Program-made: the position numbers and the translations under genes
The notes under the pieces: generated by a model
Database searches by the model: none
Told to the model about the DNA's origin: nothing
The model's input: only the letters and a program-made list of their open reading frames with translations
Part shown: positions 1 through 64,000 of the stretch, piece by piece
Numbering within the stretch: the stretch's first letter is position 1
Layout: each line of letters starts with the position of its first letter
From: Elusimicrobiota bacterium
GTDB lineage: Bacteria; Elusimicrobiota; Elusimicrobia; UBA1565; UBA9628
Length of the DNA stretch: 64,000 bases
Direction of reading: 5' to 3'
NCBI GenBank assembly: GCA_016234805.1
Contig: JACRNU010000028.1
Coordinates: 2,973 to 66,972 of the forward strand

Positions 1-1433
1 GCCTTGTAGGGGCTGCAGAACTTCTCCTGATACTCGGCCACGAGCCGCTCCTGGGCCGCCTTGGGGTCCTTGGCCTTCTTGATCTCGTCGCGGAAGATGA
101 TGCTCACCGCTCCGGCCGCGCCCATGACCGCGATCTCGGTCGTGGGATAGCAGAAGTTCATGTCCCCGCGGATGTGCTTGCTCGACATGACGTCGTAGGC
201 GCCGCCGTAGCCCTTGCGGGTGATGATCGTGATCTTGGGCACCGTGGCCTCGCAGTAGGCGTAGAGGAGCTTGGCCCCGTGCCGGATGATGCCGCGCTCC
301 TCCATGTCGATGCCCGGGAAGAACCCGGGGACGTCCACGAAAGTGACCAGCGGGAGGTTGAAGCAGTCGCAGAACCGCACGAAGCGCGCGCCCTTGACCG
401 AGGCGTCCGGGTCGAGCGCGCCCGCGAGCCAGTCGGGCTGGTTGGCCACGATGCCCACGGGCATGCCGTGGAAGCGGGCGAAGCCGATGACGATGTTCCG
501 AGCATGGTCCTTCATGACCTCGAGGAAGGCCCCGTCGTCCACGCAGGGGAGGATGACCTTCCGGATGTCGTAGGGCCTCCTGGGGTCCTCGGGCACGACC
601 GTCTTCAAGCTCTCGTCCATCCGGCCCGGAGGGTCGGAGGCTGCCTTGACCGGCGGCTTCTCGCGGTTGTTCTGCGGGAAGAAGGAGAGGAGGTCGCGGA
701 TGGTCCTGATGGTGTCCTCGTCCGAGTTGCCCGCGAAGTGCGCCACGCCCGATCTCTCCATGTGCACCGAGGCCCCGCCGAGGAGCTGGGAGGTGATGGG
801 CCTGCCGTCGTCGGTCGTCTCCGCCTGGGTCACGGCGCGGATGACGTCAGGCCCGGTGATGTGCAGGCAGCTCGTGCCCTTGGTCATCAGCACGAAATCC
901 GTCATGGCCGGGGAGTAGACCGCCCCTCCCGCGCAGGGTCCCATGATGGCCGAGATCTGCGGGACCACGCCCGAAGCCAGGGCGTTCCGCAGGAAGATCT
1001 GGGCGTAGCCGGCCAGGCTCTCGACCCCCTCCTGGATGCGCGCCCCGCCCGAGTCGTTGATGCCGATCACGGGGATCCCGGTCTTCATGGCCAGGTCCAT
1101 GACCTTGCAGATCTTGTTGGCGAAGGCCATGCCCAGCGACCCGCCCACGACCGTGAAGTCCTGGGAGAAGACGAAGGCCGGCCTGCCCGCGATCCTGCCG
1201 TGCCCGGTCACCACCCCGTCGCCGTAGAATTTCTTCTTGTCCATCCCGAAGTCCGTGCAGCGGTGGGTGACGAACCGGTCGATCTCGACGAAGGTCCCGG
1301 CGTCGAAGAGCAGGTCGATGCGCTCGCGCGCGGTGAGCTTGCCGTCCCTGTGCTGCTTCTCGATCCGGTCCTTCCCGCCGCCCAACAAGGCCTGCTGGCG
1401 GCGGCGTTCGAGCTCTTCGCGGATGGATTTCAT
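1..1433 (-). CDS. Acyl-CoA carboxylase carboxyltransferase (beta) subunit, of the propionyl-CoA carboxylase beta / methylmalonyl-CoA decarboxylase alpha type. Partial: the C-terminus runs off the window.
   Basis: Absent from the ORF track because it stays open to position 1. My own translation from the ATG at 1433 (minus) is [143 protein letters not shown]... This is the canonical N-terminal half of carboxyl-transferase family proteins. Confidence 0.9.
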
Positions 1434-1489
1434 GTCTCGGCCCCCTTCGGAGCCCTATTCTACCTATTTTCCGCCCTCCGGCCCCGCTC

Positions 1490-2452
1490 TCAGCGGAGCA
1501 GCCTGCGCAAGCCCGCCCGGGCAGCGGCGTACGGGTCCAGCCGGCGGCAAGCCAGCCCTTCCAGGAGACTCTTCCAGGCCTTGTCCGAGGCGCGCTTCTT
1601 CTCGAGGCTGCTCCGTATCCCGGCTTCGACGAGCTCCTCGAAAGCGGCCCGGGCCATGGCCCGCGAGCGCTCCTCCCACAGACCGCGCTCCAGCAGGCTC
1701 CCGCGGTGGCCGGCCAGGGCGGCCGCGAGGTCCGCGACCCCCTTGCCCGAGCGCGCCTCGGTCCTGACGACGGGCCGGGGCAAGCCGTCCCGGCCGGGGC
1801 GGCCGTCAAGCGCCAGGCGCAGGGAGCGCTCGAGGGACTCGACGCCCTCCTTGTCGGCTTTGTTCATCACGTAGATGTCGCCGATCTCCATGACCCCGGC
1901 CTTGATGGCCTGGATGTCGTCTCCCATGCCAGGGGAAAGGACGACCAGCACGGTGTGCGCCGCGGACGCGACCTTGACCCCATCCTGTCCCACGCCCGCG
2001 GTCTCGATGAGGACGAGGTCCTTGCCCATGGCGTCGAGCACGGTGACCGTGTCGAAGACCGACCCTGACAGGCCTCCCAGAGAACCGCGGGTCGCCAGGG
2101 ACCGGATGAAGACGCCCGGATCGACGGCATGCCTCCCCATCCGGATACGGTCGCCGAGCACCGCGCCTCCGGAGAACGGGCTCGTGGGGTCCACGGCCAC
2201 GACCCCCACGGAGCGGCCCTCCTCGCGGGCCTCGCCGACCAAGCGGTCCACGAGGGTGGACTTGCCCGAGCCCGGAGGCCCGGTGACGCCGACCACATGG
2301 GCGCGCCCCGCCCCAGCGAAAAGCTCCTTGAGGACCGCACGGCAGGAGGGCTGCCCGTCATCGAGGCCGCGCATGAGCGCCGCGGCCGCGCGGATGTCGC
2401 CCGCCAGCACCTTGCGCGCCGCGGTCTTGGGATCGGTCATGGCTGGAGCCAT
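1490..2452 (-). CDS. meaB: MeaB/ArgK-type G-protein chaperone for B12-dependent acyl-CoA mutases
   Basis: Track ORF 1490..2479. It has a P-loop (GVTGPPGSGKSTL), DPTSPFSGGAVLGDRIRM, LIETAGVGQ and an NKAD box. The start is set to the ATG at 2452 (MAPAMTDPK); the ATG at 2440 is also possible. Confidence 0.88.
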   Translation of the reverse strand: MAPAMTDPKTAARKVLAGDIRAAAALMRGLDDGQPSCRAVLKELFAGAGRAHVVGVTGPPGSGKSTLVDRLVGEAREEGRSVGVVAVDPTSPFSGGAVLGDRIRMGRHAVDPGVFIRSLATRGSLGGLSGSVFDTVTVLDAMGKDLVLIETAGVGQDGVKVASAAHTVLVVLSPGMGDDIQAIKAGVMEIGDIYVMNKADKEGVESLERSLRLALDGRPGRDGLPRPVVRTEARSGKGVADLAAALAGHRGSLLERGLWEERSRAMARAAFEELVEAGIRSSLEKKRASDKAWKSLLEGLACRRLDPYAAARAGLRRLLR

Positions 2453-2491
2453 CTTATTGATTAATGGCGACGCAATCAACAGCTCAAAGCA

Positions 2492-2525
2492 GGACGGCCG
2501 TCCGGTCGGAGCCGGACGGCCGTCC
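2492..2525. terminator. Perfect 14 bp inverted repeat: GGACGGCCGTCCGG, loop TCGGAG, CCGGACGGCCGTCC. Each arm contains the 12 bp palindrome GGACGGCCGTCC.
   Basis: Read directly from the sequence. It lies 23 nt downstream of the TAA at 2548..2550 that ends the frameshift-corrected reading of the upstream gene, and upstream of meaB. There is no U-tract, so its terminator function is inferred. Confidence 0.5.
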
Positions 2526-2666
2526 GATTGGACCCGACCGAGAGGACTTAGCGGTCCCCCCTGCCGTGGTGGCGGTGGTCATGCCTCCGGCGGGCCGACT
2601 CATGCCGGTTGGCGCTGCTGTTGAGCGTCATGAGGTAGGCCGCGAGGCGGCTCTCCCCTGAGACGC

Positions 2667-3278
2667 TCACCAGGTAGCTGTCGTAGAACCAGTGGTTGCT
2701 CCGGTAGGAGACCGAGAGCCCGGCCCCCTTGACGGAGTACGCGCTCTGGAGGTGCCCGAGCTGGCGAGCTCGGCGCCGTCGGCGCCCTTGACGACGAAGG
2801 AGCGGTCGCCGTCGCCGTCCTCGGCCATCTCGATGGAGCCGAGCGCCTTGCCGTCGCAGCCCGAGATCACCGCGGTCTCGCCTTGGCGGGTGCTCTTGAC
2901 CACGGCCGAGGCCATGCGGCCGCCTGCCGCGGAGCGGAGCACGAGTTCGTCCCCTTCATGGGACAGCACCGCTCGGAGCTTGCCGTCCGGCGCCGTGATC
3001 TCCGTGTCGCTGGAGAACATCTTGACGCGCATCTGGCTGCCGTCGAGGGCGAAAGCCTCGCAGGCGGCCGTCTCGCTCCGGACAGCCTCCTGGGGCTTGG
3101 CGCTCTCGGCCGGGACATCGCGGCGCACCCTGTCGCGGAAGCCTTCAAGGTCCCTAAGGGACGCGCGAACGTTCTCGTAGCTGGGCAGCTCGCGAGCGCG
3201 CTCCTCGGACCAAACCTTTGCCTGGGATGCGGCCGAGACGGCCGCGACGAACATGAATACGACGTGCATTTTTTTCAT
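2667..3278 (-). CDS. Exported hypothetical protein. It is probably frameshifted near 2758..2765 (see finding).
   Basis: Track ORF 2667..3323. The internal start MKKMHVVFMFVAAVSAASQA|KVW is a good Sec signal peptide. The last ~35 aa (ELASSGTSRARTPSRGPGSRSPTGATTGSTTATW) look like out-of-frame low-complexity sequence. Confidence 0.6.
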   Translation of the reverse strand: MKKMHVVFMFVAAVSAASQAKVWSEERARELPSYENVRASLRDLEGFRDRVRRDVPAESAKPQEAVRSETAACEAFALDGSQMRVKMFSSDTEITAPDGKLRAVLSHEGDELVLRSAAGGRMASAVVKSTRQGETAVISGCDGKALGSIEMAEDGDGDRSFVVKGADGAELASSGTSRARTPSRGPGSRSPTGATTGSTTATW

Positions 3279-3462
3279 GGCCTCTCCTATTGTCCGAAGA
3301 TTGACGACTTGCGCATCCATCATACCACCGGACCTGCATCGGGCGTCAATGCCATTCGGCCCAGAGGGGTCCCGGCATAGGGCCCAGCGCTTCCGGTGTC
3401 CTTGTGCCCACTCCTATGAAGGAGGCGAGCCAGGAGGTTCAGGCCGGGAGAGGTTGCGGAGC

Positions 3463-3522
3463 GCGGCCGGAGCGCTCAGAGGCTGAAGCGGCACTGCCCG
3501 CCCGCCTCGCGGAGGGCGGAGG
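3463..3522 (-). repeat. Degenerate 60 bp copy of the icmF 3' end (last ~15 codons, the stop, and 13 nt of 3' flank). It is a direct repeat of 4135..4194.
   Basis: My hand alignment gives 54 of 60 identical positions. In the icmF frame this copy reads PSALREAGGQCRFSL*, versus [15 protein letters not shown] for the real C-terminus. Confidence 0.85.
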
Positions 3523-3556
3523 GGTTTCGTGACCACCGCCCCCAGGATGACCGCCG

Positions 3557-3603
3557 CCGGCCGGGCTGAGCCCGGCGTAGCCGGGCTCAGTCGGCGGGAA
3601 GGG
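3557..3603 (+). repeat. GC-rich REP-like palindromic element, copy A
   Basis: The sequence is ccggccgggctgagcccggcgtagccgggctcagtcggcgggaaggg. It shares the core GCCGGGC-N3-GCCCGGC-N3-GCCGGGC ... TCAG(T)CGG..GAAGGG with 8948..8999 and 51412..51467. Confidence 0.8.
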
Positions 3604-3609
3604 CACAGC

Positions 3610-4026
3610 CTACGGCATCAGGTCGTCGGTGCAGGCCTGCACGCTGCAGGAGAGCGTGCCTGGCGGCGCAACGAAGGTCACCACATAGGCGCCGTAGACG
3701 GCGGGGGTCGGCGTGGCTCGGGTCAGCGTGATGGACCACGACGGGGTGGTCGTGTTGGTCACGTTGCTCGCGGTGAAGTACTTCATGCTGCCCAGGTTCA
3801 CGTCGAAGGTCGTGCCCACGATGGCGCCGGAGGTGTAGTTGCCGTTCTTGGCGAGGTAGCGCTCCTCGGCGCCCTTCAAGCCCGAGATCCACTGCATGGA
3901 TTCCGCGAACTTGCCCTTTTCCACGACCTTGAAGTACTGGGGCACCGCGACTGCCGCCAGAATACCGATGATGAGCACGACGACCAGCAGCTCGATCAGG
4001 GTGAAGCCTCTCAAATCCCTCCGCAT
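3610..4026 (-). CDS. Type IV pilin-like / type II secretion pseudopilin-like protein with a prepilin N-terminal cleavage-methylation motif
   Basis: MRRDLRG|FTLIELLVVVLIIGILAAVAVPQY is the classic G/FTLIEL class III signal with a hydrophobic helix. A GGAGG sits about 7 nt upstream of the ATG. Confidence 0.9.
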   Translation of the reverse strand: MRRDLRGFTLIELLVVVLIIGILAAVAVPQYFKVVEKGKFAESMQWISGLKGAEERYLAKNGNYTSGAIVGTTFDVNLGSMKYFTASNVTNTTTPSWSITLTRATPTPAVYGAYVVTFVAPPGTLSCSVQACTDDLMP

Positions 4027-4071
4027 ATCGTTGCCTCCAAGGGCCGGTCTTCCGCACCAGCGCCTATCTCA

Positions 4072-4077
4072 ATTATA
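4072..4077 (-). promoter_or_regulatory. Candidate -10 box (TATAAT on the minus strand) for the pilin-like gene
   Basis: A perfect TATAAT lies about 46 nt upstream of the ATG at 4026, inside a locally AT-rich ~100 bp stretch (4030..4130). I found no convincing -35 box. Confidence 0.35.
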
Positions 4078-4147
4078 GAAGTTGGGTCTGGATAAGGTGT
4101 GGACTATCTATGTTCGACTTGTGAATTCCTTGATGCGGCCGGAGCGC

Positions 4148-7100
4148 TCAAAGGCTGCGGCGGTACTGCCCGCCCGCCTCGTAGAGGGCGGAGGTGATCT
4201 GGCCGAGCGAGCAGGTCTTGGCCGCCTCCATCAGCGGCTCGAAGACATTGGCGTTGCCCAGGGCCGCCTTCTTGAGGCTCGCGAGCGCGGCTGAGGCCCC
4301 CTCGGCGCGGGCCTGGTGCAGGTCCCGCAGCATCGAGATCTGGTAGGACATCTCAGCCTCGGAAGCGCGGGTGACGCTCTTGGGCAGGACCGTGGGAGAG
4401 CCGCAGGCGGAGAGGAAGGCGTTGACCCCCATGATGGGGAGTTTCCCGCTGTGCTTGAGGGACTCGTAGTGGAGCGACTCGTCCTGGATCTTCCCCCGCT
4501 GGTAGGCGGTCTCCATGGCGCCGAGCACGCCTCCGCGGGAGCTCAGGGCGTCGAATTCCGCGAGCACGGCCTCCTCCACGAGGTCGGTCAGCTCGGAGAG
4601 GATGAATGAGCCCTGCATGGGGTTCTGGTTCTTGGAGACGCCGAACTCGCGATTGATGATGAGCTGGATGGCCAGGGCCCGGCGCACGGACTCCTCGGTC
4701 GGGGTGGTGATGGCCTCGTCGTAGGCGTTGGTGTGCAGGGAGTTGCAGTTGTCGAAGGACGCGGTCAGGGCCTGCAGGGTGGTGCGCACGTCGTTGAACT
4801 CGATCTCCTGGCTGTGCAGGGACCGGCCCGAGGTCTGGCAGTGGTACTTGAGCCGCTGGGACTGCGGGTTGGCCCCGTAGCGCAGCTTCATGGCCTTGGC
4901 CCAGATGAGCCGGCCCACGCGGCCGATGACCGAGGCCTCGGGGTCCATGCTGCTCGAGAAGAAGAACGAGAGGTTGGGCGCGAACGCGTCGATGTCCATG
5001 CCCCGGGAGAGGTAGTGCTCCACGTAGGTGAAGCCGTTGGCCAGGGTCAGGGCCAGCTGGGTGATGGGGTTGGCCCCGGCCTCTGCGATGTGGTAGCCGG
5101 AGATGGAGACCGAGTAGAAGTTCCGGACCTTGTTCCGGATGAAGTACTCCTGCACGTCGCCCATGAGCTTGAGAGCGAAGTCGATGGCGTAGATGCAGGT
5201 GTTCTGTGCCTGGTCCTCCTTGAGGATGTCCGCCTGCACCGTGCCGCGGACACGGCCTATCGCGTCCGCCTTGATGCGCTCGTACTGCTCACGGGCGAGG
5301 ACCTCCTCGCCCGTGGCGCCCAGAAGGAGCAGCCCCAATCCGTCGTGTCCTTCGGGGAGCTTCCCCTGATAGGCAGGGGGCTTGACTCCATTCTTCCGGT
5401 AAATGGCAGCGATCCTGTGCCTCACGTCCCTCTCAAGGCCTTCGGCCTTGAGGAACTTCTCGCACTGCTGGTCGATGGCCGCGTTCATGAAGAACGCGGT
5501 CATGACCGGAGCCGGGCCATTGATGGTCATGGAGACCGAGGTCTTGGGATCCGCCAGGTTGAAGCCGGAATAGAGCTTCTTGGCGTCGTCGAGACAGCAG
5601 ATGGAGACCCCGGAGTTGCCGATCTTGCCGTAGATGTCCGGCCTCGGATCCGGGTCCGCGCCGTAGAGGGTGACCGCGTCGAACGCGGTGGACAGACGAG
5701 CCGCGGGCATTCCCCTGGAAAGATAGTGGAACCTGCGGTTGGTGCGCTCGGGGCCGCCCTCTCCCGCGAACATGCGCGTGGGGTCCTCGCCCTCGCGCCG
5801 GAACGGAAAGACCCCGGCCGCGTAGGGGAACTCGCCGGGCAGGTTCTCCTTGAGCATCCAGTAGAGCAGGTCCCCCCAGTCCTTGTGAGGGGGCAGGGCC
5901 ACCTTGGGGATGCGCAGGCCTGAGAGCGATTCCGTGCCGGTCTTGACCCTTACCTCAGCGCCCCTGACCTCGTAGACGAACTCGTCAGCGCGATAAGCCG
6001 CCGCCTTCCTCCCCCAACCCTCGAGCCTCTCGAGGTTGGCCGGGCCGAGCTTGGAGGCGAGTTCCTTTTCCGCGGCCTTGAGCTCGGAGAGCGAGGACGC
6101 CTTGCCCTTGCCTCGAGCGGCAAGGACCCGGCCGGCCTCCCGCAATGCTTGAACGCCGCGCGCGACCCCGGATTGCTCTTCCGCGGCCTTGTTGTAGCCC
6201 CGCACGGTCTGGCTGATCTCAGCGAGGTAGTTGATCCTCTTGGTCGGGATGATGACCGCGTGCTCCTGGGCCCCGGCGCTCGTGGCAACCGAGGGCTTCA
6301 AGTCCCACCCTGCCTTGGACGCGAGCCGGCCGAGCAGTGCCCGGTAGAGGCGGTCCACGCCCGGATCGCCGTACTGTGAAGCCCTGGCCCCGAACACGGG
6401 CGCATCCGCAGCGACGAGCCCCTCCTTGCGGCGGCTGAACGCGAAGACCTTGCGCACCGCGGCCAGGGCGTCGTCGGCGCCGCGCTTGTCGAACTTGTTG
6501 ATGGCCACGAGGTCCGCGTAATCGAGCATCCCGATCTTCTCGAGCTGGGTGGGCGCCCCGAACTCGGGCGTCATCACGTAGAGCGAGAGGTCGCTGTGGT
6601 CCGTGATGGAGGTGTCGGACTGTCCGATCCCGGGTGTCTCGAGCACGACGAGGTCGAAGTCCGCGGCCTTGAGGATGCCGAGGACCGCGTCGATGCACGA
6701 AGGCAGCCCCCCTCCCGGGCCGCGCGCTGCCAGGGAACGCATGTAGACCCTGGGCGAGTCGATGGCGTTCATGCGGATGCGGTCCCCCAGGAGCGCGCCT
6801 CCGGTCTTGCGCTTGGACGGGTCCGCCGCCACGACCGCCACGGTGCGGTCCGGGAAATCGTGGAGGAAGCGGCGGAGCAGCTCGTCGATGAGCGAGGACT
6901 TGCCCGAGCCTCCGGTGCCGGTGACTCCCAATACCGGCGCAAGCTTCGCTTGCGCCGGAAGCATCATGTCCGTCCGCCGCACCTTCTCAGGTCCGTTCTC
7001 CACCTCGGTTATCAGCCTGGCAATGGCCCCGAAGTCCCTTTCGAGAACCTTGGCTGGGTCGTCCCTGCGGGTCCCGCGCTTGACCGAAGCGCAGGTCCGC

Positions 7101-7540
7101 AGGACATCCCCGATCATGCCGTCCAAGCCCATGGCCCGGCCGTCATCCGGGGAGTAGATGCGGGCGACGCCGGCGGCGTGCAGTTCCTCGATCTCCGCGG
7201 GCAGGATCACCCCGCCGCCGCCGCCGAAGACCCGGATGTGGCCGCACCCGCGCTCCTTCAAAAGCTCGAGCATGTACTTGAAGTACTCCATGTGCCCGCC
7301 TTGGTAGGAGGTGACCGCTATCCCGTGAGCGTCTTCCTGCACGGCGCAGTCCACGACCTCGCGGGCCGAACGGTTGTGCCCCAAGTGGATGACCTCGGCC
7401 CCGGCGGAGAGCATGACGCGCCGCATCACGTTGATGGAGGCGTCGTGGCCGTCGAAGAGGCTGCCCGCGGTCACCACGCGCACGGAATCGGCGGTCCGGA
7501 GGGACGCGGCTGCGGGTCCGCCTTTCGGGGTCTTGGCCAT
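4148..7540 (-). CDS. icmF: Fused isobutyryl-CoA mutase (IcmF): N-terminal B12-binding domain, central MeaB-like GTPase, C-terminal mutase substrate-binding barrel
   Basis: 1130 aa. The N-terminus has a cobalamin-binding pattern ([14 protein letters not shown]...GHNRS). The centre has a P-loop ([13 protein letters not shown]), GDRIRMN and NKFD. The C-terminal ~550 aa are typical of the methylmalonyl/isobutyryl-CoA mutase large subunit. Domain order and length match IcmF. Confidence 0.9.
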
Positions 7541-7589
7541 AGGTTCAGAAAGGCTTATTGTAGCATGCTTGGAATCGCGGCGTTATTCC

Positions 7590-8873
7590 TCATAAAGGAA
7601 GGCGCACGTCCTTCCTCTTCACCAAATCCATCACGGACAAGGGCTTGCCCCCGCAGTCGAAATAGAGAGGCACGCGCCAAAGGCCTTCCTTGACCGGACC
7701 GCGTCCTACCCTCTCGGACTCACCTAACACGACGTCCGCGGGATCTCGCAAGTGCGCGCATACCAGGGCGCATTCCAGCATCCTGAGATGATCCCCGGAG
7801 AGCTTGCCGCTGAGCAGACGCCTCACCCCTCTCCTATGCCGCTCCTTCTCGAAACGAGAGGTCAATGCAGCCAGAGAGATCCTTCTCAGGCGCTTCCATT
7901 CCCGAAGCAGGTCAGGGTTCAAGAGCAGAATATCCCCGACAAGCCGCATGGCCCGGCCGTGGCGCGCCACGACCTCGAGCGAGTGCGCCGTGGCAGCCTC
8001 CTCTACGGCCTTGAGCGCCGCCTTCCAGCGCTCCCCTTGCACCGCGGACTTCAAGGAAGCGTCAAGCTCGAGCTCCGGGTCGTCCACCCAAGCGACCCAT
8101 GGAATCGGGAACGAGATATTGGTGGAACCCTCGACCTCGACTCCAGCCACGCAAAAGCGGACCCTGATCCCGGATTCCACGCCAGGCCGCAGGAGGATGC
8201 GGAGTCCTCCCTTGCGGATTTCCTTAAGAGGGATGCCCCGCTTGTCCGGCTGAACAGGCTCGAACCGCAGAGCGACCTCGCTGTTGCCGGAACGCGGCGC
8301 GTTGACCGGGATGGGGCAGGGCTCGAGCGAGCGCCGGATGCAGGCCGGTTGCCAGCAGTAGGGATGCCGCGGGTCGTACAAGACGCCGATGACCAAGGGC
8401 CAGGATACCTTGACGATCGTGTCCGGCGATCGGCCGGAAACCCGAGCCGTCGGCCGGGCTTCCCGAAGCCCATTGTCGTCGAGAAACAGGGCCCTGCGGC
8501 GGTCCGGGGGACCGGACTCGACCGCGATGGTCACTTTGGGCCGGCCGGTGTGGAGCAGGGCCAGGGCGAGCCAACGGGAAGCGGGATCAGCGGAGGAGCC
8601 GCTCAACAGGCATGAGAACGGGTCCCTCAGTTCCGCGATCGTCAAAGGCTTGCCGCCGAAGCGGATGGTCAGGGAAAGGGGACCCCAATTGAAGTCCGCG
8701 CGGGGAGCGCCGCGCAGGACAGCGGCGCGTATCCAGAAAGCCATCCTGCTCCCTTCGGTCTCAAATTGCCGGGAGCGCAGGATCTCCAAGGCGCGGTTGG
8801 GGTCGATGCGGAAGGAGCCGGAACCGACGAGGACCTCGTCGGGCTCAGGACGGGCCATGCCCAATGATATCAA
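7590..8873 (-). CDS. Hypothetical cytoplasmic protein, 427 aa, function unknown
   Basis: A long ORF with coding-like composition and no signal peptide or TM segment. The N-terminal FRIDPNRALEILRSRQF...AAVLRGA...IRFGGKPLTIAEL loosely reminds me of degenerate GHKL/Hsp90-like modules, but I cannot verify that. Confidence 0.6.
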   Translation of the reverse strand: MISLGMARPEPDEVLVGSGSFRIDPNRALEILRSRQFETEGSRMAFWIRAAVLRGAPRADFNWGPLSLTIRFGGKPLTIAELRDPFSCLLSGSSADPASRWLALALLHTGRPKVTIAVESGPPDRRRALFLDDNGLREARPTARVSGRSPDTIVKVSWPLVIGVLYDPRHPYCWQPACIRRSLEPCPIPVNAPRSGNSEVALRFEPVQPDKRGIPLKEIRKGGLRILLRPGVESGIRVRFCVAGVEVEGSTNISFPIPWVAWVDDPELELDASLKSAVQGERWKAALKAVEEAATAHSLEVVARHGRAMRLVGDILLLNPDLLREWKRLRRISLAALTSRFEKERHRRGVRRLLSGKLSGDHLRMLECALVCAHLRDPADVVLGESERVGRGPVKEGLWRVPLYFDCGGKPLSVMDLVKRKDVRLPL

Positions 8874-8883
8874 TAGTCACAGA

Positions 8884-8916
8884 TCCGTGGAAGCTCCGTG
8901 GATATGGGTCCGTGGA
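8884..8916 (+). promoter_or_regulatory. Three direct copies of TCCGTGGA (8884, 8895, 8909) in a divergent intergenic region
   Basis: The sequence is aTCCGTGGAagcTCCGTGGAtatgggTCCGTGGAtctggg. It lies 11-43 nt upstream of the minus-strand start at 8873 and about 185 nt upstream of ctpA. Confidence 0.4.
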
Positions 8917-8947
8917 TCTGGGAGGGGAAGCCCGGTCCTTCGAGGCC

Positions 8948-8999
8948 GGTCAGCCGGCCGGGCGAAGCCCGGCTTCGCCGGGCTGGTCAGCGGGAAGGG
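8948..8999 (+). repeat. GC-rich REP-like palindromic element, copy B
   Basis: The sequence is ggtcagccggccgggcgaagcccggcttcgccgggctggtcagcgggaaggg, the same core as copies A and C. Confidence 0.8.
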
Positions 9000-9098
9000 C
9001 AGCGGCCAAAAGGCCCATGCCAGGCCGGTCCAAGGGCCTCCCCGGGCTTGCCCCTTGGCCCCATGCGTCCCCCCCGGGCAGAGAGCTATCCTTATAAG

Positions 9099-10658
9099 AT
9101 GATTAGAACCTCCGCCTTCGTTCTCGCCATCCTGCTCGCCCCGCGATCCGGCTCAGCAGCCGGCCTCGTGGACCTCATCCGCGAGCGCAATATCAGCGCC
9201 CCTCTAGAGCTCACCGGCGGGCGGAGCTTCGGCGACCTGGCCGGGGACATGGACCTCGCGGCCCCGCAGCAGGGAGTCGGGGCTCCCGTCTTTGCCGCCG
9301 GCTTCAAGGAAGTCCAAAACCCTGATTACACGGACCCCAACGACCTGCCTCCGCCGAACCTCAAGGACGCGCACATCCAGGCGCTCATCAAGAAGATGGT
9401 CGCGGTCGAGGCGTCCCAACTGGGACCCAAGGCCAAGCCCGCGGACCTCAGCCTCACCCGGGAGGAAGTGACGCGGCTGGTCGGCAACCTCGCGGCCATC
9501 GACCGCAACTACGTGGACACCATCCCCTCCGCGGTCTGGGACCAGGCCGTGGCCGACATGGGCGAGGTCGCGGCCAAGGAGTTCGACGCCAAGAAGAAGA
9601 ACTGGGAGGCCACGATCAACTCCATGATCAATGCCGCGGCCTCCAAGATCCTCGACCCCTTCTCGGTCTACTGGAGCAAGGATGAGTTCAAGCGCTTCCA
9701 GGACCAGATGAAGAACTCCTTCGTGGGCATCGGCGTCATCCTGAAGACCGACGGCGCCATCGACATCGTGCTCCCCGGCGGCCCGGCTGACAAGGCGGGC
9801 CTTAAAGGCGGCGACAAGATCATCGCCGTTGACGGGACCCCCGTGAACACCGCCGAGCAGGTCATCAAGAAGACCCTCGGCAAGGCGGGCGTGCCTGTCA
9901 GCATCACGGTCGAGCGGGACGGCAAGGCCATCCCGGCCATCACCATCGTCCGCGGGAGCGTGGAGACCAAGAACGTCCACTCCAAGCTCGTGGACAAGAC
10001 CGTGGGCTACGTCTACCTCGGCCAGTTCAGCCCCGATTGCGACACGGAGGTCATCGCCGCCATCGCCAAGCTCCGCGACAAGGGCGCCAAGAAGCTCATC
10101 ATCGACGTCCGCGGCAACCCGGGCGGCACGGTGGATTCGGTCTCGGCCATCGCCTCCGAGTTCATGAAGAACAAGCAGCGCATCGTCAGCTTCAAGCGCC
10201 AGGGCAAGGTCATGTGGGAGAACGTGACCGACGGCGACGGCCGCTTCAAGGACATGCCGCTGGCCATCCTGGTCAACGACGGCTCAGCCTCGGCCAGCGA
10301 GATCCTCGCCGGCGCCATCCAGGACGTGCGCGGCCCCGTCGTGGTCGGCAGCCGCTCCTACGGCAAGGGCACCATGCAGACCGTCCTGCCCGACCAGGAG
10401 GGCCGTGCCCTCAAGCTCACCATCGGCCGCTGGTACACCCCCAGGGACCGCAGCATCGACGCCCAGCACGACCCCAAGACCCGCGAGAAGGTCAAGGACA
10501 CCGGCGGCGTCATCCCGGACCACATGATCGTCCTTTCCGAGGAAGATGAGCGCGCCATCATGCGTCAGCTTTTCCGCGAAGTCCAGGGCGCGGCGCCGGA
10601 CGGCCCCGCTGTCGCGGACCCGGTTTTGAGGAAGGCCCTGGAGATCCTGGGCCGCTGA
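9099..10658 (+). CDS. ctpA: Carboxy-terminal processing peptidase (S41 family) with a PDZ domain
   Basis: The start is reset to the ATG at 9099, giving the signal peptide MIRTSAFVLAILLAPRSGSAAG. It has a PDZ region (GIGVILK...PGGPADKAGLKGGDKIIAVDG), S41 motifs (DVRGNPGG, NDGSASASEI) and a catalytic Lys region (GSRSYGKGT). Confidence 0.9.
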   Translation: MIRTSAFVLAILLAPRSGSAAGLVDLIRERNISAPLELTGGRSFGDLAGDMDLAAPQQGVGAPVFAAGFKEVQNPDYTDPNDLPPPNLKDAHIQALIKKMVAVEASQLGPKAKPADLSLTREEVTRLVGNLAAIDRNYVDTIPSAVWDQAVADMGEVAAKEFDAKKKNWEATINSMINAAASKILDPFSVYWSKDEFKRFQDQMKNSFVGIGVILKTDGAIDIVLPGGPADKAGLKGGDKIIAVDGTPVNTAEQVIKKTLGKAGVPVSITVERDGKAIPAITIVRGSVETKNVHSKLVDKTVGYVYLGQFSPDCDTEVIAAIAKLRDKGAKKLIIDVRGNPGGTVDSVSAIASEFMKNKQRIVSFKRQGKVMWENVTDGDGRFKDMPLAILVNDGSASASEILAGAIQDVRGPVVVGSRSYGKGTMQTVLPDQEGRALKLTIGRWYTPRDRSIDAQHDPKTREKVKDTGGVIPDHMIVLSEEDERAIMRQLFREVQGAAPDGPAVADPVLRKALEILGR

Positions 10659-10669
10659 GGCATGAGACC

Positions 10670-10975
10670 GTGCGACTCGAGCGCTGGGGTCTGGCGATGC
10701 TCTTGGCTGCCTGCGCCTGCGGGGAAAAGCCGGACGCGCCTCCCGCGGACAAGCCCGGCACGACCCGCTCCGCCGGCCCTGCGGCAGACTCCATGACCGA
10801 CACAGGCAAGCGCAAGCCAGCGGATTTCCCGGCCGAGATGACCGAGAAGCCCAAGGACTTCGCGGCCGGGGAAGGCGTGCCCGAATCCTTCAAGGCCATC
10901 GTCAAGAAGACCCTCCCGGCCAAGAGCACCCCCAAGAAGGTGAAGCCGGAGAAGGAACAGAAGGGAAGCCCTTAG
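10670..10975 (+). CDS. Small lipoprotein, Lys/Pro-rich
   Basis: GTG start. The lipobox is LLAAC|A. The gene sits 11 nt after ctpA. The remainder is low complexity. Confidence 0.55.
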   Translation: MRLERWGLAMLLAACACGEKPDAPPADKPGTTRSAGPAADSMTDTGKRKPADFPAEMTEKPKDFAAGEGVPESFKAIVKKTLPAKSTPKKVKPEKEQKGSP

Positions 10976-11100
10976 AAAGCCGTCATTCATGGGGCGCGGC
11001 GCTGGCCCGATGCCTTGTGCGCCCCCCTCGTATCCCGGGGGTCTAGCCGATGAGAAGACGACCGGCCAGGACCAGCCGAATTGCTATCATTCCTCCTGTC

Positions 11101-11769
11101 ATGCGCGTGAGCGGAGTGATCACGGCCATCAACGAGGCCCCCACTATCCGGGAAGTCCTGCGCGCGGCCAAGCCCTTCGTCTCCGAACTCATCGTGGTAG
11201 ATGGGCGCTCCAGCGACGGCACCCCCGAGATCGCCCGCGAGGAAGGCGCGTGGGTGCTCCAGGACAATGGGCGCGGCAAGGGGGAGGCGACCCGGCTCGG
11301 CATCGAGGCGGCCTCCGGCGAGTTGGTTCTCATCATGACCGCCGACGGTTCCGATGACTACGCCAGCATCCCCCATTTACTCGAGCCCCTCTTCAAGGGG
11401 CGCGCCGACCTGGTCGTGGGCAGCCGCTACCTGGGAGGCAGCGAGGAGCTCAGCATCACTCTCGTCCAACTCATCCGAAGCATGGGCAACATCTCCCTCA
11501 ATGTCCTGATCAACTGGCGCTGGAGAGTCCAGCTCTCCGACGTGCTCAACGGCTTTCGCGCCATGCGCCGCGACGCGGCCTTAGGTCTGGGCCTGAGCGA
11601 GGACTCTGCGGCCATTGAGGTGGAGATGGTGGTCAAGGCCCTGCGCCGCGGCCTCAAAGTGATCAATATCCCCACCCATGAGTTCGCCCGCCGCTACGGC
11701 GAGACTCGCCTCCAGGTGTGGCGCGAGGGGGCCAAGATCTACTGGTGCACCTTGCGGCACCTGCTCTGA
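11101..11769 (+). CDS. Family 2 glycosyltransferase (polyprenyl-phosphate sugar synthase-like)
   Basis: The start is reset to MRVSGVITAINE. It has the GT-A pattern VVDGRSSDGT ... ADGSDD (DxD-like) ... GFRAMRR. Confidence 0.85.
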   Translation: MRVSGVITAINEAPTIREVLRAAKPFVSELIVVDGRSSDGTPEIAREEGAWVLQDNGRGKGEATRLGIEAASGELVLIMTADGSDDYASIPHLLEPLFKGRADLVVGSRYLGGSEELSITLVQLIRSMGNISLNVLINWRWRVQLSDVLNGFRAMRRDAALGLGLSEDSAAIEVEMVVKALRRGLKVINIPTHEFARRYGETRLQVWREGAKIYWCTLRHLL

Positions 11770-11770
11770 G

Positions 11771-13468
11771 ATGTCCTGGACACGGGCCGTGTTCCTCGGT
11801 CTGGAATGGGCTTGGTGCCTGCTCGGCCTTCTCTGTCTGGGCGCGTCCGCGAGCCTGCTCCTCAAGCCCGAGTTAAGCCGCCGTCTCAAGCATCTGGAGG
11901 ACTTCCCGCGCCTGCGCCCCGCCCTTTGGGCCCTGGGCCTCCTGCCTCCCGTCCTCATCGCGGTCTTCAAGTTGGCCCAGTTTCATTCCTTCCAGCTCAT
12001 GTTCGACTCGGGGCTCTCGGCCAACCTAGCCTGGAACGCCCTCCACGGAGTGGGGCTCTCCCACTGCAGCGTGCTCGGGGACCAGACCTATTTCAGCGTC
12101 CATTTCTCCTTCACCATGGCCCTTCTGGCCCCCCTGCTCCTGATTTGGGAAAGCACCGCCATCCTCGCCTTGGCCTACGGCCTGGCCATCGGCTCGATGG
12201 TCCCGGCGGCCTTCCTCATCGGGCGCAGGCTGTGCACGCACCGGACCGTTCCCTGGGCGCTGGCCTTGCTCACCATGTCCCATCGCTTCTTCCATGATGT
12301 GGGGGGAAGCCCCATCGACAACAACGGCTTCCCGGGACCCCTGGGGCTGTGGGCCGCCTGGCTCTGGCTCTCGGGGCGGCGCGGACTTTCCATCCTCCTG
12401 GGGCTGGCCCTATTCACCCCGCGCGAGCAGACCCCTTTTCTCTTCTTCGGAGTGGGGCTGTTCTTCCTGACACGGGCCTGGACCCTGCTGCGCCGCGACC
12501 GCTCCAGCTCCATCCGGGCCGCCTGGGTTGGGGCGGCCCTGGCCATATGCTCGGCTTTGGCTTGGGCCTTCGAGCTTTTGGTGATTCGCTCGGCCCAACT
12601 CGCCTTCCCGGAATGCGCCATCAACTATTGGGCGGTCTTCAAATCCTTGGGAGGCGCCCAAGGAGCCGTGCTCCACCGCCTCCTGACCTCCCCCTGGGAT
12701 ATCCTCATCGCCATGGTCCATCCCTTCAAGAAACTGGGCACGGCGGCGGAGGTATTCCTCCCCTTCGGGCTGTTGCCCCTATTCTCAGGCGCCGCACTCT
12801 GGCCCGTTCTCACCACTTGGGCGCCTCATCAGCTGGCCGATTACGGCACGGAGGGGTTCCATGCCCTCAACTCCCAGGCGGGCTCCATCCTCCTGGGACC
12901 CTTGGTCGTCGCATCCGCTTCGGGGGTGAACCGGCTCCTGGGTTTGCTGGGCGCGGCGGGACGAAGGAGGCTGTTTGCCTGCCTGCTGGCCGTCGCTGGC
13001 GCGGGCTTCTTCCGCAATTCCGGCTGGCAGCTTCCCCCTGGGTTAATCCCCTCAGCCTGGCCCAAGACCGGTCCCCGGGCATTGGCCTTGATCCCCAAGA
13101 ACGCCAAGGTCTGGAGCGACGAGTTCTTCCTTCCCCAACTCGCCCTGCGCCGGTATGTCAAGGTTCTGCCCCGGGCCTATTCCGAGAACAACTTCCAGGT
13201 GAGGCTCTTCGCCCCGGACTGGGTGCTGCTCTCAGCGGGCTGGGTCCGGCTGGCCCAACCCGGGGTGCCCGACCAGGTGATGGAATTCCTCAAAACACGC
13301 GGATACCAGCCGGTGTTCCGGGAGGCGGACCTCGTCGTCCTGGCATCCCCCGAGGCGCTCAAGGGAGAATTGCTTCCCTTGGAATGGGTGTCCCTCGCGG
13401 AGAAAAGGCAAGCCCGGGAAAAAGCCGCAGAACCAGCCCCAGGGGCCGTCAGGTCCCCGGGGTCCTAG
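11771..13468 (+). CDS. Polytopic membrane protein, probably a GT-C-like glycosyltransferase (DUF2079-like)
   Basis: The start is reset to the ATG at 11771, 1 nt after the GT2 stop. It has more than 10 hydrophobic segments followed by a ~150 aa soluble C-terminal domain. The family assignment is from memory only. Confidence 0.6.
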   Translation: MSWTRAVFLGLEWAWCLLGLLCLGASASLLLKPELSRRLKHLEDFPRLRPALWALGLLPPVLIAVFKLAQFHSFQLMFDSGLSANLAWNALHGVGLSHCSVLGDQTYFSVHFSFTMALLAPLLLIWESTAILALAYGLAIGSMVPAAFLIGRRLCTHRTVPWALALLTMSHRFFHDVGGSPIDNNGFPGPLGLWAAWLWLSGRRGLSILLGLALFTPREQTPFLFFGVGLFFLTRAWTLLRRDRSSSIRAAWVGAALAICSALAWAFELLVIRSAQLAFPECAINYWAVFKSLGGAQGAVLHRLLTSPWDILIAMVHPFKKLGTAAEVFLPFGLLPLFSGAALWPVLTTWAPHQLADYGTEGFHALNSQAGSILLGPLVVASASGVNRLLGLLGAAGRRRLFACLLAVAGAGFFRNSGWQLPPGLIPSAWPKTGPRALALIPKNAKVWSDEFFLPQLALRRYVKVLPRAYSENNFQVRLFAPDWVLLSAGWVRLAQPGVPDQVMEFLKTRGYQPVFREADLVVLASPEALKGELLPLEWVSLAEKRQAREKAAEPAPGAVRSPGS

Positions 13469-13629
13469 CGCTCCGACCGGCTCATAATCGGTGTTTTGGC
13501 CGGCCGATTCCAGAGTGAGCCAAGGAGGGAGGAGGGAGAAGGCTGGACGCCTGCGACCGACGAGCGACGCAGGCGCAGCCCAAAAGCGCCCCGGGCCTCC
13601 GAAGTGTGTCACTTATTTCTTAACGAGCC

Positions 13630-14874
13630 CTAAGCGGCCTTGCGGTACACGATGGCCACCACGGTCTTGTCGTCTCCGCCCATGTTGATGGACAGGCCGT
13701 AGGGACGCTCAGGCGAGAGCTTGATTTGCGCGCTGCCGGCCTTGCCGGTGAGCTGTTCCCAGAGGGTGACCGCCTGGTGCACGCCGGTCGCGCCCGTGGG
13801 ATGGCCCCAGCCGACCAAGCCGCCCGTGGTGTTGAAGGGAACCTTGCCCGCGCGCGAGGTTTCGCCGGCGAGCACGAAGTCCGGGCCTTCTCCGGGCTTG
13901 GCCAAACCGATGGCTTCGGTGGCAAGCACGCCCGCGATGGTGAAGCAATCGTGGGTCTCCACGGTGCCGAGGTCGGAGGCCCTGATACCGGCGGATCTCA
14001 GAGCAGCCTCGACAGCACGGGCCGTGGTCTCGAGCCGGGTCGGGTCCTCAGGCGGAACGGTCAGGTCCGCCTCGACCTGGCCGAAGCCCACGACCTCGAC
14101 GGCGTCCGACTTGGCGATGCCCGCGCGCTTCAAGCCCTCCTCGGACATGATGGCGATGGCCGAGGCCCCGTCGGAAACCTTGGAGCAGTCGTAGACGCTC
14201 AAGTGCTCCACGAAGCTCCTGGGATTGGGCTCGGTCATGCCCATGGCGTCCAGATCCTTCTGGTTGTTCTGGTGCTCCTGCGCCGTGGGGCACAGGCGGG
14301 CGTTCTCGATGGCGTTGCGGTACCAGCGCGCCATGGCGCTGCGGGTCTTGTCCCTTCCGTGCTTGGCGTAATAGGCGCCTGCGCGATCGCTGAACTTGCC
14401 CGGGAAATAGTGCGCGTGACCGGCTTTGCGGTCCTTGCGCCAGCCGGCTGTGGAGAGGATGTCCGCGCCGTACACTGCCTTGACCGTGTTCTGGACCTCC
14501 ACGCCCAAGGCCAGCACGACCTCGGCGGTCTCGGCCAGGATGGACTTGATGCCTGACGCCAGGGCCAGGCCGCCGGAGCAGCAGGCCCCCTCGACACGGG
14601 TGCAGGGCTTCCACTTCAGGCCCTCGTCGATGGAAGGGATGAGGGCCGCGAGGTTGCCCTGGTTGTTGAACCGGGCTGCCATGAAGTTGCCGATCACGCC
14701 CTCATCCACGTTCCTGGCTCCCCCGATCTTGGAGAGGGTCCCCTTGCCTGCCTCCTTGATATAGTCCTCGAGTCCCGGCCGCGGCTTCTTGGGGTGGAAC
14801 TCCTTGCGTCCCGAGCCCATGGACACGGTGTTGAAACCGGCTGTCATGTAGACCTTGCGTCGGAGGGTTATCAT
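13630..14874 (-). CDS. Thiolase-fold protein (SCP-x-type / acetyl-CoA acetyltransferase-like)
   Basis: It has an active-site Cys region (VEGACCSGGLAL) and C-terminal motifs (ETHDCFT, GGLVGWGHPTGATG). The start overlaps the upstream stop as ATGA. Confidence 0.85.
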   Translation of the reverse strand: MITLRRKVYMTAGFNTVSMGSGRKEFHPKKPRPGLEDYIKEAGKGTLSKIGGARNVDEGVIGNFMAARFNNQGNLAALIPSIDEGLKWKPCTRVEGACCSGGLALASGIKSILAETAEVVLALGVEVQNTVKAVYGADILSTAGWRKDRKAGHAHYFPGKFSDRAGAYYAKHGRDKTRSAMARWYRNAIENARLCPTAQEHQNNQKDLDAMGMTEPNPRSFVEHLSVYDCSKVSDGASAIAIMSEEGLKRAGIAKSDAVEVVGFGQVEADLTVPPEDPTRLETTARAVEAALRSAGIRASDLGTVETHDCFTIAGVLATEAIGLAKPGEGPDFVLAGETSRAGKVPFNTTGGLVGWGHPTGATGVHQAVTLWEQLTGKAGSAQIKLSPERPYGLSINMGGDDKTVVAIVYRKAA

Positions 14875-16220
14875 CGGACCACTTTCTCCTTGAAGTATTC
14901 ATTGACCGGGCCGTAGGCGTGGAAGAAGCCGGTCAGGAGGACCTTATTGACGTCCGAAGCGCTCGCTGCCACGCCGTCGGACACCAGGCCCAGCCCGATC
15001 TCCTTGGAGCGGGAGCCGTAGCGCTTGGCCAGGTCCGCAGCCAGGGTGTTCATGCCGTCGAGCTTGCCGAAGAAATCGGCCAGGGCCTTGTCCTTGGAAG
15101 GGTGCTTGACCGCGGCCTTCCACGGCAGGGCCGGCTCAGGCAGGGGCCCGAGCTTCTTGTCGCACTCGGCCTGGAACTCGGAGAGCGGAACATAGCGTTT
15201 GCCCTCGGGATCCCACACCCCGGCGATCTTATTGCCCTCGTACTTGAGGAACCCGTCCTTCTGGGAGCCGTCATGGTTCTGGCCTCCCTTGACGCCCTGT
15301 CCCAGCAATCGGTCGATGAGGGCGCTCTTGAGACCCTTGCCGGGCAGGCGCGGGTCCATGACATCGAGGATGCACTGGCACACGTCGAGTCCCACGTAGT
15401 CCACGAGCTGGAAGATGCCCATGGGCCGGACAAGGAAGTCCTGGCTCACCTTGTTGACCGAATACACGGCTCCGGTGAAGGGCATGTCCTTGGCCAGGCG
15501 CTCGGCCTCGGAGATGCCGTGCAGCATGTCGCGCATGAAGTGTCCGTTGCCGATGAAGCCTGCCACGTCGTTGGACGGGACCACGGTCTTGCGCAGGCTC
15601 TTGGCCAGGGTCTCGGCGAACTTGGCGACCTCGGGAAGGGTGGCCTTGCCGCGGATGAGCTCCACCAGCTTCTGCACGGCCGGAGGGTTGTAGAAGTGGA
15701 AGCCCATGATCTTCCCCCCCAGGAAGGCCTTCTCGTCGATCTCGTGGATGGGGATGGAGGAGGTGTTGGTGAACACCCAGGCCTTGGACCCGACCCCGGC
15801 GCACCCGGCGAAGAGCTTGAGCTTGAGGTCCAGGCTCTCGGGCGCGGCCTCGAAGATGACATGGGCCTCGGCCGCCGCAGCCACGAGCGTGGTGGGCCGG
15901 ACGATGTCGAGCACGCGGCTGACGTAGGCGTCGATGATCTCCCCGTTGTCCACAAGATCCTCGCGGTCAGCATAAGCGGACCGCAAGGAGACGATCTTCT
16001 TTTCAGCTGATTTCCTCACCTGCTCTCGAAGGTATTTCACCAAGCCCGACAGGGCTTGGTGAGAAATGTCCACAGCGTGCAGGACGAAGGTCTTGGAGCG
16101 GTTCTCGGGCTTGAGAGAAAGGTCCGCCATCTCCTGGCTCACGAGGCTGACGATGCCGCTGCCCATCTTGCCTGCCGCGCCGAGCACGGCCGTGTTCTCG
16201 AGTCTCTCGCTATATTCCAT
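14871..16220 (-). CDS. NAD-dependent 3-hydroxyacyl-CoA dehydrogenase, long form (449 aa)
   Basis: It has an N-terminal Rossmann motif (VLGAAGKMGSGI), FHFYNPPAV and a C-terminal 3HCDH-like domain. Confidence 0.85.
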   Translation of the reverse strand: MEYSERLENTAVLGAAGKMGSGIVSLVSQEMADLSLKPENRSKTFVLHAVDISHQALSGLVKYLREQVRKSAEKKIVSLRSAYADREDLVDNGEIIDAYVSRVLDIVRPTTLVAAAAEAHVIFEAAPESLDLKLKLFAGCAGVGSKAWVFTNTSSIPIHEIDEKAFLGGKIMGFHFYNPPAVQKLVELIRGKATLPEVAKFAETLAKSLRKTVVPSNDVAGFIGNGHFMRDMLHGISEAERLAKDMPFTGAVYSVNKVSQDFLVRPMGIFQLVDYVGLDVCQCILDVMDPRLPGKGLKSALIDRLLGQGVKGGQNHDGSQKDGFLKYEGNKIAGVWDPEGKRYVPLSEFQAECDKKLGPLPEPALPWKAAVKHPSKDKALADFFGKLDGMNTLAADLAKRYGSRSKEIGLGLVSDGVAASASDVNKVLLTGFFHAYGPVNEYFKEKVVR

Positions 16221-16223
16221 GGT

Positions 16224-17003
16224 TCACCATTTCGCCGGCCGCTTCTCGAGGAAGGCCTTCATGCCTTCCGCGCCCTCGTTGCCGAACAATGAGCCGAAGA
16301 GCTCGGACTCGAGGGAACAGCCTGCCTTGAAATCACCCGCCATGCCTTGGCGCACGAGCCGCTTGACCAGGCGAACGGCCTTGGGACCCATGGAAGCGAT
16401 CTTCGCGGCCATGGCTCCGACCTCGGTCATGAGCGCCTCAGGCGCCGTCACCTTCTGGACCAGGCCGAGGCGGAGCGCCTCATCCGCGTTGACCATGTCC
16501 CCGGTCAGCAGGAGGTGCAGGGCGGCGCCGGAGCCGATGAGCCTCGGCAGCCTCTGCGTGCCCGCGTAGCCCGGGGTCAGGCCCAGCTTGACCTCGGGCT
16601 GGCCGAACTTGGCCAGCGTGCTTGCCACGCGCACGTCGCAGGACAGGGCCAGCTCGCAGCCCCCGCCCAGGGCGAAGCCGTTGATTGCCGCGATCACGGG
16701 CTGCGGCAGGTCCTCCATGGCCTGGAACACGGCCTGTCCCAGGAGGGAGAACTCGGAGCCCTGCTTGGAGTCCATGGTCACCATCTCCGCGATGTCGGCC
16801 CCAGCGGCAAAGGCCTTGCCCTCGCCGGTGAGGACCATGACCCGGATGTCGGTCCTGACCGAAAGGTCCTTGAGGAGCGCGCCCATCTCCACGAAGAACC
16901 TCGTGTTGAGGGCGTTCAAGGCCTGGGGCCGGGAGTTGGTCACGGTCAGGATCCCGTCCTTCTCTTCGAGCTTCAGGGTCTCGTAGTTCATGGCGCAGTC
17001 CAT
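16224..17003 (-). CDS. Enoyl-CoA hydratase (crotonase)
   Basis: The motifs are KAFAAGADI ... AAINGFALGGGCELAL ... FGQPEVKLGL ... EGMKAFLEKR. The start could instead be MNYETLK at 16991. Confidence 0.9.
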   Translation of the reverse strand: MDCAMNYETLKLEEKDGILTVTNSRPQALNALNTRFFVEMGALLKDLSVRTDIRVMVLTGEGKAFAAGADIAEMVTMDSKQGSEFSLLGQAVFQAMEDLPQPVIAAINGFALGGGCELALSCDVRVASTLAKFGQPEVKLGLTPGYAGTQRLPRLIGSGAALHLLLTGDMVNADEALRLGLVQKVTAPEALMTEVGAMAAKIASMGPKAVRLVKRLVRQGMAGDFKAGCSLESELFGSLFGNEGAEGMKAFLEKRPAKW

Positions 17004-17005
17004 GG

Positions 17006-18145
17006 TCAGCCCAGGAGGCTGCGCGCGATGACGTAGCGCTGGATCTCGGAGGTGCCCTCGTAGATCTCCGTGATGCGCTGGTCGCGGTAGAGACGCTCGA
17101 CCTTGAATTCCTTCATGAAGCCGTAGCCTCCGTGGACCTGGATGGCCTTATGGCACACCCGGTGCGCCATCTCGGAGGCGAAGAGCTTGAGCATGGCCGC
17201 CTCCTTGGTGTAGCGCTTGGCGCCCGAATCCTTCATCCACGCCACCTTGAAAAGCATGGTCTTGGCCAGCTCCACGTCGGTCGCCATGTCCGCGAGCATG
17301 AACTGGATGCCCTCGAGGTCCCCGATGGGCTTGCCGAACTGCACGCGCTCCTTGGCGTAGCGCACGCTCTCGTCCAAGGCCGCCTCGGCGATGCCGATGG
17401 CCTGGGCCGCGATGCCGATGCGGCCGCCGTCGAGGGTCGTCAGGGCGACCTTCAAGCCCTTGCCCTCCTCGCCGAGCAGGGCGTCCTTGGGCAGGCGGCA
17501 TTTGGCGAACACCATCTCGGTCGTGCTCGAGGAGCGGATGCCCATCTTGTTCTCGTGCTTGCCGACCGAGAACCCGGGGGTCCCCTTCTTGACGAGGAAC
17601 GCCGAGATCCCGGGCTTGCCTCCCACGTCGACCCGGGTGAAGACGATGACCGCGTCCGCGATGGCGCCGTTGGTGGTGAAATTCTTGGTCCCGTTGAGCA
17701 GGTAGCCGTCGCCGTCCTTGACCGCGGTGGTGCGCATGGAGGCGGGGTCGCTGCCCGCGCCGGCCTCGGTCAGGGAGAAGCACCCGATCCACTCCCCGGT
17801 GCTGAGCTTGGGCAGGAATTCCTTCTTCTGCGCCTCGGTCCCGAAGTGCTCGACGGCGTCGTTGACCAGCGAGTTCTGCACGGACATGGCCACGGCCACG
17901 CCCGCGTCCATCTTGGCGATCTCGACCACGGCCCCGGCGTAGGCCACCGCGCCCAGGGCCGTGCCTCCGTAGGCTTCCGGCACCGTCATCCCGAGGTAGC
18001 CCAGTTCGCCCAGGTGCTTGAGGAGCTTGACGTCGACCTCGGCTTTCTCGTCGCGCTCGGCCGCGCCCGGCGCCAGCTTCTCGACCGCGAAGCGCTTGGC
18101 CTCGTCGATCGCCATCCTCTGCTCGTCGCTGAACTGGAAATCCAT
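17006..18145 (-). CDS. Acyl-CoA dehydrogenase (butyryl-CoA dehydrogenase-like)
   Basis: The sequence reads MDFQFSDEQ...CFSLTEAGAGSD...QIHGGYGF...YEGTSEIQ. The start is set to 18145 because GGAGGA lies 4-5 nt upstream of it. Confidence 0.9.
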   Translation of the reverse strand: MDFQFSDEQRMAIDEAKRFAVEKLAPGAAERDEKAEVDVKLLKHLGELGYLGMTVPEAYGGTALGAVAYAGAVVEIAKMDAGVAVAMSVQNSLVNDAVEHFGTEAQKKEFLPKLSTGEWIGCFSLTEAGAGSDPASMRTTAVKDGDGYLLNGTKNFTTNGAIADAVIVFTRVDVGGKPGISAFLVKKGTPGFSVGKHENKMGIRSSSTTEMVFAKCRLPKDALLGEEGKGLKVALTTLDGGRIGIAAQAIGIAEAALDESVRYAKERVQFGKPIGDLEGIQFMLADMATDVELAKTMLFKVAWMKDSGAKRYTKEAAMLKLFASEMAHRVCHKAIQVHGGYGFMKEFKVERLYRDQRITEIYEGTSEIQRYVIARSLLG

Positions 18146-18248
18146 CTCATCCTCCATCGGCCGGAATCTGCGGCCTCGAAACCGCGGGCTCCCATACTCT
18201 ATAAAATTTCAAGCAGGGCGCAAGGGAAGGCGGAGGCTTCGGGCCCGT

Positions 18249-19274
18249 TCAGGACTTTCGGGAGGAGGCGGGGACCGGCCGGGAGGACAGGGAGGCTTCG
18301 AGGCTCCGGTAGAGCCGGCCGTAGAGCGCACCCAGCTCCGAGGAGCTCTTGCCGTGGCTGGAGAGCATGTCGGCGTCCACGAGGTAGGCCTTGAGCCCCC
18401 CTGCGCGGGTGGTTCCCACCATAATGTTGGCCCGCCACTTGACCGGGTTTTCGAAGTCAGCCATGAGCACCCCGTTCCCGGCAAGGATGTCGAAGAGCTT
18501 CTTCACATGCGCAAGCTGGTCCCGGGAGACCTTCTCCAGGGTCCGGCCTCGGACGCGCTCCTGCACGATATAGCCGACCGGCTGACCGTCCAGGGACACG
18601 GCTCCCTGCTCGAGGAGCTTGGGCACGACGGCCAGGGGCTCGAGCTTGCGGATGGCCGAGACCTCGAGCCGCTTCTCGGAAAGGCTCTCTCCCCGGCTGA
18701 CCACGAACTTGGTGCTGAAGAGCTTGACCACGGCTTCGCTGTCCGCGGGATGGACGAAGGCCTCCTTGAAGCTGCCGAAGCCCAGAAGAGGGGCGGTCCG
18801 GCCGTCCACCAGGACCTCGCGTCCCGAGCGGGCCACGGTCCCGACCATCTTGCTGGGCGCGGCCTGGAGAACGCCGCCATCGAAGACCGCGCCTGCCTTG
18901 GCTGATTCGGATTCCACCCCAGCCGGCTGTTCCCCGGCCCCTGGCACCGACGGAGAAGCGTCCATGGACGGGACGCCAGGCAGACCAAAGGGGACCCCGG
19001 GGACGATCGGCGCGGCAACAGGCTCGATCGCCGCAGGGATCGGTCCCGGAAGCGTCGGAAGCTCCAGCGAAGGACCAGCCGAAAGGCCCACCGAGACCGG
19101 AACCGTCAAGGAGGTCAGGCTCGTCTGCGGAGATGGAGAGAGCTGGATTCCGGCCGCGGGGATGAGGACCGGACGGCTGACCTGCCCCGTCGGAACGGAA
19201 GCCACGCGGACCGGGGCAGCCAGGCACGGCAGACCTGCCAGCCAGAGGCAGAACGCGGCCAGGATCCTCATCAA
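18249..19274 (-). CDS. Exported protein: signal peptide, Pro/Ser/Leu-rich linker, C-terminal protein-kinase-like fold domain
   Basis: The signal peptide is MMRILAAFCLWLAGLPCLAA|P. The kinase-like landmarks are LGFGSFKEAF (G-loop-like), AVVKLF (VAIK Lys), IVQERVRGRTL (hinge), MADFENPVKWRANIMV (catalytic D...N) and YLVDADM (DFG-like). Confidence 0.6.
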   Translation of the reverse strand: MMRILAAFCLWLAGLPCLAAPVRVASVPTGQVSRPVLIPAAGIQLSPSPQTSLTSLTVPVSVGLSAGPSLELPTLPGPIPAAIEPVAAPIVPGVPFGLPGVPSMDASPSVPGAGEQPAGVESESAKAGAVFDGGVLQAAPSKMVGTVARSGREVLVDGRTAPLLGFGSFKEAFVHPADSEAVVKLFSTKFVVSRGESLSEKRLEVSAIRKLEPLAVVPKLLEQGAVSLDGQPVGYIVQERVRGRTLEKVSRDQLAHVKKLFDILAGNGVLMADFENPVKWRANIMVGTTRAGGLKAYLVDADMLSSHGKSSSELGALYGRLYRSLEASLSSRPVPASSRKS

Positions 19275-19390
19275 GGGAATTATGCCTGGAAACCCTCCCC
19301 GCCGCAGGGGTCCTTGGGCCTAGGACCCGGGGCCAAACGGCAGGTCCGGATGAGGGAGCGGATCAAGCCCGTTTCAAGTATAATCGCTGG

Positions 19391-21589
19391 GTGAACCGCG
19401 GCATGCCGACGCGCGCGCACGGCCCCGCGCTGGCCGCCGTGCTGGGCATGTGCCTTCTCGGCTACGGCTTCCTGCTCGCTCCCGGCCGCGCGCCCTACTC
19501 GCCCTGCTCGGACTTCGTCGCCCTGGGATTGGGCGCGAAAACGGTCCTCTACCAGAGCCTCCAAGCCGGCCGCGGCCTGCCGTTCTGGCGCGATGACGAG
19601 TTCTCCGGCAACGCGGCGCTGACCGACCCGCAGAACGGCTACACCAGCATCCTGAACGCGCCGTTCTGGGTCTGGCCGCCGCTGAAGGCCGCCGGACCGG
19701 CGTTATGGCTGTTCTTCCTCGCCGCGGGCCTCTCCGGCTACGCCGGGGGCTGCGCGCTGGGCCTGGGCCTCTGGGCGTCGCTGCTGACCGCGGCCGCGTC
19801 GATGTTCCATTTCAAGCTCATCATCGCCGGCTATGCCGGCTGGCTGCCGAGCTTCACAGGGGCGGCTCTTTGTCCGCTGCTCCTGGCCGCGGCTTGGCGC
19901 GCGCTGGATCGGCCGAGCATCGGCGCGGCGCTGGGCCTGGGCGCCGCGGGCGGCCTCTGCATCCACGCGGGACACCTGCAGCTGCTCTACTACAGCAGCC
20001 TCTTTCTGGCGGCCTCGGCGATCCTGAAGACCGGCGCGGCCCGGCTTCCCGAGGAAAAGCGCGGCGCTTGGCGCGGCGTGGCCGCTCTGACGGCCGGCGC
20101 CGCCCTGGCCGCCGGGTTGTCGGCCTGCGTCCTTCTGCCGTTGGCCGCGGACGCGCCGCTTCTTTCAAGAGGGCTCCCCTCCTACGCGCTGTTCCTCAGC
20201 GGCCATTCCCTCGCGCCCCGCCACCTGCTGACCTTCCTCGCCCCCGAGATCCTGGGGACTCCGCTCGACGGCAGCTATCCGGCCGTCGAATTGTGGGAGG
20301 ACGTCGCCTACTTCGGCCTCGTGCCGCTGGTCCTCGCCGTCGCGGGCGCCGTCCTGGCGCGACGCCGGCCCGCGGCGCGCTTCTTGGCCGGGGCTTTCCT
20401 CGTTGCCGTGGTCCTCTCCCTGCAAAGCCCGCTGCAGCGTCTGCTCTTCGAAGCCCTTCCGGGGTTCCAGCTCTTCCGCGTGCCCGGACGCTTCCTGTTT
20501 TTCGCCGGCTGGTTCGGCATCGCCCTGGCGGGTTTCGGGCTCGACGAGATCCTGCATCGCATGAGAGAGCGCGCGTCGAAGGCCGCGCTCGCGGCCGGGG
20601 CGGCCTGCCCGCGCCCGGCGTTGCTGGCGCGGGCGTGCCGCCTCCGCGGAACATGGCTGGCGGCCTGCCTCATCGCGGGCATCGCCCTCGAAGGCTCCTG
20701 GCACGCGCGCCGCTACCTGACCATGGTCCCTCAGGAGCAGCTCATCCCCGAGGCCGGCTATCGGAGCTTCTTCGCGGCTCGCAAGGGCCTCTACCGCATC
20801 GTCCCGCTGGAGCGTTCCGCCGTCAACTACGGCTGGGCCGCGCCGATGGGATTGCAGCTGGCGACCGGCTACGGCTCATTCAACTACTCCCACTATCAGA
20901 CCTATTGCGACCTCCTGCGGTGGGGGAAGACGCGCCCGGAGGGGGCTCGGGTCTGGACCGACATCTCCGAGATCAGCCGGCCGGATATGCTCGACGCGCT
21001 CAATGTCCGATACCTCGTTTCGAAGCGCGCGCTGGACTTCCCGCCCGGCCGGTTCTCGCTCGCGGCGCGCCTGCCCGATGAGCCGGTCTTCGAGCTCTAC
21101 AAGGGATTCTCGCGGAGCGACCTGTTCATCTACGAGAACCGGAACGCCTTGCCCAGGGCCTTCTTCGTGGACCGGACGGTCTCCGCGAGGAGCCCGCAGG
21201 AGGCCGTCTCCTTGATGCAGGGAGCGGGGAGCCTTCGCGGCATGGCCGTGGTCGAGGATGGGAGGGCGCAAGCGGGGTCCGGCGCGGGCCCCGCCGACCT
21301 GGTCGAGGCGGCGCAGGCGCACCCGGGAAAACTGGAGGTCCGCCTGCGTTCGCGCGATCTCCGCTATCTCGTCATCAGCGAGGTCTGGAATCCCGGCTGG
21401 CGGGCTCGCCTGGACGGCGCGGAACTCGCCTTGCACAAGACCGACGTCGCGCTGATGGGCGCGTGGATCCCCCCGGGAGAGCATCAGCTCGTCCTCTCGT
21501 TCGAACCCTCGGGTTGGCGGTGGGGGCTGGCGATCACCGCGCTGTCCGTTTTCTTCTTCCTCCTGCCGGCCTGGAGGCTGCGCCGATGA
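19391..21589 (+). CDS. Large polytopic membrane protein, YfhO-like GT-C glycosyltransferase
   Basis: It has many TM segments. The C-terminal LVISEVWNPGWRARLDGAELALHKTDVALMGAWIPPGEHQLVLSFEP plus a final TM is the pattern I associate with the YfhO family. Confidence 0.65.
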   Translation: MNRGMPTRAHGPALAAVLGMCLLGYGFLLAPGRAPYSPCSDFVALGLGAKTVLYQSLQAGRGLPFWRDDEFSGNAALTDPQNGYTSILNAPFWVWPPLKAAGPALWLFFLAAGLSGYAGGCALGLGLWASLLTAAASMFHFKLIIAGYAGWLPSFTGAALCPLLLAAAWRALDRPSIGAALGLGAAGGLCIHAGHLQLLYYSSLFLAASAILKTGAARLPEEKRGAWRGVAALTAGAALAAGLSACVLLPLAADAPLLSRGLPSYALFLSGHSLAPRHLLTFLAPEILGTPLDGSYPAVELWEDVAYFGLVPLVLAVAGAVLARRRPAARFLAGAFLVAVVLSLQSPLQRLLFEALPGFQLFRVPGRFLFFAGWFGIALAGFGLDEILHRMRERASKAALAAGAACPRPALLARACRLRGTWLAACLIAGIALEGSWHARRYLTMVPQEQLIPEAGYRSFFAARKGLYRIVPLERSAVNYGWAAPMGLQLATGYGSFNYSHYQTYCDLLRWGKTRPEGARVWTDISEISRPDMLDALNVRYLVSKRALDFPPGRFSLAARLPDEPVFELYKGFSRSDLFIYENRNALPRAFFVDRTVSARSPQEAVSLMQGAGSLRGMAVVEDGRAQAGSGAGPADLVEAAQAHPGKLEVRLRSRDLRYLVISEVWNPGWRARLDGAELALHKTDVALMGAWIPPGEHQLVLSFEPSGWRWGLAITALSVFFFLLPAWRLRR

Positions 21590-22794
21590 GCCCTCTGCCC
21601 CCTCCGGCGAGCGGAGGACGGCCCGCGCCTCCGGGGACCGCGGGCCCTGGCCCGCTGAGCGCGTCCGTATCGCGGCATCGGTTCTTCTGGGCGCTCATCG
21701 CCGTCGGTTTCCTGTCGCGCCTCCTGCTTGCCGCGATCTCGCTCGGCTCCAATGACATCCTCAGCTGGTACTATTTCGGCGGATCCATCGCCTCGCACGG
21801 CGTGGGGGCGGCCTACGAGACGCTCAACACGCGCGCCCTGCTCTTCAACTACCCGCCGCTCACGGGCTATTTCGCGCAAGGGGTCTATCTCCTGGCCGGC
21901 GGACAGATGCGGCTGTTCGCCCTGTTCTTCAAACTCCCGGGGATCGCGGCTGAGGCCGCCGGGGCCTACCTTCTCTACCGCCATGTCCTGGGGCGCCTGG
22001 GCCCGCTGGAGGCGAGCAAGCGCGCGGCTGCGTTCTCGCTCAGCCTGGTCTCGATCCTGATCAGCGGCTATCACGGGAACACGGACCCGATCTATTGCTT
22101 CTTCGCGTTCGCTTCCGTGGTTTTTTGGGAGGATGAAAGGCCGTTCCTTTCCGGGCTGAGCCTCGCGGCCGCGATCAACGTCAAGCTGATCCCCCTCATG
22201 ATCGTTCCCGTGATGCTGTCTCAGGCGCGATCCAAGGCTTCCCTGGCGCGCTTCGTGGCCGGCCTTTCCTGCGCGGCGATACCCTTCCTGCCTTTCATGC
22301 CCTCGCATGGCGCCGCGATCCTGGACAATGTCTTCCTCTATAAAGGCTACCCGGACAACTGGGGGTTCTCCTTCCTCTTCAAAAGCCCGGCCTATTTCAC
22401 CTGGGCGCGCGGCTTGATCCTCCTGCTGATCACGGCGCTCTGCGGCCTGGCCCGCATGAGACGACGCGGCACGGCTGGGGAATTAGCCTCAACGAGCTGC
22501 GTCCTATTCCTGGTCTTCACGCCCGCCTTCGGCATCCAGTACGCCCTCTGCCCTCTCCCGCTTCTTTTCTTGGGAAGCCGGCGCCTGGCCGGCGGGTACG
22601 CTCTCTTGTCCGGGATCTTCGCTTCTTCGCTCTATGCCCATTGGTGGACGGGCGGCTTTCCCCTGGCTTCGTGGTTCGCGACGGCGATGCCTCCGCCCCA
22701 GGTCGCCCTGGGATTCGCCGTGTGGCTTTATCTGCTGGTCTTCCTCTACCGGTTGACGTGCACCACTTTAGCCGGAGGGAAGCCGTTGAAGTAG
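21586..22794 (+). CDS. Polytopic membrane protein, GT-C-like (DUF2029 / GT87-like mannosyltransferase family)
   Basis: The start is reset to the ATG at 21586, which overlaps the upstream stop as ATGA. It has about 10 TM segments and an AAINVKLIPLMIVP motif. Confidence 0.55.
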   Translation: MSPLPPPASGGRPAPPGTAGPGPLSASVSRHRFFWALIAVGFLSRLLLAAISLGSNDILSWYYFGGSIASHGVGAAYETLNTRALLFNYPPLTGYFAQGVYLLAGGQMRLFALFFKLPGIAAEAAGAYLLYRHVLGRLGPLEASKRAAAFSLSLVSILISGYHGNTDPIYCFFAFASVVFWEDERPFLSGLSLAAAINVKLIPLMIVPVMLSQARSKASLARFVAGLSCAAIPFLPFMPSHGAAILDNVFLYKGYPDNWGFSFLFKSPAYFTWARGLILLLITALCGLARMRRRGTAGELASTSCVLFLVFTPAFGIQYALCPLPLLFLGSRRLAGGYALLSGIFASSLYAHWWTGGFPLASWFATAMPPPQVALGFAVWLYLLVFLYRLTCTTLAGGKPLK

Positions 22795-23888
22795 GTGGAC
22801 GAGGCGTGGCTGTAGGCCCCGATGTTCGGGCTGTAGAGGAGCTCGCCCAGCTCCAGGTCCGCGGGGAGGTTCTCCGACATGGAGATGACGTCGAGCGCGT
22901 CGCAGGTCGGGCCGAAGACGCCGCAGATCTGCTCGCGCCCCTTGCGGAACGCCTTCATGTGGTAGTGGCAGTGGTCGAAGATGATGCCGGAGTAGGTGTG
23001 GTAGACCCCGTCGTCGACGTAGTAGCAGACCTTGCCGTCGCGCACCGCCTTCCCCTGGATCTTGACCACCGAGGTCGCGGCCGTGGCGATCATGAAGCGC
23101 CCCGGCTCGGCCAGGATCTCGATGTCCTTGGGGAAGAGCCGGTCGATCTCGGCGTTGATCTTCCCGGCCAGGACGCTGAAAGGCTTGACCGACTCGTCGT
23201 AAGGAGCCGGGAAGCCGCCGCCGAGGTCGACCAGGTTCATGCGGCCGTAGCCGCGGTCGCGCGCCTCCTTGAAGATGTCGGCGGCCAGGTTGATGGCCTG
23301 GACGAAGTTCTCGAAGTTGGTGGTCTGGCTGCCCACGTGGAAGCTCAGCCCTTCCACCACCAGCCCCTCCTTGACCGCGGCGAGGATGAGGTCCACGGCC
23401 TCGCCGGGAGCGGCCCCGAACTTTGAGGAGAGCTCCACCATGGCCCCGGTGTTGGGCACCCTGATGCGCAGGGCCAGGCCCGCGTGCGGCGCGCAGCGCT
23501 TGATCTTGCGGATCTCCTCTTGGTTGTCGTAGGTCACCAGGGGCTTGTAGGGGTCGAGGTCGCGCAGGGTCTCGTCGGCCTTGATGGGGTTGGCGTAGAT
23601 GATCTTGTCCCAGATCCAGGCCTGCCGCTCCTTGGCGGGCATGCGCTTGATGTTCTCGTAGACGATGCGGAACTCCGGCATGGAGGCCACGTCGAAGCTC
23701 GCGCCCGCGTCGTAGAGGGTCTTGACGATCTCGGGCAGGGGCTCCGCCTTGACCGCGTAGTAGGCCTGCACCCGGGGGAGGTGCTTCTTGAACTGGCCGT
23801 AGTTGCGCCGGATCTCGTCATGGTCCACCACGAAGATCGGCGTGCCGTGCCGGGCCGCGAGCTTCTGCAGCTGCTTGTTCGATATCAT
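22746..23888 (-). CDS. PLP-dependent ornithine/lysine decarboxylase (alanine-racemase-fold group IV decarboxylase)
   Basis: The start is reset to MISNKQLQKLAARHGTPIFVVD. It has YYAVKAEP (PLP Lys), HVGSQ, DLGGGFP, EPGRF and GPTCDALD. Confidence 0.85.
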   Translation of the reverse strand: MISNKQLQKLAARHGTPIFVVDHDEIRRNYGQFKKHLPRVQAYYAVKAEPLPEIVKTLYDAGASFDVASMPEFRIVYENIKRMPAKERQAWIWDKIIYANPIKADETLRDLDPYKPLVTYDNQEEIRKIKRCAPHAGLALRIRVPNTGAMVELSSKFGAAPGEAVDLILAAVKEGLVVEGLSFHVGSQTTNFENFVQAINLAADIFKEARDRGYGRMNLVDLGGGFPAPYDESVKPFSVLAGKINAEIDRLFPKDIEILAEPGRFMIATAATSVVKIQGKAVRDGKVCYYVDDGVYHTYSGIIFDHCHYHMKAFRKGREQICGVFGPTCDALDVISMSENLPADLELGELLYSPNIGAYSHASSTYFNGFPPAKVVHVNR

Positions 23889-23911
23889 CGAGGTCCTCCT
23901 CGGTCGTGGGA

Positions 23912-25378
23912 TCAGTCGCCGTCCGTGATCAGGAAGTTCTTGAACTGCCAGGGGTCTTTCCGGTCGATGGCCGGGTTGTTGTAGCCCTGGAAGGCGTTGG
24001 CGTAGTGCTTGAGCGGCGTCCAGTCCGAGCGCTTGGAGATGAACTTGCCCAGGTAGGGCTTGGCCACCCCGAGGATGAACTCGTGGGGCAGGTCGTCCGG
24101 CACGACCACGCCCCGCTCGGGGTTGTCGATCATCCACATGGCGGCGGCCGCCACGGAGACGGCGACCTGCATGGTCGTGGCGTTCTGGTGCGGGATCAGG
24201 CGGCGCGACTCCGCGATGCTCAGGTCGCTGCCGGTCCACCAGGCGTCGTAGGGGTGGCCCATGATGAGCGCGCCCAGGATGTCGGAGCCGCTGGTGATCT
24301 CGTCGTTCATGATGCGGATCCTGGGCTGGAGCCGGTAGTCGCAGCCGCGCAGCTCGTTGAGCGAGACGATGGCCGCGTCGCTGGGGCAGTAGGCGTAGTG
24401 CACCGTCGGACGGTAGAGGGCCTTGCCGTCCTTCCAGACCGTGAGCTTGTCCGAGATGGTGAAGGCCTCGCCGTGGCGGACCACCATGCCGTGGATGCGG
24501 TAGTCCGGCACCCAGGAACACACCCATGTGTTCATGCCCATGCGCGCCAGGCATATCTGGTTGCGCGGGCCCTCCTTGTGCCGGCAGGCGTAGGGAGGCA
24601 GCTCCTTCTCGTGCGTGCCCCAGCCCAGCTCGGCCGTGGTGGTCCCTTCCTCACGGAAGCCCTCCACGCTCCAGGTGTTGACGAACTCGTCGACCTGCTT
24701 GGGAACATCCGAGACCTGCGTGTCGCGCTCGCTGCAGTGGATGACCTTGACGCCGAGCTCCATGGCCAGGCGGTTGAAGGTCTGGTCCTTGACGAGCTGG
24801 CGGAGCTCCTCGGCGGCCCTGCCCTTGACCTTGCGCTCGGCCAGGAGGTGCTTGGCTATGTCCAGGAGCCCGTATTTGGTGAAATGTGAGATGAGGCCGG
24901 GATTGGCCCCGTGCTCGAGCACCGCGGTGGGGCCGGGACGGCGCCACTGGGCGATCATGCGGCGGACGTTCATGTGCCGCCAATAGAGCGTGCGCTCGGT
25001 CGGGTGCTTGTCCTGCGCGCCGGTGTAGGGGTCCCAGACCTCGGTGGACGTGTTGATATAGAGCACCCCGCGGTCGTGGCACCACTGCAGGAACTCGCAG
25101 GCGTCGATGTTCCAGGCCAGGTCGATGAGCACGTCGCCCGCGCCGACGTACTTGCCCAGCAGGGAACCCAGGTTCTGCTTCGTGACCCTGGCGCGCACGA
25201 AACGCACGCCCTTGGCGAGCCAGGGCTTGAGCCCGCCCCTGCGGTCCTCGAAGTCCATCACCGTGACGTTCTTGGCCGGGACCTTCATGAGCTTCATCAG
25301 GATGGGCAGGGCGCATTGCGCCACGGCGCCGTAGCCCAGGAAGAGGATCCTATTGTCGAATCTGGTCATTGGTTTCAT
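23912..25378 (-). CDS. hss: Bacterial homospermidine synthase
   Basis: 488 aa. It has an N-terminal Rossmann motif (ILFLGYGAVAQ), LEHGANPGLISHF, WGTHE and a conserved C-terminal half. Overall it resembles the bacterial HSS sequences I remember. Confidence 0.8.
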   Translation of the reverse strand: MKPMTRFDNRILFLGYGAVAQCALPILMKLMKVPAKNVTVMDFEDRRGGLKPWLAKGVRFVRARVTKQNLGSLLGKYVGAGDVLIDLAWNIDACEFLQWCHDRGVLYINTSTEVWDPYTGAQDKHPTERTLYWRHMNVRRMIAQWRRPGPTAVLEHGANPGLISHFTKYGLLDIAKHLLAERKVKGRAAEELRQLVKDQTFNRLAMELGVKVIHCSERDTQVSDVPKQVDEFVNTWSVEGFREEGTTTAELGWGTHEKELPPYACRHKEGPRNQICLARMGMNTWVCSWVPDYRIHGMVVRHGEAFTISDKLTVWKDGKALYRPTVHYAYCPSDAAIVSLNELRGCDYRLQPRIRIMNDEITSGSDILGALIMGHPYDAWWTGSDLSIAESRRLIPHQNATTMQVAVSVAAAAMWMIDNPERGVVVPDDLPHEFILGVAKPYLGKFISKRSDWTPLKHYANAFQGYNNPAIDRKDPWQFKNFLITDGD

Positions 25379-26775
25379 CGCCCCGCAATGATAGCATGAT
25401 TGCCTCGGGATGCGCGTGGAGCGCTCGCTGACAGCAGTTCAGCGAGCGCCTGGCGGAACACCGACGTGTGGCGGTCGACGTCCCCTGCCGTGGTGGCAGG
25501 GCTCATCAGCGCCATGTTGTGGAACGGGGTGAGCAGGACGCCGCGGTTGAGGGCGTAGAGGTGCATGAAGCGCTCGAGATCGAAGTCCGCGGCTGCGGCC
25601 GCCTCCCCCCCGTTGCTCGGGACTTGGGCATGGAACAGGTACTCGGCGCGGCACCCGAGGCGCGCCACGTGCCACGGCGCCCCTGCCTCCGAGATCGCCC
25701 GCGCCGCGCCGTCCGCGAAGCGCTCGGCCAAGGGGATCATCCGCTTGAACGCGGCCGGAGTGAGGACCTTCTCCAGGGTGACGCGCATGGCGGCCATGGA
25801 GAGGGCGTTGCCGGCCAGGGTCCCGCCGATGCCGCCCACGTCGCAATCCTCGATCCGGATCCCTTCAGCCACCCTGCCGGCCACCTCGGCCGTGAAGCCG
25901 TAGGCCGCGGCCGGGATGCCGCTGCCGATGGGCTTGCCGAGCACCCAGAAATCGGGCGCCAACTCCCACTCCCGACTGCACCCGCCGGGCCCGGCGCAGA
26001 TCGTGTGCGTCTCGTCCAGGATGAGCAGGGTGCCGGCGCGGCGGGTCAGGTCCCGCAAGGCGCGGTGGAAGCCCGGGGCGGGATGCACGATGCCGACGTT
26101 CGTCATGGCGGGCTCGGCCAGCACGCAGGCCACGTCCCGGGGAGCGAGCGCGGCCTCGAGCGCCGCCACATCGTTGAACTCGACCACCTTAGTCGTCACG
26201 CAGGGGTCCACCGGCGGGCCGATGCTGCCCCTGCGGCGCACGGCCTTGCCGTCCTGGAGCGCGATGAAGGCCTCGTCCACGGTGCCGTGGTAGCAGTAGT
26301 TGAATACCAGGATCTTCGGCCGCCGCGTGATGAGCCGGGCGAGCCGGATGGAGAAGCGGTTGGCGTCCGTGGCGGTCAGGGCGAACTGCCAGGCAGGGAG
26401 TCCGACCCTGCGCTGGAGCTCCTCCGCCACCTTGAGCGCGTCCTCGGTGGGCAGCATGGCGGTGGCCCCGCGCCGGAGCCTGGCAACGATCGCCTTCACG
26501 GCGGCCGCAGGCGCGTGGCCGGTCATGGCCCCGGTGTCTCCGAGGCAGAGGTCCACGTACTCCCTGCCGTCCGCATCGGTGAAGCGCGCCCCTTTGGCAC
26601 GGACCACGAACACCGGGAAACCGCCGGGCCACTTCGACATCCAGTTCATGGGCACGCCGCCCGGCATGGAACGCCGGGCGGACGCGAAAAGGGCCGCCGA
26701 TCTCGGGTGGGAGCGCCGGAACTCCCGGACCTCGCGGGACATCAGAGCCTTGAGACGGGAACGGTCGATCCTCAT
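25375..26775 (-). CDS. Class-III PLP aminotransferase/aminomutase (glutamate-1-semialdehyde aminomutase-like)
   Basis: The start is reset to MRIDRSRLK, an ATGA overlap with the permease stop. It has YHGTVDE, ILDETHT and VLGKPIGSGIPAAAYG (PLP Lys). The stop overlaps the hss start as ATGA. Confidence 0.8.
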   Translation of the reverse strand: MRIDRSRLKALMSREVREFRRSHPRSAALFASARRSMPGGVPMNWMSKWPGGFPVFVVRAKGARFTDADGREYVDLCLGDTGAMTGHAPAAAVKAIVARLRRGATAMLPTEDALKVAEELQRRVGLPAWQFALTATDANRFSIRLARLITRRPKILVFNYCYHGTVDEAFIALQDGKAVRRRGSIGPPVDPCVTTKVVEFNDVAALEAALAPRDVACVLAEPAMTNVGIVHPAPGFHRALRDLTRRAGTLLILDETHTICAGPGGCSREWELAPDFWVLGKPIGSGIPAAAYGFTAEVAGRVAEGIRIEDCDVGGIGGTLAGNALSMAAMRVTLEKVLTPAAFKRMIPLAERFADGAARAISEAGAPWHVARLGCRAEYLFHAQVPSNGGEAAAAADFDLERFMHLYALNRGVLLTPFHNMALMSPATTAGDVDRHTSVFRQALAELLSASAPRASRGNHAIIAGR

Positions 26776-28238
26776 GAGGACGCCGCAGCCTCCCGGCCGC
26801 CCTTGCCTTGGGCGCGGCGATAGAACAGCCAGCCGGCGGCGAGCGGGGCGAAGACCCCGACCGCCATCTTGCCCTCGAACACCGCGGGGCTCGAGACGTC
26901 CGCGGTGGGCACGAACGCGAGCACGACCACCGCAACGATCGTGACCAGGCCCACGACGCCGGCCCCCCGGGCAGCCGGGCCCACGCCGGAGAGCCGGGCC
27001 AGGCCGAGGAAGAGATAGGCGAACGGCACCATCTGCAGCACCACCGAGGCCTTGAGCAGGACCTGGTAGGCCTCGGCCACGCTCGACCCGGTCAGGGAGA
27101 TCGCGGTGAACAGGGCCCCCAGGACCGCGCACACGCCCAGGGCGACATAGGGGGTGTGCCACTTCGGGTGCACGCGTCCGAGCGCGGCCGGCAGGGCGCT
27201 GTGGACCCCGGCCACGAACGGGATGCGCGCCGTGCCGGAGAACCACGCGGCCGACGACCCTCCGATCGCGAGCGCCATGACCACCGCGACCGGCGCGATG
27301 AGCCGTTGGAGCCCGGCGCTCTCGGCGCCCACGCTGAGCGCCTGCATGATGCCCTGGATGACGCCGATCTTCCCGATGGGCACGAGCGCGAGGATGGCCC
27401 AGGTCACGAGCACGTAGGAGGCGAGCGAGACCGCCCCTGCGGTCAGGATCGCGGGCTTGAGGTCCCGGCCAGGGTCCCGGATCTCGTCGCCCATGGTGCA
27501 GGCCAGCTCGATGCCGACGAAAGCGTTGCACATGACGCTGAAGCTGGTGATCATCTCATAACCGGCCGAGGCCACCATGGGCGGATGCTGGATGGCGCCG
27601 CGAGCCCAGGCCACGGCCGCGGCGACCAGGACCAGGCCCCCGCTCAAGGCGGCGCTGATCCCTCCGATGTTCTGGAGCCACTTGCCGACCCCGAGGCCGC
27701 GGATGTTGAGCGCGGCCATCAGGCCCAGCCACCCGAACGCGACCGCGGCCACGAACCATCTGGACTCCACGAGCCCCGCTGATTGCGCGCCTCCGGCGTA
27801 GGCGACGATCCCGGCCAGGTAGACCAGCATCACCGGGACGTAGAAAAGGTTGTTCACCCAGTAGCACCACCCGGCGAGGAACCCGTGCCCCTCGCCGAAC
27901 TCCCGGCGGGTCCACAGGTAGATGCCTCCCTCTCCCGGGTAGCGGCGGCTGAACTCGAGCACCGCCACCGCCTCAGGCACGAAGAAGACCAGGAACGCGA
28001 GCACCCACAGGACCAGGGAGATGCGGCCGTACACCGCGGTCGGCGGCACGCCGTTGATGTTGACGACCGCCACGATGCCGAGCAGGATGAGATCGAAGCG
28101 GCCCAGCACCCGGACCACGCCGGGCGCCCGGGCCCCGGCGCCCGGATACGGACGGTCGGGACCCGTCTCGGGACTCATGGACTCCGAAGGGCTCCGGGCA
28201 TGGCCGTCATTGTAGCCAAGAACCGCAAGGCCGCGCAT
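26772..28238 (-). CDS. APC-superfamily amino acid / polyamine permease
   Basis: It has about 12 TM segments and YPGEGGIYLWTRREFG, an APC signature. The start may instead be MSPETG at 28178. Confidence 0.85.
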   Translation of the reverse strand: MRGLAVLGYNDGHARSPSESMSPETGPDRPYPGAGARAPGVVRVLGRFDLILLGIVAVVNINGVPPTAVYGRISLVLWVLAFLVFFVPEAVAVLEFSRRYPGEGGIYLWTRREFGEGHGFLAGWCYWVNNLFYVPVMLVYLAGIVAYAGGAQSAGLVESRWFVAAVAFGWLGLMAALNIRGLGVGKWLQNIGGISAALSGGLVLVAAAVAWARGAIQHPPMVASAGYEMITSFSVMCNAFVGIELACTMGDEIRDPGRDLKPAILTAGAVSLASYVLVTWAILALVPIGKIGVIQGIMQALSVGAESAGLQRLIAPVAVVMALAIGGSSAAWFSGTARIPFVAGVHSALPAALGRVHPKWHTPYVALGVCAVLGALFTAISLTGSSVAEAYQVLLKASVVLQMVPFAYLFLGLARLSGVGPAARGAGVVGLVTIVAVVVLAFVPTADVSSPAVFEGKMAVGVFAPLAAGWLFYRRAQGKGGREAAASS

Positions 28239-28340
28239 GAGCCATAGGGCTCAGGCGGCGTTGGGTCCTTCTCCGCCAGAGCAGCTTGGAAATGGTAGCA
28301 TGCCGAGGATCTCCCGGGCTCCGCGGATCATGGGTGTGAA

Positions 28341-29354
28341 TTGAAGACGCTCCTCCTGGCGGCCGGCTTGTGCCTCGGCGCGGCCGGCGCCTGGGCGCAA
28401 GCCGCTTCCGAGCCCCATGGTTCCGCCGCCCCTTCGCGGGAGCGCCGGCTCTCCGGCAGCGCGGAGGCGACCGCGTGGTGCGCCTGGCTCATGCCGGCGA
28501 CCCCCGACGACGTGAAGAACGGCGTCTTCGCCTACTACAAGGTGAGGCCCGCCCTGATGACCGGGACCGCGGTCGCCGTGAACGTGAAGGGCTGGACCCA
28601 TCTCGCGTTCGAGTACCTGACCCATGTCCTGGAAAACGAGATCAGAGGCAAGATCGATCCCGGCAACAGCCACAGGATCCTCCTGGACTACGCGGTCCGC
28701 TACAGGCCGACCCTCATCCAGAGGCTCTTCGACACGCACTACCTCCTCACCCGCGTGGACGTGGGGAAGTTCGACGGCACCGCGGTCATGGTCTCGACCC
28801 GGGACAACGAGCGGTCCCAGGCCAGGGTGCGGACCTCCTTCTTCCTGGCCGACCTGCTCTGGCTGCGGAAGGATGACGACGACGCGTTCGGCATGGGGCT
28901 CAGGCTCACGGAGCACAAGCTTCCCTCCATCGTCTACGACGTGACCAACCGGCCCTTCAACCTCTACTCCAACCCCAGGCTCAGCGACACCCGGTACCGC
29001 ACGGCGTCCCTCGTCGCCTCCCTGCGCGACGCCGGCATGCTGGCCGTCCGGGAGAGGCCGTCCCAGTTCGAGCGCAAGGCCGGGTTCTACATCCATGAGA
29101 TCATGCTCGGCGTCGGCTATGCCGAGGCGTCCAACGAGCTGATGGGAAACGCCGCGGGGTTCAGCACCCTCATCGACTTGGACGGCGGGATCCGCCGGGA
29201 CTGGCGCCTGCCGCGCTCGGGACTCGTTTCAGCCTCCCTGGGCGCCAGATCGAACCTGCTCCACGCGCGCTGCTTCTCGGACGGCGGCAGGAAGGTCATC
29301 GACTCTCGGACCTGGCTGTTCGGCCCCTATGCCCGCCTCACCGTCGCCTTCTGA
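28341..29354 (+). CDS. Exported hypothetical protein, probable outer-membrane beta-barrel
   Basis: TTG start. The signal peptide is MKTLLLAAGLCLGAAGAWA|Q. It ends with aromatic ...YARLTVAF and has an alternating amphipathic pattern. Confidence 0.55.
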   Translation: MKTLLLAAGLCLGAAGAWAQAASEPHGSAAPSRERRLSGSAEATAWCAWLMPATPDDVKNGVFAYYKVRPALMTGTAVAVNVKGWTHLAFEYLTHVLENEIRGKIDPGNSHRILLDYAVRYRPTLIQRLFDTHYLLTRVDVGKFDGTAVMVSTRDNERSQARVRTSFFLADLLWLRKDDDDAFGMGLRLTEHKLPSIVYDVTNRPFNLYSNPRLSDTRYRTASLVASLRDAGMLAVRERPSQFERKAGFYIHEIMLGVGYAEASNELMGNAAGFSTLIDLDGGIRRDWRLPRSGLVSASLGARSNLLHARCFSDGGRKVIDSRTWLFGPYARLTVAF

Positions 29355-29384
29355 GCGCCTCAGCGCGAGGTTCAGAGGCCGGCC

Positions 29385-31601
29385 CTAGGCGGGCACGGCC
29401 GAGGCTTCAGGCGCGTACTGCTTGGCCGCTTCGCGGCCGTAAAGCACCCGCAGGGCGCCCTGGGCCAGGGCCGCCATCTCGTTCTCTCCAGGGTAGACCG
29501 TGATGCCGCAGCCGAGCCCGGAAAGATAAGACTTCAGCTTCTCCACCAGCATCTCGCTGCGGGCCATGCCGCCCGTGAGGATGACCCTGTCGAGCCTCTC
29601 GCCCTCGAAGGCGGGCAGGAGGCTGCACGCGTGCTTGGCGATCTGATAAGCCATGGCGTCGAAGACCTCGCCTGCCTCTGCATCGCCGGCCCGGACGCGG
29701 CGCTCGACCTCGCGCAGGTCCGAGGTGCCCAGCAAGTCCACGAGCCCGCCGCTCCCCTTGACGAGCTTGCGCATGGCGGCGTGGGTGTGCGTGCCCGAGC
29801 AGCAGAGGTCCACGAGCTGCCCCACGGGAAGGCTTCCGCAGCGCTCAGGGCTGAACGGGCCTTCGCCGTCGAGCCCGTTGTTGGCGTCGAGGTAGCGGCC
29901 CTTGCGGTGGCCGCCCATCGAGATGCCGCCTCCCAGGTGGCAGACGATGACATTGACCTTCTCGTAGAAAGTCTCGGACTCCCGGGCGTAGCGGTGGACC
30001 GAAGCGATCTGGTTCAAGGCGTGGCTCACCACGCGTCTGCGGATGGACTTGAGGCCCGTGATCTTGACGCGGGAGGGAGCCTCGTCCACGACCACGGGGT
30101 CCACGATGAAGGCCGGCTTTCCCGCTGGACAAGCCAGCTCGTGGGCGATGAGACCTCCCAGGTTGGAGGCGTGCTCGCCCCCGACCGCGGCGCGCAGGTC
30201 CGCGAGCACGGCCGGGCCCACCTCGTAGGTGCCGTGCGGGATGGGGCGCAGGAGTCCGCCCCGGCCCGCCACGGCGTCGAGGTCCGAAGGCTTCAGGCCC
30301 CGCCTGCCGAGCGCTGCCAGCACCGCGTCCCGGCGCATGCCGAACTGCTCGGCCACGCTCCGGCAGGCGAAAGCCGCGAGTTCCTCGGGCGAGTGGCGGA
30401 CTTCCTCGCTGAAGGACTCGGACTCCCCCTCGTAGACCGCGATCTTGGTCGAGGTCGAGCCGGGGTTGATCGCCAGGACCCTCAAGCGGCGGAAGAAGGT
30501 GTCGCGCGGAGTGCGCGTCCATCTGCCGTCCCTTTGCAGGCGCAGGACGCAGGCCTTCACGGCCAGGCACGCGTCCTCCGGGGTGCAGTCCATGGCCAGG
30601 TCCACGCCTCGGAACTTCAGGCCGAAGAGCACCGGGAACTTCTTGGCCTCAGGGTAGCGCGAGGAGTAGAGATGATAAAGGAGGTTGCCGGTCTCGAGGT
30701 TGGGGCAGATGATGACATTGGTGCCGCCCCGCAGGTCCCCCCCGTCACCGTAGAGCTCCGAGGAGCGCCGGGAGATGGCCGCGCTGATCTTGACCTCGCC
30801 TGCGATGCGGATGCTGCCGTAGCGCTCGGCCTTGGCAGCGCGCTCGGCCAGGGCCTTGTCCACGAAGGGCATGGCCTTGCGGATGTTCTCCGGCGAGGGC
30901 CCCGAATCCGAGCCCTTGTGGGAGTAGGACACGATGGCGCCGTGGATCTCGGGAAGGACCTCGGAGGGGATGAGGTCGCGGGCCACGGCGCAGGTGCCCA
31001 CCGCGACCTGGCCCAGGACCTCCGGGGTCATGACCGAGTTGACCCCCACGTCGCCGAAGACCACGATGTTGTGGGGGTAGAGCCCCTCGGGGTGCTCGTC
31101 GGGAAGCACGAAGACACCCACCTCGCAGGCCACGGGCTGGCTGGACAGCAGCCCGATCATGGGCCGGAAGAAATCCTTGGGGTGGTGCGCGGCCCCGCCG
31201 ACCACGATGTCCGCGTGCCCCTGGCGCACGGCGTAGATGCCGAACAGGCCCGGCTCCGCGACCGCCTTCCCGGCCTCCTCAAGGGTCCGGACCCCGGCCT
31301 GGCCGTCCTTGAGGCACTCCCCGGAGAACTCCTCCAGAAGGTCCTTGCGCCGGAGGATGTCGAGGAACACGCTCTGGGACAGGGCGTACTCGAGGCGGGC
31401 TGGATCCACATGCCCGAGATGACGGCTGGCCACGGCCCGGACATCGGCTTCAGCAGCGAGCAGGACCGGCTTGATGAACCGGGTTAGATGGCAGACGGCT
31501 TCGAGGATGCGGGGCTCCAGAGGTTCGGTGACCACCACCACCGGCCGGTCCCGCTGGATCGCCGCGAGCTGCGTATCGAAGGACTTCTCAATCTCGTACA
31601 T
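29385..31601 (-). CDS. Fused phosphate acyl(butyryl/acetyl)transferase - butyrate kinase
   Basis: 738 aa. The N-terminal ~355 aa are PTA/PTB-like (VVGGAAHH..., PNLETGNLLYH). The C-terminal part is butyrate kinase (VLAINPGSTSTKIAVYEG, HASNLGG, VCHLGGGISMG, ILTGGMA, PGENEMAALA). Confidence 0.85.
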   Translation of the reverse strand: MYEIEKSFDTQLAAIQRDRPVVVVTEPLEPRILEAVCHLTRFIKPVLLAAEADVRAVASRHLGHVDPARLEYALSQSVFLDILRRKDLLEEFSGECLKDGQAGVRTLEEAGKAVAEPGLFGIYAVRQGHADIVVGGAAHHPKDFFRPMIGLLSSQPVACEVGVFVLPDEHPEGLYPHNIVVFGDVGVNSVMTPEVLGQVAVGTCAVARDLIPSEVLPEIHGAIVSYSHKGSDSGPSPENIRKAMPFVDKALAERAAKAERYGSIRIAGEVKISAAISRRSSELYGDGGDLRGGTNVIICPNLETGNLLYHLYSSRYPEAKKFPVLFGLKFRGVDLAMDCTPEDACLAVKACVLRLQRDGRWTRTPRDTFFRRLRVLAINPGSTSTKIAVYEGESESFSEEVRHSPEELAAFACRSVAEQFGMRRDAVLAALGRRGLKPSDLDAVAGRGGLLRPIPHGTYEVGPAVLADLRAAVGGEHASNLGGLIAHELACPAGKPAFIVDPVVVDEAPSRVKITGLKSIRRRVVSHALNQIASVHRYARESETFYEKVNVIVCHLGGGISMGGHRKGRYLDANNGLDGEGPFSPERCGSLPVGQLVDLCCSGTHTHAAMRKLVKGSGGLVDLLGTSDLREVERRVRAGDAEAGEVFDAMAYQIAKHACSLLPAFEGERLDRVILTGGMARSEMLVEKLKSYLSGLGCGITVYPGENEMAALAQGALRVLYGREAAKQYAPEASAVPA

Positions 31602-31671
31602 GGGGAAATATTATATATTTTGGCTGTTGCGACGAACCTGCCGTTATCGAGCCGCCAAGAGGATAGAACCC

Positions 31672-32808
31672 ATGGATTTCGAGTTTCCGAACCAAGTAAA
31701 GATCGTCCAGCGCACTGCCCGGGATTTCGCCCGGCAGGTCGTGGCGCCTCTGGTGCCGGCCATGGAGGAGACGGGCAAGTTCCCGGGAAAGCTCCTCAGG
31801 CAGATGGCCGAGGTGGGGCTCCTGGGCCTGGTGACCCCCAAGAGATACGGCGGCTCCGAGCTCGGGTATCTCGCCCGAACCGTGGCCATCGCCGAGATCA
31901 GCAAGGTCTCGGCCGCGGTGGGCATGACGCTCCAGGTGCACCACATGGGCGCCACAGCCATCCTAGAGTGGGGGAGCCACGCGCAGAAAGACGAGCACCT
32001 CCCGAAGCTCTGCCGCGGAGACTTCTTCGGCACCTGCGCCGTGACCGAGCCCACGGGCGGCTCGGACCTGCTGGGCATGGCCACCACCGCTCGTCCCGAG
32101 CGCGGAGGCTGGGTCTTGAACGGCAGCAAATGTTTCATCACGAACGCCCACCTCGCCGGAGCCCAGGTGGTCATCGCCAAGACGGGCGAGGGCTCCCGGG
32201 GCTTGAGCGCCTTCCTCGTGAAGAAGGGGACGAAAGGCTTCTCCCCGGGCAGGAACGAGCACAAGGTCGGCCTGCGGGGCGCGGACACGGGCGAGCTCTT
32301 CTTCAAGAACTGCCGCGTGGGCCCGGAGAGCCTGCTTGGGGACGAGGGCGAGGGCATGAAGGCCGCCTTGAAGACCATCTCCGAGACGGGACGGCCCGGC
32401 ATGGCTGCGGTGGCCCTGGGCATCCTGGAAGCCGCGTACGACGAGGCCGTGAAGTTCTCCAAGGGCCGGACGCTCTACGGCAAGCCCATCGCCAACCTCC
32501 AGGCCATCCAGTGGCACGTGGCAGACATCATGGTGGACCTCGAGACCGCGCGCCTGCTGTGCTGGCGCGCGTCTTGGCTCAAGGACCGCGGCCGGCTGGA
32601 CTGCGCGACCCACATGACCATGGCCAAGGTCTACGCCACCGAGGCCGCGGTGCGCGCCAGCCAGAAGGCCCTCGAGATCCACGGCGGCTGCGGCACCATG
32701 ATGGAATACCCGGTCCAGCGCCTCTGGAGGGACGCCATGGTGTGCGTCTCAGCCGGCGGCACCACGGAGATAGGAAAGATCATCCTGAGCAGAGCGGCCC
32801 TCAATTGA
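31672..32808 (+). CDS. Acyl-CoA dehydrogenase
   Basis: The start is reset to MDFEFPNQVKIVQRTARDFA. It has CAVTEPTGGSD, EIHGGCG and a C-terminal catalytic region (AGGTTEI). Confidence 0.9.
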   Translation: MDFEFPNQVKIVQRTARDFARQVVAPLVPAMEETGKFPGKLLRQMAEVGLLGLVTPKRYGGSELGYLARTVAIAEISKVSAAVGMTLQVHHMGATAILEWGSHAQKDEHLPKLCRGDFFGTCAVTEPTGGSDLLGMATTARPERGGWVLNGSKCFITNAHLAGAQVVIAKTGEGSRGLSAFLVKKGTKGFSPGRNEHKVGLRGADTGELFFKNCRVGPESLLGDEGEGMKAALKTISETGRPGMAAVALGILEAAYDEAVKFSKGRTLYGKPIANLQAIQWHVADIMVDLETARLLCWRASWLKDRGRLDCATHMTMAKVYATEAAVRASQKALEIHGGCGTMMEYPVQRLWRDAMVCVSAGGTTEIGKIILSRAALN

Positions 32809-32857
32809 CAGCCGGACTTCCTGGCGGCCAGGGCCGCCGTCCCGAAAGGCGCGGGCC

Positions 32858-33697
32858 GTGCTTCCGATCGCCGGTCGGGGCTGGCGCTGCATCGTATGCG
32901 TCAAGCCCGTTCCCGACCCTTCGCTCTTCAGCAAGCTGCGGCTCGACCCTGAGACCATGCTGCTCCGGCGCGACGAGGTCCCCTCGGTCATCAACCCCCT
33001 CGACCGCAACGCCATCGAGGCCGCCCTCGACATCAAGCGCAGGCTCGGCGGCAGGGTCGCGGTCATGACCATGGCGCCTCCGAACGCTCAAGAACAGCTC
33101 CTCGAAGCCCTGGCCCTGGGCTGCGACCGCGCCTTCCTCCTCACGGACAAGGCTTTCGCCGGCGCCGACACCCTGGCCACGGCCAGGACCCTGGCGGCCG
33201 GGATCCGCAAGGCCGGACGCTTCGACCTCGTGCTCTGCGGCGCCTGGTCCGCGGACGGCAGCACCGCGCAAGTCGGGCCCCAGCTCGCCGAGCTCCTCAA
33301 TGTCCCGGACCTCGTGTGCGTCACGAGCATGGACCTGCGCTCCGGCCGCATCCTCGCCCAGTGCAGGCGCGAGAACGGCACGGTCCTCCTCGATTCCCCT
33401 CGCCCGGCTGTCGTGACACTCGAAGCCGGAGCCAATGCCCCGAAACTGCCTGCCATGGGAGGCATCGGAAAGGCCCTGAAATCCAAGGTCACGATGTGGA
33501 ACTCCCGGGACCTCGGGCTCAAGCCCTCCCAGGTCGGCCTGGCAGGCTCGCCCACCAGGATGCTCAATGTCTTTGCCGCCTCCGGCGCCCGGAAAGGCGA
33601 GATCCTCCAGGGCACCACCAACGAGGTCACGGCCCAGCTCCTGGAAAGGCTCCGCCACGATGGCTTGGTCACGACAGGCAAGGGAGTATCCCGATGA
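32858..33697 (+). CDS. etfB: Electron transfer flavoprotein beta subunit
   Basis: GTG start. The sequence reads CVKPVPD...INPLDRNAIEAAL...LLTDKAFAGADTLATA...DLVLCG..SADGSTAQVGPQLAELL. Confidence 0.9.
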   Translation: MLPIAGRGWRCIVCVKPVPDPSLFSKLRLDPETMLLRRDEVPSVINPLDRNAIEAALDIKRRLGGRVAVMTMAPPNAQEQLLEALALGCDRAFLLTDKAFAGADTLATARTLAAGIRKAGRFDLVLCGAWSADGSTAQVGPQLAELLNVPDLVCVTSMDLRSGRILAQCRRENGTVLLDSPRPAVVTLEAGANAPKLPAMGGIGKALKSKVTMWNSRDLGLKPSQVGLAGSPTRMLNVFAASGARKGEILQGTTNEVTAQLLERLRHDGLVTTGKGVSR

Positions 33698-36207
33698 GAA
33701 CGGCTCCCTCGTCACGAAACAAGATGCTGAACCCTGGCGGCGGCCGGGAGGCCGCCGCGATTTGGGTCTACGGCTCGCATGTCAACGGCAAGCCTGACGC
33801 CGTTTCCCTCGAACTGCTGGGAAGAGCCCGACGGCTGGCTGACAACTCGGGAATGCGGCTGGAAGCCGTTGTCCTCGGCGATGGAGCTCTTGCCGCTGCC
33901 AAGACGCTCCTGGAGTACGGACCCTCTACTGTCTTTGTCATAGAAGGGAAGGATCTCGGCAGGGCCGGCACCGCGGTCCAAGCAGCGGCCCTGGCCGAGC
34001 TCGTGAGGAAGCACGGGCCCGACTCCCTTCTGCTCGGAGCGGACCGCGCCAACGCCGCTCTCGCGTCCCGGGTCGCGGCCCGTCTCTCCACGGGCCTGAG
34101 CGCCCATTGCGCTGACCTCAAGCTCGACGGCAGGAACCTCATCCAGACCGTGCCCGGCTTCGGCGGGAACATCATGGCGAACATCGTGTGCCCTGAGGCC
34201 AGGCCCCAGATGGCGACCGTGGCGCCAGGCGTGTTCTCCCCTGTCAAGGGACGCATCCCGGGGGCCCGGGTGGTCTCCGAGACCGTGGCCCTGCCCCGCG
34301 GCATCCCCTTGGTCAGGACCGTGTCATCCCGCTTCGAGCGCAACGGCGCAGGGCCCTCGTCCCTTTCTTCCGCCCGGGTGGTGGTGGCAGGAGGCTTGGG
34401 CGTGGGCTCCAAGAAGAACTGGAGCCTCGTGGAGGACCTGGCCCGGACCCTCCACGGCGCCGTAGGCGCCACCCGGCCGCCCGTGGACGAGGGCTGGGCC
34501 AAGCCCAAGCAGATGATCGGAGCCAGCGGCGTGGCAATCAAGCCAGAGCTCTACATCGGAGCCGGCATCTCCGGCATGATGCACCACACCGTGGGCATCC
34601 AGGCTGCGGGCACCATCGTGGCCATCAACAAGGACCCCGGAGCGCCTATCTTCAAGTCCGCGGATTACGGCGTGGTGGGAGACGTCTCCGAGGTCCTGAC
34701 CGCCCTCATCCACAGGCTCAAGACCGGCAAGGGCATGGGGGTCAAGGCCAAGCCCCTGGGCTCGGCCAAGCCCTCCGAGGCCTATCGCGAGAGCCTGCGC
34801 CGGATGAGGCCCAACATCTACAAGTTCGGCAAGCTCATCACGGACGTGACCACGGACCCGCTCACCAAGCGCACCATCGAGGGCCACGCCCAGCTCTTCG
34901 ACTCGGCCCGCGACCCGCGGCACCAGGACCTCTTCACCACGACCTCGCACCTGACCGGCAAGCGCGTCTCGCGCTACCTCTCGGTCCTGCGCACGGCCGA
35001 GGATATCATCGCCTTGAGCCGCATGAAGCGCGCTGCCTTCAACCTCACCGGCACCTGCACGGGCGGCCGGTGCGTGGGCGGCGCAGCCTTGAACGCCATG
35101 TGGTCCACCACCTACGACGTGGACAAGGAGCGCGGCACCGACTACCACCGCAGGCTCAAGCGCTGGCTGCTCGACGCCCAGGAGCGCGACATCACCTGCT
35201 GCGGGGCCCTGACCGACGCCAAGGGCCACCGAAGGCTTTCCCCCTCCCGCCAGGCCGACCCTGACATGTACCTGCGGATCGTGGCCAGGCGCAAGGACGG
35301 CATCGTGGTGCGGGGCGCCAAGGTCATGATCTGCGGCGCGGCCGCGGCCAACGAGGTCTTCGTCATGCCCGGCACCAGGATGGCGCGCTCCGACGCGGAT
35401 TACGCTGTGAGCTTCGTCATCCCCAAGGACACCCCCGGGCTCACCGTGGTGGAGACCCGCCGGCCCTCGGACGGCAGGGAGGCCGAGGAAGGCTTTGACA
35501 ACCCCGTGTCCAAGGGCGGCATCACCCAGGCCTATCTCTTCTTCGAGAACGTGTTCGTGCCCAAGGAGCGCATCATGCTCTGCGGGGAGTACCAGTTCGC
35601 GGAAACCGCGGTCCTTCGCTTCACCTACCCCTACCGCGCGGCCATCGGCGGCTGCGTGGCCGGCCAGGGAGACGTCATGGTCGGGGCCTCCATCCTCATC
35701 GCGCGCGCCAACGGCCTGCAGGAGAAGGTCTTCCGCGACAAGTTCGTGCGCATGCTCGTCAACAACGAGACCACCTTCGGCGTGGGCCTGGCCGCGGCGA
35801 TCCTGGGCACAAAACACCCCTCGGGCTCCTGGATCCCGGACCCGGTGATGGCCAACATCAACAAGATCCACGTGGCCACGCTCCCGTACGAGACCAAGAG
35901 GCTCACCCAGGAGATCGCGGGCGGCATCGCCGAGACCGGGTGCATGCCCTCCTACAAGGACTTCACGGACCCCAGGTACGGGCACCTCATCACCAAGTAC
36001 CTCAAGGCCCACGCACCGGCCGAGACCCGGGCCCGCATCGCCCGGCTCATCGAGTGGCTGACCATCGGAGCCGGCGTGCCAGGGTGCATGCACGGCGGCG
36101 GCTCGCCCGACGGAGCGCGCCTGGCCGTCTATGCCCAGGCCAACCTCAAGGACATGGCTGCCATGGCCAAGAAAGTCGGCGGCATCTCAGACATCTCGCT
36201 GGAATAG
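33694..36207 (+). CDS. In-frame fusion of the electron transfer flavoprotein alpha subunit (~345 aa) with a 4-hydroxybutyryl-CoA dehydratase / vinylacetyl-CoA isomerase-family domain (~490 aa)
   Basis: The ATG at 33694 overlaps the etfB stop as ATGA. The EtfA part has VVAGGLGVG, GATRPPVDEGW, QIGASG, ELYIGAGISGMMHH and IVAINKD. From about 34735 the sequence is AbfD-like: YRESLRRMRPNIYKFGK..., TGTCTGGRCVG, GALTDAKG, DGIVVRGAK, DYAVSF, GGCVAG and GSPDGARL. There is no stop codon between the two parts. Confidence 0.8.
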   Translation: MRTAPSSRNKMLNPGGGREAAAIWVYGSHVNGKPDAVSLELLGRARRLADNSGMRLEAVVLGDGALAAAKTLLEYGPSTVFVIEGKDLGRAGTAVQAAALAELVRKHGPDSLLLGADRANAALASRVAARLSTGLSAHCADLKLDGRNLIQTVPGFGGNIMANIVCPEARPQMATVAPGVFSPVKGRIPGARVVSETVALPRGIPLVRTVSSRFERNGAGPSSLSSARVVVAGGLGVGSKKNWSLVEDLARTLHGAVGATRPPVDEGWAKPKQMIGASGVAIKPELYIGAGISGMMHHTVGIQAAGTIVAINKDPGAPIFKSADYGVVGDVSEVLTALIHRLKTGKGMGVKAKPLGSAKPSEAYRESLRRMRPNIYKFGKLITDVTTDPLTKRTIEGHAQLFDSARDPRHQDLFTTTSHLTGKRVSRYLSVLRTAEDIIALSRMKRAAFNLTGTCTGGRCVGGAALNAMWSTTYDVDKERGTDYHRRLKRWLLDAQERDITCCGALTDAKGHRRLSPSRQADPDMYLRIVARRKDGIVVRGAKVMICGAAAANEVFVMPGTRMARSDADYAVSFVIPKDTPGLTVVETRRPSDGREAEEGFDNPVSKGGITQAYLFFENVFVPKERIMLCGEYQFAETAVLRFTYPYRAAIGGCVAGQGDVMVGASILIARANGLQEKVFRDKFVRMLVNNETTFGVGLAAAILGTKHPSGSWIPDPVMANINKIHVATLPYETKRLTQEIAGGIAETGCMPSYKDFTDPRYGHLITKYLKAHAPAETRARIARLIEWLTIGAGVPGCMHGGGSPDGARLAVYAQANLKDMAAMAKKVGGISDISLE

Positions 36208-36222
36208 TACGGAGGCAGGAAC

Positions 36223-36777
36223 ATGGAATTCTACGCCGCCATCCGCACCCGCCAATCGGTCCGGAGCTATAAGCCTGATCCCATCCCCCAGGACGCGCTC
36301 CAGCGCATCCTGGAAGCATTCCAGTCAGCGCCCTCCTGGGCCAATTGCCAGCCCTGGGAATTGATCCTCGTGTCCGACCCGGCTCTCAAAGCCGGGCTCC
36401 AGGCCTGCCTGCCTGAGAACAACCCGGCTCGACGCGCCATGCTCGAAGCCCCGGTCCTGGCTGTGGCAGTAGGCATCGAAGGAAAGTCCGGGTTCTACAA
36501 AGGCCAGGCCTCGACGGCGCGCGGGGACTGGATGCTCTTCGACCTAGGGATCGCGGCCGAGCACCTGTGCCTGGCCGCCGCGGCCGAAGGATTGGGCACC
36601 GTGCACTGCGCCCTCTTCGATTTCGCCAAGGCCAACGGGGTCCTGGGCGTGCCCGCGGGCCGCAGCGTGGTCGAGATCATCCCCATGGGCTATCCCGCCA
36701 AGGAGACCAGGCGCGTGCCCCGCAAGGACTTGAAGGAGTTCGCGTTCAAGGACCGGCACGGCGCCGGTTATCTCTAG
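36223..36777 (+). CDS. Nitroreductase-family FMN oxidoreductase
   Basis: The sequence reads IRTRQSVRSYKPDPIP...APSWANCQPWE...DLGIAAEHLCLAA. Confidence 0.85.
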   Translation: MEFYAAIRTRQSVRSYKPDPIPQDALQRILEAFQSAPSWANCQPWELILVSDPALKAGLQACLPENNPARRAMLEAPVLAVAVGIEGKSGFYKGQASTARGDWMLFDLGIAAEHLCLAAAAEGLGTVHCALFDFAKANGVLGVPAGRSVVEIIPMGYPAKETRRVPRKDLKEFAFKDRHGAGYL

Positions 36778-37729
36778 CTCCATCCGCGAAGCCGGAGCGC
36801 ATGGCGTTCGCGAAGACCTTCTCGAAGTCGTCCGCGGTGAATCCGGCATCCTCCGCCAGGCGGAACTCGCCGTTCAGGCCGCAGTTCAGGGGGCCTGGAT
36901 CGTCGGTGTTGATGGAGAAGTTCATGCCCAGTTCCCGCGCCCTGGCCAGAGGGTGCTCCTGGCCGGGGGCGAGCGCGCCGAAGACGCGATTGCTGGTGGG
37001 GCAGAATTCCACGTGAACATCGTCCTTCAAGATGCGCTCCAGAAGCTTTTCGTCGCGGAAGGCCGCGATGGCGTGGCCGAGGCGGTCGGGCTTGCCGTTC
37101 TCCAGAGCATCCCACACCGATTCGGGGCCGCACCATTCCCCGGCATGGATCTCGATGCCGAGCCCGCTGTCTTTCAGGCCGGCCAGGATGTCCTTGATGG
37201 ACGCGACCGTCGAGTCCGATTCCTCCCCGGCCATGAAGATCCCGCGGATCAAGCCCTCCTTGCTCAGTTCCAGGGCGCGGCGCGCCTGCAGGCCCGCCCG
37301 TTCGGCCGGCCCCCTGACGATCGGGGAGAGGAACTCCACCTGCAGGCGGCCGCCGGCCGCCTTGTCGGCTTCGAGCCGCAGGAGTCGGTAGGCGTCGATC
37401 GCCCTCCTCGGGCCCTTGTCGCGCGGGAACAAAAGGCCGGAAACCATGATCTCGAGGTAGCCCGCGCCCTGCTCCGCGGCGCGCCGGACGTATTGGGCGA
37501 CCAGCCGGGACTGCCAGACATCCCCGGGGACGAGCAGGGGTTCCACGGCCGCGGCGTAACGGCCTATCCAATCGGCCTTGTCCATCACCGGGCATAGGTG
37601 GGCGAAGGCCTCCCGGGTGATCGGCAGGGCAAAGCCCTCAGCGGCCAGGTCCTCCAGCATGCGCCTGTCCAGCACCCCGTCGCTGTGGCAATGGAGTTCG
37701 GCCTTGTCGACGCGGTCCAGCCGGGCCAT
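36746..37729 (-). CDS. add: Adenosine/adenine deaminase family metallo-hydrolase
   Basis: The start is reset to MARLDRVDKAELHCHSDG (HxH). It has IHAGEW, DRLGHA, EFCPTSN and SINTDDP. Its 3' end overlaps the nitroreductase gene by 32 nt in a convergent arrangement. Confidence 0.85.
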   Translation of the reverse strand: MARLDRVDKAELHCHSDGVLDRRMLEDLAAEGFALPITREAFAHLCPVMDKADWIGRYAAAVEPLLVPGDVWQSRLVAQYVRRAAEQGAGYLEIMVSGLLFPRDKGPRRAIDAYRLLRLEADKAAGGRLQVEFLSPIVRGPAERAGLQARRALELSKEGLIRGIFMAGEESDSTVASIKDILAGLKDSGLGIEIHAGEWCGPESVWDALENGKPDRLGHAIAAFRDEKLLERILKDDVHVEFCPTSNRVFGALAPGQEHPLARARELGMNFSINTDDPGPLNCGLNGEFRLAEDAGFTADDFEKVFANAMRSGFADGARDNRRRAGP

Positions 37730-37808
37730 CAGGGCATGATACCATGAGAAGCGGCCCCGTGGAAGACCCACGCCTGCCGTGCGAGCCTCTGCGGCATGAA
37801 TCGCAACA

Positions 37809-37837
37809 TTGACAACCCGGGCCCGCCATGCTAGATT
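37809..37837 (+). promoter_or_regulatory. Sigma-70-like promoter: TTGACA, 17 nt spacer, TAGATT. It implies a leaderless or near-leaderless mRNA.
   Basis: TTGACA lies at 37809..37814, the spacer is 17 nt, and TAGATT lies at 37832..37837. The ATG of the next gene is at 37847, only 9 nt after the -10 box, and no SD is present. Confidence 0.55.
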
Positions 37838-37846
37838 GACCGGACC

Positions 37847-38659
37847 ATGATCCCCCTGCTTGCCGCGCTCCTCGCGTTCCCCGTCTCCACGACGACCGCC
37901 GGGCCGCCGCACTCGGTCGCCGTCGAGCTGGTCTACGGCCGAAAGACGTTCAAGAAGGTCATCCGCCTCAACGAAGACGCGGACCGTTACGGCCTGGGCA
38001 CCTTCACCAGGCCGCCCGAACCGGCTCAAGAACTGAAATTCGACGCCGTCATCTGGCCCGCCGGCGGCCGCGCGCTGAGCGTGAAATATCGGATCGGCCT
38101 CTTCGTCCCCCGCCGCAACGGCCAAGACCCGATTCAAATGAACGACTCCGGCACGGTCGAGATATCTTCCGGCTCGCGTGTCACCGTCGCCGAGTGCGGA
38201 GACTGGAAAGTAGCCTTGACGATCGACGGCGGCGCCGCCGCGACCGCCTGGGACGCGCCCGCGACGAGCAACTATCGGCTGACGGCGGACGCCTCGGGCC
38301 ACCGATGGCGGCAAACATGCCGGCACGTGGGAACGCCCGACGACGGGATAAACATCACCGTAGGCCATTTCGTGAACGGGCGTCAGGATGTGTTCGGCAT
38401 GATCGTCGACCCTTTGAAAAGACTACCCGAAGGATTCAACGTCCGCCATCTCGTCACGGACGACACTCCCTTGCGCCCGCCGCTCAACGCCCGGGGTTCC
38501 GCGATCCTCGCGCCGGGTCGAAAGACCAGCGTCGACGCGAAAGGCTACACCGTCGGATTGCTGCTCGAGACCTCGGCGGGGATGGACGCGGCCGCGCCGG
38601 CCGCCTCCGCGCCCCGACAAGCCCCGAAAGAGCCCGAGACCGTCCCTCTCCTGCGCTGA
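37847..38659 (+). CDS. Exported hypothetical protein
   Basis: It has a short N-terminal hydrophobic signal (MIPLLAALLAFPVSTTTA) and no motif I recognise. Third-position GC bias supports coding. Confidence 0.6.
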   Translation: MIPLLAALLAFPVSTTTAGPPHSVAVELVYGRKTFKKVIRLNEDADRYGLGTFTRPPEPAQELKFDAVIWPAGGRALSVKYRIGLFVPRRNGQDPIQMNDSGTVEISSGSRVTVAECGDWKVALTIDGGAAATAWDAPATSNYRLTADASGHRWRQTCRHVGTPDDGINITVGHFVNGRQDVFGMIVDPLKRLPEGFNVRHLVTDDTPLRPPLNARGSAILAPGRKTSVDAKGYTVGLLLETSAGMDAAAPAASAPRQAPKEPETVPLLR

Positions 38660-38680
38660 TCCTTCTCCACGCAAGGGTCT

Positions 38681-39355
38681 ATGCCCTATGATATCATGGG
38701 TCTTATGCCCTTGCCCCGTATCGTTGCCGCGACGCTGGCCGCCTGCGTCATGCTGGCAACGGCCGCCCCTGCCTCGGCCGAGGACCCCAAGCTCATCACC
38801 GAGGCCGGCTACGCTTTTCACGAGTGGTCCCAACCCATCGCCGCGTGCCTGGCGGCCGGCTGCCAGGACGTCCGGAACGTGGATCTCCGCGGCCCGTACG
38901 GCCGCGTCTCCATGGCCGGCAGGCGCATGTACTTCTGGGCCGCCTACGAATCCCTCTCGTCGGACAAGACGTTCATGTTCCATACCACGGACGCGGAGCA
39001 GGCGCTCTCGGGGGCGCTGACCGAGACCATCAGGGACATCAAGCTGACACAGATCGACATCGGCACCGGGTTCAGGCGCATGGGGTCCTCCCTGGGGTTC
39101 TACGGCGGTACCGGGACGGGCTTCGCGACCTTCAAGAAGACGAACGTGGTGTCCTATCGGGCGGCGGGCGACCGGGTCTTCACGAGCAGCGTCTCCTACA
39201 CCTACCTATCCCTGGCGGCCGGCCTCTACCTGATGCCCATCAAGCACGTGGTGTTGAGCTGCAACGCGAGGTATATACCCGAGGCTTTCGTGTTCGCTCC
39301 TACGCCCCTCGGAGCCGGCCTCCACCTCTCGGCGGGCGCCGGCCTGGCGTTCTGA
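38681..39355 (+). CDS. Exported hypothetical protein, small beta-barrel OMP-like
   Basis: The signal peptide is ...IVAATLAACVMLATAAPASA|E. The C-terminus ends LSAGAGLAF. The start may be the ATG at 38696. Confidence 0.55.
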   Translation: MPYDIMGLMPLPRIVAATLAACVMLATAAPASAEDPKLITEAGYAFHEWSQPIAACLAAGCQDVRNVDLRGPYGRVSMAGRRMYFWAAYESLSSDKTFMFHTTDAEQALSGALTETIRDIKLTQIDIGTGFRRMGSSLGFYGGTGTGFATFKKTNVVSYRAAGDRVFTSSVSYTYLSLAAGLYLMPIKHVVLSCNARYIPEAFVFAPTPLGAGLHLSAGAGLAF

Positions 39356-39583
39356 CGGGGTCCGGCATAGGACCTAGGACCCGGATGGGGCAGGGCCCAA
39401 AGCCCCTGGAACTGCGCCGCGCTCCGCGGCATCCTTGGTGGTGATGACGATCAGACCGCATCGCATCCTTTTGCTGATCCTCCTCATCGACCTCACCTCC
39501 GGCCTCTGAAGTCCCCGCCCCGCCTGTCCAGCCGTTGACTCCGTCGCAGGCCCTTCCGGACGATTGAAGCGCGAGGTGAAACC

Positions 39584-40294
39584 ATGAAAACGATGTGGAT
39601 GATTGTCCTGGCGGTCTCTCTGTTCGCAACAGGCCCGAGGGCGCACAGCGCGGGATACGACTTCGAGGCCTGCGGCCCGGAGCGCAAGGTGACTGATTCC
39701 GCGGCGCGCAGGGACAGCCCTTCGGGTTATTCGTACCCCAAGTTCTTGAAGAGCGGGGGACGGATCGTGTTCACTGGGCGGTATTCCAGCAATGACCGCG
39801 CATTCCGCTATGACGCGGTCGGGCTCGGCGGCGGAAAGCCGGAATTCTACGCTGAATCGGAAGGTTGGTCATCGGGGTTCTACGCCGCCGACCCTGCCGT
39901 TCACGCAGGAGCGTGTTCCGCGGAGCTCTGCGTAGCCGACTCCTTCGGCGAGCATCAGACCTGGCAGAACATCATCCTCCTGACCCATCGGGGGACAGGG
40001 AAGACCGTCCCGGTCTCCATCGGCTTGGGCAATCACAGGTCGCCCACCATCACCCCGGACGGCAAGAAGATCATCTTCTCCTACAACAGCCGGGGCAGGG
40101 ATGACGCCTTCAGCCTGATGATCGCCGACACGGACGGCTCGGACGCCAGGGTCCTCGTGGAAGGCGAAAGCCGGCGGCACGTCAACTGGCTTCCCTCCGT
40201 GAGCCCTGACGGAAGATTCGTGGCGTACGGCAAGGAAGGAAGCTACGGGCCCGGGTATTTCCAGAGCGACATCTACGTCAAGTGCCTGCGCTGA
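39584..40294 (+). CDS. Exported protein with TolB-like (PD40/WD40-like) beta-propeller repeats
   Basis: The signal peptide is MKTMWMIVLAVSLFATGPRAHS|A. The repeated motifs PTITPDGKKIIFS and PSVSPDGRFVAYG are typical of PD40 blades. Confidence 0.65.
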   Translation: MKTMWMIVLAVSLFATGPRAHSAGYDFEACGPERKVTDSAARRDSPSGYSYPKFLKSGGRIVFTGRYSSNDRAFRYDAVGLGGGKPEFYAESEGWSSGFYAADPAVHAGACSAELCVADSFGEHQTWQNIILLTHRGTGKTVPVSIGLGNHRSPTITPDGKKIIFSYNSRGRDDAFSLMIADTDGSDARVLVEGESRRHVNWLPSVSPDGRFVAYGKEGSYGPGYFQSDIYVKCLR

Positions 40295-40368
40295 CGAGGA
40301 CCCCGGCATGATCATCCGCGCTCGACGTCGGAATATGCCCGTTCCTTGGCCGCGCTGTGCCGTCTTGC

Positions 40369-41367
40369 TCAACGCTTGATGCCGGCCAGGAAGGCGAACA
40401 ACTCGTCGAGGGCGCGGCGCTGGCCGGGGGAGGCCCGGCCGTAGAACTTCTGCGTGAAAAGCCCCGGGTAGGTCTTCCAGGCGTTGAAGGAGCTCGCGAA
40501 GAGCTCCGACGGGTTGTCGTAGGCGTGCCCGAGGGGATACCGGCTGGATACGAAGTTCGACTCGTTGAACCAGGCGATCACGGACCCCGCCGCGGCCTCA
40601 TAGTGATTCGTCGGCGTGAAACCGCCCTCTTCCTTCGCCGGGACCTGGGCCAGCCTGTGGTACAGGAGCCGGAAGGACTCCGCCTCCTCCGGGGAGAGGG
40701 TGTCGAATAGGATGTGGGCGAACTCGTGGCTCACGACGGCGACGGCCTCCTCCTTGTTGCCGTGGCTGAGGAGCTTCATGCCGTTCTTCGTCCGAAAGGA
40801 ATTGGAGTGCCCCACCTCGATCTTCAGCTCTCTTCCGGCGAGATAGGCTTCGGTCAAGGAGCGGAGGGTGTCTCCCATGGCGTTGAGCATCGCGTCCGGC
40901 ATGGGGAATTCCTGCCTGCTGCCGTCCTCGACGATCAGGACCGGACCGAACTTGGTCTCGCGGCCCGGCAGATCGACGACCCTCTCGACGTCCTGCCTGC
41001 GGGCCTCGGGGCCGGAGCCCAGGAAGAACCTCAGTTGGACGATGTTGGCGCCCGTCTTGAGGAGGTCCACGCCGCGCAGGACCGTCAGCTTGCGGCGCAG
41101 CTCGTCCTGGACGGGGATTCCGTCCTCGTCCGGCCTCCCGGAGTCGGGATCGTAGGCGCCGAAATTGTGGAGGACGCGCGCCGGGCCGCCGTTCACGCGT
41201 ATCTCGACCTTTCTGGCCTCCCGGTGGAAGTCGGAGGACAATTGCATGTCCAGCCGAGGGAAGAACCGGGAGCGGGAACCCTCCTCGAAGGACCAGTCCT
41301 GTCCGGAGCAGAGGCAGGGGACCGCGCAGGCGGCTCCCACCAACGCGAGGCGGAGCGAAAGTCTCAT
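40369..41367 (-). CDS. Exported putative zinc metalloprotease (HExxH)
   Basis: The signal peptide is MRLSLRLALVGAACAVPCLCSG|Q. VAVVSHEFAHILF is the only HExxH in the protein. I do not recognise the family. Confidence 0.55.
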   Translation of the reverse strand: MRLSLRLALVGAACAVPCLCSGQDWSFEEGSRSRFFPRLDMQLSSDFHREARKVEIRVNGGPARVLHNFGAYDPDSGRPDEDGIPVQDELRRKLTVLRGVDLLKTGANIVQLRFFLGSGPEARRQDVERVVDLPGRETKFGPVLIVEDGSRQEFPMPDAMLNAMGDTLRSLTEAYLAGRELKIEVGHSNSFRTKNGMKLLSHGNKEEAVAVVSHEFAHILFDTLSPEEAESFRLLYHRLAQVPAKEEGGFTPTNHYEAAAGSVIAWFNESNFVSSRYPLGHAYDNPSELFASSFNAWKTYPGLFTQKFYGRASPGQRRALDELFAFLAGIKR

Positions 41368-41456
41368 CGGGGACGCCTCATGGGGGAAGTTTACCCCCTG
41401 CCCGCGCTGATTTCAAGACCCAGCAACCAGGGGCCTGCTATTACTCGGACGGACTC

Positions 41457-42395
41457 CTAGGGGACACGGATGTTGAGATCGAGCCTTTGTTCGGCAGGGC
41501 GCTCCGCGATATAGGCCTCGAAGATGGAGGTCACGCCTTGGTGGCGCATGACGACGGTATAGATGTTGGGCATGATGGCCGGTATCTCGAAGGCGCCGTC
41601 GCCGCCGACAACGGCTTTGACGCGGCCGAAGGAAAGTTCTGCGCCTTCGACGGACAGGGGTCGATCCCGCCAGGCGCCCGTTTTTGCGATATTGGCAATG
41701 CCGCGGACCCGCACGGGCGCGGAGCTGTACGCGGAGGGGTCGCGATAAGACACCGAGAGGCTGTACTCGCCATTGCTTTCCGAGAAGGCATCCGTGGTCT
41801 GGAGCACGATGAGATACGCGCCGTCTTCGGGAAGGTTGAAGCGCATGTGGTGTTCGCCGGAGCCGAGGCCGTCGGTGCGGATCTCGCCGGGACTGCTCGC
41901 GCCTAGGATATGCCGGCGCATCAGCTGCCAAAGGTTCATGTCGTTCGTGTTCTTGGGCGCGGCGCCGCCCCACCAGATGCTGACGGCGATCGGGGCGAGG
42001 AGCGAACCCTTCCCGCGGGAACGGGCTTCGAACTCGACCTGGCGGCCTTTTTTCCCGAAAAACCAATGCCCTTCGACGCGCGCGCGGCTGAACGTTCCGT
42101 GGATCGACACCAAGTCGCTGCCCAGCGTGAAGGCGTTGCCAAGCTCAAGGCTCCGCGGGTCAAGCCCGTCGGATCCGCTTTCAGCGAGAACGGCCTGATG
42201 GGGCTCTCCGCTCGGAGTGGAAAGCTGCGAGACCGGCACGCCCTGGATCACTCCTGCGGATAGGGCCGCCAGGGGCGTCTGACCGCGCAGTTCCGCGAAG
42301 CTCACATAGTGGAAGGACTGGCCTTGGTCCTGGGAACTCCAAGCAGCCGGGAAACGCGGGGGTCCTAGGTCCCAGAGCCAGCGGCCTCGTCCCAA
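41457..42395 (-). CDS. Hypothetical protein with beta-sandwich-like C-terminal region (carboxypeptidase-regulatory-like). The start codon is uncertain.
   Basis: The frame is open from 42629, but everything above 42403 overlaps the upstream gene. The first ATG downstream of that stop is far inside the ORF (MNLWQLM). Candidate starts are the TTG at 42395 and the GTG at 42305. I see no signal peptide. Confidence 0.45.
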   Translation of the reverse strand: MGRGRWLWDLGPPRFPAAWSSQDQGQSFHYVSFAELRGQTPLAALSAGVIQGVPVSQLSTPSGEPHQAVLAESGSDGLDPRSLELGNAFTLGSDLVSIHGTFSRARVEGHWFFGKKGRQVEFEARSRGKGSLLAPIAVSIWWGGAAPKNTNDMNLWQLMRRHILGASSPGEIRTDGLGSGEHHMRFNLPEDGAYLIVLQTTDAFSESNGEYSLSVSYRDPSAYSSAPVRVRGIANIAKTGAWRDRPLSVEGAELSFGRVKAVVGGDGAFEIPAIMPNIYTVVMRHQGVTSIFEAYIAERPAEQRLDLNIRVP

Positions 42396-42402
42396 GAACA
42401 GG

Positions 42403-45048
42403 TCAGCGGACCCACTTGCAGGCTTCGGCGAAGCCCATGCCGCACGCCTTCTTGTAGAGCTCCACGGCCCTGGACTCGTCCTGGCCCACTCCTTGGCCGT
42501 GGTCGTAAGCGGCGCCGAGGCTGAAGCAGCCGTGACCGTCGCCACCGTCGCATCCCTTGGCGAAGAGCGCCGCGGCCTTGGACTCGTTTTTGGCCACTCC
42601 GCGGCCCCCCAGATAGAGGATGCCGGCATTGACGCACCCGGTGAGGTCCCCGGCGTCGCACGACTTGCTCAACAGCTCGAAGGCCTTTGCTTCGTCCTTC
42701 TTCAACCCGGTCCCCTCAGCGTACAGACCGGCCAGGCCTGAGCAGCCGAGCTGCGCCCCGGCGTCGCACGCTATCCGATAGAGCTCGGCCGCTTTCTGGA
42801 AGGATTGGGCCACGCCGCGGCCATAATGGTACATGACGCCCACGGCCGCGCAGCCATACTGATACCCCGCGTCGCACGCCTTGCGGTAGAGCTGGACCGC
42901 CTTGGCCGCGTCCCTGGCCACGCCGAGCCCGTTCTCGTGCATGACCCCCAGGTTCTTGCAGCCTTCACAATAGCTCGCGTCGCACGCCTTGCGGTAGAAA
43001 CCGGCTGTCGCGGCCTCGTCCCTGGCAACCCCGGACCCGCTCTGGTGCATGCCGCCCAGGAAAGAGCAGCCCCGGCCATCGCCATGGGTCTCGCAGGCTT
43101 TGCGGTATGATTCCACGGCAAGGGCCGAGTCCCTCGGGACGCCTTTGCCGTTCTGCTGCAGGACCCCAAGGTTGGAGCAGCCCCGCCCGACCCCCGAGTC
43201 GCAGCCCTGCCGGTAGAGTTCTGCGGCCCGCGCATCGTCCTGGGCGACGCCCTTGCCGAACTCGTGCATGAACCCGGCTGAGACGCAGGAGTCGTTGTAG
43301 CCGAGGGCGCAGGCACGGCCGTAGGACTTCGCGGCCAGAGTCTCGTCCTTGTCGAGGCCGAAGCCGTTCTCCTGGACGTAGCCGAGATTGGCGCAGCCGA
43401 TGGGGAGGTCTCCATCGCAGGCTTTGCGGTAGAGCCCCGCTGCCTGGCCGAGGTCCCTGCCGATCCCCCTGCCCGAGGAATACGCATCGCCAAGGTCGTA
43501 GCAGGACTGGAGGTCGCCCAGGTCGCAGGCCTTGCGCCACAAGCCCGCGCCCTTGGCAGGGTCCATGTCCGTCCCGTATCCATAATAGCGGCTCGTACCG
43601 AGCCCGGCGCAGCCTGTTCCCTCGCCGCGATCACAAGCCTTGGCCATGAGCGCGAGGATCGGAGACAGAGGCCTGAGCTTTTCCCCCATCTCGTAGGTGA
43701 TGCCGGTGGAGCCGATGTAGGTCTCCGCGAACTGGACGGCCCAGCGCTTCTTCTCGCCCTCTGAGACGACCTTGAGTCCGAGCAGGTCCGACAGCTTCGC
43801 CCAGTCCTCGTCCCTTGTCTTGAGAGCCTTCTGCCGGACCTCAGAGGCCGCCTTCCGCTGTGCGGAGAACGCCTCCCACTCCGAAGCGCGCTTCTCCGCG
43901 AGCGCCAGGAATCGCGGCGCTTGCCGGCCGAGGCTCTTCCAAGTCTCGGCCTTGTTCTCCGGAGACCCGTCGCCCTTGTCCAGTTCCAGGGCATGTTCGT
44001 AGAGCTTCAGGGCAGCGACATCCACCTGCCGGAAATCCAAGCCGGCCGAGTCCGCGGACAGGGCCTTGGGAGCCTCCGCCTTGGGCACCGCCGGCAAGGC
44101 CGAGACCTGGAACATGGCGCTGGCGCTCCCGCCCGCCGTGGCCTTGGAAAGGCCGGCGAGGTCCGGCCCCTTCTCTCCAGGGGACGCGGCCACGAGCGCG
44201 GTCCCGTCGCCGATGAGGTCCGGGGTCTGGTCGCGTCCCCTCAGGGTCGCTTCCAGCGCGTCCGAAGCGTACCGCCAGAGGTCGCTGCCTGTGACGACGG
44301 CCTTGGCCGTGGCCCACCCACGCAAGCCGCCCAGGACCAGGTAGCTGAACGCGGGCCGCTTCTCCCCCGGGAGCGCTCCAGCGAACTGGTCGCCCTTGGC
44401 AGCGGTCAGCACGGTCATCCTGGAATCCGCGGGACCGGCCGCGGCCACGACCACGAGCGGCTGCAGCCCGGGCGCCAGGGAGCCGCCTCCTTCCACGCGG
44501 CCCGAGAAGCAGGCGTCAAGGATGACGCGGATGGACCCGGCTTTGGACTTGGCCAAGGCCTTGAGGAGCTCGCTCCTGCGCACGCTGTAGCGCTCCAGGC
44601 TCTTGGCCTTCTGCTGGGCATCCACGGCCACGAGCAGGCCGTCCTGGCCGTCCTTGGCGGGCGCGCCATGGCCCACGAACACGAACCAGAGGGTCCCGTC
44701 CTGCCCGGCTTTGTCGCCCGCGGAATGCACCGCGTCCATGGTCTCGTCGGCCGTGGCATCCATCCCGGTCAGGAGCCGGATGTTCTGGGGAGGGACGCCG
44801 CGCGTCTCGGTCAGGTAGTCGAACCAGGCCTTGGCATTGGCCCCGGCTCCGGGCACGTCCGGCACGAAAGCGTAATCCTCGATGCCCACGATGACCGCGG
44901 CGTCGCTCCCTCCCCCGCCGACCCGCGGAGCCGGCTTCGAAAGGTCGGGCCACTCCTGGGCGATCGCGGGGAGCCCCTGCCAGGCCAGGACCGCGGCCAG
45001 AAGCAGTACAGCCGGGAATCGGGGATAGCCGTTCATGGATCGCCTCAT
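42403..45048 (-). CDS. Exported caspase-family (peptidase C14) domain fused to 11-12 Sel1-like repeats of the Cys-bracketed (Helicobacter Hcp-like) type
   Basis: The signal peptide is ...FPAVLLLAAVLAWQGLPAIA|Q. The caspase His/Cys dyad context is FVFVGHGAP and RVILDACFSG. The C-terminal 411 aa are ~36 aa units of the form ACDxGxxxGCxxLGxxYxxGxGVxxDxxKAxxLYRK. Confidence 0.8.
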   Translation of the reverse strand: MRRSMNGYPRFPAVLLLAAVLAWQGLPAIAQEWPDLSKPAPRVGGGGSDAAVIVGIEDYAFVPDVPGAGANAKAWFDYLTETRGVPPQNIRLLTGMDATADETMDAVHSAGDKAGQDGTLWFVFVGHGAPAKDGQDGLLVAVDAQQKAKSLERYSVRRSELLKALAKSKAGSIRVILDACFSGRVEGGGSLAPGLQPLVVVAAAGPADSRMTVLTAAKGDQFAGALPGEKRPAFSYLVLGGLRGWATAKAVVTGSDLWRYASDALEATLRGRDQTPDLIGDGTALVAASPGEKGPDLAGLSKATAGGSASAMFQVSALPAVPKAEAPKALSADSAGLDFRQVDVAALKLYEHALELDKGDGSPENKAETWKSLGRQAPRFLALAEKRASEWEAFSAQRKAASEVRQKALKTRDEDWAKLSDLLGLKVVSEGEKKRWAVQFAETYIGSTGITYEMGEKLRPLSPILALMAKACDRGEGTGCAGLGTSRYYGYGTDMDPAKGAGLWRKACDLGDLQSCYDLGDAYSSGRGIGRDLGQAAGLYRKACDGDLPIGCANLGYVQENGFGLDKDETLAAKSYGRACALGYNDSCVSAGFMHEFGKGVAQDDARAAELYRQGCDSGVGRGCSNLGVLQQNGKGVPRDSALAVESYRKACETHGDGRGCSFLGGMHQSGSGVARDEAATAGFYRKACDASYCEGCKNLGVMHENGLGVARDAAKAVQLYRKACDAGYQYGCAAVGVMYHYGRGVAQSFQKAAELYRIACDAGAQLGCSGLAGLYAEGTGLKKDEAKAFELLSKSCDAGDLTGCVNAGILYLGGRGVAKNESKAAALFAKGCDGGDGHGCFSLGAAYDHGQGVGQDESRAVELYKKACGMGFAEACKWVR
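42406..43638 (-). repeat. Coding tandem array of eleven full and one partial ~108 bp Sel1-like repeat units
   Basis: The periodicity is read from the translated protein. Units are diverged at the DNA level. Confidence 0.75.
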
Positions 45049-45111
45049 GGCCAGAGTCTACTTCCCTTGTGGGCGGCAGTCAAATGAGCGGCCGCGAACC
45101 GCGGAGGCTGG

Positions 45112-46353
45112 TCAGCGCTTCTCTGGGCTGAGCTTCTCGGACCAGGCCTGCCAATCCATGAAGGGGCCCATCCGGCCCTGGTCGTAGGCCTGGCGCTTGA
45201 CGGACTGCTTCCAGCGCTCGGATGAGGCTGCCAGGCGCTTGAGCGCGGCGGCATCGAGGACCACGGTGTCCACACCGTCGCTCACCACGGCAGCGAGGAA
45301 ATCCCCATCCACCCTGGGCTGCCTGCTGAGGACCTCCCCCTGCCTGACCTTGATGGGGTCGGAGGGGTTGTTGATGATGATGAGCACTCCAGGGACCCGT
45401 CGGCCGGCCGCGCGGGTGCCGCCGTAGCTCGAACCGCCGTCGAGACCCTGCACGCCCCAGAACTCCGCGCTCTCCCCGCTCATCCCGGAATAGGAAGAGG
45501 TCGCCTCGATGCCGCCGCTGAAGATCATGCCGAAGAGCCTGTCCAGGGTGGTGCCGTTGGAGATCACGGAAGAGGGGTTGAGCCCCTTGCCGGCGAGGAC
45601 GCTCTTGCCGGCCGCGAGCAACCTGTCGCGGATCGCGCTCTGAGATCGGGCGATGACCGCGGCGTCCCCGCGGGAGTAGGCTGCCTTGGCTTTCGCGAGG
45701 GGCTCAGCCACAGGGCCCTCTTTGAGGGACTTGAAGACCTGGACCAGGACCTTCCTGAAATGGAGCGGGTCGGAACCTGAGCCCTGGGAGTCCGGGGAGC
45801 GCGTCAGCCGTCCGAGCCAGTCCAGGACGCCGGGAACAGAGCCCTCGGGCTGGGCTCCAGAGACATCCACAGCCGGGGCGAAAGCCTTCTGGTCGAAAAC
45901 CGCCGCATTCGCGCCGTATCCGTGCTCGGGCCGGTCCTCGGATCGCGCGGCTCCGACTCCCAAGGACTCGGCTTGCTTGAGCACCTCGAGCGGAGTCCGG
46001 GCAGGGGCGACAGCAGGAAGGGTCTCGGCAGGAGCAGGGGTGATGACAGGGATCGGCAGAGCAAGCTCAGGCGCGAGCCCTAGAGCCGCGTCCGAGAGGC
46101 TCGCGTCCAGATCGATGACCGGGGCAGGCGCTCCGATCCCTGGAAGGCCGGCCGCGGACAGCCCCGCGCCAGGCACGGAGAGTTCAGGCAGGACAGCGGG
46201 AGACGCCCCGAGACTCAGGCTCGGGACGATGGAAGGACTCCCTGAGACCTTGGAACCGGACTTGGAAGACCCAGCCGAGACACCGGCAGCCCAACCAGCT
46301 TGCGTACCGCAAGCCAGGAAGAATGCCAGCAGGCAGGAGAACCCAGTCCTCAT
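45112..46353 (-). CDS. Lipoprotein with Pro/Ser/Leu/Ala-rich linker and C-terminal domain of unknown function
   Basis: The start is reset to MRTGFSCLLAFFLAC|G, which contains the lipobox FLAC. The linker resembles that of 18249..19274. I do not recognise the C-terminal ~230 aa. Confidence 0.6.
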   Translation of the reverse strand: MRTGFSCLLAFFLACGTQAGWAAGVSAGSSKSGSKVSGSPSIVPSLSLGASPAVLPELSVPGAGLSAAGLPGIGAPAPVIDLDASLSDAALGLAPELALPIPVITPAPAETLPAVAPARTPLEVLKQAESLGVGAARSEDRPEHGYGANAAVFDQKAFAPAVDVSGAQPEGSVPGVLDWLGRLTRSPDSQGSGSDPLHFRKVLVQVFKSLKEGPVAEPLAKAKAAYSRGDAAVIARSQSAIRDRLLAAGKSVLAGKGLNPSSVISNGTTLDRLFGMIFSGGIEATSSYSGMSGESAEFWGVQGLDGGSSYGGTRAAGRRVPGVLIIINNPSDPIKVRQGEVLSRQPRVDGDFLAAVVSDGVDTVVLDAAALKRLAASSERWKQSVKRQAYDQGRMGPFMDWQAWSEKLSPEKR

Positions 46354-46482
46354 ATCGATAGGATGGCGGTTCGAGGCACTTTTTTCAAGTGGCAAGAGTC
46401 CTATAAGAAAGGCCGAAAGACCTAGAAGCCATCCGAAAACCCTAGTATAATATCATCGAGGTCCGCTTCAGGAGGCCCTTCC

Positions 46483-47055
46483 ATGAAATGCCCGGTATGC
46501 AAGAAGGACGAGTTCTCTTCCGAGGAGATGGGAGATGGCCTGGCCGCCCTGCGCTGCGACGAATGCCAGGGCCACTGGCTGCCGTCCTTCGTGTACTGGA
46601 AATGGCTCTCCAGACGGGGGCACAACGCACCCGAGATACTCGGCGGGGCGGACAACCCCCAACCAAAGTCCCCACCAAAGGGCGGGAGGCTCTGCCCTGA
46701 TTGCGGCCGCATCCTGATCAAGTATCGCGTGAAAAAAGGCGTCCCGTTCACCGTGGACCGGTGCGGCAATTGCGCCGGCCTCTGGCTGGACCAGGGAGAG
46801 TGGGCCTACCTAAAGAAGCGGAATTTGCACGACGACCTGGACTATATCTTCACCGCGGTATGGCAGACGCGTATCCGCAAGGAGGACTCCGCGGACGCCG
46901 CCGCAGAGAGCCTGGCCAAGGCCCTGGGCCCGGCGGACTTCAAAGTGGCCAAAAAGATCCGGGTCTGGCTGGACCAGCACCCTCTGCGCAGCAGGATACT
47001 GGCATACCTCACCGGCTCGGCGCTCTGCCTGGCCTTGCTGGTCCCTTCGCGCTAG
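46483..47055 (+). CDS. Double zinc-ribbon protein (TFIIB-type zinc-ribbon family) with a C-terminal hydrophobic tail
   Basis: It has two CPxC...CxxC units (MKCPVCKK...CDECQGHWL and CPDCG...CGNCAGLWLDQGEW). AGGAGG lies 7 nt upstream of the ATG, and TATAAT lies at 46446..46451. Confidence 0.7.
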   Translation: MKCPVCKKDEFSSEEMGDGLAALRCDECQGHWLPSFVYWKWLSRRGHNAPEILGGADNPQPKSPPKGGRLCPDCGRILIKYRVKKGVPFTVDRCGNCAGLWLDQGEWAYLKKRNLHDDLDYIFTAVWQTRIRKEDSADAAAESLAKALGPADFKVAKKIRVWLDQHPLRSRILAYLTGSALCLALLVPSR

Positions 47056-47059
47056 CAGC

Positions 47060-47461
47060 GTGGGCCCGGTCGAGGTCCGGCTGATCGTCGGCGGCATCGC
47101 CGGCGCCGTGATCGGAGCGATCATCGTATTCACCACGATGCTCAAGGCGTGGCGGATCGCGGGATGGGTCCATCCCCCTGGCTCGCCCTGGTCGCTCCTT
47201 CCCTGCGTGTTGATCTTCACCGTCGCGGGACTCCTGGCCGGGTGGCTGACCGGCGTGCGGAGCGCGTGGCTGCGCCATCCCTCGATCGGGGCTGTCGTCG
47301 GGTCAGCGGCCGGGAGCTTCCTGGCGATCTCGCATCCCTACGCCAGCCTCATCCAGCCGCCCCAATGGACGGTCCCTCAGGCGACGACCGCGTGCGGCAT
47401 GGTGGGGATGGTCATCGGGGCCGCGGCTGCGGCGATCGATTCCCTCCGGTCCCGGCGTTAG
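47060..47461 (+). CDS. Small Gly/Ala-rich membrane protein, 4 predicted TM segments
   Basis: GTG start, 4 nt after the previous stop. The evidence is the hydrophobic periodicity. Confidence 0.5.
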   Translation: MGPVEVRLIVGGIAGAVIGAIIVFTTMLKAWRIAGWVHPPGSPWSLLPCVLIFTVAGLLAGWLTGVRSAWLRHPSIGAVVGSAAGSFLAISHPYASLIQPPQWTVPQATTACGMVGMVIGAAAAAIDSLRSRR

Positions 47462-49205
47462 CCTTCTCAGCCCGGCCGCCTTCCTCGGCCTTGCGCATCC
47501 TGACTCGAAGCGCCTCCACGTCCGCCTTCCACCATGGCCGCCCCTTATCCAAGGACTCGGCCTTTTCCACGGCGGCCCAGGCCTCGACCGGCTTGCCGGA
47601 CTCCGCGAGGTAGACCCCGAGATCCAGCCACAGCGTCGCGGCCATGGGGTTGAGCTCCGTTGCTCTCCTCTGATGCAGGACCGCGGCCTCCAGACTGGCG
47701 GGATCCCGGGTCGCCTTGAATCGGGCATGGTGGACCCGCGCCAGCCCGCGTTCCGGCTCGAAGTGGCGCGAATCGTATCCCGCGGCCGCGGAGAAGGCGT
47801 CTTGGGCCGCGGCCAATTCAGCGGTCTGGAGCGCCGCCTCGCCTTCCACGAGAAGCCGGCTGGCCAGCCACGGCTGGAAGATCCAGGGCAGGGAGCAGAT
47901 CGCCAGGGCCGCGGCCGCGATGGCGCCGGACTTGCGGGGCGCCCACGCCGGGCCCCCTCCCGGAGCGACCGCGAGGCCCATGCAGAGCGCGATCGCGATC
48001 TGCACCGCCAGGTACTCGATGCTGACGTTGACCACGGCGAACGACAGGAAGAGCATGGTTCCCAGCGCGAACGGCCAGCGCTCCTGCATCGTGCTCCCCA
48101 GCCGCCGCGCCTGGCGCAGCCACCACGCGCCGAAGACAGCCAGGCTCGCGGTCCCGATGATGCCCGTCTCCGCCAGCAGGCCCAGGACGAGGCTGTGGCT
48201 GTAGGTGATGCTGAGCTCGGCGGCCGGATCCCGGAAGCTCGGGTAGGCGAACTCGAAACAGTCGGGCCCCACGCCCAGCCAGGGGCGGCTGAGGAACATC
48301 TTCCAACCGCTGGCCCACCAACTGAGGCGCATCAAGGGATCCCCCGACCGCATGGGCAGGCCGGTCACGAAACAGCTGAATTGGAGCTTCTTCCAGAGAA
48401 GCCAGGCGACCGCCGAGATCCCGAGGACCGCCCCCCCGCCGGCCCATGACCGGTGACGCTCCACCCATCTCAGGACGGTCCGCGGCCCTGCCAGGAAGGG
48501 CACGCACAGCAACACCAGGACGAGGCCCGAGACGCATTCCGCCAACGGGATGAGGGACAAGGCGCCGATCAGTCCGGCGTCCCAGTAGCAGCGCTGCCAG
48601 AGCCCGGCCCCTCTCCCTCGCCACACCTTGAGAGCCAACGCCGGGATCCAGGGCAGGGCGAAGGCCACGGCCGCTTGGGCATTGGGAAACGTGCCGGGGG
48701 CCTGATAGTTGAAGAAGTTCTTAGCCTGCAGATGCTGGACGAACATGAGGCAGCCCTCGAAAGCGAGGACAGGGACCAGCGAGGCCAGGAAAGCGTCCCG
48801 GGCGGACTGCTCTTTGAAAGCCCTCATGGAGACGAAGAACATCCCCAGAACGCACAGCCAATCCATCAAGCCAAAGAGCGAGTCTCCGGGATTGACCGCC
48901 TGCCTCCACGAAAGCCACATCGCTCCGCCGACGAGGGCCAAGGGCGCGGCCGCGCCCAGGGGCAGACCATCTTTTTCCCGGGACCAAGCCGCGGCCAGGA
49001 CGCCTGCCCCCAGCCAGAGCAGCGTGACCGTGTAGACCGCGGTGGCGGCCCACAGGTCATGGGCCCCCTGCGCCAGGGCGGCCAAGGAGAGGACGACTCC
49101 GAGAAAGACCCCTCTGGCCGTGTCCCGGCCGGCCGACTCCCTTCCTGAGGTCGGCCGGGACGCTCGGCTTCCGGCCTCGACCGCGTCCGACATTTCGGGC
49201 TTCAT
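47412..49205 (-). CDS. O-antigen ligase/polymerase-like (Wzy_C-type) membrane protein with a C-terminal TPR domain
   Basis: It has more than 10 TM segments. The loop WWASGWKMFLSRPWLGVGPDCF...YSHSLVLGLLAETGIIG is typical of O-antigen ligase-like proteins, and the C-terminal ~150 aa are TPR-like. Confidence 0.75.
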   Translation of the reverse strand: MKPEMSDAVEAGSRASRPTSGRESAGRDTARGVFLGVVLSLAALAQGAHDLWAATAVYTVTLLWLGAGVLAAAWSREKDGLPLGAAAPLALVGGAMWLSWRQAVNPGDSLFGLMDWLCVLGMFFVSMRAFKEQSARDAFLASLVPVLAFEGCLMFVQHLQAKNFFNYQAPGTFPNAQAAVAFALPWIPALALKVWRGRGAGLWQRCYWDAGLIGALSLIPLAECVSGLVLVLLCVPFLAGPRTVLRWVERHRSWAGGGAVLGISAVAWLLWKKLQFSCFVTGLPMRSGDPLMRLSWWASGWKMFLSRPWLGVGPDCFEFAYPSFRDPAAELSITYSHSLVLGLLAETGIIGTASLAVFGAWWLRQARRLGSTMQERWPFALGTMLFLSFAVVNVSIEYLAVQIAIALCMGLAVAPGGGPAWAPRKSGAIAAAALAICSLPWIFQPWLASRLLVEGEAALQTAELAAAQDAFSAAAGYDSRHFEPERGLARVHHARFKATRDPASLEAAVLHQRRATELNPMAATLWLDLGVYLAESGKPVEAWAAVEKAESLDKGRPWWKADVEALRVRMRKAEEGGRAEKANAGTGGNRSPQPRPR

Positions 49206-49217
49206 GGCGCGCCAAGG

Positions 49218-50453
49218 TCAGGAGAGGGCAGGATCCGGCCGGCCGTGGGGTTTGCGCAGGTCAAGGATCCAGAGCCCTCCCCGAGCAGCCAGGATGAGGA
49301 CGAACGGCATCACGGTCACCCGGTAGCGGATGACCGCCTGGCTGATGGAAAAGCTCAGGGTCAGGACGAGCAGGAAAGCCCCCATCCAGCGGACCCAGGG
49401 CCGCCCCCAGCCGAGGATCAGCCCACACACGGCCAGGGGCAGAAGCCAGCCGTCGGAGCCCAAGGCCAGGAGGCGGACCATCGAGGTATTGTGCGTGTAG
49501 GCCCTGTCGCGCGGAACGATCCTCCAGATGCCGAAGAACCTCCCGACGCAGTCCTTCGCGAACCACATGGGTCGATCCCAGGCCATCTTCAAGGACGCGT
49601 CCCGGAAGGCGCGGTTGCTCTCCACCTCAGGCAGGAGGGCGAACCGCTGGTACTCGGTGTCGTCTCCCGGCCTGCCCAAGATGGCGTTCTGCGCGTCGGT
49701 GCCCCGGATCTCGTAGGGCACCGTGAAGGAGGTGTACATCTCCACTCCGAGACAGGTCGAGGTCGGGACGAAGGCCCGCATCACCACGGCGTTGCGGATG
49801 ACCCAAGCCCCCAGCATGCCGGCGGCCACGAGCGAGAAGGCCAGGAAGCCCTTCCAGCGCCGCGGCCGGCCCGCGCCGAACGCCAGGAACGCGCCCATGG
49901 CCGCGGTCAAGGGGCCGGTCGCGGTGTTCGCCAGGCACATGAAGCCCGCGATGCCCCCGCCTACCGCGCCGGCCGGCGCGCTGCCGTAGCGCGCGAGCAG
50001 GAAGAATGCCGCCGATGCCAGGAACGCCAGCAGAGTCTCCCTGAAGATGAAGGCCGCGTAATAGATGAAATACGGGTAGAAGCACGCCATCCAGAACGCG
50101 AGACGCCCTACCCGCCGGTCGAAGACCAACACCCCCAGCAGGTAGACCAGGTAGACGGTGGCCGCGGACAGGACCGATTGGCCCGCCAGCAGCGCCCAGG
50201 GGCTATGGCCGGGGAGGGCGTAGAGACCCGCGATGAACAAGGGGTAGCCCGGCTCTCTGATGGCCGTGGGCGTGGGCGGAGTGATCGTGTACATGCCGTG
50301 AGCCAGGAGGTTCAGGCCGAGCCGCTCGTAGTCGTAGAAGCTGCCGAATATCTGCTTGCCGTCGAAGGAATAGGCCGCGAACCCGAACCTCAGGACCAGG
50401 GCCACGGCCAAGCCCAACAGAAGTTCGCGGCGGCTAGGGACTTCGTTCTGCAT
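49218..50453 (-). CDS. ArnT/PMT-like GT-C glycosyltransferase (family 39/83-like)
   Basis: The start is reset to MQNEVPSRRELLLGLAVALVLRF. It has DYERLGLNLL...REPGYPLF and multiple TM segments. Confidence 0.7.
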   Translation of the reverse strand: MQNEVPSRRELLLGLAVALVLRFGFAAYSFDGKQIFGSFYDYERLGLNLLAHGMYTITPPTPTAIREPGYPLFIAGLYALPGHSPWALLAGQSVLSAATVYLVYLLGVLVFDRRVGRLAFWMACFYPYFIYYAAFIFRETLLAFLASAAFFLLARYGSAPAGAVGGGIAGFMCLANTATGPLTAAMGAFLAFGAGRPRRWKGFLAFSLVAAGMLGAWVIRNAVVMRAFVPTSTCLGVEMYTSFTVPYEIRGTDAQNAILGRPGDDTEYQRFALLPEVESNRAFRDASLKMAWDRPMWFAKDCVGRFFGIWRIVPRDRAYTHNTSMVRLLALGSDGWLLPLAVCGLILGWGRPWVRWMGAFLLVLTLSFSISQAVIRYRVTVMPFVLILAARGGLWILDLRKPHGRPDPALS

Positions 50454-50523
50454 GAGTGGGCGGTCGAGCGCGTGCCCGGAGCCAGATGGTATCATTTAAA
50501 AAGGGTATACTCATGGGGCCGGT

Positions 50524-51366
50524 ATGAACGGGTCCACCTGGAAGGCGGCGGCGCTGGTCGCCGCGCTCTGCTGCGCTGCTCCCCGCGCCAACGCCGGGGA
50601 CCCGGCCGAATTCCAGACCGTCGCCGTCGAGAAAGGCGACAGCCTCCTGCTCTTCGCCCAGAAGCACCTCAAGGATCCCTCTCATTGGGTCGAGATATCC
50701 AAGTACAACTCCCTTCCTTCGCCGGACCCGAAAGCCGTCCTGCCGGCGATGACCCTGCGCCTGCCGACGCATCTCCTCAAGAGCGGTGCGCCGAGGGGAG
50801 CCCCGACCGCTCCCATAGGCCTGACCGGCGGGGGGGCGATCCCCGACATCAGGAGTCTGAAGGACGCCCTCACCGGATCGAAGTTCGCCGACGCCGTCTC
50901 CGGCTATCGAGTCGAGTGCGGCGTCAGCCGGGATTTCACCGAGCCGCTGGTGAGGATGACCTTCGATCCCGAGGCGCCCATCACGCCCGCAGCCCTGGCC
51001 CTGAGCGAGGGGACTTACTGGTGCCGAATCGCCGTGGTCGACCTGCTGGGGGACCAGGGCAAGTTCTCCGAAACGCGGCGCTATGGGATGGGGTCCGGCA
51101 CCTCTTCGGGCAGCATGAAGTCGCGGTTCACCATCATCAGTCCCGAGGAGGGAGATGTCATCGAGACCCGCGACTTCCGCGTCAAAGGGAAGGTCGCCAA
51201 GAACTTCAAGGTGCTCGTCAACGGCAGGCCCGTCCATCCGGACGCCAGGGGGATCTTCTCCGTCACCGTGAGGCTGAAACCGGGGAGCAACACGATCAAG
51301 TTCGCCGTCTCCGACGAATCCGGTGACCTGAGGTTCGTGGACAGGAACGTGACCTATCAGCCGTGA
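50524..51366 (+). CDS. Exported LysM-domain protein with Ig-like C-terminal domains
   Basis: It has a signal peptide (AAALVAALCCAAPRANA|G), a LysM domain (VAVEKGDSLLLFAQKHL...WVEISKYNSL) and a C-terminal beta-sandwich-like region (ISPEEGDVIETRDFRVKGKV). Confidence 0.75.
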   Translation: MNGSTWKAAALVAALCCAAPRANAGDPAEFQTVAVEKGDSLLLFAQKHLKDPSHWVEISKYNSLPSPDPKAVLPAMTLRLPTHLLKSGAPRGAPTAPIGLTGGGAIPDIRSLKDALTGSKFADAVSGYRVECGVSRDFTEPLVRMTFDPEAPITPAALALSEGTYWCRIAVVDLLGDQGKFSETRRYGMGSGTSSGSMKSRFTIISPEEGDVIETRDFRVKGKVAKNFKVLVNGRPVHPDARGIFSVTVRLKPGSNTIKFAVSDESGDLRFVDRNVTYQP

Positions 51367-51411
51367 GATTTGCAAGCGGATCCGGGCGGGAAAGGCGGGT
51401 CTTTCGGGGCT

Positions 51412-51467
51412 GGTCAGCCAGCCGGGCGAAGCCCGGCTTTACCGGCGGGGTCAGTCGGCGGAAAGGG
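51412..51467 (+). repeat. GC-rich REP-like palindromic element, copy C
   Basis: The sequence is ggtcagccagccgggcgaagcccggctttaccggcggggtcagtcggcggaaaggg. Confidence 0.8.
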
Positions 51468-51511
51468 AGTCGATAACGGGGCTTCGGCTTGCCGAAATGC
51501 GCGATTCCTGC

Positions 51512-51542
51512 TACAATTGTTAGGTAGACCTTACAATTGTTA
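51512..51542 (+). promoter_or_regulatory. Operator-like direct repeat: two copies of TACAATTGTTA (core palindrome ACAATTGT), start-to-start spacing 20 bp
   Basis: The copies lie at 51512..51522 and 51532..51542, immediately upstream of the ATG at 51546 of the wHTH-nucleotidyltransferase gene. Confidence 0.55.
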
Positions 51543-51545
51543 ACT

Positions 51546-52178
51546 ATGCCAAACAACCACGCCGCAGGCCTGTCGGCGGCCCCCCAAGAGGGAGCCCAGT
51601 CGCGCGTTTTGAGGTTTCTCTGGCGCAGCCGGGCCGAATGGAGCGGCCGCGAGATCGCGCGCAAGGTCGGCTTAAGCGCGCCCTCCTGTCATGACGCTCT
51701 CAAGAAGCTGGACGCTCGTGGGATCGTCCTGCTGAGACGGGTCTCGAACGTGCATCTTTACAGGATCAATGCCGAGAACTATCTCGTCCGGAACGTCTTT
51801 GCGCGGCAATTCGAAGCCGAGGCAGCCATGCCCAAGCAGGTCGCGGCCGCTGTCAGGAGGTCCTTGGTCGATTCTTCCAAGTCCGACATCCTCTCCATCG
51901 TGCTCTTCGGCAGCATGGCAAGGGGAACGGAGCAGCTCGGCAGCGATCTCGACCTATTGATTGTTCTTCCCTCAAAAGGAAGCCTGAAGGCCCTGGAGCC
52001 GCGCGTCGAACGGCTCAGGGACATGCTGTCCAGGCGCTTCAGCGTCCCGCTGGCGCCCTATATCCAGACCTTGTTGGAGCTGAGACGAAAATTCCATCAT
52101 AAGTTCCCGCTGATCCGCGAGATCCTAAAGGATGGGCGGACCATTTACGGCAAGGAACTCAAGGAACTGCTGACATGA
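51546..52178 (+). CDS. Winged-helix DNA-binding domain fused to a minimal nucleotidyltransferase (MNT) domain; antitoxin-type partner of the HEPN protein
   Basis: The wHTH region is RVLRFLWRSRAEWSGREIARKVGLSAPSCHDALKKLDARGIV. The MNT motif is LFGSMARGTEQLGSDLDLLIV. Confidence 0.8.
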   Translation: MPNNHAAGLSAAPQEGAQSRVLRFLWRSRAEWSGREIARKVGLSAPSCHDALKKLDARGIVLLRRVSNVHLYRINAENYLVRNVFARQFEAEAAMPKQVAAAVRRSLVDSSKSDILSIVLFGSMARGTEQLGSDLDLLIVLPSKGSLKALEPRVERLRDMLSRRFSVPLAPYIQTLLELRRKFHHKFPLIREILKDGRTIYGKELKELLT

Positions 52179-52585
52179 CCCCGAAGAAGCTCAAGACGCG
52201 CTCCGTTTCTCGCGAGCGCCATGCGACATATCTGAAGAAGTCACGGGAATTCCTTCGCGCCTCGGATTCGGCCTTGAAACTAGGCGATTGGGACGCCGTG
52301 GCCTTGAACGCCGTCCACGCGGCGATCTCGGCAGCTGATGCACTTCTGGTCTACTACGGCGGGGTCCGATCGACCGGAGACTCCCATCATGACGTCGCTG
52401 GCCTCCTGCGACAGCATGTCAAAGACGACCAACTCGGCTCCAAGATCCAGACTCTTTCGAAGGTGCTGAGCTACAAGAACTTATCCGCCTACGAGGACCG
52501 GGAAGTCACCGAAGCGGAAGGCAAGGATGCAGAGAAGCTCGCACGGCGGTTCTTGGAGTGGGCGCAGTCGCGCATGGACTCATAG
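52175..52585 (+). CDS. HEPN-domain protein (toxin-type partner of MNT)
   Basis: The start overlaps the upstream stop by 4 nt (ATGA). It is helical, and RSTGDSH is an R-x5-H candidate for the HEPN Rx4-6H motif. Confidence 0.75.
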   Translation: MTPKKLKTRSVSRERHATYLKKSREFLRASDSALKLGDWDAVALNAVHAAISAADALLVYYGGVRSTGDSHHDVAGLLRQHVKDDQLGSKIQTLSKVLSYKNLSAYEDREVTEAEGKDAEKLARRFLEWAQSRMDS

Positions 52586-52641
52586 GAGTCATAAGTGCCG
52601 CCTCCGGGCCCATGGCCCTGCGGATGTGAAAATGCTCCCTG

Positions 52642-53145
52642 CTAGATCGAGAACTCCCAGGAGCACCAGAACTCCTGGCCGGCCTCGGGGAAGCACGACA
52701 GGCCTCGGGTCTTGATGCGCGGGTCGATGGCCGAGGCGAAGCGCGAGTACTCGATGATGCCCACCCCGCCGCAGTGGAAATCCGGGAGCTTCTTGTCGCG
52801 CCGGGCTTTCTGCACGCGGCACTCGAGCATGGTCAGCACCAGCCGGTCGGGCGATGTCCGCTCGACCTTCTGCTTGTTGACGCAGGCGTAGAGCCTCAGC
52901 CACAGGGCCTTCTCCAGGGCGTCAAGGCCCCCGTTGGCGGGGATGCTGAAGCCGGACATGATCCGCCTGGCCTCGGCCGGGGAGAAGCGCTCCCAGGAGA
53001 GCTTGTCGAGCTCGATCGCTCGCTCCATGCCGAGCTTCTCCTCCGCGGCCAAGAACCAGCACCCGTCGTGGGCGAGCCAGTTCTTGGCGTGCGTGTCGAT
53101 GAGGGTCAGGAGCTGCTCCCGCGTGAACTCTTTTAAGTGATCCAT
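52642..53145 (-). CDS. Small cytoplasmic protein of unknown function
   Basis: 167 aa with the motif WLAHDGCWFL. It vaguely resembles ATC-hydrolase/DUF-type families, which I cannot verify. It lies 1 nt downstream of the hydratase gene. Confidence 0.55.
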   Translation of the reverse strand: MDHLKEFTREQLLTLIDTHAKNWLAHDGCWFLAAEEKLGMERAIELDKLSWERFSPAEARRIMSGFSIPANGGLDALEKALWLRLYACVNKQKVERTSPDRLVLTMLECRVQKARRDKKLPDFHCGGVGIIEYSRFASAIDPRIKTRGLSCFPEAGQEFWCSWEFSI

Positions 53146-53146
53146 G

Positions 53147-53932
53147 TCACTCCCATGAGCACGGCTTCTTGTCGAGGAAGGCCCTCGTCCCCTTCTGGGC
53201 CTCCGGGCCGGTCCTGAGCTTGGCCAGGACCTCCACGGAATGGTCCAGGGCCTGGCTCAGGGTCATCTCCGGCATCTTGTCCAGGAGGCTCTTCACCACG
53301 GCCTGGGCGCCTGGAGCGCCCGCAGCCATCCCCTTGGCGATGCCGTACGCCGCGGTCATGGCCTCGGCCGAAGGCACGACCAGGTCCACGAGGCCCAGGG
53401 ACAGAGCGGTGTCCGCGTCGAAGCGCTCGCCGCTGAGCATCCAGCGGCGCAATCGGCCTGCCGCGGTCCGCTTGAGGAGGAAAGGGGTGACGCAGGCGGG
53501 CACGACCCCGAGCCGCACTTCGCTCAGGCCGAACACGGCCTCCTTCGAAGCCACGACCACGTCGCACGCGGTCGCAAACCCCATGCCGCCCCCGATGGCC
53601 GGGCCGTTGACGGCCGCGACCGTGGGCTTGGACATGCGGTGGAGCGAACCGAAGGCCTTCACCACGGCGGCCGTGTCCGCGAGGTTCTCCTCGCGCGTAT
53701 AGTCCACGGTCTTGCGCATCCAGGCCAGGTCCGCTCCAGCGCAGAAAGCCCCGCCCGCGCCCGTGACCACCACCACGCGGACTCCCGGGTCGCGGTCCGC
53801 GTCCTGGAAGGCCTCCGCCGCCTCCTTGAGCAACGCGGCGTCGAAGGCGTTGCGCACCTCGGGCCGCGAAAGCCGGACCGTGAGGATCCTCCCCTCCAGC
53901 TCGAGTTCGATGGTGGAGAACTTCCTGCTCAT
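53147..53932 (-). CDS. Enoyl-CoA hydratase/isomerase family protein
   Basis: The start is reset to MSRKFSTIELELEGRILTV. It has AFCAGADL, AAVNGPAIGGGMGFA and GLSEVRLGV. ATGA overlap with the dedA stop. Confidence 0.85.
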   Translation of the reverse strand: MSRKFSTIELELEGRILTVRLSRPEVRNAFDAALLKEAAEAFQDADRDPGVRVVVVTGAGGAFCAGADLAWMRKTVDYTREENLADTAAVVKAFGSLHRMSKPTVAAVNGPAIGGGMGFATACDVVVASKEAVFGLSEVRLGVVPACVTPFLLKRTAAGRLRRWMLSGERFDADTALSLGLVDLVVPSAEAMTAAYGIAKGMAAGAPGAQAVVKSLLDKMPEMTLSQALDHSVEVLAKLRTGPEAQKGTRAFLDKKPCSWE

Positions 53933-54582
53933 GATTCCTCGGGCGCGTTCCTGGCCCGGATGAACTCGACGACCACCGGGATGACGGAGATGACGATGAT
54001 GGCCAGGATGACGTAGTGGAAGTGCTTCTTGACCACGGGCAGGTTGGCGAACTTGTATCCCGCGCCGAGGAAGAGCACGGTCCAGGCAACCCCGCCCGTC
54101 ACGTTGTAGAGCGCGAAGCGCGGGTAGGACATCTTCCCGATGCCGGCCACGAAGGGCGCGAAGGTCCTGATGATGGGCACGAAGCGCGCGATGATGATGG
54201 TCTTGCCCCCGTGCTTCTCGTAGAACCGGTGGGCCTTTATGAGGTGCCTGCGGTCGAAGAACAGGGAATCCTTCTTGTTGAATATCTTCGGTCCCACCCA
54301 GTACCCGATGGAGTAGTTCACCGCGTCGCCCAGGACGGCTGCCGCGGCCAAGAGGAGCATGACCTGGGGCAGGCTGATGGGCGAGCCCGGGGTCGCGGCC
54401 AGGGCGCCCACGGCAAAAAGCAGGGAATCTCCGGGCAGGTACGGGGCGATGACGAGCCCGGTCTCGGCGAAGACGATGCCGAAAAGGAGGAGATAGAGCC
54501 CGGGGCCGAGCATCCCGGCCCAATGATTGAGGTGCTTGTCCAGATGCAGGAAGAGGTCGAGGGCTTCGCGCAGGTATTCCAT
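53929..54582 (-). CDS. DedA-family (SNARE-associated) inner membrane protein
   Basis: The sequence reads FAETGLVIAPYLPGDSLLF...HGGKTIIIARFVPIIRTFAPFVAG. Confidence 0.85.
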   Translation of the reverse strand: MEYLREALDLFLHLDKHLNHWAGMLGPGLYLLLFGIVFAETGLVIAPYLPGDSLLFAVGALAATPGSPISLPQVMLLLAAAAVLGDAVNYSIGYWVGPKIFNKKDSLFFDRRHLIKAHRFYEKHGGKTIIIARFVPIIRTFAPFVAGIGKMSYPRFALYNVTGGVAWTVLFLGAGYKFANLPVVKKHFHYVILAIIVISVIPVVVEFIRARNAPEES

Positions 54583-54617
54583 AATCTAGGAGAAGGGCGG
54601 GAACACGCCCTTCAGCT

Positions 54618-57600
54618 TCAGGGGTTCCTCCTTTCGAGGCGGGAGAGCAGGCTGTAGGCGCAGGGGACGACGAACAGCGTCAGGAAGGTGGAGACAGCCA
54701 CTCCGCCGATGACCGTGACCGCCATGGGGACGCGGGTCTCTGCGCCGGGACCCAGGGCCAGGGCAGGCGGCAGGGCCGCGGCGATGGTGGAGATGGAGGT
54801 CATGAGGATGGGCCTCAGCCGGACCGGGCAGGCCTCGAGCAGGGCGTCGCGCACCGGCTTGCCCTCGGCCCGGCGCTGATTGGCGAAGTCAACCAGCAGG
54901 ATGGAGTTCTTCTTCACGATGCCCATGAGCAGTATGATGCCGATCATGGAATAGAGGTTGAGGCTCGTGTCCGTCATGCGCAGGGCCAGGAGCGCACCGG
55001 ACACGCTGAAGGGAAGGGCCAGCAGGACCGTGAACGGGTGCAGGAAGCTGTTGAACTGCGAGCCGAGCACCATGTAGGCCACGATGAGGCCCAGTCCCAG
55101 CACGAGGAGGAGGCTCTCGAAGGACTCCCGAAAGGTGCGCGCCGAGCCGCTGAAGACCACATGGTAGCCGGCGGGCAGGTCCTCGCGGGAGAGGCGCTCC
55201 ACCGCGGCCAGGGCGTGTGCCTGGGACTTGCCCGGAGCCACGTTGGCCGTGATGCCGATGGCGCGCTCGCGGTCCTTGCGCAGAATGGAGAGGAGCGTGG
55301 AGCGCTCCTCGATGCGCACCACCTCGGAGAGGCGGATCATCTCCCCACGGTTGTTGCGCACGAAGAATTTCCCGATGTCCGAGGCCTTGAGCCGGTAGCC
55401 GGTCTCGGCGCGCACGCGCACCTCGTAGCGCCTGCCCGCGTCCGTGAAATAGCCCGCCCGGACCCCGCCCACCATGGCGTTGATGACCGTGCCCACGGAT
55501 TCGACCGACACCCCGCGGCTGTAGGCCTTGGCCCGGTCCGGGTGGACCCTCACCTCGGGCATGCCTGCCCGGTAGTCGCTGTCCACGTCCACCATGAGGC
55601 CCGTTGCTTCGCAGCTCTTGACCAGCGTCTTGGAGAGGTCCACGAGCTGGTCCCAATCAGGCCCGCGCACCGAGAACTCTATGGGCATCCCTCGGTTGGC
55701 TCCGAACCCGGCCTGGGAAAGGTCCACGGGGATGGCGTTGATGCCCTGGATCTTCTTGAGCTCCTTGCGGGCCTCCTTGATGAAATCCGCCTGGGTGACG
55801 CGCTTGCCGTCCTGCCCCATGGGACGCTCTTCCGGAGGCTTCATGGTCACGAACATCATCCCGGTGGAGACCTCGCCGCCTCCCATGCCGCCCACGTTGC
55901 CGAAGTAGCGCTTGACCACGGGCCGGGAGGTCAGCCAGCTCCCGATCTCCAGGAACTTGGCGTCGGTAGCCTCGATGGAGGAACCCACGGGCGTGCGTAG
56001 GCGCAGCAGGAACATGGACTGGTCCTGGGGAGGCACGAACTCCCAGCGCAGGCCCTTGCCCAGGACGAGCGTCCCTCCGAAGAACGCGGCGGCGCAGAGC
56101 AGGACCTTCCAGCGGTGGTCCAGGCACACGGACAGCGCCCCCCGGTAGGCCTGGGACATCCTGCTGAAAAGGCTGTCGGCCGCTCTGGTCATGCCGGACA
56201 CGCGGCTGCCGTCTGCGAGGAACTGGGAGGTCCGCATCGGGGTCAGGGTCAGGGCCTCGAGGAGCGAGAGCATCACGGCCACGGAGATGGTCACCCCGAA
56301 CTGGAAGAAGAACTTGCCCACGATGCCCTTCATGAACACCACGGGCACGAAGATGGCGAGGATGGCTAGGGTCGCGGCCATGGCCGCGAAGGTGATCTCC
56401 CGGCTGCCCTCGATGGAGGCGCGCACGCGGTCCTTGCCCAGCTCGCGGTGGCGCACGATGTTCTCGAGTACCATGATGGCGTCATCGACCACGATGCCGA
56501 TGGCGAGCGTCAGGCCGAGCATGGAGAAGCTGTTGAGCGTGAACCCCAGGAAGTAGGTGGCGATGAAGGTGCCCAGGATCGAGGTCGGGATGGCCATGAG
56601 GATGTTGACGGTGGAGGACCAGGTCCCGAGGAAAAGCCAGCAGACCACGGACGTGAGGAGCGCGGAGAGGATCAGGTTGAAGTTGAGCTCGTGGACCGCG
56701 TCCTTGATGAAGCGGGTGGAGTCGAAGTTGATGTTGAGCTCGACTCCGGGAGGCAGGGACTTACGGACCTCGGAGAGCCTCTGGGTCACCTCGGCCGCGA
56801 CCTTGACCGAGTTGGCGCCCCTCTGCTTGCGGATGCCCATGCCGATCGCGCGAACGCCGTTGGCGCGCGCGATGCGCCGGGTGTCGCCCAGGCCGTCTTC
56901 GATGCGGCCGACCTCCTTGAGCTCGATGGGCACGTGGATGGGGGATCCCCCCCTCTGGGTGATGAGGAGGCTCTCGAACTCCTTGGCGGACGGGAACTCG
57001 CCGAGGGCCCGGACATTGAACTCCTTGGCCGGGGTCTCCAGGCGCCCGGCCGGGACCTCCAGGTGCTCGCGGCCGATGGCGGCCAGCACGTCCTGGGCCG
57101 TGATCTGCTTGGCCTGCATGGCCCCGGCGTCGAGCCAGACTCTCAAGTTGCGGTCCACGAGGCCGCCGAGGTGGACCTCGCCCACGCCCGGGATGGTCTG
57201 GAACCGCTGCTTGACCCGGGTCTCCATCAGGACCATCATGTCCTTCAAGGGCAGGGTGCCCGAGAGGGCCAGCCACATGATGGGATTGTCCTCCGGGTTG
57301 GACTTGGAGACCACGGCCGGGTCGAGGTTCCTCGGGAGGCGGCGCTGGAGCTGGGCGAGCTTGGCCTGGACGTCCTGGAGCGCCACGTCGATGTTCCGGT
57401 CGAGCTCGAACTCCACCGTGACCGAGGCCGAGCCCTGCCGGGAGTTCGAGGATATCTCGCGCACTCCCTCCACCGAGGTCATGGCGTCCTCCACGAGGTC
57501 CACGACCTCGGTCTCCATGATCTCCGGAGAGGCCCCCTCCCACGACAGGGAGATGGAAAGGACCGGAAAGTCCACGTCCGGCATGAGGCTGACTCCCATG

Positions 57601-57692
57601 CGGGAGAAGCCCAGCAGGCCGAAGAACATCAGGCCCAGCATGAGCATCCAGGCGAAGACCGGGTTGCGTATCGAGACGTCCGAGATGCTCAT
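54618..57692 (-). CDS. RND-family efflux transporter (AcrB-like inner membrane pump)
   Basis: The start is reset to MSISDVSIRNPVFAWMLM, an ATGA overlap with the upstream stop. It is 1024 aa with 12-TM RND topology, two large loops and VVDDAIMVLENI. Confidence 0.9.
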   Translation of the reverse strand: MSISDVSIRNPVFAWMLMLGLMFFGLLGFSRMGVSLMPDVDFPVLSISLSWEGASPEIMETEVVDLVEDAMTSVEGVREISSNSRQGSASVTVEFELDRNIDVALQDVQAKLAQLQRRLPRNLDPAVVSKSNPEDNPIMWLALSGTLPLKDMMVLMETRVKQRFQTIPGVGEVHLGGLVDRNLRVWLDAGAMQAKQITAQDVLAAIGREHLEVPAGRLETPAKEFNVRALGEFPSAKEFESLLITQRGGSPIHVPIELKEVGRIEDGLGDTRRIARANGVRAIGMGIRKQRGANSVKVAAEVTQRLSEVRKSLPPGVELNINFDSTRFIKDAVHELNFNLILSALLTSVVCWLFLGTWSSTVNILMAIPTSILGTFIATYFLGFTLNSFSMLGLTLAIGIVVDDAIMVLENIVRHRELGKDRVRASIEGSREITFAAMAATLAILAIFVPVVFMKGIVGKFFFQFGVTISVAVMLSLLEALTLTPMRTSQFLADGSRVSGMTRAADSLFSRMSQAYRGALSVCLDHRWKVLLCAAAFFGGTLVLGKGLRWEFVPPQDQSMFLLRLRTPVGSSIEATDAKFLEIGSWLTSRPVVKRYFGNVGGMGGGEVSTGMMFVTMKPPEERPMGQDGKRVTQADFIKEARKELKKIQGINAIPVDLSQAGFGANRGMPIEFSVRGPDWDQLVDLSKTLVKSCEATGLMVDVDSDYRAGMPEVRVHPDRAKAYSRGVSVESVGTVINAMVGGVRAGYFTDAGRRYEVRVRAETGYRLKASDIGKFFVRNNRGEMIRLSEVVRIEERSTLLSILRKDRERAIGITANVAPGKSQAHALAAVERLSREDLPAGYHVVFSGSARTFRESFESLLLVLGLGLIVAYMVLGSQFNSFLHPFTVLLALPFSVSGALLALRMTDTSLNLYSMIGIILLMGIVKKNSILLVDFANQRRAEGKPVRDALLEACPVRLRPILMTSISTIAAALPPALALGPGAETRVPMAVTVIGGVAVSTFLTLFVVPCAYSLLSRLERRNP

Positions 57693-58981
57693 CGCCGGGC
57701 TTCCCCGGCCTTCAGCCCGCCCGGCAAGCCGGCTGCCACGCCGAGCCGGAACCGCGAGAGCAGGAGGTCCACGCGGCCCGACTCCAGCCGCAGGCGCGCC
57801 TGCTGGAGCGTGTTGAGGGCGCCGAGCACGTCGAGGTTCGTCACCAGTCCGAGCCTGTAGTCCTCGGTCTGGGCCTTGGCATTGGCTTCGGCGAGCTCGA
57901 CCGCCTTCTCCAGGGCCGCCACCACCGCGGCCCCGGCCCGCAGGTCGCTGTGAGCCGTGCGTACCTCGGTCGCGGCCCGCCGCAGGCTGGCCGAGAGAGC
58001 GGCCGCAGCAGAGCGCTCCCGAGCCTGGCCCTGTCGGACCTGGGCCACGGTCTGCATCCCCTGGTAGAGGGGAAGCTCGGCCGAGAGCGTGAGGTCCCAC
58101 ATGATGTCCTTCTGGGTCTCGGGCCGCTTGAGGTAATAGCTTCCGTCAAAGCTCGCGACCGGCCACCGGCTCCTCCGGGACATCTCCGTGGTGTCACGGG
58201 CAGCTTCGAGGTCACGGCGCCTGGCTTCCACGTCCCCCCGGCCGCGCGAGGAAGTGATGCAGCCGTCGATGTCCCCGGCAGGGGAGAGCTCCAAGGGCGC
58301 GGGCACGAGCCTCTCTGAAAGGCCTGTCAGGAACCGCAGGGCCTCCTGGCCGTCGAGCTCCCTGCGCTTGGCCTGTTCCAGGTCCGCGATGAGCCCGGCC
58401 AGTTGCGACTCCGCGGCCAGGACCTCGCTCTTGCGCGAGCGTCCGATCTTCTCGCGATCCTTGAGTTCCCGGATGCGGTCTTCGGTGATGTCCACGAGCG
58501 CCGCCCGGATGCCGAGCTCCCGGTGAAGCCCGAGAAGGTCGAGATAGGCCCTGGCCACGTCAAGATAGAGGAGATCCTTGGCCCGCAAAAGATCGAGCTC
58601 AGCGACCGCGCCCTTGGCCTTGCCCGCGCGCAGGGCGAGGAACTCCTTCAAGCCCGTGAACAGGGGCTGGCGCACCGTGAACTTGAGCTCGGGCTTGTCG
58701 CGCGAGGAGGACGAGTCCTGGACGAACTCGCTCGCCTTGAAGGAAAGCCTGGGCTGGACCGCGGACCACAGCTCGTCGACCCTGGCCCAGGCCTCGGCCG
58801 CGGTCTCCGACCTCTGGGCCAGGTCCTCGCTCACGCCCAGGGCCCGCTCGTAGGCCTCCTGGAGGCTGATGGCCCTGCCGGCCGGGACGATCTCTGCCGC
58901 AGCCTCGGCTGGCGCGGCTGGAACGGCCGCGGCTGAGACCGGCACGAGGAAGGAAAGCATCGCGAGCAGCATCGCCATCAT
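57689..58981 (-). CDS. TolC-like outer membrane efflux protein
   Basis: The start is reset to MMAMLLAMLSFLVPVSAAA. It shows the duplicated coiled-coil pattern typical of the OEP family (SLQEAYERAL..., LDLLRAKDLLY..., RFRLGVAAG). Confidence 0.8.
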   Translation of the reverse strand: MMAMLLAMLSFLVPVSAAAVPAAPAEAAAEIVPAGRAISLQEAYERALGVSEDLAQRSETAAEAWARVDELWSAVQPRLSFKASEFVQDSSSSRDKPELKFTVRQPLFTGLKEFLALRAGKAKGAVAELDLLRAKDLLYLDVARAYLDLLGLHRELGIRAALVDITEDRIRELKDREKIGRSRKSEVLAAESQLAGLIADLEQAKRRELDGQEALRFLTGLSERLVPAPLELSPAGDIDGCITSSRGRGDVEARRRDLEAARDTTEMSRRSRWPVASFDGSYYLKRPETQKDIMWDLTLSAELPLYQGMQTVAQVRQGQARERSAAAALSASLRRAATEVRTAHSDLRAGAAVVAALEKAVELAEANAKAQTEDYRLGLVTNLDVLGALNTLQQARLRLESGRVDLLLSRFRLGVAAGLPGGLKAGEARR

Positions 58982-59018
58982 CGGGAAGGAGAGTCTAGCA
59001 AACCTGTCGGGATGGGAC

Positions 59019-60251
59019 TCAACGAGCCTGGCGCCGCACCTCTTCCGTGAACTTGGCTGGATAGACCCTGCCCACCTGGATGTCTTGGGCAGCCGCGAAC
59101 TCCGCCAGGGACCCCAAAGCCCTGCCCAACCCTGCCAAAGCCCCATCAAGATCGCCCCTGCCGAAACCCTCTTCGAAATGCACGGCCGGAACCAAGAGCC
59201 GGCCGTCCTGCCGCGAGTTCTTGGCATCGAGCCTTCCTATCAATCGACCCTGGTGGAGGATGGGCAGGCAATAATAGCCATACCGCCGCTTCGGGGCAGG
59301 CACATAAACCTCGATCTTGTAGTCGAAGCCGAACAAGTCCAAGATCCGCTGACGGTGCCACAAGAAGGAATCAAAAGGACAGATCAAGGTCGTGCCCGAC
59401 GCTGCCGGACCCTCTCCCCGCAGAGCCGGCATGTCCTCCCTCAAGGCGAACCATTCCCCGGCCAGGACACCTCCCAATCCCCCCACCTCCACTCTCACCA
59501 CTTCCCCTGCCTCCAGCATCGCAGCCAGGGCCTTGCGCCGGTCTTTCAAGGAGAACCGCGGAAAAGACAGGTAGGAGGCCAGGTCCTTGGCCGTGGCAGC
59601 GCCCATGGCATGCAGGCTCTGGCGCACGTGCCATTGGTGGAACTCAAGGGCTGAGAGCGGCTCCACTGCGGAAAGGTCCATCACGCGTGTGGCAAGGTCG
59701 TAGCGCTTGCGGAAATGCGGCCGGGAATGCACCGCCACCTTGCCGGTCATCCAAAGGAAGTGGAGCGCGTGATGGCCCGGCATCCAATCCCACCAGCCCG
59801 AGGATTTCTTCCCGCTCCTTTCCGCGAACACCGAGGCCGTGACCGGACCTTTCTCCGCCACCACGGACTCGACCTTGGCCAGGACCTTGCCGTGAGCCTT
59901 CAGCCAGGACGACCAGCCCGTGTGGGAGGTGCGGTAGTCCAGCATGGCGCGCTGCCATGCCCGAAGGTGTCCGCTAGGAACGAGGCAGGCGGCGTGCGCC
60001 CAGTACTCATAAAGAAGGCGGTCCTCGTAAGCCAGCTTGTCCAACGCGGCCTTGTCATAGGCGCCGAAACGGCTCCAGACCGTGAGATAGTGCGCGCGCT
60101 CGATGACATTGATGGAATCGAGCTGAAGGCCGCCCGTGTCCTCCACGAAGGCCCTCAAGCGGCCGGCATCGAGCGGCCCCTCCAGCGGCCGGTCCAGGTG
60201 CTGGCGCTTGAGGAACAGCCTGCGCACGGCCTCGATCGGAATGGGCTTCAT
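59019..60251 (-). CDS. YcaQ/AlkZ-like winged-helix protein (interstrand-crosslink DNA glycosylase family, formerly DUF1006)
   Basis: The sequence reads RRLFLKRQHL...GGLQLDSINVIERAHYLTVWSR...YEYWAHAAC...FDYKIEVYVPAPKRRYGYYCLPIL. Confidence 0.75.
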   Translation of the reverse strand: MKPIPIEAVRRLFLKRQHLDRPLEGPLDAGRLRAFVEDTGGLQLDSINVIERAHYLTVWSRFGAYDKAALDKLAYEDRLLYEYWAHAACLVPSGHLRAWQRAMLDYRTSHTGWSSWLKAHGKVLAKVESVVAEKGPVTASVFAERSGKKSSGWWDWMPGHHALHFLWMTGKVAVHSRPHFRKRYDLATRVMDLSAVEPLSALEFHQWHVRQSLHAMGAATAKDLASYLSFPRFSLKDRRKALAAMLEAGEVVRVEVGGLGGVLAGEWFALREDMPALRGEGPAASGTTLICPFDSFLWHRQRILDLFGFDYKIEVYVPAPKRRYGYYCLPILHQGRLIGRLDAKNSRQDGRLLVPAVHFEEGFGRGDLDGALAGLGRALGSLAEFAAAQDIQVGRVYPAKFTEEVRRQAR

Positions 60252-60275
60252 GGCGGAGGGCTTGACCGCCGCGCT

Positions 60276-61070
60276 TCAAGCAGACATTGAATGCCAACGC
60301 GCTCGGTAGGCAGCGCAGATCGTGTTGATCATCCGCTCATAGTCCTTATCAACATCGATTCCATAAGGATTGGCACGCGCGATGCTGGGGGGATGCACAT
60401 TGTCGAGCTTGACGGGCACCAGCAGCAAGTAATCAAAGCCGCGGACATGAGTCGTACCGGGCTGACGAAGAGGAAGTTCCCTGAACTTCGCGACGGTTCT
60501 TGTGACATCTCCCGCGGTGTTTTTACTCACCGCGAACGGATAATCGTCAAACAAGCTTTCATCTCCGGTTGAGAGCCTTGGCCTGACCTTTACTTCAAAT
60601 TCTTCCGGAGCCATCAAAGAACTGATCCTATCCGCGACATTGAGAAACCGCGGGGAAACGCCAACCATGACCGTCGCGACGATGATCGCCTCTGGCCGAA
60701 CCGAGTGGACACTGCCAAGGATCTTGGTCAGATCATCGAATCGATTGGTTGCGTTTCTGTGAGCCGTCACAACGCTCTTGTTCTCGCAGCAAAAGCGCAC
60801 CAGTTCGAGCTGGGCCTTGCCGGACTGTGGTTCCCCCACAAACAGGTCGATGTTGCGCTTGCGGTCTCCTGGCGCCCTGACATTGAGCCATTTCCTGAGC
60901 TTGCCGGCGGCATGGTCTTGCGAAAGCCAAGGGCACGCGAGAACGAGATCACTGAAAATGCCCTCGCTGACGATATCGGAATGTCCCTCTCGCCGCTGGT
61001 TGTGATAGCCAGCCGTGATGACGCTTGCGATGACTCGGTCGAATGGGGTGCCGCTCGGGGTCCACTTCAT
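60276..61070 (-). CDS. Probable type II restriction endonuclease (PD-(D/E)xK candidate), partner of the adjacent methyltransferase
   Basis: There is a 4 nt ATGA overlap with the methyltransferase gene and a shared low-GC composition. The candidate motif is NIDLFV...(19 aa)...CENKS. I do not recognise the family. Confidence 0.5.
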   Translation of the reverse strand: MKWTPSGTPFDRVIASVITAGYHNQRREGHSDIVSEGIFSDLVLACPWLSQDHAAGKLRKWLNVRAPGDRKRNIDLFVGEPQSGKAQLELVRFCCENKSVVTAHRNATNRFDDLTKILGSVHSVRPEAIIVATVMVGVSPRFLNVADRISSLMAPEEFEVKVRPRLSTGDESLFDDYPFAVSKNTAGDVTRTVAKFRELPLRQPGTTHVRGFDYLLLVPVKLDNVHPPSIARANPYGIDVDKDYERMINTICAAYRARWHSMSA

Positions 61071-62884
61071 TGGAATGCCGACATTCGGCGCTGTCTCAGG
61101 CTCGCCACAGCATCTCGAAACCCCTCGCAGGCGGCTTCTGAAAGGCCAAGTCCTTCCTTAATAAAAATCCTATCGGCAAGGGCCTGTGATTCCGCCAGGT
61201 CGCCTTGCCGGACGAGCTTCTCCAAGGATGCGAGTTTCCCTGCGCCAACTCGCTGACGAAGCCGCGCAACGGGGACGACCAGCCGCGCGGCTTCTCGCGG
61301 CTCGATCTTCAGCATGCCTCCGCCAAGCGCATGCCCCTCAATCTCCGCGCTCAACTGTGAGAGCGACGTAAGCCACGCCGCAGAGAGAACCTCCGACGAA
61401 ATCCCCGGCGTCCTGAACCGCAACACATGCAAGTTGTTCGGAGCAACTGCCCCTGCGGAGTTTGCGATTAATCGCGGTGCAGTCCCGCTCATGTATGTCA
61501 GGAAACAATGCGGTTCGTAAACGTGGGGGACAGAGAACCACGGATCTCGGGAACGACACTTATAAGAAGAGGGGACTCCGCGCCGTACGCCATGACGGAG
61601 ATAAGCATTGACCTCGGGATCGTCCGTTCTTTCGCAGAGATAAAGCAGAAAACCCGCATTCTCGGATTCCATGGCGCAGGCCAAATCGTCAATAGAGAAA
61701 ACCGTGCCGCTGAAGGCTCGGCCATTCAGAACAGCCGGTCTCAAGAACTTGCGCGGAATCTTCCAGTGGGCCAGACTCCGCTTCGAAAGGTGGAAGAATT
61801 CATTACTGCCAGTGACATATCCGATGCCGATATTGCAGTGCCGACCTAGCTGCAGGTCTGTTTCCGCTCGCAGGGCGCCATAAAGCCTTCGGGTCCTCGC
61901 GCCCACGAATTGAAGCGATAGTCGGAGCGAATTCTCTCTCAGCAGGCTTTGCGGGAGAGGAGAGCCCTCGCTCTCTTCAAATGACCTCAGCGTGCCTGAG
62001 TTTGCAAGGTCATAATGAAAAGCTCCCTCGCAACCGGAGCCCTTATGCTCACAAAGAAGCAGGACCGCGTCTTCGCTGATATCAGGGAAGAGCCGTTTCC
62101 GGAAAGTCAGGATAGAAACCCTCCTGAATGATTTCTGGAGATAACCGATAACCGGCCTTGCGTACGTGGCGTAGGTGAGTTCCATGGGAATCACCATCGC
62201 CAAGCGGCCGCCATCACGCAAAAGCGCCGCGCTCAGCACCAGAAACGGCGCCCAAGAACTAGAGAGTTGGCTAAGGCCAACGCCGATATCCATAGCCCGA
62301 GCGAGCGCGGCTTGCCGCTGCGGTCCAGCGAACCGCTGATAGCGAATAAAAGGCGGGTTGCCGATTACGGCATCGAATTCCGGCAACGATTCGCGCTCCA
62401 CATCGAAAAAATCGGATCTGATCAGATTCCCATCCGCGACCCCGAATTCGTCGCGAAGCATTGAGACGATCCGAGAATGAACGCTCTTGTCGATCTCGAC
62501 GCCATAAATCTGACAGCCCGGATCGCCTCCAATGGCGTTGAACCGCTTGGCGGCTGCCCGAAGGAAAACTCCTCCGCCAAAGCTGGGATCGATTGCTTTG
62601 TCGGTTTTGTTCCGAATCGCCCAGCGCGCGAGGAATTCAGCGATTTCGACGTCGGTGTAAAACGCGCCGAGGGCCTTCGCAGTTTGAGGATTGGAGGCCG
62701 TCGGATAGAGAGGCATGCCGTTTGACAATTGATTATAGCATGTACCATCAATCGACAAATCCAATAGGAGCTGATTTTCTTCGGCGTTCTTGGGTTCCAT
62801 ATACCATATACGAGCGACCCCGGAATTAGTTCCCTCCGCCGACGAAAACACCGGAAAACCCTGCTTCATGGCGCTTCCGGGCAT
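61067..62884 (-). CDS. N6-adenine DNA methyltransferase (gamma-class, Eco57I/TaqI-like) with a C-terminal target-recognition region
   Basis: Motif I is AIDPSFGGGVFL and motif IV is VIGNPPFIRYQ, in the order I then IV. Confidence 0.8.
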   Translation of the reverse strand: MPGSAMKQGFPVFSSAEGTNSGVARIWYMEPKNAEENQLLLDLSIDGTCYNQLSNGMPLYPTASNPQTAKALGAFYTDVEIAEFLARWAIRNKTDKAIDPSFGGGVFLRAAAKRFNAIGGDPGCQIYGVEIDKSVHSRIVSMLRDEFGVADGNLIRSDFFDVERESLPEFDAVIGNPPFIRYQRFAGPQRQAALARAMDIGVGLSQLSSSWAPFLVLSAALLRDGGRLAMVIPMELTYATYARPVIGYLQKSFRRVSILTFRKRLFPDISEDAVLLLCEHKGSGCEGAFHYDLANSGTLRSFEESEGSPLPQSLLRENSLRLSLQFVGARTRRLYGALRAETDLQLGRHCNIGIGYVTGSNEFFHLSKRSLAHWKIPRKFLRPAVLNGRAFSGTVFSIDDLACAMESENAGFLLYLCERTDDPEVNAYLRHGVRRGVPSSYKCRSRDPWFSVPHVYEPHCFLTYMSGTAPRLIANSAGAVAPNNLHVLRFRTPGISSEVLSAAWLTSLSQLSAEIEGHALGGGMLKIEPREAARLVVPVARLRQRVGAGKLASLEKLVRQGDLAESQALADRIFIKEGLGLSEAACEGFRDAVASLRQRRMSAFQ

Positions 62885-63059
62885 GCGCTGATTTCCTTCC
62901 CCTCTACCAGTGAATCCGTCTCACTCAGGGGTTGCCTGGCCGCCTGACCGGACCCAAATTCAGACCTTCCGACCTTTCCGAAGGCTAGCGAACCCGTCGA
63001 AATCTGGACTGCGACTAGAGCGCACATGACTGCGCCTCTCTTGCTAACATATCCTCAAT

Positions 63060-63602
63060 ATGACCGACTGGAGGAGATGTTCTCCCGCAGGGGGCGAGCG
63101 AAATCTGCGCCATCATAGGATCCCCCTGGCCTTGCTCCTTTGCCTGACAGCCTGCTCGGCCACCCTCCTCCTGCTGAAGGCCGATCTGTCCTCCGTCGTC
63201 GACAATTTCCACGCCCAGAGATCGGAACGCATGATCCTGGATGCCTGGAGGCGGCAGGCTGTCGAAGCGACCCCCGCCGAATGCCTGGAACGGCCTGGGA
63301 TCTGCACCGGCAAAGTCGTTGTCTGGACCATAGCCAGGGGCATTCCCACCCCAATCCATTGGCTCAATCCCGACCAGGTGCCGCCCCTGCGCAGACGAGG
63401 CAGCCAGTTCGAAGCTGTGGCGATCGTCAAGCGCGTTCTGCCGGACAGCATCGAAGCGGTCTTCTTGGGCAGCCCGCAGGCAGCCTACGGCGGCACGACT
63501 TTCAAGAGCGGTTTTGGTTTGGCTCACGGAGCGCAGGAAATCGGGATTTCCACAAAGACGCTAGAGGCAATCCGGAGCGCCGTAGGACCCGCAGACGAGT
63601 AG
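63060..63602 (+). CDS. Hypothetical lipoprotein
   Basis: The lipobox is LLLCLTAC|S. There is strong third-position G/C bias on the plus frame. The stop lies 7 nt before the aroA ATG. A competing antisense ORF (63015..63527) was rejected. Confidence 0.5.
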   Translation: MTDWRRCSPAGGERNLRHHRIPLALLLCLTACSATLLLLKADLSSVVDNFHAQRSERMILDAWRRQAVEATPAECLERPGICTGKVVVWTIARGIPTPIHWLNPDQVPPLRRRGSQFEAVAIVKRVLPDSIEAVFLGSPQAAYGGTTFKSGFGLAHGAQEIGISTKTLEAIRSAVGPADE

Positions 63603-63609
63603 AGGCGGC

Positions 63610-64000
63610 ATGAGAGGCATCACGGTCAAGAAGCTGGCGGCAGGCAAGTCCCTCCAGGGCGAGGTCAAGGTCCCTGGTGACAAGTCCATCTGCCACCGGG
63701 CCCTCATCCTGGGCGCCATGGCCCACGGCGCCACGCGCATCCAGGGCATGACCCAGGCCGACGACGTGGGCTCGACCTGGACCTGCCTGAGGGAGGTAGG
63801 GATCAACATCGTGTCCCGCTGCGAGGTGACCACGGTCTCGGGCCGGGGCTGGAGGGGCCTCGTCCAGCCGCGCAAGACCCTCGACGCTGGCAACTCAGCC
63901 ACGGCCATGCGCCTCATGATGGGCTTGCTGGCCTCCAACCCCATCGCGGGCACCATCGGCGGGGATGAGTCCCTCTCCAAGAGGCCCATGGCCAGGGTGG
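63610..64000 (+). CDS. aroA: 3-phosphoshikimate 1-carboxyvinyltransferase (EPSP synthase), N-terminal fragment that continues beyond the window
   Basis: My own translation is MRGITVKKLAAGKSLQGEVKVPGDKSICHRALILGAMAHGATRIQG...LDAGNSATAMRLMMGLLAS...GDESLSKRPM. PGDKSI.HRA, GNSAT.MRL and L.KRPM are hallmark AroA motifs. Confidence 0.9.
   Translation, partial: MRGITVKKLAAGKSLQGEVKVPGDKSICHRALILGAMAHGATRIQGMTQADDVGSTWTCLREVGINIVSRCEVTTVSGRGWRGLVQPRKTLDAGNSATAMRLMMGLLASNPIAGTIGGDESLSKRPMARV

Follow-up and report, generated by a model that had tools for sequence, protein, structure and literature searches.

The locus considered here raises the question of whether an EtfA subunit joined in one reading frame to a homologue of the Fe-S flavoprotein AbfD is a real protein and, if so, what such a protein would do. 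The window, meaning the whole stretch of 64,000 nucleotides of Elusimicrobiota DNA that was analysed, carries on its forward strand an acyl-CoA dehydrogenase (ACAD) gene (31672..32808), etfB (32858..33697) and the fused gene (33694..36207), in the order ACAD-etfB-fused gene recognised by the sequence-only reading that preceded this work. The fused gene runs for 837 codons to a TAG with zero internal stops, its ATG at 33694 sharing an ATGA overlap with the etfB stop, and its assignment draws on translation, Pfam, homologues and a structural model. Pfam places ETF at residues 24-193, ETF_alpha at 224-303, HpaB_N at 362-628 and HpaB at 639-828 of the 837-residue product. The EtfA portion (residues 22-344; 33757..34725) comprises domain I and the α-FAD domain II; it is followed by the 15-residue linker GKGMGVKAKPLGSAK (residues 345-359; 34726..34770), which contains Met348 (34735..34737), and by an AbfD-fold domain (residues 360-837; 34771..36204).

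An artefact, whether a sequencing or assembly indel that erased the stop of an etfA standing apart from its abfD-like neighbour or the making of two proteins by a start at the internal ATG 34735, would find a basis in the adjacent unfused gene pairs of other phyla and in the GenBank record of one fused ORF (P0108, locus L021), which annotates a 469-aa C-terminal product alone. The frame of L021 is, however, unbroken, and the short annotation begins at a Met within the conserved SLxxMRPN motif. More than 100 homologues from independent assemblies keep this frame open, over 100 protein clusters (63-86% identity) carry the identical four Pfam domains, and across 83 fused sequences the linker is gap-free and constant in length with zero invariant columns. 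The column of Met348 holds Leu in 62 of these 83 sequences and Met in 2, no spaced Shine-Dalgarno was found upstream of ATG 34735, and the unfused orthologues begin M-K-T at the point where the fused forms have T-R/K-T. The fused forms are monophyletic, a single clade nested among unfused ones. Because the frame is open in so many assemblies and the linker length is constant, a hidden indel or stop at the junction, named beforehand as decisive against the fusion, is excluded as far as sequence allows; the comparative data effectively refute an artefactual origin, to which we would attach next to no probability. The covalent joining of EtfA to an AbfD-family domain, the ATGA overlap and the lack of a stop or Shine-Dalgarno before ATG 34735, all read from the sequence beforehand, have held up. 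Judged by these comparisons the fusion is genuine, evolutionarily conserved and under selection, the AbfD-like domain being its most conserved part (31% invariant columns versus 16-24% in the EtfA part).

The C-terminal 490 residues align end to end with Clostridium aminobutyricum AbfD (1u8v; phmmer E 2e-99, residues 5-489), confirming the whole-length likeness claimed earlier, and also with the N. maritimus 4-hydroxybutyryl-CoA dehydratase (4HBD; 6vjr). Identity to AbfD is 38%, and the AF2 model matches 1u8v with a TM of 0.91 (Foldseek). Activity of 4HBD is reported to require Thr190, Glu257, Tyr296 and Glu455, with Cys99, Cys103, His292 and Cys299 as cluster ligands, and Thr190 of AbfD hydrogen-bonds FAD N5, the role of Thr190/Thr194 being treated in the same source (bioRxiv 10.1101/2020.02.05.935528). 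Equivalents of the three cysteine ligands are invariant: Cys455 and Cys460 of CTGGRC (35056..35073) correspond to Cys99 and Cys103, and Cys654 of YRAAIGGCV (35632..35658) to Cys299. Thus the GGC cysteine stands as first described, but the first motif is not simply present, its CX4C spacing carrying a one-residue insertion relative to the CX3C of AbfD (CFQRC). The codon at 35632..35634 is TAC (Tyr647) and falls, as had been proposed, in the His292 ligand column, 7 residues before the Cys299 equivalent; Tyr647 occupies it in 91/91 aligned sequences and 80/80 genomic loci. The divergence is wider than this one ligand change, to which the sequence-only reading had confined it, since four more activity residues are altered and three cysteines are new and invariant in the subfamily. 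Thr190 is replaced by the invariant Cys547 (35332..35334), Glu257 by Gln612, Tyr296 by Ile651 and Lys300 by Val655, while four AbfD residues including the catalytic Glu455 are deleted directly before CMHGGGSP (36085..36108), in which Cys798 takes the Ser456 position. The ETGC element (35932..35943), a two-residue insertion with invariant Cys750 and near-invariant Glu747, is absent from AbfD and common to the sister clade P0122; model confidence is low at residues 747-749. The changes T190C, E257Q, H292Y and Y296I and the E455 deletion are invariant in 102 fused, 12 unfused and 80 genomic members, so that five of the eight residues defining 4HBD activity are altered and, as far as these columns tell, the dehydratase machinery is dismantled in the subfamily. 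The conserved elements CTGGRC, MICG, YRxAIGxCVAGQGD, ETGC and CMHGGGSP align to AbfD active-site positions, and AbfD Arg90 is kept among the active-site-region columns tracked. The retention of three Cys ligands and of the MHGxGSP loop, the new invariant cysteines and the strongest conservation together point to a catalytic site rather than a relic. Active-site columns are very diverse in the AbfD family at large, and a clear identity gap lies between canonical 4HBD sequences and the members studied here; on these alignments the signature defines a distinct subfamily of the AbfD/4HBD fold.

On the reverse strand, divergent from the ACAD gene, lies a phosphate butyryltransferase-butyrate kinase (Ptb-Buk) fusion (29385..31601; PTA_PTB 14-344, butyrate kinase 373-730; Pfam and NCBIfam), an arrangement that recurs at L003 and L006 in related Elusimicrobia. 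Within 6 kb there are also a class-III aminotransferase and an amino-acid permease. A canonical 4HBD/vinylacetyl-CoA isomerase fused to EtfA, passing crotonyl-CoA to Bcd-EtfAB for conversion to butyrate, would suit these neighbours, and it would suit AbfD and the N. maritimus 4HBD being the best PDB matches as well as the JGI/KEGG-style names of the homologues. Such an enzyme is nevertheless highly improbable: no member retains His292, Thr190, Glu257, Tyr296 or Glu455, the modest identity to AbfD and the gap from canonical sequences speak for a separate subfamily, the aminotransferase is grouped with polyamine-synthesis genes and not with a GABA pathway, and neither 4-hydroxybutyrate dehydrogenase nor CoA-transferase was found among the Pfam-scanned subset of window ORFs.

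A Gly at position 123 of Acidaminococcus fermentans EtfB, leaving room for β-FAD, is diagnostic of bifurcating ETFs (PMC12630350). Gly134 of the window EtfB (33257..33259) aligns with this Gly123 (4kpu_B), and the top five PDB matches of EtfB are all bifurcating ETFs (146-207 bits, versus 44-83 bits for canonical ETFs). Similarly, the best matches of the EtfA part are the bifurcating chains 4kpu_A, 6fah_A, 7koe_B, 5ol2_A and 7qh2_A (187-212 bits, versus about 103-115 bits for canonical ETFs). Both subunits are closer in sequence to characterised bifurcating ETFs than to canonical ones, the closest systems being 4kpu, C. difficile Bcd-EtfAB (5ol2), CarCDE (6fah), Ldh-EtfAB (7qh2) and EtfABCX (7koe); by the glycine and these matches, the window etfB belongs to the bifurcating type. 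The ACAD, a 378-residue short-chain/butyryl-type paralogue with three ACAD domains in Pfam, is closest in the PDB to 5lnx, SCAD 1jqi and Bcd 5ol2_C (277-305 bits). We take the catalytic-base positions of ACADs to be MCAD Glu376 (YEGT) or the equivalent of MCAD Thr255 (IVD/LCAD). In the window the YEGT motif reads SAGGT (32749..32763), the catalytic Glu being absent, and Gly precedes the conserved Arg, leaving the IVD/LCAD position also without Glu; every fused and every Desulfobacterota-type operon keeps the change from YEGT to AGGT or SAGT. It is uncertain whether this base-less ACAD performs a normal enoyl-CoA reductase step. The window thus resembles bifurcating Bcd-EtfAB in the diagnostic EtfB glycine, in the order ACAD-etfB-etfA and in its Bcd/SCAD-like ACAD partner; in contrast to that system, its EtfA extends at the C-terminus into a 490-aa Fe-S flavoprotein domain and its ACAD lacks the YEGT Glu.

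Genomes of at least 565 bacterial and archaeal species carry the subfamily signature. ETF linkage was scored in 76 of the 80 best species-level loci carrying the signature, and 55 of the 76 are ETF-linked, by fusion, by adjacency or with one gene between; the 80 include 22 fusions, 8 loci with an upstream etfA at a distance below 150 nt and 25 at which a single gene separates the upstream etfA from the AbfD-like gene. ETF is not an obligate partner, because etfA is absent within 4 kb at 21 of the 76 scorable loci and the sister clade P0122 stands behind a 2-oxoacid:ferredoxin oxidoreductase without ETF. Bacterial operons combine a base-less ACAD with a bifurcating-type EtfB (the Gly123 equivalent is kept in 34 bacterial operon EtfBs), while Thermoplasmatota operons combine a canonical ACAD with a canonical-type EtfB (Leu/Met), the AbfD-like gene being the partner that stays the same in both. 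The linkage is to ETF as such, bifurcating or canonical. No ETF-QO/FixCX-type acceptor was found in the subfamily operons. Acyl-CoA enzymes near subfamily members include Ptb-Buk, an AMP-forming ligase, a B12 mutase and Hbd, and a four-subunit 2-oxoacid:ferredoxin oxidoreductase shares the operon with some members. Homologues carry generic database names, in JGI that of 4-hydroxybutyryl-CoA dehydratase, and the subfamily represents a widespread uncharacterised enzyme family at present mislabelled as such in databases. Among the literature searched, no paper was found to describe the EtfA-AbfD-like architecture, in agreement with the earlier claim of novelty; the fusion is not rare, however, with more than 100 clusters, 22 of the 80 best loci and generic names already in databases.

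We propose, with a probability of roughly 45%, that the fused gene encodes a redox enzyme that is derived from AbfD and coupled to ETF, and not a canonical 4HBD. The AbfD-like domain, predicted still to bind FAD and a [4Fe-4S] cluster, would have ceased to be a redox-neutral radical dehydratase and become a net oxidoreductase with ETF as its electron partner. Cys750 would replace His292 as the fourth cluster ligand, and the placement of the new cysteines relative to flavin and cluster is inferred from homology. The 15-residue tether would keep the mobile α-FAD domain of EtfA beside the AbfD-like flavin and cluster, and electrons could pass directly between α-FAD and the AbfD-like flavin. Together, the fusion, the bifurcating-type EtfB and the base-less Bcd-like ACAD paralogue would form one complex, in which the conversion of a short- or branched-chain acyl-CoA at the oxidation level of crotonyl-CoA is coupled to NADH/ferredoxin, and Ptb-Buk, encoded divergently, may use the product for substrate-level phosphorylation. 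While the subfamily is fused or linked to ETF, AbfD works without any external redox partner. In the Fusobacterium nucleatum Ldh-ETF-Bcd cluster, one ETF links two dehydrogenases of the same cluster (PMC12630350). There the ETF is encoded between two electronically connected flavoenzymes, an arrangement like that envisaged here for the ACAD and the AbfD-like domain, although that ETF is canonical and unfused and its partners are lactate dehydrogenase and a normal Bcd. Of the initial proposal that ETF flavin chemistry is wired to a radical or isomerase-type enzyme, the ETF link gains strength from Rosetta-stone evidence, since in other phyla unfused orthologues immediately follow etfA; an AbfD-like radical dehydratase or isomerase role is doubtful, because five of the eight residues are changed, three new invariant cysteines are present and the ACAD lacks its Glu. 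Three observations run counter to an ETF-coupled redox enzyme: ETF is not an obligate partner, the linkage would be expected equally of an isomerase or dehydratase that is redox-neutral and uses the ACAD substrate or product, and the Bcd-like ACAD lacks both known catalytic-base positions.

The fusion might instead merely co-localise successive steps, the AbfD-like domain being a redox-neutral dehydratase, isomerase or lyase that makes or uses the enoyl-CoA of ACAD/EtfAB and acts on a γ-functionalised or β,γ-unsaturated short acyl-CoA such as a 4-hydroxy-, 4-amino- or 3-enoyl-CoA distinct from the substrate of AbfD. Amino-acid fermenters, in which operons combine a dehydratase with Acd/EtfBA, offer an analogy. 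The conserved AbfD fold, cysteine ligands and MHGxGSP loop are consistent with such an enzyme, as are operons with an acyl-CoA-forming ligase, 2-oxoacid:ferredoxin oxidoreductase and Ptb-Buk and the occurrence of some members without ETF next to Hbd, and the active-site diversity of the AbfD family suggests many substrate specificities. We regard it as unlikely, if a serious candidate: the AbfD acid/base residues are all gone, with Glu747 and Tyr647 as the only obvious replacements, a tether to the mobile α-FAD domain would be odd when the enoyl-CoA is bound by the ACAD and not by EtfA, and the partner ACAD has no catalytic Glu for an assured reductase step.

Distinctly unlikely is a domain that has lost acyl-CoA binding and retains FAD and an all-Cys [4Fe-4S] cluster purely for electron transfer, as an entry or exit port between ETF and ferredoxin or another carrier. 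It would be a soluble functional analogue of ETF-QO, of FixCX or of the ferredoxin domains that CarE and LctC carry at their N-termini. ETF-QO also holds FAD and a [4Fe-4S] cluster, and ETF-QO/FixCX are likewise genetically tied to ETF; the analogy is one of cofactor content and not of homology, the folds being unrelated and the AbfD-like domain having no membrane/quinone site. The loss of His292 and the inserted invariant Cys750 within the same clade, the pairing with both canonical and bifurcating ETFs, the operons devoid of an ETF-QO/FixCX-type acceptor and the adjoining ferredoxin-reducing 2-oxoacid oxidoreductases would all accord with such a port. Yet the high proportion of invariant columns, those singled out lying at AbfD active-site positions, exceeds the usual need of a relay, the conserved columns include the loop polarising the thioester in ACAD-fold enzymes, and AbfD Arg90 has been retained.

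A promoter consensus scan gave 2 sites against 0.3 expected, and a promoter-like site, a consensus match only, lies between ptb-buk and the ACAD gene at 31585..31614 (+), by the AT-rich divergent intergenic region 31602..31671; no terminator-like site was found in 31400..37000. Downstream of the fused gene, a nitroreductase-family flavoprotein gene (36223..36777, +; Pfam), preceded by GGAGG 8 nt upstream of its ATG at 36223, is kept in this position only in the Elusimicrobia loci L003, L021 and L024, and is probably co-transcribed with the fused gene.

The fusion gene occupies positions 33694..36207 of the window (+) and is translated in one unbroken frame into 837 residues followed by a stop, its ATG overlapping the TGA of the upstream etfB (32858..33697, +) as ATGA. 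Pfam assigns residues 24–193 of the product to ETF, 224–303 to ETF_alpha, 362–628 to HpaB_N and 639–828 to HpaB. The top PDB matches of the N-terminal 347 residues are EtfA chains (4kpu_A, 6fah_A, 7koe_B, 5ol2_A and 7qh2_A, 187–212 bits), and the C-terminal 490 residues align end to end with AbfD, the 4-hydroxybutyryl-CoA dehydratase (4HBD) of Clostridium aminobutyricum (1u8v, E 2e-99), and also with the Nitrosopumilus 4HBD (6vjr). An AlphaFold2 model built from a 91-sequence alignment has a mean pLDDT of 85 and finds its best structural matches in 1u8v (TM 0.91 on target) and 4kpu_A (TM 0.72). The unbroken translation, the Pfam domains and the PDB matches bear out the single EtfA-AbfD-like frame proposed by the sequence-only reading. 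An artefact, which could arise from an indel or stop hidden at the junction or from an internal start at the ATG at 34735, is extremely improbable. Against the former stand 101 fused clusters of 815–877 aa, drawn from NCBI, JGI, ENA and Logan assemblies in a search of 5.8 billion proteins, which display the same four Pfam domains at 63–86% identity, together with a linker that is gap-free and constant in length in 83 fused sequences (consensus TG-x-G-L-A-x-x-I-x-P-P-x-x-T-R-T). Unfused orthologues start (M-K-T...) at the exact point where fused sequences have T-R/K-T. Against the internal start, Met348 lies in a column that is Leu in 62 of the 83 fused sequences and Met in 2, and inspection of the sequence upstream of 34735 found no spaced Shine-Dalgarno sequence; the gene downstream of the fusion has GGAGG 8 nt 5' of its ATG. 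When the AbfD-like domains were placed in a neighbour-joining tree, the fused sequences, which come from Elusimicrobia, Acidobacteriota/Vicinamibacterales, Eisenbacteria and unclassified bacteria, all fell into a single clade lying within the unfused ones, a topology that fits one fusion event followed by spread. The nearest relative, MBI5623788.1 from a groundwater Elusimicrobia MAG, shares 86% identity and the same gene order. Judged from these comparisons, the fusion is real. In the homologous locus L021 (MGTY01000126.1, ~6000..8470) an uninterrupted ORF encodes an 824-aa fusion of which GenBank holds only the last 469 residues (P0108), named '4-hydroxyphenylacetate 3-hydroxylase'; the start Met of this short form falls inside the conserved SLxxMRPN motif, and by its sequence it is an annotation truncation.

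The cluster ligands of 4HBD are C99, C103, C299 and H292, and T190 of AbfD hydrogen-bonds FAD N5 (bioRxiv 10.1101/2020.02.05.935528). AbfD numbering was rebuilt from the alignment and reproduces the literature positions C99, C103, T190, E257, H292, Y296, C299, K300 and E455. The fusion protein and every member examined (102 fused, 12 unfused and 6 partial proteins, plus 80 species-level genomic loci) keep Cys at C99, C103 and C299 and display Cys at T190, Gln at E257, Tyr at H292, Ile at Y296, Val at K300, a deletion at E455, Cys at S456 and Gly at A460. The His-to-Tyr change that had been suspected is thus confirmed at codon 35632..35634 (TAC), which encodes Tyr647 and aligns with His292. The cysteines of the expected motifs are likewise present, but the first motif is CTGGRC (CX4C) where AbfD has CFQRC (CX3C). 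A two-residue insertion (GGIAETGCMPS versus GGLMVT--MPS in AbfD) introduces an invariant Cys750 and a near-invariant Glu747, and the domain contains six invariant cysteines. The sister clade P0122 has the CX4C insertion, the Tyr, the Ile, the ETGC insertion and the Glu455 deletion but lacks Cys547 and Cys798, so that Cys750 was apparently gained together with the loss of the His and is a candidate fourth cluster ligand in place of His292. The wider AbfD family varies greatly at the columns listed, and Tyr at the His292 position occurs only in this subfamily and P0122. Searched exhaustively with HMMER, 1.84 billion cluster representatives gave 835 bits for the fused cluster P0078, 685 for P0121 and 454 for P0122, followed by three fragment representatives at 339–446 bits; the other full-length AbfD-family representatives, canonical-signature clusters included, scored at most 334 bits with ~37–40% identity or lower, and AbfD itself, scored in the PDB search, reached 337 bits and 38% identity. 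A clear score gap therefore separates the subfamily from the canonical-signature AbfD family. Within the fusion, conservation is highest in the AbfD-like domain (median identity 73%, 31% of columns invariant, against 57% and 16–24% for the EtfA part), which by residues and scores alike belongs to a distinct subfamily of the AbfD family. Its active site differs from that of AbfD at nearly every catalytic position. A canonical 4HBD would account for the shared AbfD/HpaB fold, but the residue-level membership test places the protein outside 4-hydroxybutyryl-CoA dehydratase, which makes this reading highly unlikely.

Both ETF subunits are about twice as similar to ETFs whose bifurcation is established by experiment as to canonical ETFs. 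A Gly of EtfB (Acidaminococcus fermentans Gly123) is invariant in bifurcating ETFs, whereas canonical ETFs carry bulky residues there (PMC12630350). Gly134 of the window EtfB is its equivalent, and Gly is found in 34 EtfBs of bacterial operons; those of Thermoplasmatota operons, 27 in all, carry Leu or Met and are of the canonical type. By sequence, then, the window ETF part qualifies as a bifurcating ETF. The acyl-CoA dehydrogenase (ACAD) gene lies at 31672..32808 (+), and its product displays SAGGT (32749..32763) in place of YEGT, without the catalytic Glu. Every ACAD from a fused or Desulfobacterota-type operon has (S/P)AGGT or PSAGT in place of YEGT, and Gly at the IVD/LCAD alternative base position; the two base positions are those we take from MCAD and IVD. 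Canonical IYEGT is found in the Thermoplasmatota operon ACADs and in the beta-oxidation ACAD of the window itself. A relocated IVD-like base, the conserved Glu of ISE(V/T)GR, was considered and rejected because canonical ACADs are also acidic at −3 from the conserved Arg. ACAD type covaries with EtfB type across the operons, and since the AbfD-like protein is tied to two different ETF/ACAD pairs, it is by this pattern the constant element.

Canonical AbfD catalyses a redox-neutral reaction and requires no external electron partner, and the alpha-FAD domain of EtfA is mobile. The AbfD-like protein may be an ETF-coupled oxidoreductase derived from AbfD, a reading to which we give a probability of about 0.45. 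Rather than acting as a standard 4HBD, the domain would exchange electrons with the ETF or at least share one complex with it. The loss in the subfamily of every acid/base residue of the AbfD mechanism argues for such coupling. The retention of the cluster cysteines and of the thioester-polarising loop points the same way, as do new cysteines that, by homology only, are placed next to the cluster and in the column of the residue that hydrogen-bonds FAD N5. The linkage to EtfA, genetic and sometimes covalent through a 15-residue tether next to the alpha-FAD domain, also suggests coupling. Two rivals, a redox-neutral pathway enzyme fused for channelling and a pure electron-transfer module analogous to ETF-QO/FixCX, are both unlikely, the second somewhat more so. 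In the Fusobacterium Ldh-ETF-Bcd cluster one ETF connects two flavoenzymes encoded beside it (PMC12630350), a precedent for an ETF joining two neighbouring flavoenzymes. ETF coupling could be extended further, to a reading that we hold to be improbable: a new kind of complex for flavin-based electron bifurcation or confurcation, encoded by this operon, in which an AbfD-derived Fe-S flavoprotein is covalently tethered to a bifurcating ETF alpha-FAD domain. Single electrons delivered by the ETF would then drive a reaction not previously linked to ETF, possibly a net acyl-CoA reduction or oxidation via radical intermediates, or thiol/disulfide chemistry by the three new cysteines beside flavin and cluster, and the base-less ACAD paralogue would provide a second substrate site or a scaffold. 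Were this so, the numerous genes called '4HBD' in genomes of Thermoplasmatota, Zixibacteria, Acidobacteriota, Elusimicrobia and Desulfobacterota would stand for another reaction and for no step in CO2 fixation or fermentation by way of 4-hydroxybutyrate.

Proteins with the signature motifs PGCMHGGG or AIG[GA]CVAGQ occur in at least 565 species genomes (one genome per species scanned), and metagenomes hold thousands of subfamily proteins; among the best 120 matches to the Desulfobacula-type orthologue, all were MAG or metagenome proteins and none came from a cultured representative. Of the 80 best loci, 22 carry the fusion. In 8 (Desulfobacterota, Anaerolineae, Spirochaetales, Lutisporaceae) etfA lies <150 nt upstream of the AbfD-like gene, and in 25, from Thermoplasmatota, a single DUF6125 gene separates the two; another 21, chiefly from Zixibacteria, Ignavibacteria and some Thermoplasmatota, lack etfA within 4 kb, and 4 were not scorable. 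One Acidobacteriota contig carries the ACAD-etfB-fusion trio alone among unrelated neighbours, and by this arrangement the trio is the functional unit. Neighbours were compared by targeted BLAST, single-linkage ORF clustering having been dropped because shadow ORFs in high-GC loci confounded it. Recurrent neighbours are an AMP-forming acyl-CoA ligase, a B12-dependent acyl-CoA mutase with MeaB, an adenosyltransferase and branched-chain amino-acid ABC transporter genes. A four-subunit (gamma, delta, alpha, beta) 2-oxoacid:ferredoxin oxidoreductase abuts the AbfD-like gene in the same operon in a Lutisporaceae MAG and the sister clade P0122 (L033 8451..11387; L085 2095..4977). What these neighbours have in common is short- or branched-chain acyl-CoA metabolism in anaerobes. 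The main caveats to ETF coupling are the members without a nearby ETF and this oxidoreductase-linked sister clade; in Zixibacteria and Ignavibacteria the AbfD-like gene adjoins nuo genes or Hbd/AckA/NfnAB-like genes, without ETF, a caveat that is not decisive.

A full-text literature search turned up no account of the fusion, of its subfamily or of the ACAD partner that lacks the base, nor of an AbfD-fold partner class for ETF. The architecture is common, though unrecognised; the function of the subfamily is probably new. Database names range from 'hypothetical' and 'FAD-binding protein' to '4-hydroxyphenylacetate 3-hydroxylase N-terminal domain-containing protein' and '4-hydroxybutyryl-CoA dehydratase/vinylacetyl-CoA-Delta-isomerase', and a large, phylogenetically broad subfamily is routinely labelled 4-hydroxybutyryl-CoA dehydratase. 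Because surveys of autotrophic pathways take 4HBD as a key marker of carbon fixation by the 3HP/4HB and DC/4HB cycles, the wrong label matters in practice and can mislead metabolic reconstruction of uncultured archaea and bacteria. The fusion is direct genetic evidence for a physical partnership between an AbfD-fold Fe-S flavoprotein and ETF, and may widen the known range of electron bifurcation by ETFs; a second unusual component is the ACAD, which co-evolves with it and lacks a catalytic base. Being a single polypeptide, the fused protein is convenient for expression, spectroscopy and cryo-EM.

Around the operon, an AT-rich divergent region with a promoter-like site separates the ACAD gene from a single 738-aa ORF (29385..31601, −) that joins phosphate butyryltransferase (PTA_PTB) to butyrate kinase (TIGR02707, 424 bits). 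This Ptb-Buk fusion, to our knowledge unusual in itself, recurs at L003 and L006 of related Elusimicrobia and suggests substrate-level phosphorylation of the butyrate type beside the operon. Orn/DAP/Arg-decarboxylase-like, saccharopine-dehydrogenase-like and class-III aminotransferase genes stand in a row at 22746..~26650 (−), followed by an amino-acid permease (26772..28238); the set looks like norspermidine/spermidine-type polyamine synthesis, not a GABA pathway. A GABA-fermentation context for the aminotransferase and permease near ptb-buk was rejected because the aminotransferase sits in this polyamine-like set and the arrangement is not kept in L003, the closest relative. A complete beta-oxidation-type operon (13630..18157, −) encodes a canonical ACAD (IYEGT), an enoyl-CoA hydratase, a 3-hydroxyacyl-CoA dehydrogenase and a thiolase-like protein. 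A 1130-aa IcmF-like fused mutase (B12-binding, MeaB GTPase and MM_CoA_mutase) lies at 4148..7540 (−); since orthologous Thermoplasmatota operons carry split mutase, MeaB and adenosyltransferase genes directly beside the ACAD-ETF-AbfD-like genes, the mutase may belong to the same pathway. The Cys-rich DUF6125 protein of about 150–195 aa, whose gene in archaeal operons separates etfA from the AbfD-like gene (7538..7999 in L001/L002 and in most Thermoplasmatota loci, e.g. L045 6979..7518), has no gene in fused bacterial operons. A nitroreductase-family gene 3' of the fusion (36223..36777, +) is found in Elusimicrobia only; at L003 12472..14985 the called protein of 837 aa has an N-terminal nitroreductase domain followed by ~650 residues without Pfam match. 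The 540-aa ORF at 36746..38368 (−) has an adenosine-deaminase domain in residues 222–532 only and probably starts later, since its N-terminal ~220 residues have no Pfam match and it overlaps the end of the nitroreductase gene. Towards the far end of the window, an Eco57I-like type II restriction-modification methyltransferase gene (61067..62884, −; N6_Mtase, Eco57I and M_Eco57I_C) adjoins that of an AlkZ-like DNA glycosylase (59019..60251).
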